DNA of 64,000 bases. Origin: Somniosus microcephalus. Its lineage: Eukaryota. Position numbers and translations under genes: made by a program. This document shows positions 1 through 64,000 of this stretch, one piece after another (position 1 is the first letter of the stretch; every line of letters starts with the position of its first letter). The notes beneath the pieces were generated by a model, which ran no database searches, was not told the origin of the DNA, and was given only the letters and a program-made list of their open reading frames with translations. The DNA lies in NCBI GenBank assembly GCA_052327205.1, contig CM126205.1:241862001-241926000 (forward strand). The letters run 5' to 3'.

Positions 1-274
1 GTTAACCTTATAGTTAAAGAAACATCAAAGGATTTTGCTGTTATATCATGGGATCCTCCTCTTGTGGATGGTGGCAGTCCAGTTAAAAATTACATTGTAG
101 AGAAACGAGATGCTGAAAGAAAGGCATGGTCAACTGTAGCAACTGAATGTGCCAAGACAAGCTTCAGAATTATCAACTTGGAAGAAAGTAAATATTACTA
201 CTTCAGAGTTCTGGCTGAAAATGAGTATGGCATTGGTGAACCTTGTGAGACAAAAGATGCTGTGAGAGCTTCAG
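1..274 (+). CDS. TTN: TTN exon (~318, 5'-truncated), Fn3
   Basis: Fn3 ORF ending TCA G|gtaaag. Confidence 0.93.
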
Positions 275-397
275 GTAAAGAATAAAATAATACCTGTTAG
301 AGTGTAGCATAATTATTTTTCATAATGTAATACAGAGCAAAAAACTATGTATATTGTAATTATTTGCCACTAAAAATAATGCATTTTATTAATATAG

Positions 398-685
398 AAG
401 AACCTGGGCCTGTGATAGACTTGAAGTCTGCAGCTGTGTCCAAGAAATCTTGCACTTTGACATGGAAAAAACCAATCAGTGATGGTGGAACCCGAATTAT
501 TGCTTATGTTGTTGAAATGATGCTTGAAGGGGACAGGTTGCACGAGTTGATGAGGTCCAAGAATATGACATTTATAACAAATGAACTGGAAGAAGGAAAA
601 GAATACACTTTCAGAGTAAGAGCACAGAATGATGCTGGATACAGTGTACCACGTGAAATTACAGTTCTAGCAAAGGATCAAATTG
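398..685 (+). CDS. TTN: TTN exon ~319 (288 nt), Fn3
   Basis: atatag|AAGAACCT ... ATTG|gtgagt. Confidence 0.93.
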
Positions 686-859
686 GTGAGTAATTTTTCA
701 CATTACTATAGTAACAAGCTCCTATTGACGTCTACAGTTTGTCTTGCAATAAATACAAATTTGATTACAAGTGTGAATCGTTGAAAGTAGAATAAATGAT
801 ATTTGGTAATGGTAGCTAACCAAACTAGACCTAGATAGAAAAATGACACTGTACCTTGT

Positions 860-1200
860 CCTCCGAATGTTCTAAAGTGCTTCATAGCTAATAAATTACT
901 TTTAAAGTGTAGTCACTGCTGTTATGTAGACAAATATGGCAGCCACTGGAAATAAGGCGAATAACCAGTACACTTTTTTGTTGAGGAAGGAATGTTGTCC
1001 AGGATTTCAGAAAAATTCTCTATTCTTCTTCAAATTGTGCTCCTGAACCACCAAAGCAGATTGATGGAGCCTCAATTTAACATCTCAGTATTTCCTCAAT
1101 ACTACATTCAGTTGTCAGCCTAGATTACATGCTGAAGCCCAAATGGAGCTTCAGCCTACAAAGTTCTGACTGCGAGATGGGTGTGCGAAATGAGGCACAC
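860..1200 (-). mobile_element. Degenerate Deu-domain tRNA-SINE (SacSINE1-like)
   Basis: Colinear similarity to the better-preserved copy at 62280-62661 (cttttaaagtgtagtcactg, gtcagcctagatt); ends approximate. Confidence 0.65.
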
Positions 1201-1420
1201 TAACACCTAATCCTATAACAACTACAACCTTTAAAATGCCACTTAAACCTGTAACAATCCTGTAAAGCCTATACGTGTAACAATTTAATCTGGAAGTAGG
1301 TGAGCTTTAAAAAAAAATTGGTAATCTGCTTGGCAATTAACAGGTTTAAACTAAAACCACAACAATCAGATAGGATGTTTTGAATTTAAAAGGGAACCTC
1401 ACCACCAGTAAACTAAACTA

Positions 1421-2335
1421 TTAGGTCATGTCTGACTAATCTAGTTGAATTCTTTGAGGAGGTCACTAACAAGGTGGACAGAGGAGTGTCTATGAATGTT
1501 ATCTATATGGATTTCCAGAAGGCATTTGATAAGGTTCCGCACAAGAGATTATTAGCAAAATGAGAGCTAAGAAAGACAAATCGTAATATTTTCTTAATGG
1601 CGAGAGACTAGGAACTGTAGAGGAGCAAAGGGATTTGGGTGTCCAGGTACACAAATCACTAAAAGCTAGTGCACAGGTACAAAAAGTAATCAAAAAGGCT
1701 AATGGAATGTTGGCGTTTGTGTCAAGAGGGTTGGAATACAAAGGGGAGGAAGGTATGCTTCAGTTGTACAGAGCCTTGGTCAAACCATCAGGAGTATTGC
1801 ATTCAGTTCTGGGCACCAAACCTCAGGAAGGATATATTGGCCTTGGAGTGGGTATAGCACAGATTTACCAGAATTATATTGGGGCTTAGTGGGTTATATT
1901 ATGTGGACAGATTTCATAAACTTGGGATGCATTTTCTTGAGTTTAAAAAGTTATGGGGTGATCGAATTGAGGTGTTTAAATTGATAAATGGATTAAATAA
2001 AGTAGATACAGAGAAGCTATTTTCTCTGGTGGAGGAATCCAGAACATGGGGATACAATCTTAAAATTAGGACTAGGTCATTCCTGAGTGAAATCAGGAAG
2101 CACTTTTTCACACAAAGGGTAGTGGAAATATGTCATTCTTTCCCTCAAAAGGCTGTGGATGCTGGGACAATTGAAATTTTCAAAACTGACATCAACATAT
2201 TTTTATTAGGTTAAGGGTATCAAGGGATATGGATTGAAGGCAGGTAAATGGAGTTGAGTTACAGATCGGCCAAGATCTAATTGAATGGCGTAACAACATC
2301 GAGAGGCTGAATGGCCCACTCCTGTTCCTATTATT
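1421..2335 (+). mobile_element. CR1-type LINE, internally deleted RT fragment plus 3' tail
   Basis: SCLTNLVEFFEEV, MDFQKAFDKVPH, KANGMLAFVSRG, FFTQRVV peptides with frameshifts; tail ggctgaatggcccactcctgttcct. Confidence 0.9.
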
Positions 2336-2693
2336 ATAGGATAGACATAGTATTTCCACCTTTTATTTATAAGGTTCCAAGTCTTAATAAATTACATTTT
2401 TCTTACATTATTAAGGTTGGCACAAGCTAAATGCACAATGTGAACAGTAGTTCTAATAGTTACATCAGTTGGTCAGTGACCGTTATAATAATCTCATTGA
2501 AATTGTTTAGCCTATGTCACCTATGGTAAATTATTTTAAGTCAATCCTCAAGCTACACAGTATACCTTCTTAGGGTTTTACCTATAATAAAACATTGCAA
2601 GTTATTATTAAAACATAAGATCGGTTTCAAAATATAATTATCAAAATTGAAATTTGAACTTATTAAATTAAATCACTCTCTTTTTCTTAATAG

Positions 2694-3281
2694 TACCACC
2701 AAATATTGATTTAAGAGACATCCCTGACCTAACATACATTGCCAAGGAGGGAAGTAGTATCCGTATAAAGATTCCAATCAGTGGCAAACCTGCACCAAAT
2801 GTAACATGGAAGAAAGGTGAAGACCAGCTACAGGAAAGTGGAAGAGTATATGTGGAATCCACAGCAATTAATACAACACTCGCAGTGCGAGATTGTCAAA
2901 AGAATGATGCTGGAAAATACACAATCAACTTGAAGAATGCTGCTGGCATGAAAGAAGCTGCAATATTCATGAAAGTAGTTGGAAAGCCTGGAATACCAAC
3001 TGCACCTTTACGTTTTGATGAAGTAACAGCAGATGCAATGACTTTAATCTGGGCTCCCCCTAAGGATGATGGTGGTGCAGAAATTACTAATTATATTTTA
3101 GAAAAGCGAGATAACATCACCAATAAATGGGTGACATGCGCCTCTGCTGTACAAAAAACAACATTCAGAATTACAAGGCTTCAAGAAGGAAATGAGTACA
3201 TGTTTAGAGTCAGTGCTGAGAATAAATATGGAGTGGGTGAAGGCCTGAAATCTGACCCTATCATAGCCAGGCATCCATTTG
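2694..3281 (+). CDS. TTN: TTN exon ~320 (588 nt), Ig+Fn3
   Basis: aatag|TACCACC ... CCATTTG|gtaagc. Confidence 0.95.
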
Positions 3282-3373
3282 GTAAGCATCAATGCATTTT
3301 GCAACTAAACTTTAATTACAGTGCTACATTCATTTTTAAACTGATTAGTATTTCTCTCTCTCCCTCCCCCAAG

Positions 3374-3478
3374 CTGTGCCTGATGCTCCTTTACCACCAG
3401 AAATAGTTGCAGTCAGACATGACTCTGTCTCCCTTACTTGGACGGATCCAAAGAGGACTGGTGGCTCCCCTATCACAG
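3374..3478 (+). CDS. TTN: TTN exon ~321 (105 nt), N-half of Fn3
   Basis: ccaag|CTGTGCC ... ATCACAG|gtacaa. Confidence 0.9.
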
Positions 3479-3569
3479 GTACAAAGTATAAATGTCTCCC
3501 TTTTGACCAGCAATTAAACATATATAACTTTGCAACATTTATTTTAAACTATTTATTTTTTTGCACCAG

Positions 3570-3767
3570 GTTATCATGTTGAGTATAAAGAAAGAAACAG
3601 CCTCCTTTGGAAGCGAGCAAACAAGACCGCACTAAGAATGAAGGATTTTAGAGTGCCAGGCTTGACTGAAGGTCTTGAATATGAATTTAGAGTTATAGCA
3701 ATTAACTTGGCTGGTGAAGGCAAACCTAGTGGACCATCACATCCCGTTACTACACTTGATCCAATTG
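3570..3767 (+). CDS. TTN: TTN exon ~322 (198 nt), C-half of Fn3; not in ORF track
   Basis: accag|GTTATCAT ([14 protein letters not shown]) ... ATTG|gtacgt. Confidence 0.93.
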
Positions 3768-3863
3768 GTACGTGAAATCCATTGCACAGTTGCTCATTTG
3801 TTGTTATTACATATTATAAATGACAAAATCATCATCTGACATATAAAATGTTTTTCTTTTCAG

Positions 3864-4160
3864 ATCCTCCTGGAAAACCTGAAGTCATTAATGTTACCCG
3901 GAACTCTGTGACCCTAATGTGGACTGAGCCAAAGTATGATGGTGGTCACAAACTAGTTGGCTACATTGTTGAGAAACGTGACCTGCCTTCAAAGGCCTGG
4001 ATGAAAGCAAATCATATTAACATTCAAGAGTGTGCTTTTACTGTTAATGATCTTACTGAGGGCTGTAAGTATGAATTCCGTGTAAGAGCAAAGAATGGAG
4101 CAGGAGCAATTAGTCCACCATCTGAAACTACAGGAACCATTATCTGCCAGGATGAATATG
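3864..4160 (+). CDS. TTN: TTN exon ~323 (297 nt), Fn3
   Basis: ttcag|ATCCTCC ... TATG|gtatgt. Confidence 0.95.
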
Positions 4161-4254
4161 GTATGTAATTTTCTTTTTTGCCACATGATAAAAAAGATTT
4201 AAAAAACACATTTAGTATTACTAATACACTTCTTTATTTCTTTTATACCTACAG

Positions 4255-4842
4255 TACCACCAACAATTGTAATTGATCCTACTGTTAAAGAAGGGTTAAC
4301 AGTTAAAGCTGGTGATACTATTATAATTACTGCTACTAGTATTCTTGGCAAACCTCCACCAACATCAGTATGGTCTAAGGGTGGAAAAGACTTCAAGGTC
4401 TCTGACATTGTCCAAATTGAAAAAACTCCAACTTCCTCAACACTGTCTGTTAAATACGCTACTAGAAAAGATTCTGGCGAATATACTATCACTGCCAGCA
4501 ATCCATTTGGCATCAAAGAAGAAAATGTGCGCGTTAAAGTGTTGGATGTTCCAGGTCCTCCAGGACCTATTGAAATAAGCAATGTTTCATCTGAGAAAGT
4601 TACACTAAATTGGTTACCTCCAGCTGAAGATGGAGGTTCTCCAGTCAAATCTTACACAATTGAAAAGAGAGAAACCAGTCGTCTTCTCTGGACTTTAGTT
4701 GCCGAAAATGTTCCAAGCTGCAGATATGTTGCAAGCAAACTTATACAGGGAAATGAATATATCTTCCGTGTCTTTGCTGTAAATCATTATGGGATTGGTG
4801 AGCCAGTACAGGCGGAACCAGTTAAGATGGTGGATAGTTTTG
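4255..4842 (+). CDS. TTN: TTN exon ~324 (588 nt), Ig+Fn3
   Basis: tacag|TACCACC ... TTTG|gtaatc. Confidence 0.95.
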
Positions 4843-4938
4843 GTAATCACATTTATTTTAAAATATTGAGCATTACATGACTTTTGTATATTTGGCTTGA
4901 TAGAAACTTAAACTTCATTTGTGATATTCCTCTTTCAG

Positions 4939-5241
4939 GTCCCCCTGGCCCACCTGCAAAGCCTGAGGTTACTAATGTTACCAAAAATACAGTTACTATT
5001 GGCTGGAAGAGGCCAGCTGATGATGGTGGTAGTGAAATCACAGGATACATTGTGGAGCGTAAAGAAAAGAAAGGCCTCAGATGGGTTAGAGCAACAAAGA
5101 AACCAATCTCAGATCTACGACATAAAGTAACAGGACTCAATGAAGGAACTGAGTATGAATTCCGTATCAGTGCAGAAAATAAGGCAGGCATTGGAGCACC
5201 AAGTGAACCGTCACAACCAGTATTGACAAAAGATGTAGCAT
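4939..5241 (+). CDS. TTN: TTN exon ~325 (303 nt), Fn3
   Basis: ttcag|GTCCCCC ... GCAT|gtaagt. Confidence 0.95.
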
Positions 5242-5356
5242 GTAAGTATTAAATTTACATCACAGTTTTCTCATCTTTGTTATCGGTAAATTATTCTGTG
5301 AAAATAGACATACTTAAATATAACTATATTATTTTCTTTTCATTTAATTTATACAG

Positions 5357-8300
5357 ATGTACCTGGACCGCCTTCTAACCCAAGAGTGGTTGACACAACA
5401 AAGACTACTGCTAGTTTGACTTGGGGAAAACCCCACTATGATGGTGGCCTTGACATTATTGGCTATATAGTCGAACACAAGAAAGAAGGAGATGAGAACT
5501 GGATAAAAGACACAACAGGCACCGCACTCAGAATAACTGAATTTGTTGTTGCTAACCTTCAGTCAGGAGAAAAATACCACTTCAGAGTTAGTGCCCTCAA
5601 TGCAGAGGGTGCTGGTGAACCTGCACAAGTTGAAGGTGTTATTGAAATTAAGGAGCGTGAACAAGGACCTGATTTTGAGTTAGATGCTGAGCTGAGAAGA
5701 ACTCTTGTTGTCAGAGCTGGAGTAACCATTCGCATTTTTGTACCAATCAAGGGACGTCCAACTCCTGATGTCACATGGTTTAAAGGAGACATCCCTGTTA
5801 AAGGCTGTGCCACTGTAGAAACCACAGATTCATACACATTTCTGCTTATCCCTGACTGCACAAGATATGATGCTGGAAAGTACACAATGTGTCTTGAAAA
5901 TGTTGCTGGTAAAAAGAGTGGTTTTGTAAATGTGCGAGTCCTAGACTCACCAGGACCACCTATAAATCTCAAAGCCAGAGAAGTAACAAAAGATAGCATT
6001 ACAATCCAATGGGATACGCCAATGATTGATGGTGGTTCACGGGTAACCAATTACATTGTAGAAAAACGAGAATCAACTCGGAAGGCATACTCTACCGTCA
6101 CAACCAATTGCCAGAAATGTTCACTCAGAATTGTCAATTTGTCAGAAGGATGTGAGTATTATTTCAGAGTAATGGCAGAGAATGAATATGGCATAGGTGA
6201 ACCAGCTGAGACTGCAGATCCTTTAAGAGCATCTGAAGCCCCATCACCTCCAGAACGCCTGCATATTATGAATATAACAAAGCATACTGTTAGTCTAGCT
6301 TGGCCAAAACCAGAACATGACGGCGGTAGCAAGATTACAGGGTATCTACTTGAGGCACAGAAGAAAGATTCTGAAAAGTGGTTGTCTCTGGCAACTGTAA
6401 AGGCACTAGATTATGTTGCAAAGAATCTTAATGAAAATGAAGAATATACATTCCGAGTCACAGCAGTAAATGCTGCTGGAAAGAGTGATCCACGAGAAAG
6501 CAGACCCGTTGTTGTCAAGGAACAAACAATGCTTCCAGAATTTGATCTGCGTGGCATATACCAGAAGCTTGTGATTGCAAAGGCAGGTGATAATATCAAA
6601 GTTGATATCCCTGTTCTTGGTCGGCCAAAACCAACAGTCACATGGAAGAAGGAAGACCAGCCTTTGAAGCAAACACAGAGAATAAATATTGAAAATACAG
6701 CAAACTCAACCATACTTAACATCAATGAATGCATAAGAAATGATAGTGGCAAGTTTACACTAACAGCTAGAAATATACTTGGTGAAGTAAGTGACATCAT
6801 CACTGTTCAGGTTCATGACATACCTGGACCCCCCAAAGGGCCAATTAAGTTTGATGAAATTTCATCTGATTACCTTTTGTTTTCATGGGAGCCTCCTGAA
6901 AGTGATGGTGGAGTGCCAATAAACAATTACATTGTAGAAATGCGTGAGACCAACAGTACTTCATGGGTAGAGCTAGCAGCTACTGTAATACGTACAACAT
7001 TTAAAGCTCCTCGCCTTACTACTGGAACTGAATACCAATTCCGAGTTAAGGCTCAAAACAGATATGGTACTGGTCCTGCAATTGTTTCAGAGGCTGTTGT
7101 TGCAGCATATCCATTTAAGGTGCCTGGACCTCCTGGAACTCCACAAGTTATTGCTGTTAATAAGGATTCAATGTCTATCACCTGGAATGACCCTGTTTCT
7201 GATGGTGGAAGTCCCATTTTGGGATACCACATTGAAAGAAAGGAAAGAAATAGTATACTGTGGCAAACTGTAAGTAAGACTTTGGTTGTAGGCACCACAT
7301 TTAAATCAGCTGGGCTTACTGATGGCATTGCATACGAATTCCGTGTTGTAGCAGAAAACATGGCTGGGAAAGGTAAACCAAGTAAACCATCAGAATCAGT
7401 ATATGCATTGGACCCCATTGATCCTCCTGGTAAACCAGTTCCACTTAACATTACAAGAAATTCTGTAACACTCACCTGGACAAAACCAGAATATGATGGA
7501 GGCTTTAAGATAACTGGTTACACAGTTGAAAAGAGAGATCTGCCTAATGGCCGCTGGCTTAAGGCAAACTTTAGCAATGTGCTAGAGACTGTGTTTACTG
7601 TCAGTGGTCTTAATGAAGGTGACACATATGAATTCCGCATAGTAGCTCGAAATGCTGCTGGTTCGGTCAGCAAGCCATCTGAGCCTACTGATGCAATAAT
7701 ATGCAGAGATGACATTGAAGAACCCAGAATAATGGTTGATGCTAAATTCAGGAGTGTTTTACTATTGAAAGCTGGTGAAAACTTCAAACTTGAGGCAGAT
7801 GTTAGAGGACAGCCACCACCAACAATGGTTTGGACAAAAGATGGAAATGATCTTGAAGAAACAGGAAAACTAGAAGTAAAGATGACAGATTTCTCTACTG
7901 TTCTAATCCACAAAGACAGTGTAAGAAGAGATGGTGGTGCTTATACACTTACTGCATCCAATCCTGGAGGATCAGCGCAGCATGTTTTTAACGTCAAGAT
8001 TTTGGATAGGCCAGGACCTCCTGAAGGACCTATAGTAATTTCAAACGTCACGGCAGAAAAATGTGTGATATCGTGGTTGCCACCACCAGATGATGGTGGT
8101 GCAAAGATTGAACATTATGTAGTTGAAAAACGTGAAACCAGTAGACTTGCGTGGACAAATGTGGCTGCAGATGTTCAAATAACCAAATTAAAGATAACCA
8201 AACTTCTGCAAGGGAATGAATATATTTTCCGTGTTATGGCAGTAAATAAATATGGGGTTGGTGAGCCATTAGAATCTGATCCTGTTGTTGCCGTTAATCC

Positions 8301-11300
8301 ATTTGTACCACCTAGCCCACCAAAGACACCTGAAGTTACAGCAATTACAAAGGATTCAATGGTGGTTTGTTGGGGACATCCTGATTCTGATGGTGGCAGT
8401 GAAATTACTAACTACATTGTTGAGAGGCGTGACAGGACAGGAATGCGTTGGGTTAAATGTAACAAAAGAACAGTCACTGATTTACGATACAAAGTTGGTA
8501 GGCTCACAGAAGGACATGAATATGAATACAGAATCATGGCTGAAAATGCTGCTGGTGTAAGTCAACCCAGTTCTTCCAGCTCATACTACAAAGCAATTGA
8601 CACTGTATTCAAACCTGGACCACCAGGTAACCCTAGAGTGCTAGATACCAGCAGATCTTCAATCACTATTGCATGGAATAAACCTATTTATGATGGTGGC
8701 TCAGAAATTACAGGTTACATGGTTGAAACAAGTCTACCTGAAGAAGATGAATGGACAGTTGTAACACCACAGAGTGGACTCAAGGCTACATCATTCACAA
8801 TCACTGATCTAAAAGAAAACCAAGAGTACAAAGTTCACATATACGCTATCAACTCTGAAGGTATTGGAGAGCCTGCACAAATTCCTGGAACAGCTAAAGC
8901 TGAAGAAAGGTTATTGCCTCCCGAGATTGAGCTTGATGCAGACTTGCGCAAAGTGGTATCTATAAGAGCTTGCTGCACTTTGAGATTATTTGTTACAGTT
9001 AGAGGAAGACCAACACCTGAGATTAAATGGGCAAGGGAAGATGGGAAGCCCCTTGATAGAGCTTCAATTGAAACTACAAGCTCATACACTCTCCTTATCA
9101 TTTCAAATGTAAATCGATTTGATAGTGGCAAATATGTCTTAACAGTAGAGAACAGTGGTGGCAGCAAGACCGCTTTTGTAAATGTTAGAGTTCTGGATAC
9201 CCCAGGAGCAGCACAGAATCTTAAAATTAAGGAAGTTTCCAAAGACTCTGTTACAATTACTTGGGAGCCCCCACTCATTGATGGTGGCTCCAAGATTAAG
9301 AATTACATAGTGGAGAAAAGAGAATCAACAAGAAAAGCATACTCTACAGTGATTGCCAACTGTCATAAGACAAGCTGGAAGGTGGATCACTTACAAGAAG
9401 GTTGTAACTATTACTTCCGTGTCCTAGCTGAAAATGAGTATGGAATAGGTCTTCCTGTTGAGACATCTGACTCAGTTAAAGTATCAGAAAGACCACTTCC
9501 ACCAGGCAAAGTAACTCTTGTGGATGTGACAAGAAACAGTGCAGCTTTGTCATGGGAAAAACCAGAGCATGACGGAGGCAGCAGAATTTTAGGATACATA
9601 GTGGAAATGCAAAGTAAAGGCAGTGAAAAGTGGACAACATGTGCTACCGTGAAAGTAACTGAAGCCACCATAAAAGGCTTGACACAAGGTGAAGAGTATA
9701 TGTTCCGAGTATCAGCACAAAATGAGAAAGGTGTCAGTGAACCTCGACAGCTGGGAGTCCCTGTAATTGCAAAGGATCTTGTGATTGCTCCTGCTTTTAA
9801 GCTTCTATTTACCACATTCAGTGTCCTAGCAGGAGAAGATTTAAAAGTTGATGTACCATTTATTGGACGCCCTATACCAACAGTATCTTGGCTGAAAGAT
9901 AATCAGTTATTAAAACAAACAACAAGGATTAATGCTGAGAGCAAAGATAATAAAGCAGTTCTGATTATCAAGGAGGCCTGTCGTGAAGATGTTGGTCAGT
10001 ACAATATAAAACTTACAAATACTGCTGGTGAAGCATCTCAAAATCTTAGTATTGTTGTTTTAGACAAGCCTGGGCCTCCAACTGGACCAGTCAAAATTGA
10101 TGAGGTTACTGCAGACAATATCATTATATCATGGAAACCACCAGAATATGATGGTGGCTGTCAAATCAGTAATTATATTGTCGAAAAGAGAGACACTTCA
10201 ACAACTGTCTGGCAGATTGTTTCTGCTACTGTTGCCCGAATAACTATCAAAGCTGCACGTTTAAAGACTGGTACCGAATATCAATTCAGAATTGCAGCTG
10301 AAAATAGATATGGAAAGAGCAGTTATCTTACTTCTGAATCTGTTGTGGCACAATACCCTTACAAGACCCCTGGTCCACCTGGTACTCCTTTCATAATAAA
10401 TGTTTCAAAGGACAGCATGGTAGTACAATGGAATGAACCTGTCAATGATGGTGGCAGCAAGATTCTAGGTTACCATCTTGAACGTAAAGAAAGAAACAGC
10501 ATCTTATGGGTCAAACTGAACAAGTCAATTATTTCTGATACTAAATTAAAGTCCATTAATCTTGAGGAGGGCATTGAATATGAATATAGAGTGTACGGTG
10601 AGAATATTGTTGGCATTGGCAAACCTAGCAAAGTATCTGAATGTGTAGCAGCTAGAGATCCTTGTGATCCTCCTGGTCGTCCTGAAGCTCTAATTGTCAC
10701 TAGAAATGCAGTGACACTGCAGTGGACCAAACCTGAATATGACGGTGGCAGCAAAGTCACTGGCTACATTGTTGAAAAGAAAGAACTTCCAGATGGTCGT
10801 TGGATGAAGGCCAGCTTTACTAATGTCATTGATACCCAGTTTGCTGTAACTGGCTTAGTAGAGGACCAGAGATATGAATTCAGGGTAATTGCTAGAAACG
10901 CAGCTAGTGTATTCAGTGAACCATCTGAATCCACTGGTCCAATTACTGTTAGAGATGAAGTAGACCCACCTCGAATTAGCATGGATCCACAATATAGGGA
11001 AGCTATTGTAGTACATGCAGGTGAATCATTCAAAATTGAAGCTGATGTTTATGGCAAACCAATACCTACAATCCAGTGGATGAAAGTAGAGAAAGAACTT
11101 GCAAATACAGCTAGGCTTGAAATTAAAAGTACAGACTTTAACACAATTCTGACTGTCAAGGAAACTATTCGTGTAGACAGTGGCCAGTATACCCTGTTGG
11201 TAAAGAATGTAGCTGGTCAAAAGTCTGTTGCTGTTAATGTGAAGGTGCTAGACAGACCAGGACCACCAGAAGGGCCAATTGCTATAACTGGAGTAAATAC

Positions 11301-14300
11301 TGAGAAATGCACATTAAACTGGAAGCCACCAAAACAAGATGGTGGCAGTGATGTTTCACATTACATTATTGAAAAAAGAGAAACAAGTCGTTTGGTTTGG
11401 ACAGTAGTTGAGTCTAATGTACAGACTCTGAGTTGCAAAGTTACCAAACTCCTGGAAGGAAATGAATATATCTTCCGTGTTATGGGTGTAAACAAATATG
11501 GTGTAGGTGAGGCACTTGAATCTGATCCAGTAATAGCAAAGAATCCATTTGTACGCCCTGATGCACCAAAAGCACCTGAGGTTACCGCTGTCACAAAGGA
11601 CTCAATGATTGTTGTATGGGAAAGACCTGCATCCGATGGTGGTAGTGAAATTCATGGTTACATTTTGGAAAAACGTGACAAGGAGGGCATAAGATGGACA
11701 AGGTGTAACAAACGGCTGGTTAGTGAACTACGTTTCAGGGCAACTGGACTTGTTGAAAACCACAATTATGAATTTAGGGTATCTGCTGAGAATGCTGCTG
11801 GTGTCAGTGAACCAAGTCCATGCTCCATTTTCTACAAGGCATCTGACCCTATCTACAAACCTGGACCACCCAACAATCCTAAAGTAACTGATTTTACAAG
11901 ATCTTCTGTTTTCCTTTCATGGGGAAAACCCATTTATGATGGTGGATGTGAAATCCAAGGGTACCTTGTAGAGATGTGTGACATAAGTACTGATGAATGG
12001 ATAATGTGCACTCCAGCAAGTGGCATTAAGCAGACCCAATTTGAAATGGATAAATTGGTGGAAAAGCATGAATACAAGTTCCGTGTCTGTGCTGTCAACA
12101 AGGCTGGAGTTGGTGAACATGCTGACATTCCTGGCACTGTCCTTTTGGAGGATAAATTAGAAACCCCAGATCTTGACCTTGATGCTGATTTAAGGAAGGT
12201 TATTAATGTCAGAGCTAGTTGTTCATTGAGATTATTTGTTCCTATCAGAGGGCGTCCTGCTCCAGAAGTGAAATGGACCAAGGCAGATGGTGAAATAAGG
12301 GACACCGCACAGATTGAAGTTTCTGAAAGTTATACATTACTTGTAATTGATAATGTTAACAGATATGACTCTGGCAAATACATATTAAATTTAGAAAACA
12401 GTAGCGGAACAAAATCTGCCTTCATTACTGTGAGAGTCCTTGATACACCAAGCCCACCAGTTAATCTTAAAATAAAGGAGATAACAAAGGATAGTGTCAC
12501 CTTATCCTGGGAACATCCTCTGTTGGATGGAGGTGCTAAAATTAAGAATTTCATCGTAGAAAAGCGAGAATCTACAAGGAAAGCCTACTCAGCTGTTATC
12601 ACCAACTGTCACAAGACTTCTTTTAAGATAGAACAACTTCAGGAAGGTTGCAATTATTATTTTAGAGTAACTGCTGAAAACGAGCATGGAATTGGATTAC
12701 CTGCAGAAACTCTTGACCCAGTTAAAATATCTGAGGTGCCACAGCCTCCAGGAAAAATAACAGTGGTTGATGTGACAAGAAAGTCTGTGTCCCTTACGTG
12801 GGAGAAACCGGAACATGATGGTGGTAGCAAGATTATCCAGTATATTGTAGAAATGCAAACTAAAGGAAGTGAAAAATGGTTAGCATGTGCTCATGTAAAA
12901 TCACTTGAGGCAATAATCAATAGCCTGATACAAGGAGAGGAGTATCTGTTTAGAGTCATGGCAGTAAATGAAAAAGGCAAGAGTGACCCAAGAACTCTTG
13001 CAGTGCCAGTGGTTGCTAAAGATCTAGTGATTGAACCAGATGTCCGACCAGCATTTAGTAGTTATAGTGTACAGGTAGGACATGACTTAAAAGTTGAGAT
13101 CCCTATAGCTGGACGTCCTAAACCAACAATTACTTGGACAAAGGATGGTCAGCCACTCAAGCAGACAACTAGAGTCAATGTTATTGATTCTGACAATACA
13201 GTACTAAGCATCAAGGAATCAACTAGAGATGATAGTGGATTGTACGGTATCACTGTAGTTAATGTTGTTGGACAAAAGGCAGCATCTATTGAAATAATAA
13301 CACTTGATAAGCCTGGTCCACCAAGTGGTCCTGTAAGGTTTGACACAGTTAGTGCTGAAAGCATCGCAATTTCATGGGATCCACCAAGCTTTACTGGTGG
13401 CTGTCAGATTACTAACTATGTAGTTGAGAGGAGAGATACAACTACCATAAACTGGGAGATTGTTTCAGCTACAATTGCTAGAACAAGTCTAAAGATAACC
13501 AAACTTAAAACTGGAGCAGAATATCAGTTTAGAATATTCGCCGAAAATAGGTATGGTAGAAGTTTTGCTTTGGATTCTGAGGCAGTTTTAGCACAGTATC
13601 CATTTAAAGAGCCTGGCCCACCAGGTACACCATTCGTTGCAACTGTTACTAAGGACAGCATGGAGGTGCAGTGGCATGAACCAATTAATGACGGAGGTAG
13701 CAAAATCTTGGGATATCATCTTGAGCGCAAAGAAAGAAACAGTATTCTTTGGACAAAAATCAATAGAACCATTATACAGGACACAAGATTTAAGACCACA
13801 GGACTTGAAGAAGGCATTGAATATGAATTCAAAGTATATGCTGAAAATATTGTTGGTATTGGAAAACCCAGCAAAGTGTCTGAATGCTATGTTGCTCGTG
13901 ATCCATGTGATCCTCCAGGTTGTCCGGAAGCCATTATCGTAACCAGGAACTCAATATCACTTCAATGGACAAAGCCAGAATACGATGGTGGCAGCATCAT
14001 TACTGGATATTTGGTAGAGAAGCGTGATTTACCTGAGGGTCGCTGGATGAAGGCAAGCTTTACAAATGTCATTGAGACTCAATTCACTGTAACTGGTCTC
14101 ACTGAAGATGAAAAGTATGACTTCAGGGTTATCGCTAAGAATGCTGCAGGTACAATTAGCAAACCATCTGATAACACAGGGCCAATCACTGCAAAGGATG
14201 AAGTTGAACCACCTAGAATATCTATGGATCCAAAATACAGAGACACAATAGTGGTTAATGCAGGTGATGCACTTAAGCTAGATGCTGATGTTCATGGCAA

Positions 14301-17300
14301 ACCACTGCCCATTATCCAGTGGTTCAAAGGTGAAAAAGAAGTTGAAGAATCGGCAAGACTTGAGGTTAAAAATTCTGATTTCAAAGCTTTACTTCTTGTT
14401 AAGGATGCAATCAGAGTGGATGGTGGGCAGTACATTCTTCAAGCTTCTAATGTGGCTGGTACAAAATCTGTTCCTATCAATGTAAAAGTGTTGGACAGAC
14501 CAGGACCTCCAGCAGGTCCAATCCAAGTTACTGGTGTGACTGCTGAAAAGTGTTCATTATCTTGGGGCTCACCACAACATGATGGTGGAAGTGATATTTC
14601 ACACTATATTATTGAGAAAAGAGAAACTAGTCGCCTTGCTTGGACTGTTGTGAGTTCAGATGTCAAAGCTACTATGCATAAAGTTACCAAGCTTTTGGAA
14701 GGTAATGAATATATCTTCCGTATAATGGCTGTCAACAAGTTTGGTGTTGGTGAACCCTTGGAGTCTGCACCCATTCTAATGAAGAACCCATTTGTACCTC
14801 CTAGTCCACCAAAATCTTTGGAAGTGACCAATATTGCAAAAGACTCAATGACTGTCTGCTGGAATAGACCAGATAACAATGGCGGTAGTGACATTATAGG
14901 TTATATTGTAGAGAAGAGGGACAGGACTGGAATCAGATGGATAAAGTGCAACAAGCATAGAGTAACAGATTTGCGCTTCAGAGTCACAGGACTCGCAGAA
15001 GACCATGAATATGAATTTAGATTATCTGCTGAAAATGCTGCTGGAATTGGTGAACCAAGTCAGCTAACAAATTTCTATAAAGCATGTGATCCTGTTTACA
15101 AACCTGGGCCACCAGCAAATCCACACGTTGCAGACACTACAAAAAATTCGATTGTGCTTGTTTGGGGAAAACCAATTTATGATGGTGGCAGTGACATTCA
15201 AGGATACATAGTAGAAATCCGCAAAGCGGATGAGGAAGACTGGGCGATGTGCACGCCACAATCTGGACTACAAGTCACCCGCTTTGAAATTGGAAAACTT
15301 ACTGAACATCAGGAATGCAACATTCGTGTATGTGCCATCAACAAGGTTGGAGTTGGTGAGCCAGCATCAGTACCCGGTACAGTTAAACCAGAAGATAAAC
15401 TTGAAGCAGCTGAAATTGAACTTCCAGCAGAGTTAAGAAAAGGAATCACAGTCAGAGCTGGTAATACTGTCAGAATCTTTATACCATTTAAAGGTAGACC
15501 AAGTCCTGAGATCAGCTGGTCAAAGGATGAGGGCGAACTACCTGAAAAGTCTCAAGTAGAAAAGGGCCTAAATTATACTCAAGTAACAATAGACAATTGT
15601 GATAGAAATGATGCTGGGAAATATATTCTGACTTTGGTGAACAGCAGTGGTACTAAGTCTGCATTTGTTACAGTAAAAGTTCTTGACACACCTGGAGCTC
15701 CACAAAATTTAACTGTAAAGGATATAAGGAAAGAATCAGTTACATTACTGTGGGAACCACCCATTATTGATGGAGGTGCAAAGATTAAAAACTATGTTAT
15801 TGATAAGCGAGAATCAACCAGAAAAGCTTATGCTAATATAACTGCTAAATGTAACAAGTGCAGTTTCAAAGCTGAGAATCTTACTGAAGGAGCTATTTAT
15901 TACTTCCGAGTGATGGCAGAGAATGAGTTTGGTGTTGGTATACCTGTTGAGACTATGGATGCTGTAAAGACATCTGAGCCACCTTTACCACCAGGAAAAA
16001 TCACCCTTGTTGATGTCACTCAAAAGAGTGTGTCTCTAATTTGGGAGAAGCCTGAACATGATGGAGGTAGCAAAATCATGGGATACTTGGTTGAAATGCA
16101 GCCTAAAGGATCTGACCAATGGAGTGTTGTTACCCAATCCAAGACATGTGATGCAGTAATTTCTGGTCTCAGTTCAGGGCAGGAATATCTCTTCCGTGTA
16201 ATTGCTTTCAATGAGAAAGGAAAAAGTGATCCTAGACTCTTGGCTGTGCCAGTGATAGCTAAAGATCAAAGTATTGCTCCTGAATTCAGACTCATGTTCA
16301 ACACATATAGTGTCCAGGCCGGGGAGAACCTAAAGGTTGAGGTTCCATTTATTGGTCGTCCTGAACCTAAGATTATATGGATGAAGAATGGACAGACACT
16401 AAAACAGACAACAAGAGTTAATGTGGAGGAAGCAGCAACAGCAACAATCCTTTTTATTAAAGAAAGTCACAGAGATGACTATGGGAAGTATTCAGTAAGT
16501 GCTTCAAACAGTGCCGGGACAGTAACAGAAGAGATTGGCATTATTGTGCTTGATAAGCCAGGTCCTCCAGTTGGACCATTACGATTTGATGAAGTTAGTG
16601 CTGATTTTGTCATAATATCATGGGATCCACCAGCGTATACTGGAGGCTGTCAAATTAACAACTACATTGTTGAAAAGCGGGACACAACTACTACTGCTTG
16701 GCAGCTGGTGTCTGCAACTGTGGCAAGAACAACTATTAAAGTTAGTAAACTTACCACAGGATCTGAATATCAGTTCAGAATCTTTGCTGAAAATAGATAT
16801 GGAAAGAGTTCATCTTTAGATTCTACAGCAGTCATTGCACAGTACCCATACAAACAACCTGGTCCACCAGGCACTCCATTTGTGTCAGCTGCTACAAAGG
16901 ACACCATGTATGTACAATGGAATGAACCAGTGATTGATGGTGGAAGTAACATTTTGGGTTACCATCTTGAACGCAAAGAAAGGAACAGTATTCTTTGGAC
17001 AAAATTGAACAAAACAATTATTCAAGATACCCATTACAAGTGTAATAATCTAGAAGAAGGTATTGAATATGAGTTCAGAGTTTATGCAGAGAATATTGTT
17101 GGCACTGGTAAATCTAGCAAGGTGTCTGAATGTTATGTAGCCCGTGATCCTTGTGATCCTCCTGGCCATCCTGATGCTGTTGTCATCACAAGAAATTATG
17201 TTACTCTACAATGGAAAAAACCTCAGTATGATGGTGGTAGCAAAATTACTGGATACGTGGTAGAAAAGAAAGAACTTCCTGATGGCCGCTGGATGAAAGC

Positions 17301-20300
17301 TAGTTTTACCAACATAATTGACACTGAATTTACTATTACTGGATTAACTGAAGATGCAAGATATGAATTTAGAGCAATTGCGAGAAATGCAGCTGGTATT
17401 TTCAGTGAACCATCTGAAAGCACTGGACCAATTACAGCAACAGATGAAATTGAAGCTCCAAGAGCTTCCATGGACCCTAAGTACAAAGATGTAATAGTTG
17501 TTAATGCAGGGGACAGCTTTGTACTGGAGGCTGACATCTATGGTAAACCTGTACCTGATGTAACATGGATCAAAGATGGCAAAGATATTGAAGCAAATGT
17601 TGCCAGAATGGAGACTAAATCTACCATTCAAAAAACTAGTCTGACTGTCAAGGACTGTATACGAATTGATGGAGGACACTATGTACTTAAGCTCAGTAAT
17701 GTAGGTGGAACAAAATCTATTCCAATAACTGTTAAGGTCCTTGATAGGCCTGGTCCTCCTGAAGGTGTTTTGACGGTTTCTGGTGTAACTGCTGAAAAGT
17801 GCTACTTGGCTTGGAACCCACCTTCTCAGGATGGCGGTGCCAATATTTCTCACTACATAATAGAAAAGAGAGAAACTTCCAGACTTTCATGGACACAAGT
17901 AGCACCTAATGTGCAAGCTATTAGTCACAAAGTAACCAAACTTCTTCCGGGTAATGAGTATATATTCCGTGTAATGGCAGTAAACAAATATGGAATTGGT
18001 GAACCACTGGAATCTGAGCCAATTGTGGCTAAAAACCCATTCCATACACCGAGTGCACCAACAGTGCCTGAGGTTACAACTATTACTAAAGACTCTATGG
18101 TTGTGACATGGGGGCACCCTGATGATGATGGCGGAACTGAAATTGAAGGTTATATACTGGAGAAGCGAGACAAAGATGGAGTTAGATGGACAAAGTGCAA
18201 TAAAAAGAGGTTGAGTGATTTAAGGTTTAGAGCTACTGGTTTAACAGAAGGTCATTTCTACGAATTCCGTGTATCTGCTGAAAATGCTGCTGGTGTAGGT
18301 GATCTAAGTGAGCCATCCACTTTCTACAGAGCTTGTGATGTAGTATATGTTCCTGGTCCACCAAACAATCCAAAGGTGGCAGACACAACAAGTTCAACAG
18401 TAGCCCTTGCATGGGGCAAGCCAATTTATGATGGTGGAGCTAAAATTAAGGGTTATACTGTAGAGATGAAAGAAACTAATAGTGATGACTGGATCACATG
18501 CACGCCTCCAACAGGTGTGCAATCAACACATTTCACAGTAGCAGACTTGAAGGAGAATATTGAGTATAACATCCGTATCTGTGCCATTAATTCAGAAGGA
18601 GTAGGAGAACCTGCTAGTGTTTCTGGTACTGTAATTGCAGCTGATAAGCTTGAGCCACCAGAAATTGAGCTAGATGCTAATCTCAGAAAGGTTGTGACTG
18701 TACGTGCTGGTGGTACTTTGAGATTATTTGTTCCTATTAAAGGCAGACCTGAGCCTGAAGTAAAATGGGAAAAAGCTGAAGGTGCTCTAAGTGAGCGAGC
18801 CCAGATTGAAGTTACAAGCTCTTACACCATGTTGGTTGTCGATAATGTTAACAGATTTCACAGTGGCAAGTATAATTTGACTTTGGAAAATAACAGTGGT
18901 ATTAAATCTGCTTTTGTTAACGTCAGAGTACTTGATTCACCAAGTACTCCTGTGAACCTACACATAAAAGAAGTGAAGAAAGATTCAGTGACTATATCAT
19001 GGGAACCACCTCTTATTGATGGTGGTGCAAAAATCACTAATTACATTGTTGAAAAACGTGAGTCTACCAGAAAGGCTTATGCTGCTGTTACCAACAATTG
19101 TACTAAAAACACATTCAAAATTGATTCACTTCAAGAAGGCGGTATTTATTTATTCCGTGTAATGGCAGTCAATGAGTATGGAATAGGCTTGCCAGCAGAG
19201 ACTGCTGAGCCCATTAAAGCATCTGAGATACCCTTACCTCCTGGCAAAGTGACATTGGTAGATATAACACGAAATAGTGCAACACTTACCTGGGAGAAAC
19301 CTGAGTATGATGGAGGTAGCAAAATAACTTCCTACATTGTTGAAATGCAGACGAAAGGAAGTGAAAAATGGATTTCATGTGCTCAAGTAAAAGCACTAGA
19401 GACAACAGTGAAAGGACTAACCACAGGTGAGGAATACACCTTTCGTGTAAAAGCTGTGAATGAGAAAGGAAAGAGTGATCCAAGACAGTTGGGAGTACCA
19501 GTGATTGCAAAAGATGTTGAAATTGAGCCATCTGTTGAGCTTCTTTTCAACAGTTTTAGTGTAAAGGCTGGTGATGACATCAAGATTGATATACCATTTA
19601 GAGGAAGACCTTTGCCAACTGTGACCTGGAAGAAAGATGGCCAGGCTTTGAAACAGACAACACGAATAAATATTCAGACATCAACAACATCAACACTTCT
19701 GAGCATCAAGGAAGCCTTAAAGGAAGATGTTGGAAAATATGAAGTAACTGTTTCCAATAGTACAGGATCAAAAACCTTCTTAATTACCATTATTGTTCTT
19801 GACAAACCTGGACCACCTGGTTCTATTCATATTGATGAAGTCAGTTCTGATAATATAACTATATCTTGGAAGGCACCAGAGTATGATGGTGGCTGCCAAA
19901 TTAACAATTATATTGTTGAAAAGAGAGACACTACTACAACAGCATGGGAAACTGTTTCTGCTACTGTAGCAAGAACATCAATTAAGGTCTCACGTCTTAC
20001 AGCAAAATGCGAATACCAGTTCCGTGTTTATGCAGAAAACCGATATGGCAAGAGCCACTATAGTGAATCTTCTGCTATTGTTGCAGAGTATCCATTTAAA
20101 CCACCTGGTCCTCCTTCAACTCCTATTGTTGCACATGCTACCAAAGGTTATATGATTGTAAAGTGGAACGAACCAGTTATTGATGGAGGTTCCAAAATTG
20201 TTGGGTACCACCTGGAATGCAAAGAAAGAAGCAGTATCTTGTGGACAAAGATGAATCGAGGTCCTATAATTGACACAAAAATGAAAGTAACTGGCCTTGA

Positions 20301-22459
20301 AGAAGGTCTAGTATATGAGTATCGTGTGTATGCCGAGAACATTGCTGGTATTGGTAAAAGCAGTAAGGTTTCTGAAGCTGTTGCAGCAAGGGACCCATGT
20401 GATCATCCAGGTCAACCTGAAGTAACATATATTACCAGAACCTCTGTTTCACTATCTTGGACCAAGCCGGAATATGATGGTGGTGCTAAAGTTACTGGTT
20501 ATATTGTTGAATGCAGGGAGCTACCCGATGGACGCTGGCTTAAGTGTAATTTTACTAACGTCCAAGAAACATATTTTGATGTTACTGGTCTTAATGAAGA
20601 TCAGCGCTATGAGTTCCATGTTATTGCAAAGAATGCTGCAGGTTTATTCAGTGAACCATCTGAATCAACAGGTCCCATTACTGTAAAGGATGATATGGAA
20701 GCCCCAAGAATTATGATGGATGCCAAATTTAAAGAGGTTGTTGCTAGGGCTGGTGACACTGTCAAGGTTAATGCAGATATTGCAGGTCGTCCTCTTCCAG
20801 TGATATCATGGACAAAGGATGGTAAGGAGCTTGAAGGACAAGCTAGAGTTGAAATCCAGTCAACTGACAACAACACTGCAATTGTCATTAAGGACTGTAT
20901 TAGGCGAGACTCAGGGCAATATGTTGTAACATTGCAGAATGTTGCAGGAACAAGATCCCTGGCTATTAACTGCAAGGTACTTGATAGACCAGGTCCACCT
21001 GCTGGTCCTTTGGAAATAACTGGCCGTACCGCAGAAAAGTGTTCACTGTCATGGGCACCACCTCAAGAGAATGGAGGAGCAGAAATTGATCACTATATTG
21101 TAGAAAAGCGTGAAACAAGTCGTATTGCTTGGACCTGTGTAACAACTGACTTACAAACAACATCCTGTAAAGTAACTAAACTGCTTAAAGGCAACGAGTA
21201 TGTTTTCAGAGTGATGGGAGTGAATAAGTATGGCGTTGGTGAAGTTTTAGAAAGTGAACCTGTAAAAGCCATGGATCCATTCACAATTCCCAGTGCACCA
21301 AAATCTATAGAAATTACCAATGTCACAAAGAATACCATGACTATCTGCTGGGAAAGACCTGACAGTGATGGTGGAAATCCAATTGCTGGATACATTATTG
21401 AGAAGCGCGAAAAGAATGGTTTACGCTGGGTTCGAGTTACTAAGAAACCTGTGTATGATCTAAGAGTAAAAGCAACAGGGCTACGTGAAGGTGCTGAATA
21501 TGAATATCGTGTGCAGGCAGAAAATGCTGCCGGTGTTGGTCCTCCAAGTGAATCGTCGGTATTGATCCGTGCAGAAGATCCAGTTTTCATACCTTCTCCT
21601 CCATCCAAACCAAAAATTATTGACTCAGCAAAGACAAGCATTACTGTTGGCTGGAAAAAGCCGCTGTTTGATGGTGGAGCGCCTGTCACTGGATACACTG
21701 TAGAGTATAAAAAGTCTGAAGACACTGAATGGACAACAGCAGTTCAGAATTTGAGAGGCACAGAATATACAGTACTTGGACTTACATCTGGAACAGAGTA
21801 TCTTTTCTGTGTACGATCTATTAACAAAGTTGGTGTTAGTGATCCAAGTGAAATATCTGACCCACAAATTGCAAAAGAAAGAGAAGAGGAGCCTGCATTT
21901 GATCTTGATAATGAAATGCGCAAAACTTTGATTGTCAAGGCTGGAAGTTCCTTTACATTAACTGTACCTTTTAGAGGAAAACCAGTACCCAATATAATGT
22001 GGAGCAAACCTGATGTAGATCTCCGTGCAAGAGGAAGTATTGATACTACTGATTCAAGTACATCTTTAACAATAGAGAAAGCAACAAGAAATGACTGTGG
22101 TAAATACACATTAACATTGCAGAATATATTAGCTACTGCCACACTAACTCTAGTTGTCAAGGTCCTGGATTCCCCTGGACCTCCTGGCACTATTATTGCA
22201 AAAGAAGTTACCAAAGAATCTGTAATGCTAGCCTGGGATGTACCAGAAAATGAAGGTGGTGCTCGTGTGAAGAATTATCATATTGAAAAACGTGAAGCTA
22301 GTAAGAAGGCATGGGTCACTGTAACAAGCAACTGTCAACGTCTTACTTACAAAGTTAGTAACTTACAAGAAGGCAGCATTTACTACTTCCGTGTCCGGGG
22401 AGAAAATGAGTTTGGTGTTGGTGTACCCATTGAGAGCAAGGAGGGTGTTAAAGTGACAG
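5357..22459 (+). CDS. TTN: TTN giant A-band exon (~326; 17,103 nt), C-zone 11-domain super-repeats
   Basis: 5708-aa uninterrupted ORF of Ig/Fn3 domains; atacag|ATGTACC ... GTGACAG|gtaatt. Confidence 0.98.
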
Positions 22460-22859
22460 GTAATTTATCAATTTCTTACAATCTTTTGAACATTTTCATT
22501 AACAGTTATTGAACTATAATACCTAACTATGGGGCATAACCATATTGCATTGATGTTCTAGCGTGTTACATCACAGAATTAACAATAAATCTTTGCATAA
22601 TTTCTTATAGGCCGAGTTAGCAATTTCAGCTGAGCCATTTGTATATGGTTATAAAGAGAAATATGCTATTTCTCAAAAGGTGGGAATGATTAACCTGGGC
22701 AGCTCTCAACTACCTTCTACTTATTTTTACAGTTCATAGGGTTAGAATGGGCCAGCTGCTCTTTTATAGCGGAATGGTGTATGGTATAAGAAAAACAAAA
22801 ATTGAGAATTATTACTTACAAATAAATATGGGTTAGCATATTAATTGCAGTGACACATC

Positions 22860-23482
22860 GGGGTAGAAATTTGTCTGTGCCTAGTTTTGGCCATGAATGC
22901 GGCGATGTGGCCACAACATGCACACGAACCAGGAGGCCCAAGATGGCCTTGAAATTGGGCCTTGGACCTCATTAATATTAATTGGGTGAGCTGCCGGCTC
23001 TTGTCGCGCCTCCATAGACACTCACCCATTTGAATAAAATGAATGCCGGACCACTTAGCTTGCTGGCAGCAGCCCGAAGGTAAGTCCTGGGAGGGAAGAG
23101 GGTGAACGGCATGAGGGGTCGGGGGGGGCGGGGGAGGTGGCTTGGATACTATGGAATCAGCAGGGGCACTCCTGCTCCTCCTGGCTCCACAGCAACATTT
23201 TATCAATTTTTTGTTTTAAAATCTTACCATTTGTCGGCAGTCACTGCTTAGACCCCAGCAGTCACTGAATAATCGAGTGGAGCAATTCCAACGCTGGGTC
23301 CGCTGTGTGATATCCAATTTCCCAGAGGTGGCATTAGAAAATCTCATTTACATTTATAAGGGGCCTAATACGGTTTTTGGCGACTGCCAGGGACGCCTGA
23401 AAAAAGGCCTGACCTCATATCAGGCTAGACATCTTTCAGGCATGGAATTAAAACGGGCACAATGAGGTCCAATTTCTACCCC
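22860..23482. mobile_element. Non-autonomous DNA transposon/MITE (probably PIF/Harbinger-like)
   Basis: 12-bp terminal inverted repeats ggggtagaaatt / aatttctacccc bracketing a GC-richer 623-bp block; no clear TSD. Confidence 0.7.
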
Positions 23483-23915
23483 TTGTGCCACAGAGTGTAG
23501 GATATAGATTCTCTCTTCTCATTCCTGATATGATTCACTCTCAATCTTGAGCAGTTCATTTGGTGGAGATGTCAAGTGGATGTGAGGTGCAACCAAAAGG
23601 GAGGAAGAAAATATTTGAGAGTAGGTCAACCAATTTTGTTGTGCAATTTGTAGAAGTAAGTATAAAAATATCAAATATCAAGTTTCCTGTTTGCATTCTC
23701 AAGTTGGACATGGTTCACGGTATGGGGAGATTTAAGGAAGGAAACCAAAGGAAATAGCATACAAAATAAAAATGAGCAGAGAAAAATGTTTTAAGTATTC
23801 TACTTGTTAATTTGTTCTGTTATTATCAGTATTCTTAATTGAGGCAACATATATTAAAATCTCGAAAGTGTATCTGACATTGATAAGCTGAAAAGTAACA
23901 TTATATTTTTTTCAG

Positions 23916-24212
23916 AAAAACCAAGTACACCTGAGCGACTTGGAGTTATAAATGTCACCAAAGACAGTGTTTCACTTACTTGGTTGAAGCCAGAACATGA
24001 TGGAGGCAGTAGGATCACAAACTACCTTATAGAAGCTCTTGAAAAAGGCCAGCAAAAGTGGGTTAAATGTGCAGTTGTGAAGACCACACACCATGTTATA
24101 CATGGTTTGAAAGAAAATGTTGACTATTTCTTCAGAGTATCTGCTGAAAATCAAGCTGGCCTCAGTGATCCAAAGGAAATGCTTCTACCAGTAACAGTTA
24201 AAGAACAACTCG
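23916..24212 (+). CDS. TTN: TTN exon ~327 (297 nt), Fn3
   Basis: ttcag|AAAAACC ... CTCG|gtaatt. Confidence 0.95.
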
Positions 24213-24380
24213 GTAATTATTATTAATATTATAATGATGAAATTCTGTAGTATGAACAGTCATAATTTATGTGATTACTTGAAACCAAAAAGTGTACGTT
24301 TTCTTTAGCTCCAGTAGCATTTTTGGGCATTATGATTTATTCAATGAACCAAAACCACTATTTTTTTTAATTATTTTCAG

Positions 24381-24968
24381 AGTCACCTGAAATTGACATG
24401 AAGAACTTCTCACACCACACTGTGTATGTTAGAGCTGGATCCAACCTAAAATTTGAAATCCCAATATCTGGCAAGCCACAGCCAAAAGTATCTTGGTCCA
24501 AAGATGGCATTTGTGTGAAGTCAACCATGAGATTTAATACTGAAATGACTGCCGAAAGCATGATTGTGAACCTGAAAGAAAGTGTTGCTGGTGATGCTGG
24601 TCGATATGATATTACTGCTGCCAACTCCAGTGGAACGACAAAGTCATTTGTTAATATCGTTGTGCTTGACAGACCTGGACCTCCAATAGGCCCTGTAAAT
24701 ATTAGTGATGTTACTGAAGATAGTGTAACACTGAGATGGCAACCACCAACTTATGATGGTGGCAGTCACGTAACAAATTATATTGTTTTGAAAAGAGAAA
24801 CCAGCACTGCTGCTTGGTCAGAAGTGTCTGCTACTGCAGCAAGAAGTATAATCAAAGTCATGAAGCTGATTACTGGAGAGGAATACCAGTTCCGCATCAA
24901 AGCCGAGAACCGCTTTGGAATCAGTGACCATATTGACTCCACATGTGTCACAGTCAAATTACCATACA
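24381..24968 (+). CDS. TTN: TTN exon ~328 (588 nt), Ig+Fn3
   Basis: ttcag|AGTCACC ... TACA|gtaagt. Confidence 0.95.
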
Positions 24969-25084
24969 GTAAGTTGCTTACTTATTGAGCAATAACATGA
25001 TTATTGAGCATAGCAAAGAATATCATGATTATTGTTCATTTTATCTATTTACACTGTTAACTGTATATTAACTATATTTTCTAG

Positions 25085-25387
25085 CAACACCTGGAGCTCC
25101 ATCAACTCCATGGGTAACTAATGTCACCAGGGAGAGTATAACAGTGGGCTGGCATGAGCCAGTTTCTGATGGTGGCAGCCATGTGATTGGATATCACTTA
25201 GAAATGAAAGATAGAAACAGCATTTTATGGCAGAAAGTTAACAAGACCGTTATTCGTACAACACACATGAAGGTCACAAATATCAGTGCTGGACTTATCT
25301 ACGAATTCCGTGTATATGCAGAAAATGCTGCAGGCATTGGCAAAGTCGGCCATCCTTCTGATCAAGTTCTTGCAATTGATGCTTGTG
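25085..25387 (+). CDS. TTN: TTN exon ~329 (303 nt), Fn3
   Basis: ctag|CAACACC ... TGTG|gtatgt. Confidence 0.95.
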
Positions 25388-25515
25388 GTATGTATTCACC
25401 TAAATTGTCCTTGATTTCTTTTTGATCAAATGTAGAATTGCATTATTGTTTAGACTAAGCCAATATTTGCATGTATGATCGGATAATTAAATCTCAACAT
25501 ACGTTCCTTTTTCAG

Positions 25516-25812
25516 AATTTCCAACAAACGTACATGTAACAGATGTTACAAAGAGCTTCGTAAGCCTCAGTTGGAAAAAACCAGCTTATGATGGTGGCAG
25601 CAAGATCACTGGCTACATTGTTGAAAAACGTGATTTGCCAAATGGGAGATGGACAAAGGGCAGCTTTACAAATGTCATTGAGACTCAGTTTACTGTCTCA
25701 GGTTTGACTCAAGATGCACAGTATGAATTCCGTGTATTTGCGAAGAATGCAATTGGTTCAATAAGTAATCCATCTGAAGTTGTTGGACCTGTAACATGCC
25801 ATGATACCTTTG
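25516..25812 (+). CDS. TTN: TTN exon ~330 (297 nt), Fn3
   Basis: ttcag|AATTTCC ... TTTG|gtaact. Confidence 0.93.
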
Positions 25813-25911
25813 GTAACTATTTTTCTTCTAACAATAATATATCTACATATGAAGAATTTTTTTGTGATTAGTATTTCTAATGATATCACTATTATTAATT
25901 TTGATTCATAG

Positions 25912-26199
25912 GTGCACCTCAGGTTGACTTGCCAATGGAGTATATGGATATTGTCAAATTTAAGGCTGGTTCAGCCATACAGATTAAAGTTGGCATCTCT
26001 GGCAAGCCTCTACCATCCATTGAATGGTACAAAAATGGTAAAGAACTTGAGACAAGTTCTCAAGTCTTTATTGAAAACACAACTGACTCTGCAGCAGTAA
26101 TAATTAAGGATGCCACTCGTATCAACAGTGGAGACTATGAAGTCAAACTTAAAAATCCCATGGGCTCAGCATCAGGAACAATCAAATTACAAGTACTAG
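25912..26199 (+). CDS. TTN: TTN exon ~331 (288 nt), Ig
   Basis: catag|GTGCACC ... CTAG|gtatgt. Confidence 0.95.
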
Positions 26200-26282
26200 G
26201 TATGTACGCTAACAAATTGAAGGTTTTTTTTTCCAGCTGTGCATTTTTCAAACAGTACATGACTTTTTCCTCTGTTTCACAG

Positions 26283-26582
26283 ACAAACCTGGACCTTCGG
26301 TTGGGCCTATACAGTTCAAGACTGTTACAGCTGAGAAGATCACAATCATGTGGGTTCCTCCAACAGATGATGGTGGTGCACCAGTCAACCACTATATTGT
26401 TGAAAAACGTGAGACAAGTCGAATTGTATGGTCTCTTATTTCAGAAAATTTGGAGCATTCTATCATTTCAGTACGGAATATCATTAAAGGCAATGAATAT
26501 GTGTTCCGTGTTCGAGGTGTGAACAAATATGGTGTTGGTGATCCACTGGAATCTGATGCTGTCATTGCTAAGAATCCATTTG
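26283..26582 (+). CDS. TTN: TTN exon ~332 (300 nt), Fn3
   Basis: cacag|ACAAACC ... TTTG|gtaaga. Confidence 0.95.
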
Positions 26583-26667
26583 GTAAGATAACAAGACTTT
26601 TTTTTCCACTGAATACGCTTCTTATAATTGCTATATAAAGATTAAATTTGAAACTTTTTTTCAATAG

Positions 26668-26970
26668 TTACACCCGGGCAGCCAACCATGCCTGAAGCAA
26701 CCATGATAACTAAACAGACAATGACTGTCGCCTGGAAGAGACCCACTGTTGATGGTGGCAATGAAATCAGCGGCTATATTTTGGAAAGACGAGAGAAAAA
26801 GAGTCTGCGATGGTTTAAGGTTGTTAAGGAATCTATCCGTGACACCAGGCAAAAGGTTTCTGGCCTTACAGAAGGAAATGAGTATCAGTACCGAGTGTGT
26901 GCTATTAATGCAGCGGGAGCGGGCCCATTCTCCGATCCTTCTGATTTCTATAAAGCTGCTGATCCAATTG
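26668..26970 (+). CDS. TTN: TTN exon ~333 (303 nt), Fn3
   Basis: aatag|TTACACC ... ATTG|gtatgt. Confidence 0.95.
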
Positions 26971-27076
26971 GTATGTAAAAGTAATATGAAATATGTTGAA
27001 ATTTTGCAAATATTAAGTAACAGGCAGCAATGCTTTACATGTTCATATGTTCAAATATTCACATTTTTATTTGCAG

Positions 27077-27382
27077 ACCAACCTGGCCAACCAACAAAAC
27101 TGAAGATTGTGGACAGTACTAAATCTTCCATCACTCTTGGCTGGACTAAACCTGTCTATGATGGAGGAAGCACAATATCAAACTATATAATCGAAAAGAG
27201 GGAAGCAGATGAAGAGCAATGGACAGTAGTTACTTCTAAGGATGAAGTCAGAACTACAGAATATGTTGTGTCCCAATTAAAACATGATGTAAACTACTAC
27301 TTCCGTGTCAGTGCTGTTAATGTTGCTGGGCATGGAGAACCAATTGAAATGGCAGAACCTGTAAAGGCTAAAGACATACTTG
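27077..27382 (+). CDS. TTN: TTN exon ~334 (306 nt), Fn3
   Basis: tgcag|ACCAACC ... CTTG|gtaagt. Confidence 0.95.
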
Positions 27383-27476
27383 GTAAGTATATGATATGTA
27401 GAATGCATTGAATATACATAACACGTATGTAAAGGATATTTCCTAATACATCTATATGAACATTTCTATTCTACAG

Positions 27477-29243
27477 AAGAGCCAGAGATTGATCTTGATG
27501 TTGTACTCAAAACTTCTATAACAGCAAAAACAGGTGAAGATGTAGAAATTATGATACCTTTCAAAGGCCGTCCTACTCCAAATGTCACCTGGAGAAAGGG
27601 TGAGAAAAATATTAATACTGATGAAAGATATGTCATCCACAATACCGAGTCATCTACAGTTCTCACTATTCCTGAGGTGAGCCGTGAAGATACCAGCAAG
27701 TATGTTTTGACAATTGAAAATGGTGTCGGGGAACCCAAATCAACATTTATAAATGTGAAAGTCCTTGATTCTCCTGGACCTTGTCAGAAGGTACATATTA
27801 AGCATGTAACCAGAAGCACTGTCACATTAGTTTGGGAGCCACCTCTTATCAATGGAGGTGCTGAAATTGTCAATTATATTATTGAAAAGAGAGATGCAAC
27901 AAAGAGAGCCTGGACAAGTGTCACAACTAAATGTTCCAGCACAATGTTTAAGATTACCAACTTATCAGAAAAGAACTCATTCTTTTTCCGAGTACTAGCA
28001 GAGAATGAGAATGGATTGGGTGAGCCATGTGAGACTTCAGAACCAGTGCAAGCCACTGAAGTACCAGGACCAATCAAAGATCTTGCGATGAAAGACTCAA
28101 CAAAGTCTTCTGTTGTGTTACAATGGAACAAACCTGACTATGATGGAGGTAGTATAATTACAGAATATGTAATTGAAAAGAAATTGAAAGAGGAACAAGA
28201 ATGGTCACATGCTGGAACTTGCAAGGTCTGTGCATTTGAAATTACTAAATTAAAGGAGTTGGCAGTAATGGAATTCAGAGTGTTTGCTAAAAATGAAAAG
28301 GGATTAAGTGATGGTGTTATTACTGGACTTATCACTGTGAAAGATTATGTCATCACACCTGAAGCAGACTTATCTGAAATACCAGGAGGAGAAATTAGTG
28401 TGAGAATTGGACACAATGTACACGTTGAACTGCCTTACAAGGGTAAACCACGACCAAGTGTCAAGTGGCAGAAAGACAATATTCCATTAAAAGAAAGTGA
28501 ACAAATCCGGTACAAGAAAACAGAAAGCAAAGCCACTTTAAGTATTAAGAATGTCAAGAAAGAACATGGTGGGAAGTACACCTTAATCCTTGATAATGCA
28601 ATTTCCAGAAAGTCATACAACTTTACTATAATTACACTCGGTCCTCCATCAAAGCCTAAAGGACCAGTTAGATTTGATGAAATCAAATCTGAAAGTGTCA
28701 TAATTTCATGGGATGCTCCTGAAGATGATGGAGGAAGTGAGATTACTTGCTACAGTGTTGAAAAGCGTGAAACTTCACAAACCAATTGGAAAGTGGTTTG
28801 TTCTAGTGTGGCCAGAAGCACTTTTAAGGTTACCAAACTGGTTAAAGATTTAGAGTATCAATTTAGAATTTGTGCTGAAAATAGATATGGAGTAAGTCAA
28901 CCATTTAATTCAATGACTGTAATAGCAAAACATCAATTCAGGCCTCCTGGACCACCTGGAAAGCCTGTTGTATACAACATCACTTGTGATGGTATGACAA
29001 TCTCATGGGATGCACCAGTATATGATGGTGGTTCAGAAGTCACTGGTTATCATGTTGAGAAGAAAGAAAGAAACAGCATCTTATGGCAAAAAGTCAACAC
29101 AATGCCTATTGCTGGCAGAGAATACAGAATTCCTGGACTTATTGAGGGCCTGGACTATCAGCTCCGAGTTTATTCTGAAAACAGTGTTGGATTGAGCCCA
29201 GTTAGTGAGGCAAGCAAATTCACTTTGGCTGTCTCACCAGTTG
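27477..29243 (+). CDS. TTN: TTN exon ~335 (1767 nt), Ig-Fn3-Fn3-Ig-Fn3-Fn3
   Basis: tacag|AAGAGCC ... GTTG|gtaagt. Confidence 0.96.
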
Positions 29244-29355
29244 GTAAGTAATTTATTTCCTGAAAAGTTTAATAATGAAGTCATCTTTGTGCTTAATTCT
29301 ACTTGTGTCAAAACATAAAAGCTAATATTGACTATTTGTATGCTTACTTAATCAG

Positions 29356-29649
29356 ATCCACCTGGTATACCAGATTATATTGATGTGACAAGAGAAACTG
29401 TAACACTTAAGTGGGATCCACCACAGCGTGATGGTGGAAGTAAGATTGTGGCATATAGTGTTGAAAAGCGGCAAGGAGGTGGGCGTTGGCTGCGGTGCAA
29501 CTTTATTGATATTACTGAATGCCAATATACAGTATCAGGTCTTAGCCCCGGTGACCGTTATGAATTCCGTATAATTGCTAGAAATGCAGTTGGAACAGTC
29601 AGTCCACCTTCTCAGTCATCAGGACACATCATGACAAGAGATGAAAGCG
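29356..29649 (+). CDS. TTN: TTN exon ~336 (294 nt), Fn3
   Basis: atcag|ATCCACC ... AGCG|gtaagt. Confidence 0.95.
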
Positions 29650-29755
29650 GTAAGTACTAAAACAAAGAAGCTAACTATTTTCTATATGGTATGGCAGATA
29701 GTTGTTACATCTTTGAAGTTTTAACTTGGTAATTACTCAACTCTTTCTTTCATAG

Positions 29756-30043
29756 TACTACCATCAATTGAATTCGGTGCTGAACACTTTGAAGGCATGA
29801 CTGTAAAATCTGGTGAGAGTATTCGGCTCAAGGTGCATATCAAAGGCCGCCCATTACCACAGGTGACCTGGTATAAAGATGGAAAGGAAATTGACAAGAA
29901 ATTGATGTTAGACATTACCAATGTTATTGGGTCAAGTTCTGTCTTTATTAGAGACAGCACCCGAGATCATCGTGGTATATATACTGTGGAAGCCAAGAAT
30001 GCTTCAGGCAGCAAGAAAGCTGACATTCATATCAGAGTTCAAG
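29756..30043 (+). CDS. TTN: TTN exon ~337 (288 nt), Ig
   Basis: catag|TACTACC ... CAAG|gtattt. Confidence 0.94.
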
Positions 30044-30176
30044 GTATTTGGAGGAAATTGACAACTTATGTACCTACTTTATTTTCTCAGTTGTTTGTTT
30101 ACTGTTCTTAGTAGTACAAATATTTTAGCTCCTGTTAGATCACTTGCTGGGCACTAACAGGTCTGATTTCGTTTAG

Positions 30177-30476
30177 ATACTCCTGGACCACCAGTTGGAC
30201 CTCTTCGATTTACCAACATTACTGGAGAGAAACTTACGTTGTGGTGGATTCCATCAGATAATGATGGCTGTGCTGTCATTACCCACTATGTAATTGAGAA
30301 ACGAGAGACAAGTCGACTTGCATGGGCATTGGTCAGTGATACATGTGAAGCCTGCTCATATACTGTCACCAAACTGATTACGGGAAATGAGTACCAGTTC
30401 CGTGTCTCAGCTGTCAACAAATTTGGCACTGGCAAACCGATAGATTCCGAGCCAGTTATTGCACAGATACAATACA
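30177..30476 (+). CDS. TTN: TTN exon ~338 (300 nt), Fn3
   Basis: tttag|ATACTCC ... TACA|gtacgt. Confidence 0.93.
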
Positions 30477-30600
30477 GTACGTGTGTTTTACAATTTAGAA
30501 TTTATAGTCATTAATAGTTGGCCCCACTCTTTTGTCTAACCTTTACCAGTCCTAACTTGTCAAACCAGTTCTAATTAGTTAACTGTTTTTGATTTCACAG

Positions 30601-32667
30601 CTGTACCTGATGTACCTGGTACTCCAGAATCAACTAATGTTTCAGGAAAAACTATCACACTTACTTGGTCAAGGCCAAAATCAGATGGAGGAAATGAAAT
30701 TAATCACTACATCCTTGAACGGCGTGAAAAGAAGAGTATGCGTTGGGTCAAAGTTTTTAGCAAAAGACCCATTACTGAAACAAGATTCAGGGTGACTAAT
30801 CTCACAGAAGGGAATGAATATGAATTCCGCGTCATGGCTGAAAATAATGCTGGAGTGGGTCCTTCAAGTGATATTTCTAGACTTATTAAGTGTAGAGAAC
30901 CAGTTAATCCACCAGGCGCTCCTACAATTATCAAAGTCACAGACACAACAAAGACATCTGTAAGTTTGGAATGGACTCGGCCTATCTTTGATGGCGGCAT
31001 GGAGATTATTGGCTATATAATCGAAATGTGCAAAACTGGTCTTGAAGATTGGAATAAAGTTAACGTACAAGCACGTGTCAACACCAAATACACAGTTACT
31101 GACTTGGAACCTGGTGAAGAGTATAAATTCCGTGTCTATGCTGTTAATGGTGCAGGAAAAGGAGACAGCTGTGAAGTTTCTGCTCCGGTACAAGCTACAG
31201 ATCGGTTAACTTCACCTGAAATTGATATTGATGCCAGTTTCAAACAAATTCATATTGTTAGAGCCGGTGGTACAATTCAGCTGCATATTGCCTTCCAAGG
31301 CAGACCAGTTCCTATTGCCACTTGGAAAAAAGCAGATTCTTCCATTGGGGTACATGTTCACATTAATACAACAGACACAAGCAGCACATTAATAGTGGAG
31401 AACTGCAATAGATATGATGCTGGAAAATATAGTCTTACTTTGGAAAACAACAGCGGCAGCAAATCTATTACATTCACTGTTAAGGTACAAGACACTCCAG
31501 GTCCACCCGGACCAATTACCTTCAAAGATGTTACTAGAGGTTCTATTACATTAATGTGGGATGCTCCCTTTCATGATGGAGGTTCACGTATCCATCATTA
31601 TGTCGTAGAGAAGCGTGAAGCCAGTAGGCGTAGCTGGCAAGAAATCAGCGGAAAGTGCACCCGACAGATCTTCAGAGCACAAGAACTTGCAGAAGGAGTG
31701 CCATACTTCTTCCGTGTCATGGCAGAAAATGAATATGGTGTTGGTGTGCCATATGAAATGACGGAGCCTATAGTAGCCACCGAGGAGCCAGCACCACCTA
31801 AGAGACTAGATATTGTTGACACAGGCAGAACCTATGCTCTTTTGGCTTGGATGAAACCAGAGCATGATGGTGGCAGTCATATTACTGGTTATCTAGTGGA
31901 AATGAAGCAAAAGGGATCAGATCACTGGGTTGAAGATGGTCGAACCAAACTCCTTAATCTTCGAGTTGATGGACTTGTTGAAAATACAGAGTATGAGTTC
32001 CGTGTCAAAGCTAAGAATGATGCTGGCTACAGTGAACCAAGGGAGGCATTTTCATCTGTTATTATTAAAGAACCACAGATAGAGCCTAAAGCAGATTTAT
32101 CTGGAATCACCAATCAAATGATCACCTGCAAAACAGGAAGTACCTTTACTATAGATGTGCCTATTAGTGGACGTCCGGCTCCTAAGGTAATGTGGAAACT
32201 TGAGGAGATGAGACTTAAGGAAACTGATAGAGTCAGTATCCAAACAACAAAAGAGAGAACTACACTGACTGCAAAGGACACTATGAGAGGTGACTCTGGC
32301 AAATATTACTTAACACTTGAAAACACAGCAGGAGTCAAGACCTTTACTGTAACTGTTAATGTTATTGGTCGACCGGGTCCAGTTACTGCCCCTGTAGGCA
32401 TCTCATCCGTTTCTGCAGAGTCATGTGTATTGTCATGGGCAGAGCCTGAAGATGATGGTGGCACTGAAATCACCAACTACATTGTAGAAAAACGCGAGTC
32501 TGGTACTACAGCATGGCAGCTCATCAATTCCAGTGTCAAACGTACTCAGATTAAAGTTACTCACCTGACAAAGTATATGGAATACAGCTTCCGAGTTTGT
32601 GCAGAGAACAGATTTGGTGTCAGCAAACCATTGGAATCAGCATCTGTGGTTGCTGAACATCCATTTG
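30601..32667 (+). CDS. TTN: TTN exon ~339 (2067 nt), Fn3-Fn3-Ig-Fn3-Fn3-Ig-Fn3
   Basis: cacag|CTGTACC ... TTTG|gtaagt. Confidence 0.96.
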
Positions 32668-32776
32668 GTAAGTAAAAAAAATGTAATCTGTATTTGCTAA
32701 TACATATGACTAAATATACACAAAGGATGAAATCTGAGAAAACTTACTAATTGTGTTTTTTTTGTATATACTGTAG

Positions 32777-33079
32777 TACCCCCAAGCTCACCAAACAGAC
32801 CAGTAGTATATTTTGTATCTGCTAATGCTATGTCTATCCGATGGGAAGAGCCATACCATGATGGTGGAAGCAAAGTTACAGGCTACTGGATTGAAAAGAA
32901 AGAACGTAACAGCATTCTCTGGGTGAAAGAAAACAAAATACTATGTATTGATTGCCATTACAAAATATCTACTCTAGTGGAAGGCCTGGAATACCAGTTT
33001 AGAGCTTATGCAATGAATAATGCTGGCTTGAGTAAAGCTAGTGAAGCTTCTAGACTAGTAATGGCTCAGAATCCTGTTG
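32777..33079 (+). CDS. TTN: TTN exon ~340 (303 nt), Fn3
   Basis: tgtag|TACCCCC ... GTTG|gtaagt. Confidence 0.95.
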
Positions 33080-33200
33080 GTAAGTACATACTAAGTATAA
33101 GAAAAGAGATTATATATTATGTAATTATACTTCTTTATATTTGCAAATAGTTACAAATTTCAATTTCAATTGAAATTTACTTTTGTTTAAATTTATAAAG

Positions 33201-33506
33201 ATCCTCCAGGTCGACCAGAAGTAACCGATGTTAATAGGTCTTCAGTTTCAATAAAATGGACTGTACCAATCTATGATGGTGGAAGTAAGATTATTGGATA
33301 CATCGTGGAACGCAAACCTTATAATGAAACTGGAGATGGCCGCTGGCTTAAGTGCAACTACACCTCTATCTCAGATACCTTCTACACTGTTACAGGACTT
33401 AGTGACACAGAAGTTTATGAATTCCGTGTTTTAGCCAAGAATGCAAGTGGAGTCATTAGTATACCATCTGAATCTACAGGACCTGTCGCTTGTAAAGATG
33501 AATATG
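33201..33506 (+). CDS. TTN: TTN exon ~341 (306 nt), Fn3
   Basis: taaag|ATCCTCC ... TATG|gtatgc. Confidence 0.94.
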
Positions 33507-33616
33507 GTATGCTAAAGTCAGAAATACATCATAGATCTATAAATGGTTTTACTTTCCTATTGAAACAAAAACAAGACTCTTAATGGTTATTTATTACTTT
33601 TTATTCATATTTACAG

Positions 33617-33907
33617 TACCACCCAAGGCTGAACTAGACAGTAGGCTACTTGGAGAAATGATTACCATAGGAGCTGGATCAGATCTGGTGCTTGATGCTT
33701 TTATTGGTGGGAAACCTGACCCTAACGTCTATTGGTCTAAGGGAGACAAAGAACTGGAGCTTTGTGAAAAGATCTCTCTGCAGTACACTAACAAGCGTGC
33801 TGTTGCCATTATCAAGTTCTGCGACAGAAATGACACTGGAAGATATACACTAACTGTGAAAAATCCAAGTGGAACTAAGACTGTATCTGTAAATGTTAAA
33901 GTGCTAG
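33617..33907 (+). CDS. TTN: TTN exon ~342 (291 nt), Ig
   Basis: tacag|TACCACC ... CTAG|gtaagt. Confidence 0.95.
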
Positions 33908-34017
33908 GTAAGTTTTATGTTACAAAATACAATAAATACTTTTGGAAATATACTTCAAGTAAAAATTCTGTGCAGGCTATATTTGTGTCTTAACTTTATG
34001 TTTCAAACTCTGTTTAG

Positions 34018-34317
34018 ATTCACCAGGACCATGCGATGGTTCACTTATCATCAGCAGATTAACTGAAGAGAAATGCACTTTGTCATGGAATATGCCAATT
34101 GAAGATGGCGGAGCAGAGGTTACACACTATATTGTAGAGAGACGCGAGACTAGCAGACTTAACTGGGTAATCGTTGAAGCTGAGTGCAAGACTCTTTCCA
34201 CTGTAGTTACAAGACTTATAAGGAACAATGAATACATTTTTAGAATAAGAGCGGTTAACAAGTATGGACCTGGTGTGCCACGGGAGTCTGAACCTGCTAT
34301 GGCCAGAAACTCATTCA
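34018..34317 (+). CDS. TTN: TTN exon ~343 (300 nt), Fn3 A150
   Basis: tttag|ATTCACC ... TTCA|gtaagt; ETSRLNWVIVE and NKYGPGVP as in A150. Confidence 0.94.
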
Positions 34318-34431
34318 GTAAGTACTATGTGATAAGTTTCTTTTATGTTTGCAAAATATTATTATTCATCTTAGTAAAGTAATAGCAAAGATATTACTGA
34401 AATCTAATGCACTTCAATTTGTTGTAAACAG

Positions 34432-34737
34432 TCATCCCCTCACCACCTGGTGAACCAGAAGTTGTTGCGATTGGAAAAGAGCATATCATCATCCAATGGT
34501 TGAAACCTGAAAATGATGGTGGAGCTGAAATTAGTAACTATCTTGTGGATAAACGTGAAAAACGAAGTGTACGTTGGACTCGAGTCAACAAAGACTTTAC
34601 TATTTATGATACCAGACTCAAAGTTACAAATCTAATGGAGAATTGTGAGTACCAGTTCCGTGTTACAGCTGTAAATGCAGCTGGTAACAGTGAGCCAAGT
34701 GAATCGTCACATTCTATCCTATGCAAAGAACCCACAT
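34432..34737 (+). CDS. TTN: TTN exon ~344 (306 nt), Fn3
   Basis: aacag|TCATCCC ... ACAT|gtaagt. Confidence 0.94.
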
Positions 34738-34830
34738 GTAAGTATTAGATTTGGAATTAATATTTTAAGTTTCTTATAATTGAAAATCTATACAAATACA
34801 TGAACTTAATCTATTTAAATTGAATAACAG

Positions 34831-35136
34831 ATACACCTGCAGTACCTTCAGCACCAAGAGTTGTGGATACAACCAAACACAGCATCAGCCTAGCATGGAC
34901 AAAACCCATGTATGATGGTGGTTCTGAAATTATTGGCTATGTTCTTGAAATGAAAGAGGAAAGCGTGGAACAGTGGTATAGAGCACATACTACAGCCAAC
35001 TTAAGACACACTGAATATACCATTACAGGTCTTACAACTAGCAGGAAGTACTATTTCAGAGTTGCTTCTGTCAATATTAATGGAATGAGCGAATACAGTG
35101 AGTCATCTGCTGAAATTGAAGCAGTAGAAAGAATAG
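34831..35136 (+). CDS. TTN: TTN exon ~345 (306 nt), Fn3
   Basis: aacag|ATACACC ... ATAG|gtaagt. Confidence 0.95.
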
Positions 35137-35412
35137 GTAAGTGGCATTATAAAGGCAATTCATATCATTTTGCAATCCTTTACACTTTTCCAACAGGATC
35201 TATCTAATATATCTAATAAAATGTGCATATCTGGTACTGAAAATGTTTGGGTATTAAATTATAACTAGAAATCAATCCAAAACTGACAACTTTACAATCC
35301 TGAGAAATATCTTAATCAGTGATATTTTTGATTGTTGATAACTTCTTGAAGATTTTATTATTAGAAGATTGTACCTTGTTTTTCATCTCTATTGCACATT
35401 TTATTTTTCTAG

Positions 35413-35694
35413 AAATGCCAGACCTTGAGCTTGCAGATGATCTCAAAAAGACTGTAACTGTTAGAGCTGGTGGCTCACTCCGCTTAATGGTTTCAGTAGC
35501 AGGTAGACCTACTCCAATGCTAACCTGGAGTAAACCTGGTGTTGACCTCCACAATCGTGGTTTTATTGATACGACAGATTCTTACACACTGCTAGTAGTT
35601 GACAAGGTGAATCGCTATGATGCTGGAAAATACACCATTGAGGCTGAAAATCCATCAGGCAAGAAGTCAGCGACTGTAGTTGTCAAAGTATATG
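35413..35694 (+). CDS. TTN: TTN exon ~346 (282 nt), Ig
   Basis: tctag|AAATGCC ... TATG|gtatgt. Confidence 0.95.
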
Positions 35695-35802
35695 GTATGT
35701 GAAACAAAATATTTTTCAATCTTTTGTTCCTGTTGTCATCTTTTGCTAGCCATTTTAAAACATAACACAAATTTTTTTTTTAAATACCTGCTATATTCTC
35801 AG

Positions 35803-36396
35803 ATACGCCTGGCCCACCTGGCGCTGTTAAAGTGAAGGAAGTCTCGAGGGATTCTGTGGTTATCACATGGGATGTACCAACAATTGATGGTGGAGCACCG
35901 GTCAACAATTACATAATCGAGAGACGTGAAGCTGCTATGAGAGCATTCAAGACAGTGACAATTAAATGCAACAAGACAATTTATAGAATAACTGGACTTG
36001 CTGAGGGAACAATGTATTATTTCAGAGTCTTGCCAGAGAATATCTATGGTATTGGTGAGCCGTGCGAAACCACTGATGCAGTGCTTGTCTCAGAAGTTCC
36101 TATGGTTCCACAGAAATTGGATGTAATTGATGTCACAAAATCTACAGTCACACTAGCCTGGGAAAAACCACTGCACGATGGAGGCTGCAGACTGACTGGT
36201 TATGTTATTGAAGCATGCAAGGCTGGTACAGAAAGGTGGATGAAAGTTGCAACTTTTAAACACACAGTCTTTGAACATACTATAATCTCTCTAAATGAGT
36301 CTGAACAGTACCTGTTCAGAGTCAGAGCCCAGAATGACAAAGGTATCAGTGAACCAAGAGAGATTGTAACTGCTGTCACTGTACAAGATCAGAAAG
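35803..36396 (+). CDS. TTN: TTN exon ~347 (594 nt), Fn3-Fn3
   Basis: ctcag|ATACGCC ... AAAG|gtatgt. Confidence 0.95.
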
Positions 36397-36533
36397 GTAT
36401 GTGTAGGTTTAAAATGAGTTTTTGATATTTATATAGTAGTTCAAAAATAAGCATTAATATGAATTAATGTATTATGAATGTAACAATAGTTTTACTAAAA
36501 ATTGGTATTATTCTTGTATTTCTGTTCCAACAG

Positions 36534-36821
36534 TGATACCAAAGATTGATTTGGCAGGCATAGCTCAGAAGACCGTCACTGTACATGTTGGCAAGCCTAT
36601 TGAACTATCTATTCCAATTAGTGGCCGTCCACCTCCTGGTGTGTCATGGTATTTTGAGGGAACAAAACTGAAAGAAAATGATCGTACCAAAGTAGAAAGA
36701 TCTGCCAAAGTAGTTAAGCTTACTGTGCGTGAAACCACCATAGACGATACTGGTGACTATCTGCTTGAGCTAAAAAATGTTGCTGGATCTGCTACTGAAA
36801 CCATCAAAGTGATCATTCTTG
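36534..36821 (+). CDS. TTN: TTN exon ~348 (288 nt), Ig
   Basis: aacag|TGATACC ... CTTG|gtaagt. Confidence 0.95.
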
Positions 36822-36936
36822 GTAAGTAATTCTCGCAAACTCTATAAAAAAAAAAAATTACCTATGTACCAGTGTACTGTCCGTGGTACTATAATCATTT
36901 TTCAAGTCTTAGATAAATGTATTAATTTATTTGCAG

Positions 36937-37236
36937 ATAAACCAGGACCACCTACAGGCTCAATTAAAATTGATGAAATTGATGCCACTACTGTCGCCAT
37001 CAGTTGGGAGCCACCAGAGAAAGATGGTGGCGCTGCCATCAGTGGTTATGTGGTGGAACAACGTGATGCTCATCGCCCAGGATGGCTGCCTGTGTCTGAA
37101 TCTGTTACTAGGAACACATTCAAGTTTACTAGATTAACTGAAGGCACTGAATACGTCTTCCGTGTAGCTGCCACAAACCGCTTTGGTATTGGATCATTTT
37201 TACAATCTGGCATTGTGGAATGCAAGAGTGCCATCA
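36937..37236 (+). CDS. TTN: TTN exon ~349 (300 nt), Fn3
   Basis: tgcag|ATAAACC ... ATCA|gtaagt. Confidence 0.95.
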
Positions 37237-37434
37237 GTAAGTGCAATACTGAAGTATTTTACTGGTAATTAGAGATGTCATGGTTTTAAAATGTAGATTA
37301 TTTTATGTAAAATCCAATCCTGTGACTTACAGTCCCTTGATTGTGCTAATTATATTGGACTATAATTGTAGAAATGATGATAAATCAACAACGGTTAGAC
37401 AAATGTTTCAAGGCTGTTAAGGGGAAAACATACT

Positions 37435-38409
37435 GGCCGCGAAATTCGGTAGGTTAGTACCTCCCGTTAGCATCTAGCGGGGGCGTTAAGGGGTTAGTAC
37501 CCAGCCGCGGCGAATCCAACGCCACACCCGACCTTCAGTGGCAAATTAGCACTGGCGTTAACTATTAGCATGTGCAATGCCCCGTTAACGGCCCCGATGC
37601 AAAATTGCCTTTTGCATCCTGCTTTAGCGCCTCGCACCGACAACACCAGTAAGAGCAGGCATTGTACACTCGGAAGTGCGCTGCAGGAGCGGTAATTAAA
37701 GGGAATGCTTCCGTGTCGTTTGAATATCGCAAAAAAGGCGCTTTCAATGATCGCACCGTTTATTACTTGCACCAGTTTGCTGCCTGCGCAACATTTTTTA
37801 CGCCTTTTCCTCAAACATCTCCAAATGCTGTACTTTCTGAAAGTGATGGGGCTGCAATCGTCCAGGTCGCATTGATGACTATGAGGTTGTATAGCGTGAT
37901 TGGCCCCTCCCTTTAAGAGATAGAAGCAGCCTGTGTGATTAAAGAGTACCGTTTGGACTGCGCATGACCTTTTTTTATCACTCTGCCGGTAGCGCCCTAC
38001 TCTCAGAGGTTAGCGTCCTAAGTTTGGCGTGTGTTAAGTCTGTGAGTTGTTCAAGTAATTAATACTCAGACTTAATCAGTAACAATAAAACAGGTCTTTA
38101 CTGGTTGGAGGTAGGGACTACACTGAATACAAGATTACTGCACAGTGCTTATATACCGGTGTGTTCACCCCCGGTATTATCTACAGCAGCCTGAGAAAGT
38201 AGTACATCTCTTAAGGTGGAACAGGCTTAAGCTCTCTTAAGGTGGAACAGGTTACATACACAACAGCGTGTAGCGCTTGATTTAGCGCTCCACTTCCCTC
38301 ATGGAGCGCTAATAATGAATTTTGTGGGAGTCGACAGTGATTAGCGCCTGATGCTAATTCTTCAACTTTTAAAGTTTTAGCACCCCAAACGGTACCAAAT
38401 GTCGCCCCC
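37435..38409. mobile_element. Non-autonomous PIF/Harbinger-like DNA transposon
   Basis: Imperfect TIRs ggccgcgaaattcggta / taccaaatgtcgccccc, 3-bp direct repeat ACT on both flanks (37432-37434, 38410-38412), CpG-rich body in an AT-rich intron. Confidence 0.7.
38032..38265 (-). mobile_element. Solo LTR (234 bp) nested in the Harbinger-like element
   Basis: TGTT...AACA termini, perfect 5-bp TSD GCGTG (38027-38031, 38266-38270), TATATAA then AGTAAA on minus strand, internal direct repeat tctcttaaggtggaacagg x2. Confidence 0.85.
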
Positions 38410-38567
38410 ACTGTTTCCTGAACTGGCAGAACTAATGGAATTCTTCAAAATCAGAATCATTGATACTCATGATACTTTTAAAAGTTATTTTCAAAAATCA
38501 TTTCCCTATGAATCACTAAATTATTTTTTATACAAGGTAAAGTACATTCCTCTTTTTTGCCTAACAG

Positions 38568-38870
38568 ATACGCCTGAACCCCCTGGTACTCCTCATGTAT
38601 TTGATGTCTCTCGTGATGGTATGACAATGACTTGGGAACCATCAGTTGATGATGGAGGTTCGCCAATTGCTGGGTACATCATTGAACGCAAAGAACTAAG
38701 AGCTGACCGATGGGTGAGAACCAACAAAGTGCTCGTGACTATGACAAGATATCGTTCCACTGGTCTTATAGAAGGATTAGAATATGAACATCGTGTGACA
38801 GCCATGAACGCAAGAGGTGCTAGCAAACCAAGCAGACCTTCCAAATCTGCAGTTGCCATGGACCCAATAG
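38568..38870 (+). CDS. TTN: TTN exon ~350 (303 nt), Fn3
   Basis: aacag|ATACGCC ... ATAG|gtaacg. Confidence 0.95.
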
Positions 38871-40509
38871 GTAACGTGATACAAAGTCAATTTCTAAAAA
38901 TGAAAATCTACTGGTTAGACTTTATTTCCACAACTTTAATTTCCTGTCTTCTATTTTGTTTTTCAAATATTAATAATGTCTCATTAATAATAGTTATGGA
39001 AACTGTTGGTACTACTTTTGATATATGTAATTATTAATTCTAAATATTAATGGAATTTTAAACCACACATTATCGAGTATATTGTATCAATCATGGTATC
39101 GAATTATATAGTGTATATTATTATATTTAAAATTGTCAAAGCTTTGACTTCCCCTATTATTAAAGTTGGTAAAAGTACAGTGGTTATATGTAAATTGACT
39201 TCTTTAGAAAAAGTGCATTAAATGTTTGAAATAATCTGCCAACCAAGTTAATGGAGACAAAAGAATTGAAGTGACTCAAAGTTCATTAGATGCCATATTA
39301 ATGTACTAAAAGGATGAACTTGTACAGGTCATTTCTCACCACTGACTTTTCTTATGAGAAGGCAGTCATTTAAGTTGTAATAAGCACTATAGAACATACA
39401 TGCGTGTCATTTGGACAGTAAGCCAAATGACATGCATGTAATTTTAATTCAGTGCATAACAATTGCAATATAACCATTAAATGGAAAATAAAATCCTAGA
39501 TGTTTCCATTGATTTGAGGTAAGTAAAAAGTGATGCCAATAGCAACCAGCATTTCAAAATAGTCCAAAAAAAATGAAAATTGGCACTTACAAGCTTAATT
39601 ATATATCGCATAAACAATATGAGCATCTATTTATTGCACAGTAACATAATTTAAAAATATGCAATATAAGTTTGGACAACATGCATACAAATTCCTGACA
39701 GCTGAACAAGATTAGGAAGTACTCTGTAAACGAATTCTTCCAGTTATTACACCTTGTTTGATTTTTTTTCTGTCCCCTGCTTTCTTTTGTTGACGCCTCT
39801 GCTTTCTTCTGAAGGCATTGGGGAGGATTTATCTCTGCTATACAACTCGATGGCACGCATGGCGATAGACAATCAAGGGAAATTGGGCAGGGAGGCCTAT
39901 GGCCACATCTCCTGCCCTGCTGGTACTGCTTTTGATTTTCCTCCGTCCAGGCTGGGAATGCAGCTGGTCAACCCTTCACTGCCCCACCACCTGCTAATGA
40001 CAGTGGTGCCCAGAATCCTGGCCAATTTCCCTGCCTTTTCCTATAGCACCAACCCCAAGAACCACCAGAAGAAGAATGGCAGTAGACTCTTCAGCAGGAA
40101 GACATGCTGAAGTCCTTTTTGAAGAGAGAGAACCAAGTAATGGGTACCTCTCCCTCTTCAGGAAATTAAATTTTTTAAGCCTCAGCTCTCAGATCGAAAT
40201 ATTGTTCAGATTGCCTTTACTATTTTTATGGCTTCACCGTCCCCTTTAAATGGGCTCCCTCCTTTTCTGGTGCTGCAGTGGGTGTACTGCTGCAGCAATA
40301 CTGCATTTTCCTCTGTGGTAGTGGCAGTCTCCCTCACTCTGTTGGGAATCATGCCAGGAGCCCACCCTACTTAGATAAACAGCACTGGCCCAGTAAAATT
40401 GACTGGGGTCATGACAGGGTTAGATGACAGGTGGAAGCACTGCCTTGATCCTTCTCTGGCAGCCAGTCCACTCTGAAGGAAAATCCTGGCCTATACCTCT
40501 TTGCTAAGC

Positions 40510-40815
40510 TATAGTTCCAGGGCTAACTGGTTACTTTCCAGTGCTTTACCCAATTGGTCATTATTTATATGTGTGCTTTGACAACAAGTGCCACAGGCTA
40601 TTTGACTGTGGAGACCCTCAACCTCATCCTCACCAAGCATACACACATGTACAACTCCATCAGTCGTTGGATAACAATCAAGAAGTGGATTCCTGGCCGA
40701 CTTTCCCCTCCTTAGCCCAAGAGTGCTGAGGCTAAATGCAATGCCCCACTGCAAACTTAACTAAGATCAACTAACTTAACACAAACCAGGGATCAAATCT
40801 TGACTTTTCTAGTTG
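40510..40815 (-). mobile_element. Degenerate SINE-like repeat (unclassified)
   Basis: Minus strand has a B-box-like gatttgatccctgg followed by a body resembling a common elasmobranch repeat; recognised from memory only. Confidence 0.45.
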
Positions 40816-40908
40816 CCTCAGGTGCTCACTATCTTGTTTAACTTTATTTTAATTATACTACTTACATTAAAAATTTGTATAGTTAATTCTATTTATTATA
40901 TTCTCTAG

Positions 40909-41211
40909 ATCCACCTGGCAAACCACAGAATCCAAGAGTTACAGACACAACAAGAACATCTGTATCCATTGCTTGGAGTCCACCAGAAGAGGAAGGAGGT
41001 TCCAAGGTCACAGGCTACCTTATTGAGATGCAGAAAGTTGACCAGTATGAATGGACCAAGTGCAATACTACTCCAACAAAGATCTGCGAATACACCCTGA
41101 CTCACATGCCACAGGGAGCTGAATACAGGTTCCATGTTATAGCAGCTAATGCTGGTGGTCTTGGTGAGCCTGCTGATGTGCCAGGAACCGTTAAAGTCAC
41201 TGAAATGTTAG
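40909..41211 (+). CDS. TTN: TTN exon ~351 (303 nt), Fn3
   Basis: tctag|ATCCACC ... TTAG|gtaaga. Confidence 0.95.
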
Positions 41212-41559
41212 GTAAGAAATGTTGACATTGTTACATTTTGTGTCATGTTATGCCCAATTTTAAGCTCTGTTACGACCCATTAATTAACATAATTGTGATG
41301 TAAAAGAGTGGGAATATTGATGGAGATCAGTGGTGTTCAGTGACTTCCTATAAAGTGCATGATGTACATTTCTAGTCGGGTTTCTGTCAGGCTGAGGAAG
41401 TACCCACCAGAAACTGAATGAAGCTTTAGTACAGTATGATAATATAAAGCTATTTTGAGGCCTTTGCATTGGGAAGACGGTGCCATTACCTTCCCAACTG
41501 CTTATGTAGGCAAAGCCATCTTATCTGGACTTGTGTGAGCCAAAGTCCAGCAGGGAAGC

Positions 41560-43175
41560 TATGACAGAGGGTGGAAGATGGGAGACCGGCCAGCAGAGCA
41601 TTGGAATAGTCAAGTCTAGAGGTAACAAATGCATGGATGAGTGTTTCAGCAGCAAATGGGCTGAGATAGGGGCTGAGATGGGTGATAATTAGAGGTGGAA
41701 GTAGATGGAGAGGATATGGGGTCGGAAGCCCAGCTCAGAGTCAGATAGGACACTGAGGTTATGAATAGTCAAGTTCAGCCTGAGACAGTGACCAGGCGAG
41801 GGATGGAATCGATGGCTAGGGAACGGAGTTTGTAGCGGGGGGCCAAAGATAATACTTCATCTTCCCAATATTTAATTGGAGAAAATTTCGGCTCATCCAG
41901 GATTGGATGCCAGACAATCAGTCTGATTACACAGAGGCAGTGGAGAGATTGAGAGAAGTGGCAGTAAGGTAGAGCTGGGTGTCGGCAGCGTACATGTGGA
42001 AACTTGCGTTGTATTTCTGGATGATGTCACCAAGGAGCAGGATGTAGATGAGAAAAAGAATAAATCCTTAGGAGACTCCAGAGGTAACGATGCGGGAGTG
42101 GGAAGAGAAGCAATTGCAGGAGATTCTCTGGCTACGACTGGATAGGTAGGAATGGAACCAGGCAAGGGCTGTCCCACTCAGCTAGACAACAGAGGAGAGG
42201 AGTTGGAGGAGGATAGCATGGTCAACCATGTCAAAGGCTACAGACAGGTCAAGAAGGATGAGGAGGGAAAGGGTTCCATGATCACAGTCACATAGGATCT
42301 CATTTGTGACTTTGATTAGGGCCGTTTCAGTGCTGTGGCAGGGCAGAAACCTGATTGGAGAGGTACAAATATGGAGTTACAGTAAAGATGGACATGGATA
42401 TGGGAGGTGACAATGTGTTCAAAGACTTTGGAGATGAAAGGGATGTTGGAGATGAAAGGGAGGTTGGAGATGGGGCGGTAGTTTGCAAGGACAGAAGGTA
42501 TTTTGAAGAGAGGGGATTATGGCAGCAAATTTGAAAGGGAGGGCAACAGTACCTGAAGAGAGGTAACCATTTGCAATATCAGCTAGCATGGAGGCCAGAA
42601 AGGGAAGTTGTGTGTCAGCAGCTTGGTGCGAATAGGGTCGAGAGATCAGGAGGTGGATCTCATGGGCAAGATAAGCTCAGAGAGGGCATGAGGGGAGATA
42701 GGTAAGAAACTAGAGAAATATGCAGGTTCAGGCTAGGGCAGGGGGGAAACCTTGGGGGAAGTTTGTCTTAGGGGAAGATATCGAAGCAGCAAAGGCAGCT
42801 GAATAGATGATCTCAATCATCGTGACAAAGAAGTCCATGGGCTCCTCGCATTTGTTGTTGGGGGTGAGGGTGGAGGGGAGCACAGAGAGGGGTTTAAAGA
42901 GCTGGTTTGTAGTGGAGAAAAAAAGCAGGAGGATATCTTTGCATTCCAGGGTGATCCTGGAGTATTGAGCGGTTTTGGCAAAGGAGAGCAGGACCCGATA
43001 GTGCTTGATGTGGTCCAGTCAGATCTAGCGATGAATGGCTAAACAAGTTGTGTGGCATAAACGTTCAAATTTGCATCCCTGGGACGTAAGGGAGTGAAGA
43101 TGGGGGCAGTATCAAGGGAAACGGCCAGGGTGGGAGAGAGTAAGGGTTTTACTGCAGACAAAGGCATCAGAGGTC
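41560..43175 (-). mobile_element. L2-clade LINE ORF2 (RT) fragment, degenerate
   Basis: Minus strand reads FHMYAADTQLYL (decayed YADD) near 41965-42003; purine-rich + strand typical of antisense L2. Confidence 0.82.
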
Positions 43176-43632
43176 TGTTGCTGAACCCCCTTTATCAAGA
43201 TCATTCACCAAGTTCTCATTGAGAAGACCTTCTAATTTCTATGTCCACCCATTGCACAAACAGTCCTCCCTACATATTCACCATTCCCTCAACAAATACA
43301 CCAATATTGACTTCATCTTTGTCTGAACTGCTAAAGATACCATTCCTGTCAGCTGACAAAAACAAGTTGTGGAGGCATACAACTTCAGTGCAAGCAGATT
43401 TTATTATCCTAAGTGTGAGTTGTGTATATTACTATTGTTTGGCATTCCACTTGCATCCCCTTAATTGAGAGCTGAAATTGTCAGAAGGACATACATCATG
43501 TAACAGCATTCAGCCCATAGTGGGTGTGATTTTATAACCATGCATCATACTGGTACAGTAAAACAATGGATTTGTTACGGGGATGCAAGGGAAGGACCAT
43601 TTAGAGGGGGAGGATGCTGCTGCAAAGACTGT

Positions 43633-45414
43633 GGCCATGATTTTGCTGACCTTGGCAGGACCGTGGCAGGCGACGTCGGTGGTGGGTCCCGACCCCACTG
43701 CTGTCTCCATCCCGGCCTCTGAAATGAATTTCCCTAGAGTGGGCTTGTTAAGCCCACCCAGTGCGTTTCATGGCCAATTAGAGGAATCGGGTCTGGTGAC
43801 GTCATTTGATGACGCGTCATCAGCCAGTTTCCTTAAAGGGACCATGGCCAGCTTTATTTTGACATTTGTGCTGTCTGTGTTCTACAGCATTGAGATGCTG
43901 AAAACACTGACAATGACCGCACAGATGCACAGGGCTGCACCCAGGCTCTCCCATGGAGGGAGTCACAGCATGCAGGGAGGTTCTCTTCCCTTCCCACGGG
44001 CGGTAGAGACCTCCCCAGGAGATCAACACAGCCTGGTTCCACATTACACAGGAGGACACAAGCAGGGATGTGCTCAGGAGGACCTGGGTGCAGTGCCACA
44101 AACGTTTCAATGATCTCAGTAGATCACGAAACGTTAGTACAAAGCCACACTCAACCTCATCCTGCTGTGCCTCTCATCACATCCCCATCACTCTGCCTTC
44201 CCTACCCTTCTCCTGCACATCCTTACTCACACCAACTTACCTTGGACCTCCATCCATCCCTCTCTCTATCTATGTTATCACATCCTCATCTCACTCGCCA
44301 CCCCTCCCACTCACCCTCATCCTAGTGCAATCAAACAACACACAAGGGCAGGCACTTGGGTTTTTTATGCAATGTCCATGTAAAGTTTCTGTTAATGTGG
44401 TGTCAAACATTGAAACCTTTATTTTCAACACTTTGCGTTCTTGGACAGATTTGTGTGCACCTTTGGAAGTGGCTTAGTGAGTTGCAATGAATGGTGAGAC
44501 ATAACGGTACCCCCCGCAATATAGATGAGTGTGAAAGGAATGGCTTGGGCATTGTAGGGATGCTTTATGGTGTTGGTGTGGGGTGGTGGCAACCTGGCAC
44601 ATCATGTGGCAGCCATGATGTACAGCGTCAAGTGAAGTAAATCTGGCCATGCTGAGGCCATCACTGGCCTCCCGGACAGCAATGTGGGCGGGTGCTGATG
44701 CCCTCTGTCCTGTGCAGCATCAGTTGATTGCAGAGAAGATTGGTGTTGTTGTTGGTGCTGCTCATGTGCCTGGTGCTGCTGGTGTTAGGGCTGATTGTGG
44801 TGGGATTCTGAGGACCAAGGTGTGAGAGTATAAAGGGCATCCATGCTGATGGAATAGAAGGCAGGTGAAGTAGAGATGACAGAAGCAATCTGTCAATGGT
44901 GAGAGAGGTAATGAGGTCAGACTGGATGGAGACTTGTGTAAAGACTTGCAGCAAGGTGAATCTGTTGTGAAAATGCAGTGAGGAATAGCTTGTGGCTGAG
45001 GGGAGATATCTCTGTAAGGTGGGAGCTTTTACTGTACATTTGAAGCTGTCAACTCAACAGCTGATTCAGTGGCCACTGACCTCCCGCCTCAGCTTGACAG
45101 ACGTGGTCCACGACCAGCGTGGACCCCTTGGGCGAGCTGTCACATGCAGAAGGTGAGCTGAAATTCATTCTTAAGTGGCTCTAAACAAGCCACTAATTAT
45201 CTGAATTGGGTCCCCCACTGTGAACCCGCCACTGCATGCTGGGTCTGCTCAGCGCTGACAGACCCGACATCGGGGAAAGGCGCATGGCGGCAGGTTCACA
45301 GTGGGGTCCCGACCCGCTGGGGAAAAAAACACTTTCCCACCTGACCCACCACCAATCGCGCCCGCTGACGCCGTCCCCCACCTCCTCCCCCCCCACCCCC
45401 GTAAAATCTAGCCT
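43633..45414 (+). mobile_element. Harbinger-derived element with decayed Myb/SANT-like (trihelix) ORF
   Basis: Imperfect TIRs ggccatgattttgc / gtaaaatctagcct, TGT on both flanks; peptides HRAAPRLSH and LRRTWVQCHKRFNDL; second copy at 58221-59353. Confidence 0.75.
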
Positions 45415-45895
45415 TGTGTTGGGGGAGGTAACTTTAGGTACCCTGCATGGTTAGTACACATATTAATATAAAATTATGGTCACTGAACTTCGTATGGCAC
45501 TGTAGCCAAGTCTGTTGAATGTATAGTACATTTGTCAGCCATCCAAAACCGCCAACCATCAATCTACAAAAGAACCTCCATCCTATGAAGCACTTGATCT
45601 CTATTACCTCATCAGAAAATCAGGGCACCCAATTGCTGGAATGACTTTAAATGTCATTTCTCATTCATCAGTGATTGAGCTCTCAATGATGAAAGTAGAG
45701 GTGAGGCCAGTACATTTACAGTCAGGCACACACTAATGAAGCACTGCCCAATTCATGCCTGAATGGGCCCAAGTTGAAAATTGGAGCTATTATCTTCCGT
45801 TCTGACTTTTTTATGATATAAGTAAACTGAGTTGTGGGACGACACTACTATATTATTTGTGTTTTTTATTAAAGTTGGATTTCTTTTTTCCCCAG

Positions 45896-46480
45896 AATAT
45901 CCTGATTACGAACTTGACGAAAAATACCTTGAAGGTCTGATTGTAAGACAAGGTGGAGTCATCAAGCTAACAGTGCCCATAAAAGGCAAACCTATTCCCA
46001 TCTGCAAATGGACAAAGGAAGGCCGTGATATCAGCATGCGCGCAATGATTGCAACTTCTGAGACCCACACTGAACTTGTGATAAAGGAATCCGTCAGAGA
46101 AGATTCAGGCACTTATGACCTGATTCTTGAAAACAAATCTGGTAAAAAGTCAGCATACATTAAGGTGAAGGTGATTGGCAATCCAGATCCTCCACAAGGA
46201 CCACTTGAATTTGATGACATTCAAGCTCGTTCTGTCAGAGTAAGTTGGAGACCTACTGCTGATGATGGTGGATCTGATATAATTGGGTATATTGTTGAGA
46301 GACGTGAGGTACCCAAAACTGCCTGGTACACTGTTGATTCCAGAGTAAAGGAGAGTTCCATTGTTGTTAAAGGCCTGAAGGAAAAGGTGGAATACCACTT
46401 CCGTGTTTCTGCTGAAAATCAGTTTGGCATTAGCAAACCTCTAAAATCAGAAGAGCCAGTTGTACCAAAGACACCACTCA
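45896..46480 (+). CDS. TTN: TTN exon ~352 (585 nt), Ig+Fn3
   Basis: cccag|AATATCC ... CTCA|gtaagt. Confidence 0.95.
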
Positions 46481-46591
46481 GTAAGTATAACATTGTCCAG
46501 TGTAGCCTTAAGTAAAGATTGTGTTATCTTATCCTTTGGATTTAGTTGTTTTTTTTTGCATACAGTAGCTAATTCATTACTGTCATTCCAG

Positions 46592-46897
46592 ATCCACCAG
46601 AGCCTCCAAGCAATCCACCAGAAATACTGGATGTCACCAAGAGTTCTGTTTGCCTGTGCTGGTCAAGGCCAAGGGATGATGGTGGATCGCGTGTCACTGG
46701 CTATTTTATTGATCGCAAAGAGTCTACTACAGATAAATGGGTGCGACAAAACAAGACCCATATTACCACAACAATGTATACTGTTCCTGGACTTGTTCCA
46801 GATGCTGAGTATCAGTTCCGTATTATGGCACAGAATGACATAGGTCTTAGTGATCCAAGCCCACCATCAGATGCTGTCCAATGCAAGGATCCTTTTG
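46592..46897 (+). CDS. TTN: TTN exon ~353 (306 nt), Fn3
   Basis: tccag|ATCCACC ... TTTG|gtatgt. Confidence 0.95.
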
Positions 46898-47050
46898 GTA
46901 TGTTTTACTTAAATCTATATAAAATCCATTATATGAATATGCAATGTATAAATATGAGATTTCAAATATAGTGCAATTACTGTATCTTAATGAGGTGCCT
47001 CATGATCATTATATTAAAGTTAATATAATTCTAAAAAATATTTTTCACAG

Positions 47051-47350
47051 ATAAACCAAGCCAACCTGGCGAGATTGAGATTACTTCTGTCATGAAGGAT
47101 AGCATCACTTTAGAGTGGGAACGTCCTGAATGTGATGGTGGCAAGGACATTATTGGTTACTGGGTTGAGTATCGTCAGTCTGGTGATAGTGCATGGAAGA
47201 AATGTAACAATGAACGAATAAAAGACAGACAGTTTACACAAGGTGGCCTTCTGGAAGCCACAGAATATGAATTCAGAATCTTTGCAGAGAATGAAACTGG
47301 AGTCAGCAGGCCTCGTAGAACTGTTATGGCAATCAAGACTAAATTGACTT
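47051..47350 (+). CDS. TTN: TTN exon ~354 (300 nt), Fn3
   Basis: cacag|ATAAACC ... ACTT|gtatgt. Confidence 0.94.
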
Positions 47351-47441
47351 GTATGTATTTTTATTTATGTTTTAATTTAAATTCATATGCTTTTTGTGTT
47401 GTTAGAAATGACTCCTGCTCATACTTTTTTCTTACCAACAG

Positions 47442-48017
47442 CTGGAGAAGAACCAAGTGTTAGACAAGAAATTACTGAAGTTATTGCTAAGCTAGGTGAG
47501 CCAGCCAAACTGGCTTGCCAGATTATTGGTAGACCACTTCCTGAAATCAGGTGGTACCATTATGGAAAAGAATTACAACAAAGCCGCAAGTACAAAATGA
47601 GTTCAGATGGACGTAACCATTCAGTTACCATTGTAACAGAAGATCAGGATGATGAAGGCTTGTATACATGCAAGGCTACTAATGATGCTGGAGAAACTGA
47701 GGTCAGTGGTAAAGTATTGCTAGAGGCTACTCCACAATTCCACCCTGGGTTCCCAATAAAAGAAACATATGTCATAGGCGTTGGTACAAGTCTTCGCATC
47801 CATGTTGTATACATTGGGCGCCCTGTGCCTACTATTCGCTGGTTCCATGGAAAGAAACCCTTGACAGATTCAGATAATGTTTCAATAGAAAACACAGAGC
47901 ACTATACTCACCTTGTAGTGAGAAATATCCAACGGAAGAGCCATGCTGGAAAATATAAAGTGCAGCTTAGCAATACGTTTGGAACAATTGATACAACATT
48001 TAACGTAGAAATCCAAG
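47442..48017 (+). CDS. TTN: TTN exon ~355 (576 nt), Ig-Ig (P-zone)
   Basis: aacag|CTGGAGA ... CAAG|gtaatc. Confidence 0.95.
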
Positions 48018-48123
48018 GTAATCGAATTTAATTTTGCACATGCGTTTGATTAGTTTTATTGTAATTATTTCTAGATATTTTCACTCAAACAATATATCTA
48101 ATACCATCTACATTTACATATAG

Positions 48124-48429
48124 ATAAGCCAGCTATGCCTGAAGGACCAATAGTAATTGATGCTTTGCTGAAGAATTCTGCAGTAATCAGTTGGAAAACA
48201 CCACTTGATGACGGAGGTGCTTTGATTACCAACTACATTGTAGAAAAACATGAAGCCAAGGAAGGTGAACAATGGCGTCTAGTATCATCCGCTATTGCAA
48301 GCACATCTTGTAGAATTGTAAATCTCATTGACAGTGCTGGTTACTACTTCCGTGTTTCTGCTCAAAATCAGTTTGGTGTCAGTGAGCCATTGGAAGTTTC
48401 CTCTGTTGTCATCATCAAGAGTCCATTTG
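48124..48429 (+). CDS. TTN: TTN exon ~356 (306 nt), Fn3
   Basis: catag|ATAAGCC ... TTTG|gtaagt. Confidence 0.95.
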
Positions 48430-48516
48430 GTAAGTATCTACATAAATGAAGTTGTTACTTGTCTACAATCTTGTTATATTTTCAATTATAATGTATATAC
48501 TTCTTTCTCCTTATAG

Positions 48517-49110
48517 AGAAACCTGGGAAGCCACCCACGCCTGTTGTAGCTGCGGTCACAAAGGACTCTTGTGTGGTTTCATGGAAACCACCTGCCAGTG
48601 ATGGTGGTGCGAAGATTAGAAACTATTACCTTGAAAAACGAGAGAAGAAGCAGAATAAATGGATTGCTGCAACATCTGATGAAATACATGAAACAGTTTA
48701 CACTGTGAAAGGCCTTATTGAGGGCTTGGAGTATGAGTTCCGTGTCAAATGTGAAAACCTTGGTGGTGAGAGTGAATGGAGTGAATTATCTGATCCTGTT
48801 GTTCCAATGTGTGATGTACCTATCAAGGCACCACAGTTTAAAGAAGAAATACGCAACTTGAGTGTGAAGTATAAGGGCAATGCCACTTTTGTTTGCAAGA
48901 TTACTGGTCATCCTAAACCTGTTGTGAAATGGTTTAAACAGGGAAAAGAAATTGAGCCTGATGGTGAAAAGATAAAGGTCCAGGAATTTAAGGGAGGCTA
49001 CCACCAGTTGGTAATTACTAGTGCCACAGGAGAAGATGCGACTGTTTATCAAGTCAGAGCAATCAATCAAGGAGGTTCCATTTCATCATCAGTCTCTTTG
49101 GATGTTGACG
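48517..49110 (+). CDS. TTN: TTN exon ~357 (594 nt), Fn3 + Ig A168
   Basis: tatag|AGAAACC ... GACG|gtgtgt; APQFKEEIRNL...GHPKP matches A168. Confidence 0.94.
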
Positions 49111-49144
49111 GTGTGTATCATACAGAAATTACTTAAACGTTGTA

Positions 49145-49352
49145 TAATAGTGGATGTAATTGATCTTGCGGGTAGTGCAAAATGGACGATAGCAAATCAG
49201 CAGCCCGTTTTACGAGCCACCCAATTTTCTTTTTCATCGATTTACTTTTTCATTGAAGTCAATGGAAAAAAATCGGGTGAGGTATAAAATGGGCTGCCGA
49301 ATCGCTATCGTCCGTTTTGCACTACCACCCAAGACCAACTTCACCCCCATTA
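49145..49352. mobile_element. Palindromic MITE (~208 bp fold-back)
   Basis: Arms are reverse complements (ggtagtgcaaaatggacgatagc / gctatcgtccgttttgcactacc; gcagcccgtttta / taaaatgggctgc) with near-central cattgaagtcaatg. Confidence 0.85.
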
Positions 49353-49412
49353 AGTTCACTGTTTTACATTATTTATTTTTAAAACTAAATTTGTTATTCT
49401 TTTTGTTTCTAG

Positions 49413-52400
49413 TTCCTGCCAAAATTCATCTACCCAAACATCTGGAAGGCATGGGTGCAGTTCATGCTCTCCGTGGTGAAATAATAAGCATTAAAATTCC
49501 TTTCTGTGGCAGACCGGATCCTGTAATCACATGGCAGAAGGGGCAAGATCTTATTGATAATAACGGTCACTACCAAGTAATTGTGACCAGATCATTTACA
49601 TCACTTGTGTTCCCTAATGGAGTTGACAGGAAAGATGCTGGTTTCTATGTTGTATGTGCCAAGAACAGATTTGGCATAGATCAACAAACAGTGGAACTGG
49701 ATGTGGCTGATGTGCCTGACATGCCAAGAGGAATTCAAGTCAGTGACATTACACGTGATTCTGTTGTTTTAACATGGAATCCTCCAGCTAATGATGGTGG
49801 AAGCAGAGTAATTAACTATGTTATTGAGAAATGTGCAACAACAGCAGAGATGTGGATACGTGTTGCACAGTCACGTGATACGCATTACACTATTGTGAAC
49901 CTCTTCGGCAAGACTAGCTACCAGTTCCGTGTGATTGCTGAGAACAAGTTTGGCCAGAGCCAGCCGTCAGAGCCAACTGATCCTATAGTCACAAAAGAAG
50001 ATAAGACAAGAGTTCTGAACTATGATGAAGAGGTTGATGAATCGATGGAGATTACCAAATGCAAAGCTACTCATTCTAAAATTAAAGAACTTCACAGTCG
50101 ATACACAATTGCTGAAGAGCTGGGACGTGGACAGTTTAGTATTGTTCATCGTTGTATTGAAAATATCAGTAAGAAGACATACATGGCGAAGTTTGTTAAA
50201 ATAAAGGGTGCTGATCAGGTGCTGGTGAAGAAAGAGATTGACATTCTCAATGTTGCTAGGCACAGGAATATCCTTTGGCTACACGAATCATTTGAGAGCC
50301 TTGAAGAATTAGTCATGATCTTTGAGTTCATTTCGGGCCTTGATATCTTTGAGCGCATTAATACAACTAACTTTGAGCTGAATGAAAGGGAAATTATCAT
50401 CTACACTCGCCAGATCTGTGAAGCACTTGAGTTTCTACACAGTCAGAATATAGGCCATTTTGATATCAGACCAGAGAATATAATCTACAGCACAAGAAAG
50501 AGCTCTGTTCTTAAGATTATTGAATTTGGGCAGGCCAGACAACTCAAACCTGGTGACAATATTAGAATCCAGTTCACTGCTGCAGAGTATGGCGCACCTG
50601 AATTGCATCAGCATGATATGGTCAATGCAGCTACCGATATGTGGTCAGTAGGTGCACTTGTGTATGTACTTCTTAGCGGTCTGAATCCATTTGTCGCTGA
50701 AACAAACCAACAGATTATTGAAAACATTATTCAAGCAGAATACAGCTTTGAGGATGAAGCTTTCCAAGATGTCACCACTGAAGCTCTAGACTTCATTGAC
50801 CGCCTTTTGGTCAAAGAAAGGAAGGCTCGGATGACAGCTGCTGATGCTCTTGAACATCCTTGGTTGAAACAGAAGACAGAAAAAATGAGCACCAAAGTGA
50901 TTAAGACTTTGAGACACAGAAGATACTATCAGACCATAGTCAAGAAAGAATTGAATGTTGTTGTTTCTGTTGCTCGAATTTCTTCTGGTGGAGCTGTTAG
51001 AACGCAAAGAGGAGTTACAGTTGCTAAAGTTAAGATATCTCCAATTGAAATTGGTCCACTTACTGGACAAATTATGCATGCTTCTGCTGAAGAAGGTGGC
51101 CATGTTAAATATTCCTGCAAGATAGAAAATTATGATCAATCTACCCAAGTAACTTGGTACTTTGGTGTCAGGCAACTGGAATGCAGTGACAAATATGAAA
51201 TTAACTACCAGGATGGTTTGGCAACAATGTATGTTAAAGACATAAATAAGACAGATGATGGTACTTACAGATGCAAAGTAGTAAATGACTATGGTGAAGA
51301 TAGCTCCTACGTAGAACTGTTTGTGAGTGGTGTCAGAGAAATTCGTAAATTCTATATGGAACGTACTGTAAAGAAAGTAAAACGTAAAGTGGATGCTATG
51401 AGGCTACTTGAGAGGCCACCAGAGTTTACTTTGCCTTTGTACAAGCGTTCTGCATATATTGGAGAAGATGTCAGATTTGGTGTTACTATAACAGTTCACC
51501 CTGAACCCCGAGTAACTTGGTTGAAATCTGGACAGAAGATCAAACCTGGTGAAGATGAGAAAAAATATACTTTTATGTCTGACAAAGGCCTCTATCAACT
51601 GATCATCCACAACCTAACAACCGATGATGATGCTGAGTACACAGTACTAGCTCGCAATAAATATGGTGAGGACAGCTGCAAAGCCAAATTAACAGTATTA
51701 CCTCACCCACCTGCAGCAGACAGCACTTTAAGACCAATGTTTAAGCGTTTGTTGGCAAATGCAGAATGCGTGGAAGGCCAAAGCATTCGTTTCGAATGTC
51801 GGGTGTCTGGCACACTGCCATCTGCACTGAAATGGGAGAAAGATGGACAGGCTTTGGCATTCAGTCCAAATATTGAATTTGTCCATGAAGGTCTAGACTA
51901 CTATGTTTTGCACATAAGGGATACTTTTCCAGAGGATTCTGGCATCTACAGAATCACTGCTACCAACAGTGCTGGATCTGCGAGCTGCCAAGCCTATCTA
52001 AAAGTTGAACGCATGACCTACGTCAAGCGTCGGTACAAGAGTGAGGAGGAACGGCAACAACATGTTCAGAAACAAATTGACAAAACAATCAGAATGGCTG
52101 AAATTCTTGCAAATGTTGAAGCAGTTCCACTGACAGCAGTGGCAAAGGAAGCTCTGCGAGAAGCTGCAATAATGTACAAACCAGCTATCAGCACCAAGAA
52201 TGTAAAAGGTGAATATGAAATTTCAAAGGTAGAAAAGAAAAAGGAAGAAAAGAGACTTCGTATGCCTTATGATATTCCAGAACCCCGTGTGCACGCAGCA
52301 AATGCAATTGAAGAGAATCAAGATATCAAACAGTTTGTGCCTTTGTCTGACATGAAGTGGTACAGGAAACTGCGAGACCATTATGAAATGCCAGCACCAA

Positions 52401-55288
52401 TGGAGAGAATTGTAACAAAACGACCAAAACGAATCCGTCTCTCAAGATGGGAGCAGTTCTATGTCATGCCTTTGCCACGCTTTACTGACCAGTATAGACC
52501 AAAATGGCGCATACCAAAAGTGTCGCAAGATGATCTTGAAACAGTTAGACCAGCTCGAAGGCGCACACCATCTCCTGAGTATGAAATATGTTACAGACCA
52601 AGAAGGAGATCACTTGGTGATTTGTCAGATGACGAATTACTCCTCCCTGTTGATGATTACCTTTCAATGAAGAGAATAGAAGAGGAAAGACTACGCCTTG
52701 AGGAAGAGCTTGTATTAGGATTCTCTGCTTCACCTCCAAGTCGCAGCCCTCCACGTTTTGAGTTATCAGCGCTTCAGCATAAATCTCAACGGACACAGTT
52801 AGCTACAGCGGAAGAGGAGGAAAAATATGTCAAATACCAAAAATATCACATCCCTTCCAAATATGAAGCTGGCCCAAGTTTCATAGACCTCCGGCAGCGT
52901 CATGACAAGGCTGTTTATAGAGCGCCAAGACAAAGAATGATAGAAGACAGAGAAGATGAAGAGCTGCTTCGACCAATTGCTACAGTCCAGAGATTGTCTG
53001 CCTACCAAAAAGAACTTGAGCATATGGAACATGAGGAAAAAACAAGGATCAAAAGTAGACGAGAAAGAGAGATTTTAGCGATAAAATCAGCAGAAGAAGA
53101 GCAAACCATCGAAGTTAAGGAATATGTTCGCAGAGAATCTCCATCTGTCTCGAGGCTTCTTAGAAGAAGAAGATCACTTTCCCCAACTTACATTGAATTG
53201 ATGCGACCTGTATCTGAACTAATCAGATCCCGACCATGCCCTACAGAATTTGAAAGTGAAGGCTTAGAAAGACGGTCACCCACACCAGAGAGAACTCGTC
53301 CTCGTTCACCCAGTCCTGTATCTCGAGAGAGCTCACTTTCACGCATTGAAAGGACTGCTAGGTTTGACATCTTTTCACGCTATGAATCAATGAAAACTGC
53401 TCTAAAAACTCAGAAGACTTCCGAAGGAAAATATGAAGTTATTACTCAGCAGCCTTTCAGCCTTGACCATGGTCCACGTATAACTTTGAGAATGCGTTCT
53501 CACCGCATCCCTTGTGGTCAAAGTACCAAATTTACTCTAAATGTTCTGTCCAAGCCAAGAGCTGAAATTAGTTGGTACCACAATGGTAGAGAAATTCAAG
53601 AGAGCAACAAGTATCACTTTACAGATATGAGTGGTGTCCTGACACTGGAAATTCTGGATTGCCAAGCTGAAGATAGTGGAACCTATCGTGTTGTTAGTTC
53701 TAATTACAAAGGAGAGGCCTCTGATTATGCAACACTTGATATTACGGGAGGTGACTATTTTACCTACCTATCTCGCCGTAAAGATGAGGAGCGACCAAAA
53801 TCACTTGTACCTGAACTGACAAGGACTGATTTTTACCAGATCTCTACAGTCAGAAAAACAACAGAAATTGAAGAGATTAGTAAGATGGAAGAAACTAAAA
53901 CAAAAGAGTCAGAAGTAATGGAATCAATCAGCTCTGGCCTGTATGCTTCAAAAGAAAAATCAATTCGAGCATCCAAGCGAAGTCTCCCAGCCAAAATACT
54001 AACAAAACCACAGTCAGTCACAGTAGTAGAGGGAGAATCTGTTAGATTTACCTGTGGCATTGACGGTGAACCAACACCCACTGTGACATGGATGCATTCT
54101 GGGAGAACAATTACATCCTCCAAACGTTTGCTTATTATAGCAACACAGTATAAATCTACCTTTACAATTACATCAGTTCACTCTTCTGATGAAGGCAGCT
54201 ATACAGTAGTAGTAGAAAACTCCGAAGGAAGACAAGAAGCACACTTTACTCTGACTATCCGAAAAGCTGGAGCAAAGGAACTAGGTATTGTAGCAACACC
54301 AATGGTAAAGTCTCCTGAACCTCATGCAAAGTCTTCAGAGGCAAAGAAGACTCCCAAGAGAGTCAAATCACCAGAGCCAGTCACTTCTCTTCCAAGAGTT
54401 AAATCACCCCCAACTCTCAGAACACCTTCAGCAGAACGAGTGGAGATTCCTGCAAGTGCTCCACCTAAGATTTCTCAAGGATTGAAAACTGAAGTTTCTG
54501 AAGATGGTACAGTAAAACTGACATGTGCAGTTGAAAGTACAGTTCTGAATGTGAAAGAATTGGCTTGGTTCAAAGATGGACGTAAAATAAAGGAAAACAG
54601 TCACTACAGATTGGAATATGCTGCTAATGGTGTCTACAACCTCAGTATCCATGGAATTAATGAAACGGACGAAGGAGAATACACTTGTGAAATCACTGGT
54701 GAAGGAGGTGTTTCCAAAACAACTTTTTCCTTTGTTGGTCAAGTATTCAAAAGCATTGTCGCCAAAGTGGCCAAGATAACTGAATCAAAGGCAGCTCTTC
54801 AGAAAAAAGCTGTGGCTAAATCACATGGAAAAACAGAGGTAGTTCAGGAACACATTGTGAAAAAAGAGCTTAAAACATCATACACAGAAATTACGGCCAC
54901 ACGTGTACAAATGACTGCAGTAGATGGTCAGAAGGCCATACTTAAGGCCAACATACCAAATGCTTCCAATGTGAAATGGATCTCAAATGGTGTGGAGCTT
55001 ATCAATTCAGAAGATTATCGATATGGTGTATCTGGAAATGACCACACTTTAACCATCAAAAAGATCAGTTTCAGAGATGAAGGCGCAATCACCTGTGAAG
55101 CGAAAACTGAGCATGGAATAGTTAAATGTCAATTTGATTTAACAGTTAAACAAAAACAATCAAATACTCCAACATTCATTGCACAACCCAAGTCCCAAAA
55201 TGTTAATGAAGGACAAAATGTGGCATTTACTTGTGAAATATCAGGAGATCCTTCTCCAGAGGTTGAATGGCTGAAAGACAACAATCCT
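49413..55288 (+). CDS. TTN: TTN M-line exon (Mex1 fused with Mex3 equivalent; 5876 nt): A169, A170, kinase, M1-M6, M8, N-half of M9
   Basis: tctag|TTCCTGCC ... AATCCT|gtaagt; continuous ORF with recognisable domains and is2-is4 inserts. Confidence 0.95.
50102..50866 (+). other. TTN: Titin (pseudo)kinase domain
   Basis: GRGQFS loop, YMAK, HFDIRPEN, EFG in place of DFG, APE, DMWS, HPWL; preceded by NYD linker and followed by regulatory tail. Confidence 0.97.
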
Positions 55289-55399
55289 GTAAGTACTTTA
55301 TTAATTTAAGCTTGCTGCTCGTTTATCTGGTTCTCCAAATAAAATAATTTTAGCGTGTTCTTTGGCTTATAATCAAAGGAAACTTGTTTCATATTTCAG

Positions 55400-55553
55400 A
55401 TTGCAATCTCAAGAAATGTGAAAGTGAATCGTTTGAAAAACAAGTACACACTAGAAATTCTGAATGCAGCAGCCTCTGACAGTGGAAAATATACAGCAAC
55501 AGCAAAGAATTTCCATGGACAGTGTTCTGCAACAGCCTCTTTAATTGTACTTG
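55400..55553 (+). CDS. TTN: TTN Mex4 equivalent (154 nt), C-half of Ig M9; not in ORF track
   Basis: ttcag|ATTGCAATC ... DSGKYTATAKNFHGQCSATASL ... CTTG|gtatgt. Confidence 0.94.
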
Positions 55554-55897
55554 GTATGTTATTGCCTTAAATTAATTATTGCACTTGTTATTATGACCGT
55601 TGCATTTTCTGTGCCCCCCATTTACTATAGCATTTTATTGAACCTGAACTTGAGTTTCTTCAGTACAATGTAGAACAAAAGTCTGGCAATTAATTGAATA
55701 ATTTTAACATATAAATGTATGTTTTTACAATTTAAACTAGATGCAAATGTTTTAATGTTTTCTTTGGTCTATTAGCACATGGTGTATGATACACTCAAGT
55801 AGGACTCACATTTTGATCTTTAAAAAATGATTTTACCTTTGCAGTATGTCAAAAGTGAGTCCATTTATGTATCACATCTGTTTGCTATGCTCCACAG

Positions 55898-56158
55898 CTC
55901 TAATTGAAGAACCTTCAAAAATGGTAGTTCTGGAGACTGGTGCTTCTGCTGGCATGCAGGAATATTTCTCTTCCAAGATAATGCAAATGACCAAACAAGA
56001 GGCCAGCAGCAGCATGACTGAAGTTAAATTTGCCAGCATGTCTTCGAGTAGCATGTCATCTTTCAAAGAATCAATGAGCTCCAGCTCTTTTATGGAGCAT
56101 TCCAGTATGAGTCAATTGGAAGCAAGTACCAGCAAAATGATTACTGGTAGTATTAAAG
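55898..56158 (+). CDS. TTN: TTN Mex5 equivalent (261 nt), Ser/Met-rich is7
   Basis: cacag|CTCTAATT (ALIEEPS...SSMTEVKFASMS) ... TAAAG|gtgata; symmetric phase 1. Confidence 0.92.
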
Positions 56159-56271
56159 GTGATATTGAGTCATTACTAAAGCATTAAAAAATATAATTTT
56201 TTTTCTATTAATCCAGTTGTATCAATATGCTGGGCAAGAAACTAACTTGTCTATTGTATTTTTTTTTACAG

Positions 56272-56570
56272 GGTCTTCTCCTAAAATTGAAGCTTTACCA
56301 TCAGATATCACCATTGAGAAAGGAAAGGTTCTAACAGTGGCCTGTGCCTTCTCAGGTGATCCTATGCCTGAAGTAAAATGGTCACGTGGAGGAAGACCTC
56401 TTTCTGATGAAGCAGAAGGTGGCAGATTCCACATTGAAACAACAGATGATCTAACAACACTCATTATCACAGGTGTCAAAGAAAATGATGCAGGACGCTA
56501 CACTCTAAGACTCACAAATGAATTTGGATCAGATTCTGCCACTGTAAATATTAAAATTAGATCAATTTAA
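56272..56570 (+). CDS. TTN: TTN Mex6 coding part, Ig M10 and stop
   Basis: tacag|GGTCTTC; PKIEALPSDI...GRFHIETTDDLTTLII...NEFGSDSATVNIKIRSI TAA. Confidence 0.97.
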
Positions 56571-56654
56571 ACATTTGAATCAGCTGACACTTGTTTTAAA
56601 CTAAACTTCAAAATTGATAGATACTTTAACTATAATGAACTTGAATTTCTGACT

Positions 56655-56816
56655 TGTATATATTATTTTAAATATTTTTTTACCTGACTCGACATCGTGC
56701 ATTTATACCAAACTAGACAATTTCTGAACAAATGGTAGATTGTGCAATATGGGATTATTGCACATTTGATTTAGGAATTTTTAACCATTTTCTGTGACAT
56801 GTACATACTGTATATA
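56655..56816 (+). promoter_or_regulatory. Three Pumilio-response-element matches (UGUANAUA)
   Basis: TGTATATA 56655-56662, TGTACATA 56800-56807, TGTATATA 56809-56816. Confidence 0.5.
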
Positions 56817-57606
56817 GCCGATCTAAACGGTTATGGAAGTTTTGTACCTTGTGTTTTATGAGATTTTCAATGCAACTTTTGAAACTGATAGTTGGCAGGG
56901 GAAAGTTTGAATAGGACGACTACCTTGTTCAACCTGGAACTAAAATTTGTGCCTCAACACAATGTTGATGTCTAAGAATACCTCCGCAGGTAGAGAGGCT
57001 CCCTGCTGAAGACAACCTATACCCAAGAGATGATGCTATGCACAGTATTTAGATACGTGCAATACAAGTTTGTGGAATTAGAAGGCTACACCTGTGGTGC
57101 TATTTGCATATACCCTCCTGCAAATAACACCACAAGACTTTAGCCTATGAACCGGCTATGTCATATCACTGTTTAACACAGACAAGATGATCAACTATGA
57201 ATACAAAGTACAAGCGGCAATTACTTTGTATAATCATCTTTCATGTGCACTGTTTCTAACATGGTGACTACTTGGATAGTTTGAATGAAAAATACATCAA
57301 CCTGGCCATACCCTCATTTCAGCAAACTCTTTCAAGTTCTCCTATGTAGAAGTAGTGCCAACTCAAGGAGGTTTAGATTTTCCATGGGGTGCACTGACTT
57401 TGTGTGGTAATCGTAGAATTTTATTTCATGTTATCTGTTCTAAGGGCATAACTAACAGAAATTAACCACATTGGAAAAAAATTCTTTGTGCTCCAACATT
57501 TTAATGCCCTGTGCAGTAACTTTATTTAGAGAAATAAGTAGTGTTTATGTTATTTTATTAAGCCTCCTTGAGAATTAGAAAAGTAAAATTGTATTTCTGA
57601 TTGTGA

Positions 57607-57612
57607 AATAAA
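57607..57612 (+). terminator. Polyadenylation signal AATAAA (probable main)
   Basis: First canonical hexamer I found after the stop; TGTA upstream, T-rich downstream. Confidence 0.75.
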
Positions 57613-57742
57613 GCATGCTTTCTGCACCTATAAACATTTTCTTTCTTTTTTGCACATGGCTTCACTCAACTAAAGGCAATAATACAGCGACACAAGCATA
57701 CTAAATGTTCATAAATTTAGTAACTTCACACACCTATAGCAG

Positions 57743-57748
57743 AATAAA
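57743..57748 (+). terminator. Second AATAAA (possible distal site)
   Basis: Hexamer 136 nt downstream of the first; weaker downstream element. Confidence 0.35.
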
Positions 57749-57804
57749 AAAGTAATTCACAAAGAAATTCAGTTCACATAAATTTAGAAGTTGTAAACAT
57801 GAAA

Positions 57805-58222
57805 ATGTCTGGGACTTTTTTGAGGTTATGAACGTGGTAGATAAGGGAGTGTCTAGGGATGTTATTTATAAGGACTTCTGGAAGGCATTCAGTAAGATTC
57901 TACACAAGCGACAGTTAGCAAAAGTGGAAGCACATGGAATTGGAGGCAATCTATTGACATGGGTAGGAAATTGGTTAGGAGGTAGGAGACAGAGAGTAGG
58001 GATAATGGGTATGTGCTCCAATTGGCAGGATGTGACTAATGGTGTCCCCCAGGGATCTATACCTGGGCCTCAGCTTTTCACTATATTTATCAATCAAGTT
58101 TGCTGATGACACTAAGTTAGGTGGCACAGTAAGTAGAGTAGATGGGAGCTGAGGGCTGCAAAGGGACATTGATAGATTGAGTGGGCAAAACTGTGGCAGA
58201 CGGAGTTCAATGTGGGGAAGTG
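57805..58222 (+). mobile_element. CR1-type LINE, RT segment 1 of a fragmented copy
   Basis: DVIYKDFWKAFSK, VPQGSIPGPQLF, KFADDTKLGG. Confidence 0.88.
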
Positions 58223-59353
58223 TCAACCCGCCGCCACGTGCCTTTCCCAAATGTCGGGTCTACCAGCGCTCAGCAGAGTGAGATGGGGAAGTGAAAATGT
58301 AGATTTTTTAAAATTAGTTTATGGGATGTGGGCGTCGCTGGCAAGGCCAGCATTTATTGCCCATCCCTAATTGCCATTGAGAAGGTGGTGGTTAGCTGCC
58401 TTCTTGAACCGCTGCAATCCATGTGGTGCAGGTACTCCCACAGTGCTGTTAGGTAGGGAGTTCCAGGATTTTGACCCAGCAACGATGAAGGATCGGCAAT
58501 ATATTTCCAATTCAGGATGGTGTGTGACTTGGAGGGGAACTTGGTGGTGTTCCCATGCACCTGCTGTCCTTGACCTTCTAGGTGGGAGAGGTCGCGGGTT
58601 TGGGAGGTGCTGCCGAAGAAGCCTTGGTGAGTTGCTGCAGTGCACCTTCTAGATGGTACACACTGCAGCCACGGTATGCCGGTGGTGGAGGGAGTAAATG
58701 TTGAAGGTGGTGGATGGGGTGCCAGATTGACGGGGATGGGTGGAGATGCAAGGTAAGTTGGTGTAAGGATGTGCAGGACTAGGGTAGGGAAGGCAGAGTG
58801 ATGGGGATGTGATGAGTGGCACAGCAGGATGAGGTTGAGTGTGGCTTTGTAGTAATGTTTTGTGATCTATTGAGATCATTGAAAGGTTTGTGCTACTGCA
58901 GCCTGGTCCTCCTGACAACATCCCTGCTTGTGTCCTCCTGTGCAATGTGCAACCAGGCTGCGTTGGTCTCTTGGGGAGGTCTCTTCCGCCTATTGGAAGG
59001 GAAGAAAACCTCCCTGCGTGCTGTGACTCCCTCCATAAGCATATGGAGGGAGTCATGGGAGAGCCTGGGTGCAGCCGTGCACCTTTGTGCAGTGCTTGTC
59101 AGTGTTCGCAGCACCTCAATGCTGTAGAACACTGACAGCACAAATGTCAAAATCAATTTGCGCATGGTCCCTTTAAGGAAACCGGCTGATGATATGTCAT
59201 CAAATGACATCATCAGACCCGTTTCCTTCAATTGGCTGGCAAACGCGCTGGGCGGGCTTAACAAGCCCAATAAAGGGAAAGTCATTTTGGACAGCAGGCT
59301 GGAGCCACCGACGTTGCTCGCCATGGACCGCCAAGGTTGGTAAAATCCAGCCC
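58221..59353 (-). mobile_element. Second, inverted and deleted copy of the Harbinger-derived Myb/SANT element
   Basis: Reverse complement of 43633-44250 and 45240-45300; terminus gtaaaatccagcccc; APRLSHDSLHMLMEGVTARREVFF...AAWLHIAQE. Confidence 0.8.
58305..58725 (-). mobile_element. 3' end of a CR1/L2-group LINE inserted in the Harbinger-like copy
   Basis: SFIVAGSKSWNSLPNS...LQRFKKAANHHLL followed by tail gggatgggcaataaatgctggccttgccagcgacgcccacatccc and A-rich end. Confidence 0.8.
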
Positions 59354-59689
59354 CATGTCTTCGGAAGGATATACTGGCTTTGGAGTGGCTACAGCGCAGA
59401 TTCACCAGAATAATACACGGGCCAATTATGAGGATATGTTGCATCGAATAGGCTTGTATTCCCTTGATTATTAAAGGATTTAATAAGGTAGATAGAAACT
59501 ATTTCCTTTGGTGGGGGAATCCAGAACAAGGGGGCATAGCCTAAAATTAGAGCTAGGCCATGCGGGGGTGATGTCAGGAAGCACTGCTTCACACAAAAGG
59601 TAGTGGAAATGTAGAACTTTACCTCAAAAAGCTGTTGAGGCTGGGGGTCAATTACAAATTTCAAAACTGAGATTGATAGATTTTTGTTA
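59354..59689 (+). mobile_element. CR1-type LINE, segment 2 of fragmented + copy
   Basis: RKDILALEWLQRRFTRII, ESRTRGHSLKIR, HCFTQKVVE. Confidence 0.85.
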
Positions 59690-60620
59690 CATAATTACAC
59701 AGTACATAGTGCATAGAATTTACAGCACAGAAATAGACCTTTCAGCCCCACAGATCCATGCCAGTGTTTATGCTCCACATATGCCTCCTCCCACCCTTCT
59801 TCATCTAACCCCATCAATGTCTCCCATTCCTTTTCCCTCATGTATTTATCTAGCTTTCCCTTAAATGCATCTATGCTATTCACCTCAACTACTCCTTGTG
59901 GTAGCGAGTTCCACATTCTAACCATTCTCTGGTTAAAGAAGTTTCTCCTGAATTCCCTATAGGATTTATTAGTGACTATCTTATAGTTATGGCCCCTCAT
60001 TCTAGTCTCCCCCACAAGTGGAAACATCTTCTCTACATCTACCCTATCAAACCCTTTCATAATCTTAAAGACCTCTATCAGGTCACCCCTGAGTCATCTC
60101 TTTTCTAGAGAAAAGAGCCCCAGCCTGTTCAATCTTTCCTGATAGGTATAACCTCTCAGTTCTGGTATCATCCTAGTAAATCTTTTTTGCACCTTCTCCC
60201 GTGCCTCTATATCCTTTTTATAATATGGAGACCAGAACTGTTCACAGTATTCCAAGTGTGATCTAACCAAGGTTCTTTGCAAGTTTAACATAACTTATCT
60301 GCTTTTCAATTCTATCCCTCTGGAAACAAACCCCAGTGCTTTGTTTGCTTTTTTTTTATAACCTTATCAACCTGCATTGCTATTTTTAGTGATTTGTCTA
60401 TCTGTACCCCCAGATCCCTCTGCTCCTCTACCCCATTTAGACCCTTATTTTCCAAGGAGCATGTGGCCTCCTTATTCTTCCTACCAAAATGCATCAACAC
60501 ACACTTATCTATATTGAAGTTCATTTGCCAGTTACATGCCCATTTTGCAAGTTTATTGATGTCTTCCTGTATTCTGTCACAGTCTTCCTCTATATTAACT
60601 ATACCCCCCAATTTGGTGTC
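59690..60620 (-). mobile_element. CR1-type LINE, 5'-truncated, inverted, with 3' tail
   Basis: ORFs 60312-60611, 60094-60291 and 59695-60060 give the consecutive CR1 ORF2 C-terminus (WQMNFN, HLEYCEQFWSP, FFNQRMVRMWNSLP). Confidence 0.92.
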
Positions 60621-60755
60621 AGTAAAGTTATTAAGGAATATGGAACCAAGGGGGGGGGGTAAGTGGAGTTGAGATACACGTCAGCCATAATCTAACTGAA
60701 TGGTGGAACAGTCTCAAGGGGCTGAATGGCCTATACCTGTTCCGATGTTCTTATG
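60621..60755 (+). mobile_element. CR1-type LINE 3' tail, segment 3 of fragmented + copy
   Basis: ttaaggaatatgg...ggggctgaatggcctatacctgttcc continues the sequence broken at 59689. Confidence 0.8.
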
Positions 60756-61530
60756 ACTCAATTCCACGGCCACATACTACAGTTGCTACAAAATAACCTA
60801 TTGAACATAAATTACATAAAAGTAAAACATTTACTTGGGTGGGGTATTAATGATTGGCTCCAACTTAAATCTGCAGATTTATTATTTGGGATTCCTCCAG
60901 GGTATTCCTACTTCTGAGAAGTTACAGCTGAGTCCTAGGCTGCACACAATTCCACAGATAAGAATGAGCAGGGTACCTGTTATCAGGCCTCTATCTACAT
61001 AGATCAAATCATCACAAACATTGTTGAGTGGTTACTTTAGACATTCCACCATCGTCCTTATATGCAGAGATGCTCGAACCTTGCATTCCCTTATACAGTG
61101 CAGAACTTACAAACCCTATGTTCAGCAGAAAGTTTTTTCACTCATCTTTGGATCTTACAGGCAATACAGGACATTGAGGTACTCGGGTAGTGTGGAACCT
61201 CGTTCCCACAACTGACATCTCATAATCGGGAACTGTCATAGGAACATCCAAAAATGACGGGCAGGAAATATCAACTGATCCATCAAGCCTGCCCCACTCT
61301 GATGATGCCTGGAGCATGACTAAACACTTCCTACTCACCCTTCACCCCCCTCCCCGACCCTGCCATCTTCTGGGAGGTACATTACCTTAAAACAGAACCA
61401 GGTGAATCCTTTATCCCTTCACCTTAACTCTTCGTCAAACAACCATCTGGGGATTTACCATCCACTTCTGTGGAATTATTAGATGTCTAAAGAAAGAACT
61501 TGCATTTATATAGTGCCTTTCACAACCTCA

Positions 61531-62278
61531 TTGAAACTTATAAAATTCTATCAGGACTAGACAGACTAGATGCAGGAACGATGTTCCCAATGGCGGGGGA
61601 GTCCAGAACCAGGGGTCACAGTCCAAGGATAAGGGGTAAGCCATTTAGGACTGAGATGAGGAATTTCTTCACCCACAGAGTGGTGAACCTGTAGAATTCT
61701 CTACCACAGAAGGCAGTTGAGGCCAATTCATTAAATATATTCAAGAAGGAGTTAGATATATTTCTTACGGCTAAAGGGATCAAGACCTGGGACTAGGGAC
61801 AGGGTCACTGGCAAGGCTTGGAAGCTAAGCAGAGCCAGGACCTGGTTAGTACCTGGAGGAGTGACCATCAGGGAAGACCAGGTGCAGAAGGTCACAGGAA
61901 GGAGCCCCGAGGAGGGGCGGTTGGTGAGAAGGTCACGGAAGGAGCTCCGGGAGGGGCAGCTGGTGAGCAGGCCCGGGCGTTGGGCTGAAGATTGTCGGAC
62001 AGGAGGAATGGTGGAAATGGAATGGCGGCGCGCACAGACGCAGCGGCTTTGCTTCTCCCAGGACGGTGCTATTTACGTTTAATGTTAATGTTATTTGTAC
62101 TGGACTCATGGGAGCTTGCAAGATCACATTTCGTTGTACAATGACAATAAAGTTGAATTATTATTAGATGGGGAGAAGGCAGGGATAGGGTACTGAATTT
62201 GGATGATCAGCCATGATCTCATTGAATGGCGGAGCGGGGCCGAATGGCCTTCTCCTGCTCCTATCTTCTATGTTTCTC
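61531..62278 (+). mobile_element. CR1-type LINE 3' fragment (61531-61784 and 62167-62278)
   Basis: IETYKILSGLDRLDAGTMFP...FFTHRVVNL; tail ggccgaatggccttctcctgctcctatcttctatg. Confidence 0.85.
61785..62166 (+). mobile_element. Insertion inside the CR1 fragment, Rex1/Babar-like 3' end
   Basis: Interrupts CR1 between gggatcaag and gatggggagaagg; ends tttcgttgtacaatgacaataaagttgaa(tta)n. Confidence 0.55.
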
Positions 62279-62684
62279 GGGTGTCCCAATGAAGTACTTT
62301 TGAAGTGTAGAAACTGTTGTACTGTAGGAAACATGGTCACCATTTTGTGCACAGCAAGCTTTCACAAACAACATGATAATCACCAGATAATCCGTTTTAG
62401 CAATGTTGGTTGAGGGATAAATATTGGCCAGGATACCAGGGAGAACTCCACTGCTCTTCTTCAAAATAGTGCCATGGGATCTTTTATGTCCTCCTGAGAG
62501 GGCAGACGGGGCCTCGGCTTAATGTCTCATATGAAAGACATCACCTCCAGCATTCAGTCCTGTACTGGACTGTCAGCCTAGATTTTGTGCTCAAGGCTCT
62601 GGAGTGGGACTCAAACCACAACCTCAGGTGCAAGAGTGCTAACAACTGAGCCACAGCTGACAGGAAGTCATTTTACAAAAGGTT

Positions 62685-64000
62685 ACATAAAAACATTAGA
62701 AATAGGAGCAGGAGCAGGCCATTCGGCCCCTCGAGCCTGCTACGCCATTTAATGAGATCATGGCTGATCCGATTTTGGCGTCAACTCCACTTTCCTGCCT
62801 GCTCCCCATAACCCTTGACTCCCCTGTTGCTCAAAAATCTGTCTATCTCAGCCTTGAATATATTCAATGACTCAGCTTCCACAGCGCTCTGGGATAAAGA
62901 ATTCCAAAGATTCACGACCCTCTGAGAAAAGAAATTCCTCATCTCCATCTTAAACGGGCGACCCCTTATTCTGAGACTCTGCCCCCTCGTTCTAGATTCC
63001 CTGATGAAGGGAAACATCCTCTCAGCATCTACCTTGTCCAACCCCCTCAGAGTCTTATATGTTTCAATAAGGTCACCTCTCATTCTTCTAAACTCCAATG
63101 AGTATAGTCCAACCTGCTCAACCTTTCCTCATAAGACAACCCTGCCATCTTAGGAATCAACCTAGTGAACCTTCTCGGAACTGCCTCCAATGCAAGTATA
63201 TCCCTCCTTAAATAAGGGGACCAAAACTGTACGCAGTACTCTAGGTGTGATCTCACCAGCGCCCTGTACAGTTGTAGCAAGACTACCCTGCTTTTATACT
63301 CTATCCCCTTTGAAACAAAGGCCAACATTCCATTTGCCTTCCTAATTACTTGCTGCACCTGCATGTTAACTTTTTGTGTTTCCTGCACGAGGACACCCAA
63401 ATCCCTCTGTACTGCTGCATTCTGTAGTCTTTCTCCATTTAAATATTTTTCTTTTCTATTCTTCCTACCAAAGTGGATAACTTCACATTTTCCCACATTA
63501 TACTCCATCTGCCAAATTCTTGCCCATTCACTTAACCTATCTATATCCCTTTGCAGACTTTTTATGTCCTCCTCGCAACTTGCTTTCCCACCTATCTTTG
63601 TATTGTTTGCCAATTTGGTTACAATACACCCGCTTCCTTCATCCAAGTCATTAATATGGATTAAAAATAGTTGAGGCCCCAGCACTGATCCCTGTGGCAC
63701 CCCACTAGTTACAGATTGCTATCCTGAAAATGACCCATTTATCCTGACTGTTTTCTGTTAGTTAGCCAACCCCCAACACCATGAGCTCTTATCTTATGCA
63801 GTAACCTTTTATGTGGCACCTTGTCAATTGCCTTTTGGAAATCCAAATACACTGCATCTACTGGTTCCCCTTTATCCACCTTGCTCGTTACCTCCTCAAA
63901 GAACTCTAATAGATTTGTCAAACACGATTTCCCTCTGTTTGATTGTATTATGATTTTCTAAATGCCCTGCTACTATTTCCTTAATCATGGATTCGAGCAT
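62685..64000 (-). mobile_element. CR1-type LINE, relatively young, continuing beyond window
   Basis: 206-aa RT ORF (PQGSVLGPQLF, WQMEYNVGKC, HLEYCVQFWSP), LDFQKAIDKVPH upstream, intact 3' tail near 62690-62800. Confidence 0.95.

Follow-up and report, generated by a model that had tools for sequence, protein, structure and literature searches.

The M-band end of mammalian titin is described as ten immunoglobulin (Ig) domains, M1-M10, carried on the exons Mex1-Mex6 (PMC6922384, accessible text), and ten domains are the plan usually given for vertebrates. The same source lists PDB entry 3puc as titin M7; it places partner sites in the M3-M4 linker, the M5-M6 linker, M9 and M10, names obscurin/Obsl1, calpain 3 and FHL2 among the M-band partners, and gives no partner for M7 in its introduction. 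According to the legend of its Fig 1A, the titin entries of salmon and zebrafish are without M7, M8 and M9, so that a missing M7 is already on record for these two fishes. Among cartilaginous fishes, elephant shark connectin has been described as a single gene whose M-band is 61% similar to that of human and whose A-band domain structure is "almost identical"; the accessible text gives no M-band domain count, and neither "M-band" nor "M-line" occurs in the text of the supplement (PMC12241362). The accessible portions of PMC12198301, PMC7912658 and bioRxiv 10.1101/2025.08.04.668337 hold nothing on M7, and a search that reached little of the subscription literature returned no paper describing that sharks, frogs or sauropsids have lost M7, or that its loss was repeated.

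The window analysed here, a 64,000-nucleotide stretch of the 6.4 Gb genome of Somniosus microcephalus (contig CM126205.1 of assembly GCA_052327205.1), covers the 3' end of the titin gene. The open reading frame scan finds a forward frame open from 49193 to 55306, and joining four M-line exons with AG/GT ends (Table 1) yields 2195 residues with the terminal stop only. The first of these exons encodes the end of the A-band, the titin kinase, M1-M6, a linker, M8 and the first half of M9; its 5' end is from sequence only, RNA reads having been placed from 53900 onward. A kinase followed by ordered Ig domains that end in M10 identifies the gene as a vertebrate titin (TTN), with nine Ig domains in its M-band. 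In a tree of 69 domains over 95 columns, whose forks inside groups are weak, M4-M10 each form one group, and M4, M5, M6, M8, M9 and M10 of Somniosus fall within their own numbered clades with support ranging from 89/86 (M6) to 100/99; M1-M3 were assigned by identity only. Pfam I-set matches lie at 54452-54760 and 54890-55153. The linker names is4-is7, and the domains given for Mex2-Mex5, follow general usage.

Table 1. The M-line end of the Somniosus titin gene, in window positions.
Feature	Position	Strand	Basis
Fused M-line exon (Mex1 + Mex3 equivalent)	49413..55288	+	Open frame; AG/GT ends; 5' end from sequence only
Ig M5	53987..54265	+	PDB "titin module M5", 120 bits; M5 clade 98/96
Ig M6	54461..54742	+	Pfam I-set; M6 clade 89/86; 57% to rodent M6 vs 37% to rodent M7
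Retained first 22 codons of M6-M7 linker (is5); predicted alpha-helix	54743..54808	+	Collinear with bonefish linker 1-22
Approximate fusion point	54808..54809	+	In the alignment with bonefish P0219, linker residue 22 is followed by 132
Retained end of M7-M8 linker (is6); predicted disordered	54809..54889	+	Aligns to bonefish linker from 132 on
Ig M8	54890..55153	+	Pfam I-set; M8 clade 100/99; single genome match
First half of Ig M9	55169..55288	+	Translation; domain tree
111-nt intron inside M9	55289..55399	+	721 spliced reads
154-nt exon (Mex4 equivalent), second half of M9	55400..55553	+	RNA joints; translation
344-nt intron	55554..55897	+	350 spliced reads
261-nt exon (Mex5 equivalent), serine-rich is7	55898..56158	+	RNA joints; translation
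113-nt intron	56159..56271	+	383 spliced reads
Coding part of last exon (Mex6 equivalent), Ig M10 and stop	56272..56570	+	RNA; translation; M10 clade 100/99

Other features of the window include a 5734-codon open frame of Ig/Fn3 repeats at 5308-22509, the giant A-band exon, and an M5-M6 linker (54266-54460) with three KSP motifs in 66 residues, as opposed to the long KSP arrays of bonefish P0219 and the teleost-like open reading frame (ORF) P0117 (P numbers denote stored protein records). Intronic and downstream frames at 1587-2211, 41489-44474 and 57756-63718 resemble what we take to be pieces of LINE reverse transcriptase, and two similar frames near 43562-44474 and 58652-59498 are presumably transposon-like.

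Transcription across the M6-M8 junction was read from X22, another study's RNA run of unstated tissue with 37,092 placed reads. Depth was 1155 and 1064 in the two bins covering 54708-54909, or about 1100-fold at the junction, and splice joints fell only at the three short introns, as predicted for the M-line exons, with the 3' end of the fused exon joined from 55288 to 55400. Among the loose read ends listed there was no joint between 53900 and 55288 and no indel over the junction. A second run, X21, placed 14 reads, none of them over the junction. Contigs of X1 and X3, which may be the source data of the assembly itself, cover the stretch in one piece, and the junction DNA has one match in the genome. 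The earlier sequence-only reading, which had fused Mex1 directly to Mex3 on a titin with four M-line exons and had named muscle RNA and long reads as the check on assembly collapse, is thus borne out by a single exon, three joints, continuous RNA and unbroken contigs. The X22 depth also peaks at about 7000 over 54203-54409, where 3187 molecules start at 54409, which is probably library bias. The Mex5 exon is alternatively spliced in mammals; no joint skipping its equivalent (55553 to 56272) was listed in this one run, in which the flanking joints have 350 and 383 reads.

M7 is absent from this transcribed gene. The stretch from M6 to M8 (54743-54889) returned no Pfam domain from two linker queries, and no domain of the window falls in the M7 clade (98/98), whose members come from a hagfish, five teleosts and one rodent. 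When the halves of four M7 sequences were compared with 54743-56272 they matched the M9 halves only, at 19-29 bits, where true orthologue halves score 38-78 bits against each other; the three downstream introns have longest stop-free stretches of 31, 39 and 34 codons in the three forward frames. Genome-wide, a teleost M7 query met generic Ig domains only, the best of 85 matches scoring 47.9 bits at 33% identity (150 of 715 candidates scored) against about 116 bits for a true M7-to-M7 comparison, and an M8 query found one match and no second titin M-band among the 150 of 468 candidates scored. Neither the M7 of the mammalian-type plan, with ten Ig domains on six exons, nor the introns inside and after it are present between M6 and M8. 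The claims that M7 is missing, that the downstream introns hold no Ig-coding sequence and that the result is a shorter, nine-Ig M-band therefore all stand, and the linker, put at about 50 residues, measures 45-55 depending on where the M8 boundary is set.

Compared with the M7-bearing form, the missing segment amounts to about 109 residues, namely the end of is5, the whole of M7 and the start of is6, together with at least two introns. The Somniosus linker aligns to residues 1-22 and 132-178 of the bonefish linker with a score of 100.9 against a maximum of 37.9 in 200 shuffles, which locates the fusion point to within a few codons. An unnamed, 85%-identical cluster (P0002/P0206/P0207) is also without M7 and has the same 66-residue linker; as the length is identical, the loss is older than the split from this relative, and a close relative with M7, which could have pointed to assembly collapse, was not what the comparison returned. 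AlphaFold2, run with a 17-row alignment, modelled M6, a helix at P0001 residues 96-121 that is confident only at its start, a low-confidence stretch (pLDDT <50 at residues 118-148, the end of the M7-M8 linker) and M8. The predicted helix directly after M6 is conserved (window 54737-54814) and recalls the Ig-helix modules of myomesin.

The domain itself appears to be old. A hagfish record (P0064, Eptatretus burgeri) reads M5-M7-M8-M9, and its M7 lies within the M7 clade, nested among teleost M7s with weak support; its identity is 55% with bonefish M7 and no more than 34% with any other M domain, in a gene model that is without M4 and M6, has a partial M10 and is the sole outgroup. Bonefish P0219 and P0009, whose cluster has mouse and hamster names, carry M6, M7 and M8, and so the bony-vertebrate ancestor had both M6 and M7; the extra Ig of P0009 matches PDB 3puc at 149 bits. 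M7 is also present in Dallia, Fundulus, Electrophorus and Menidia records. All 16 genomic-type ORFs examined that bear M7 (seven mammal-like and nine teleost-like, by likeness) stop at the same spot inside it, which agrees with the earlier statement that M7 is split by an intron where present and points to an intron shared by the two groups. Sequence comparison thus shows an orthologous M7 in hagfish, teleost and rodent records; a gain in bony vertebrates, one of the two options of the earlier reading, is not supported, though this rests on one imperfect hagfish model. A mammalian gain is ruled out by M7 in teleosts and hagfish. An origin by recent duplication of the split M9 is not supported either, M7-M9 identity being only 22-29%, no higher than to M4, M6 or M10. 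Measured from the core tryptophan, the intron inside M7 and that inside M9 (window 55289) are separated by about one codon. That the hagfish model contains M7 and not M6 may reflect a jawed-vertebrate addition of M6, a hagfish loss or a model error.

By set cut-offs, 78 of the 308 stored proteins were titin M5-M9 fragments, and these counts mirror database sampling and not species frequency. M6 is joined to M8 in 39 of them, of which one is that of the window, 20 are named and 18 unnamed; 24 carry the whole or the first half of M7, and neither arrangement is seen in 15. Loss, the other option of the earlier reading, had the right polarity; it is not peculiar to this lineage, as 38 fragments besides the window's own show the M6-M8 join. 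The named records are gene models, which could skip exons, and comprise 15 birds (P0186 being a shortened model), gecko, cobra, turtle, toad and arowana; P0025 and P0006 fall in bird and frog clusters. The genomic-type ORFs are unnamed and were assigned by cluster names or likeness: 15 of the 17 unnamed M7-less ORFs examined look genomic because they run into the M9 intron, the other two being spliced frog-cluster products, and the genomic-type ORFs show the same intron-free M6-M8 fusion as the window. Among the tetrapods sampled, M7 is kept only by mammals, in a set with no chimaera, ray, coelacanth, lungfish, gar, salamander, crocodilian, monotreme or lamprey record. A search of 50% clusters with P0009 was dominated by giant multi-Ig proteins, and nine of its 149 new matches were titin M-band fragments. 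Teleost records vary in their M5-M9 content (P0015, P0016-18, P0023, P0028, P0232, P0235, P0237), some having M7 without M6, some neither and some missing M6-M8 altogether, and P0237 (Menidia) passes from M7 to M9 without M8.

The 5' break lies near linker residue 17-23 after M6 in Somniosus, frogs and sauropsids alike; the 3' joins differ. The window resumes at bonefish linker residue 132, 10 residues past the end of bonefish M7, turtle, bird and gecko titins retain the start of is6, and frogs resume far later, joining at rodent residue 233. Arowana still has about 12 residues of a degenerate M7, P0016-18 are broken within the domain and are also without M6, and P0023 is without M6-M8. These breakpoints were placed on protein sequence within linkers that evolve fast, and for gecko and bird the alignment moves with the reference. 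A kinase-M3 tree of 16 rows follows the species tree: mammals group with sauropsids and frogs (92/95), and the window and the P0002/P0206/P0207 cluster branch outside teleosts and tetrapods. The AU test rejects a single M7-less clade that unites the shark-like rows with those of frogs and sauropsids, with p-AU no lower than 0.029 under the simpler LG+G4 model and with two long branches. The tree needs four changes in M7 state, and two tetrapod losses equal in count one loss plus a mammalian regain, although regain of an orthologous domain together with its intron seems unlikely. Neither a common breakpoint nor a common clade thus unites the loss in Somniosus with that of frogs and sauropsids, and on these sequences the likeness of their M7-less titins would be convergent. 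Differing breakpoints and the rejection of one M7-less clade make repeated in-frame deletion the likeliest course.

We therefore consider it probable that an in-frame genomic deletion removed M7 and two introns in one step, and that frogs, the reptile-bird group and some teleost copies independently underwent similar deletions. In Somniosus the M6-M7 linker now continues in frame into the M7-M8 linker within a single transcribed exon, and as both breakpoints appear to lie in low-complexity linkers, the reading frame and the flanking domains would have survived. The clustering of the 5' break at residue 17-23 is likely explained by a need for the predicted helix after M6. Against the bonefish form, the resulting protein would be shortened by some 110 residues and would retain the kinase, the linkers M3-M4 and M5-M6, and the domains M9 and M10; judging from the partner sites listed above, M7 is likely a dispensable spacer.

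Another route to the same structure, which we regard as unlikely, starts from an ancestral, frame-preserving M7 cassette of two exons, with lineages fixing the skipped isoform either by loss of the cassette and then of the intron or by conversion with reverse-transcribed mRNA. In P0117 the resemblance to bonefish ends 20 residues after M6, at a donor-like place, the 5' breaks of Somniosus, frogs and sauropsids at residue 17-23 lie near this apparent intron site, and sauropsids resume within a few residues of the start of the mammal-like Mex3 ORF P0099. At the protein level, however, the joins of the window and of the frogs are not exon-exact, given where they resume, nor do mammal-like ORFs show an intron separating M6 from M7. 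In arowana and P0016-18 the break falls within the domain, and the predicted helix accounts equally well for the shared 5' position. It is correspondingly doubtful that early vertebrates had M7 as an alternatively spliced cassette of two exons, fixed as skipped by sharks, frogs and sauropsids each independently and constitutive, among the sampled tetrapods, in mammals alone; if true, a splice isoform would have been fixed repeatedly in the genome at the most conserved end of titin.

Hidden paralogy, in which sharks, frogs and sauropsids retained an old M7-less titin copy, mammals and teleosts an M7-bearing one, and M7 was lost once, would find a precedent in the two adjacent zebrafish titin genes (PMC7912658, accessible text) and in the differing M6/M7 content of teleost records. 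It is highly improbable in view of the grouping of mammals with sauropsids and frogs (92/95), the rejection of one M7-less clade, the differing joins and the single M8 match among the genome candidates scored. Very improbable too is a gain of M7 in bony vertebrates, with the nine-domain state of Somniosus ancestral: the window and its 85%-identical relative do share their M7-less linker and branch outside teleosts and tetrapods, but the hagfish has an M7 recognisably like that of bonefish, and each half of the window's linker can be aligned with one flank of M7. That a collapse or mis-join of the assembly removed M7 is scarcely credible, since, although X1 and X3 may be the assembly's own source, there is no positive sign of it, independent RNA crosses the junction unbroken, the relative has the same linker length and no M7 orthologue appears among the genome candidates scored.

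Repeated deletion of a domain as old as vertebrates suggests that M7 is likely a spacer rather than a binding hub, and the records suggest that nine-domain M-bands are common. A clean in-frame M7 deletion is accordingly predicted to be mild in mammals, which bears on human variants and exon-skipping ideas. For titin evolution this is a small correction, and the shark case is ordinary beside other lineages.

Among known titins, the M7-less proteins of birds, squamates, turtle and frogs (the P0005, P0007, P0008, P0011, P0014, P0025 and P0006 clusters) come close to the Somniosus arrangement, with M6 and M8 in one exon and a short linker, of 63-81 residues, that opens with the conserved post-M6 segment. 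They differ in their 3' join, sauropsids keeping the start of is6 and frogs less, and do not group with the window as a single clade. Teleost titins (bonefish P0219, Dallia P0028, arowana P0013, P0016-18 and P0023) vary in Ig content from M5 to M9 and lack M7 in some cases; unlike Somniosus, some keep M7 without M6, some lack both and P0023 lacks M6-M8, and in the salmon and zebrafish entries M7, M8 and M9 are missing together and not M7 alone (PMC6922384, accessible text). With the mammalian M-band (PMC6922384, accessible text; P0009), Somniosus shares the kinase, M1-M6 and M8-M10, the KSP linker, the serine-rich is7, the intron inside M9 and the last three exons, and its M5, M6, M8, M9 and M10 are 56-70% identical to their mammalian counterparts; it differs in having no M7, in a spacing of 66 rather than 274 residues between the same anchors in M6 and M8, and in having four M-line exons rather than six.
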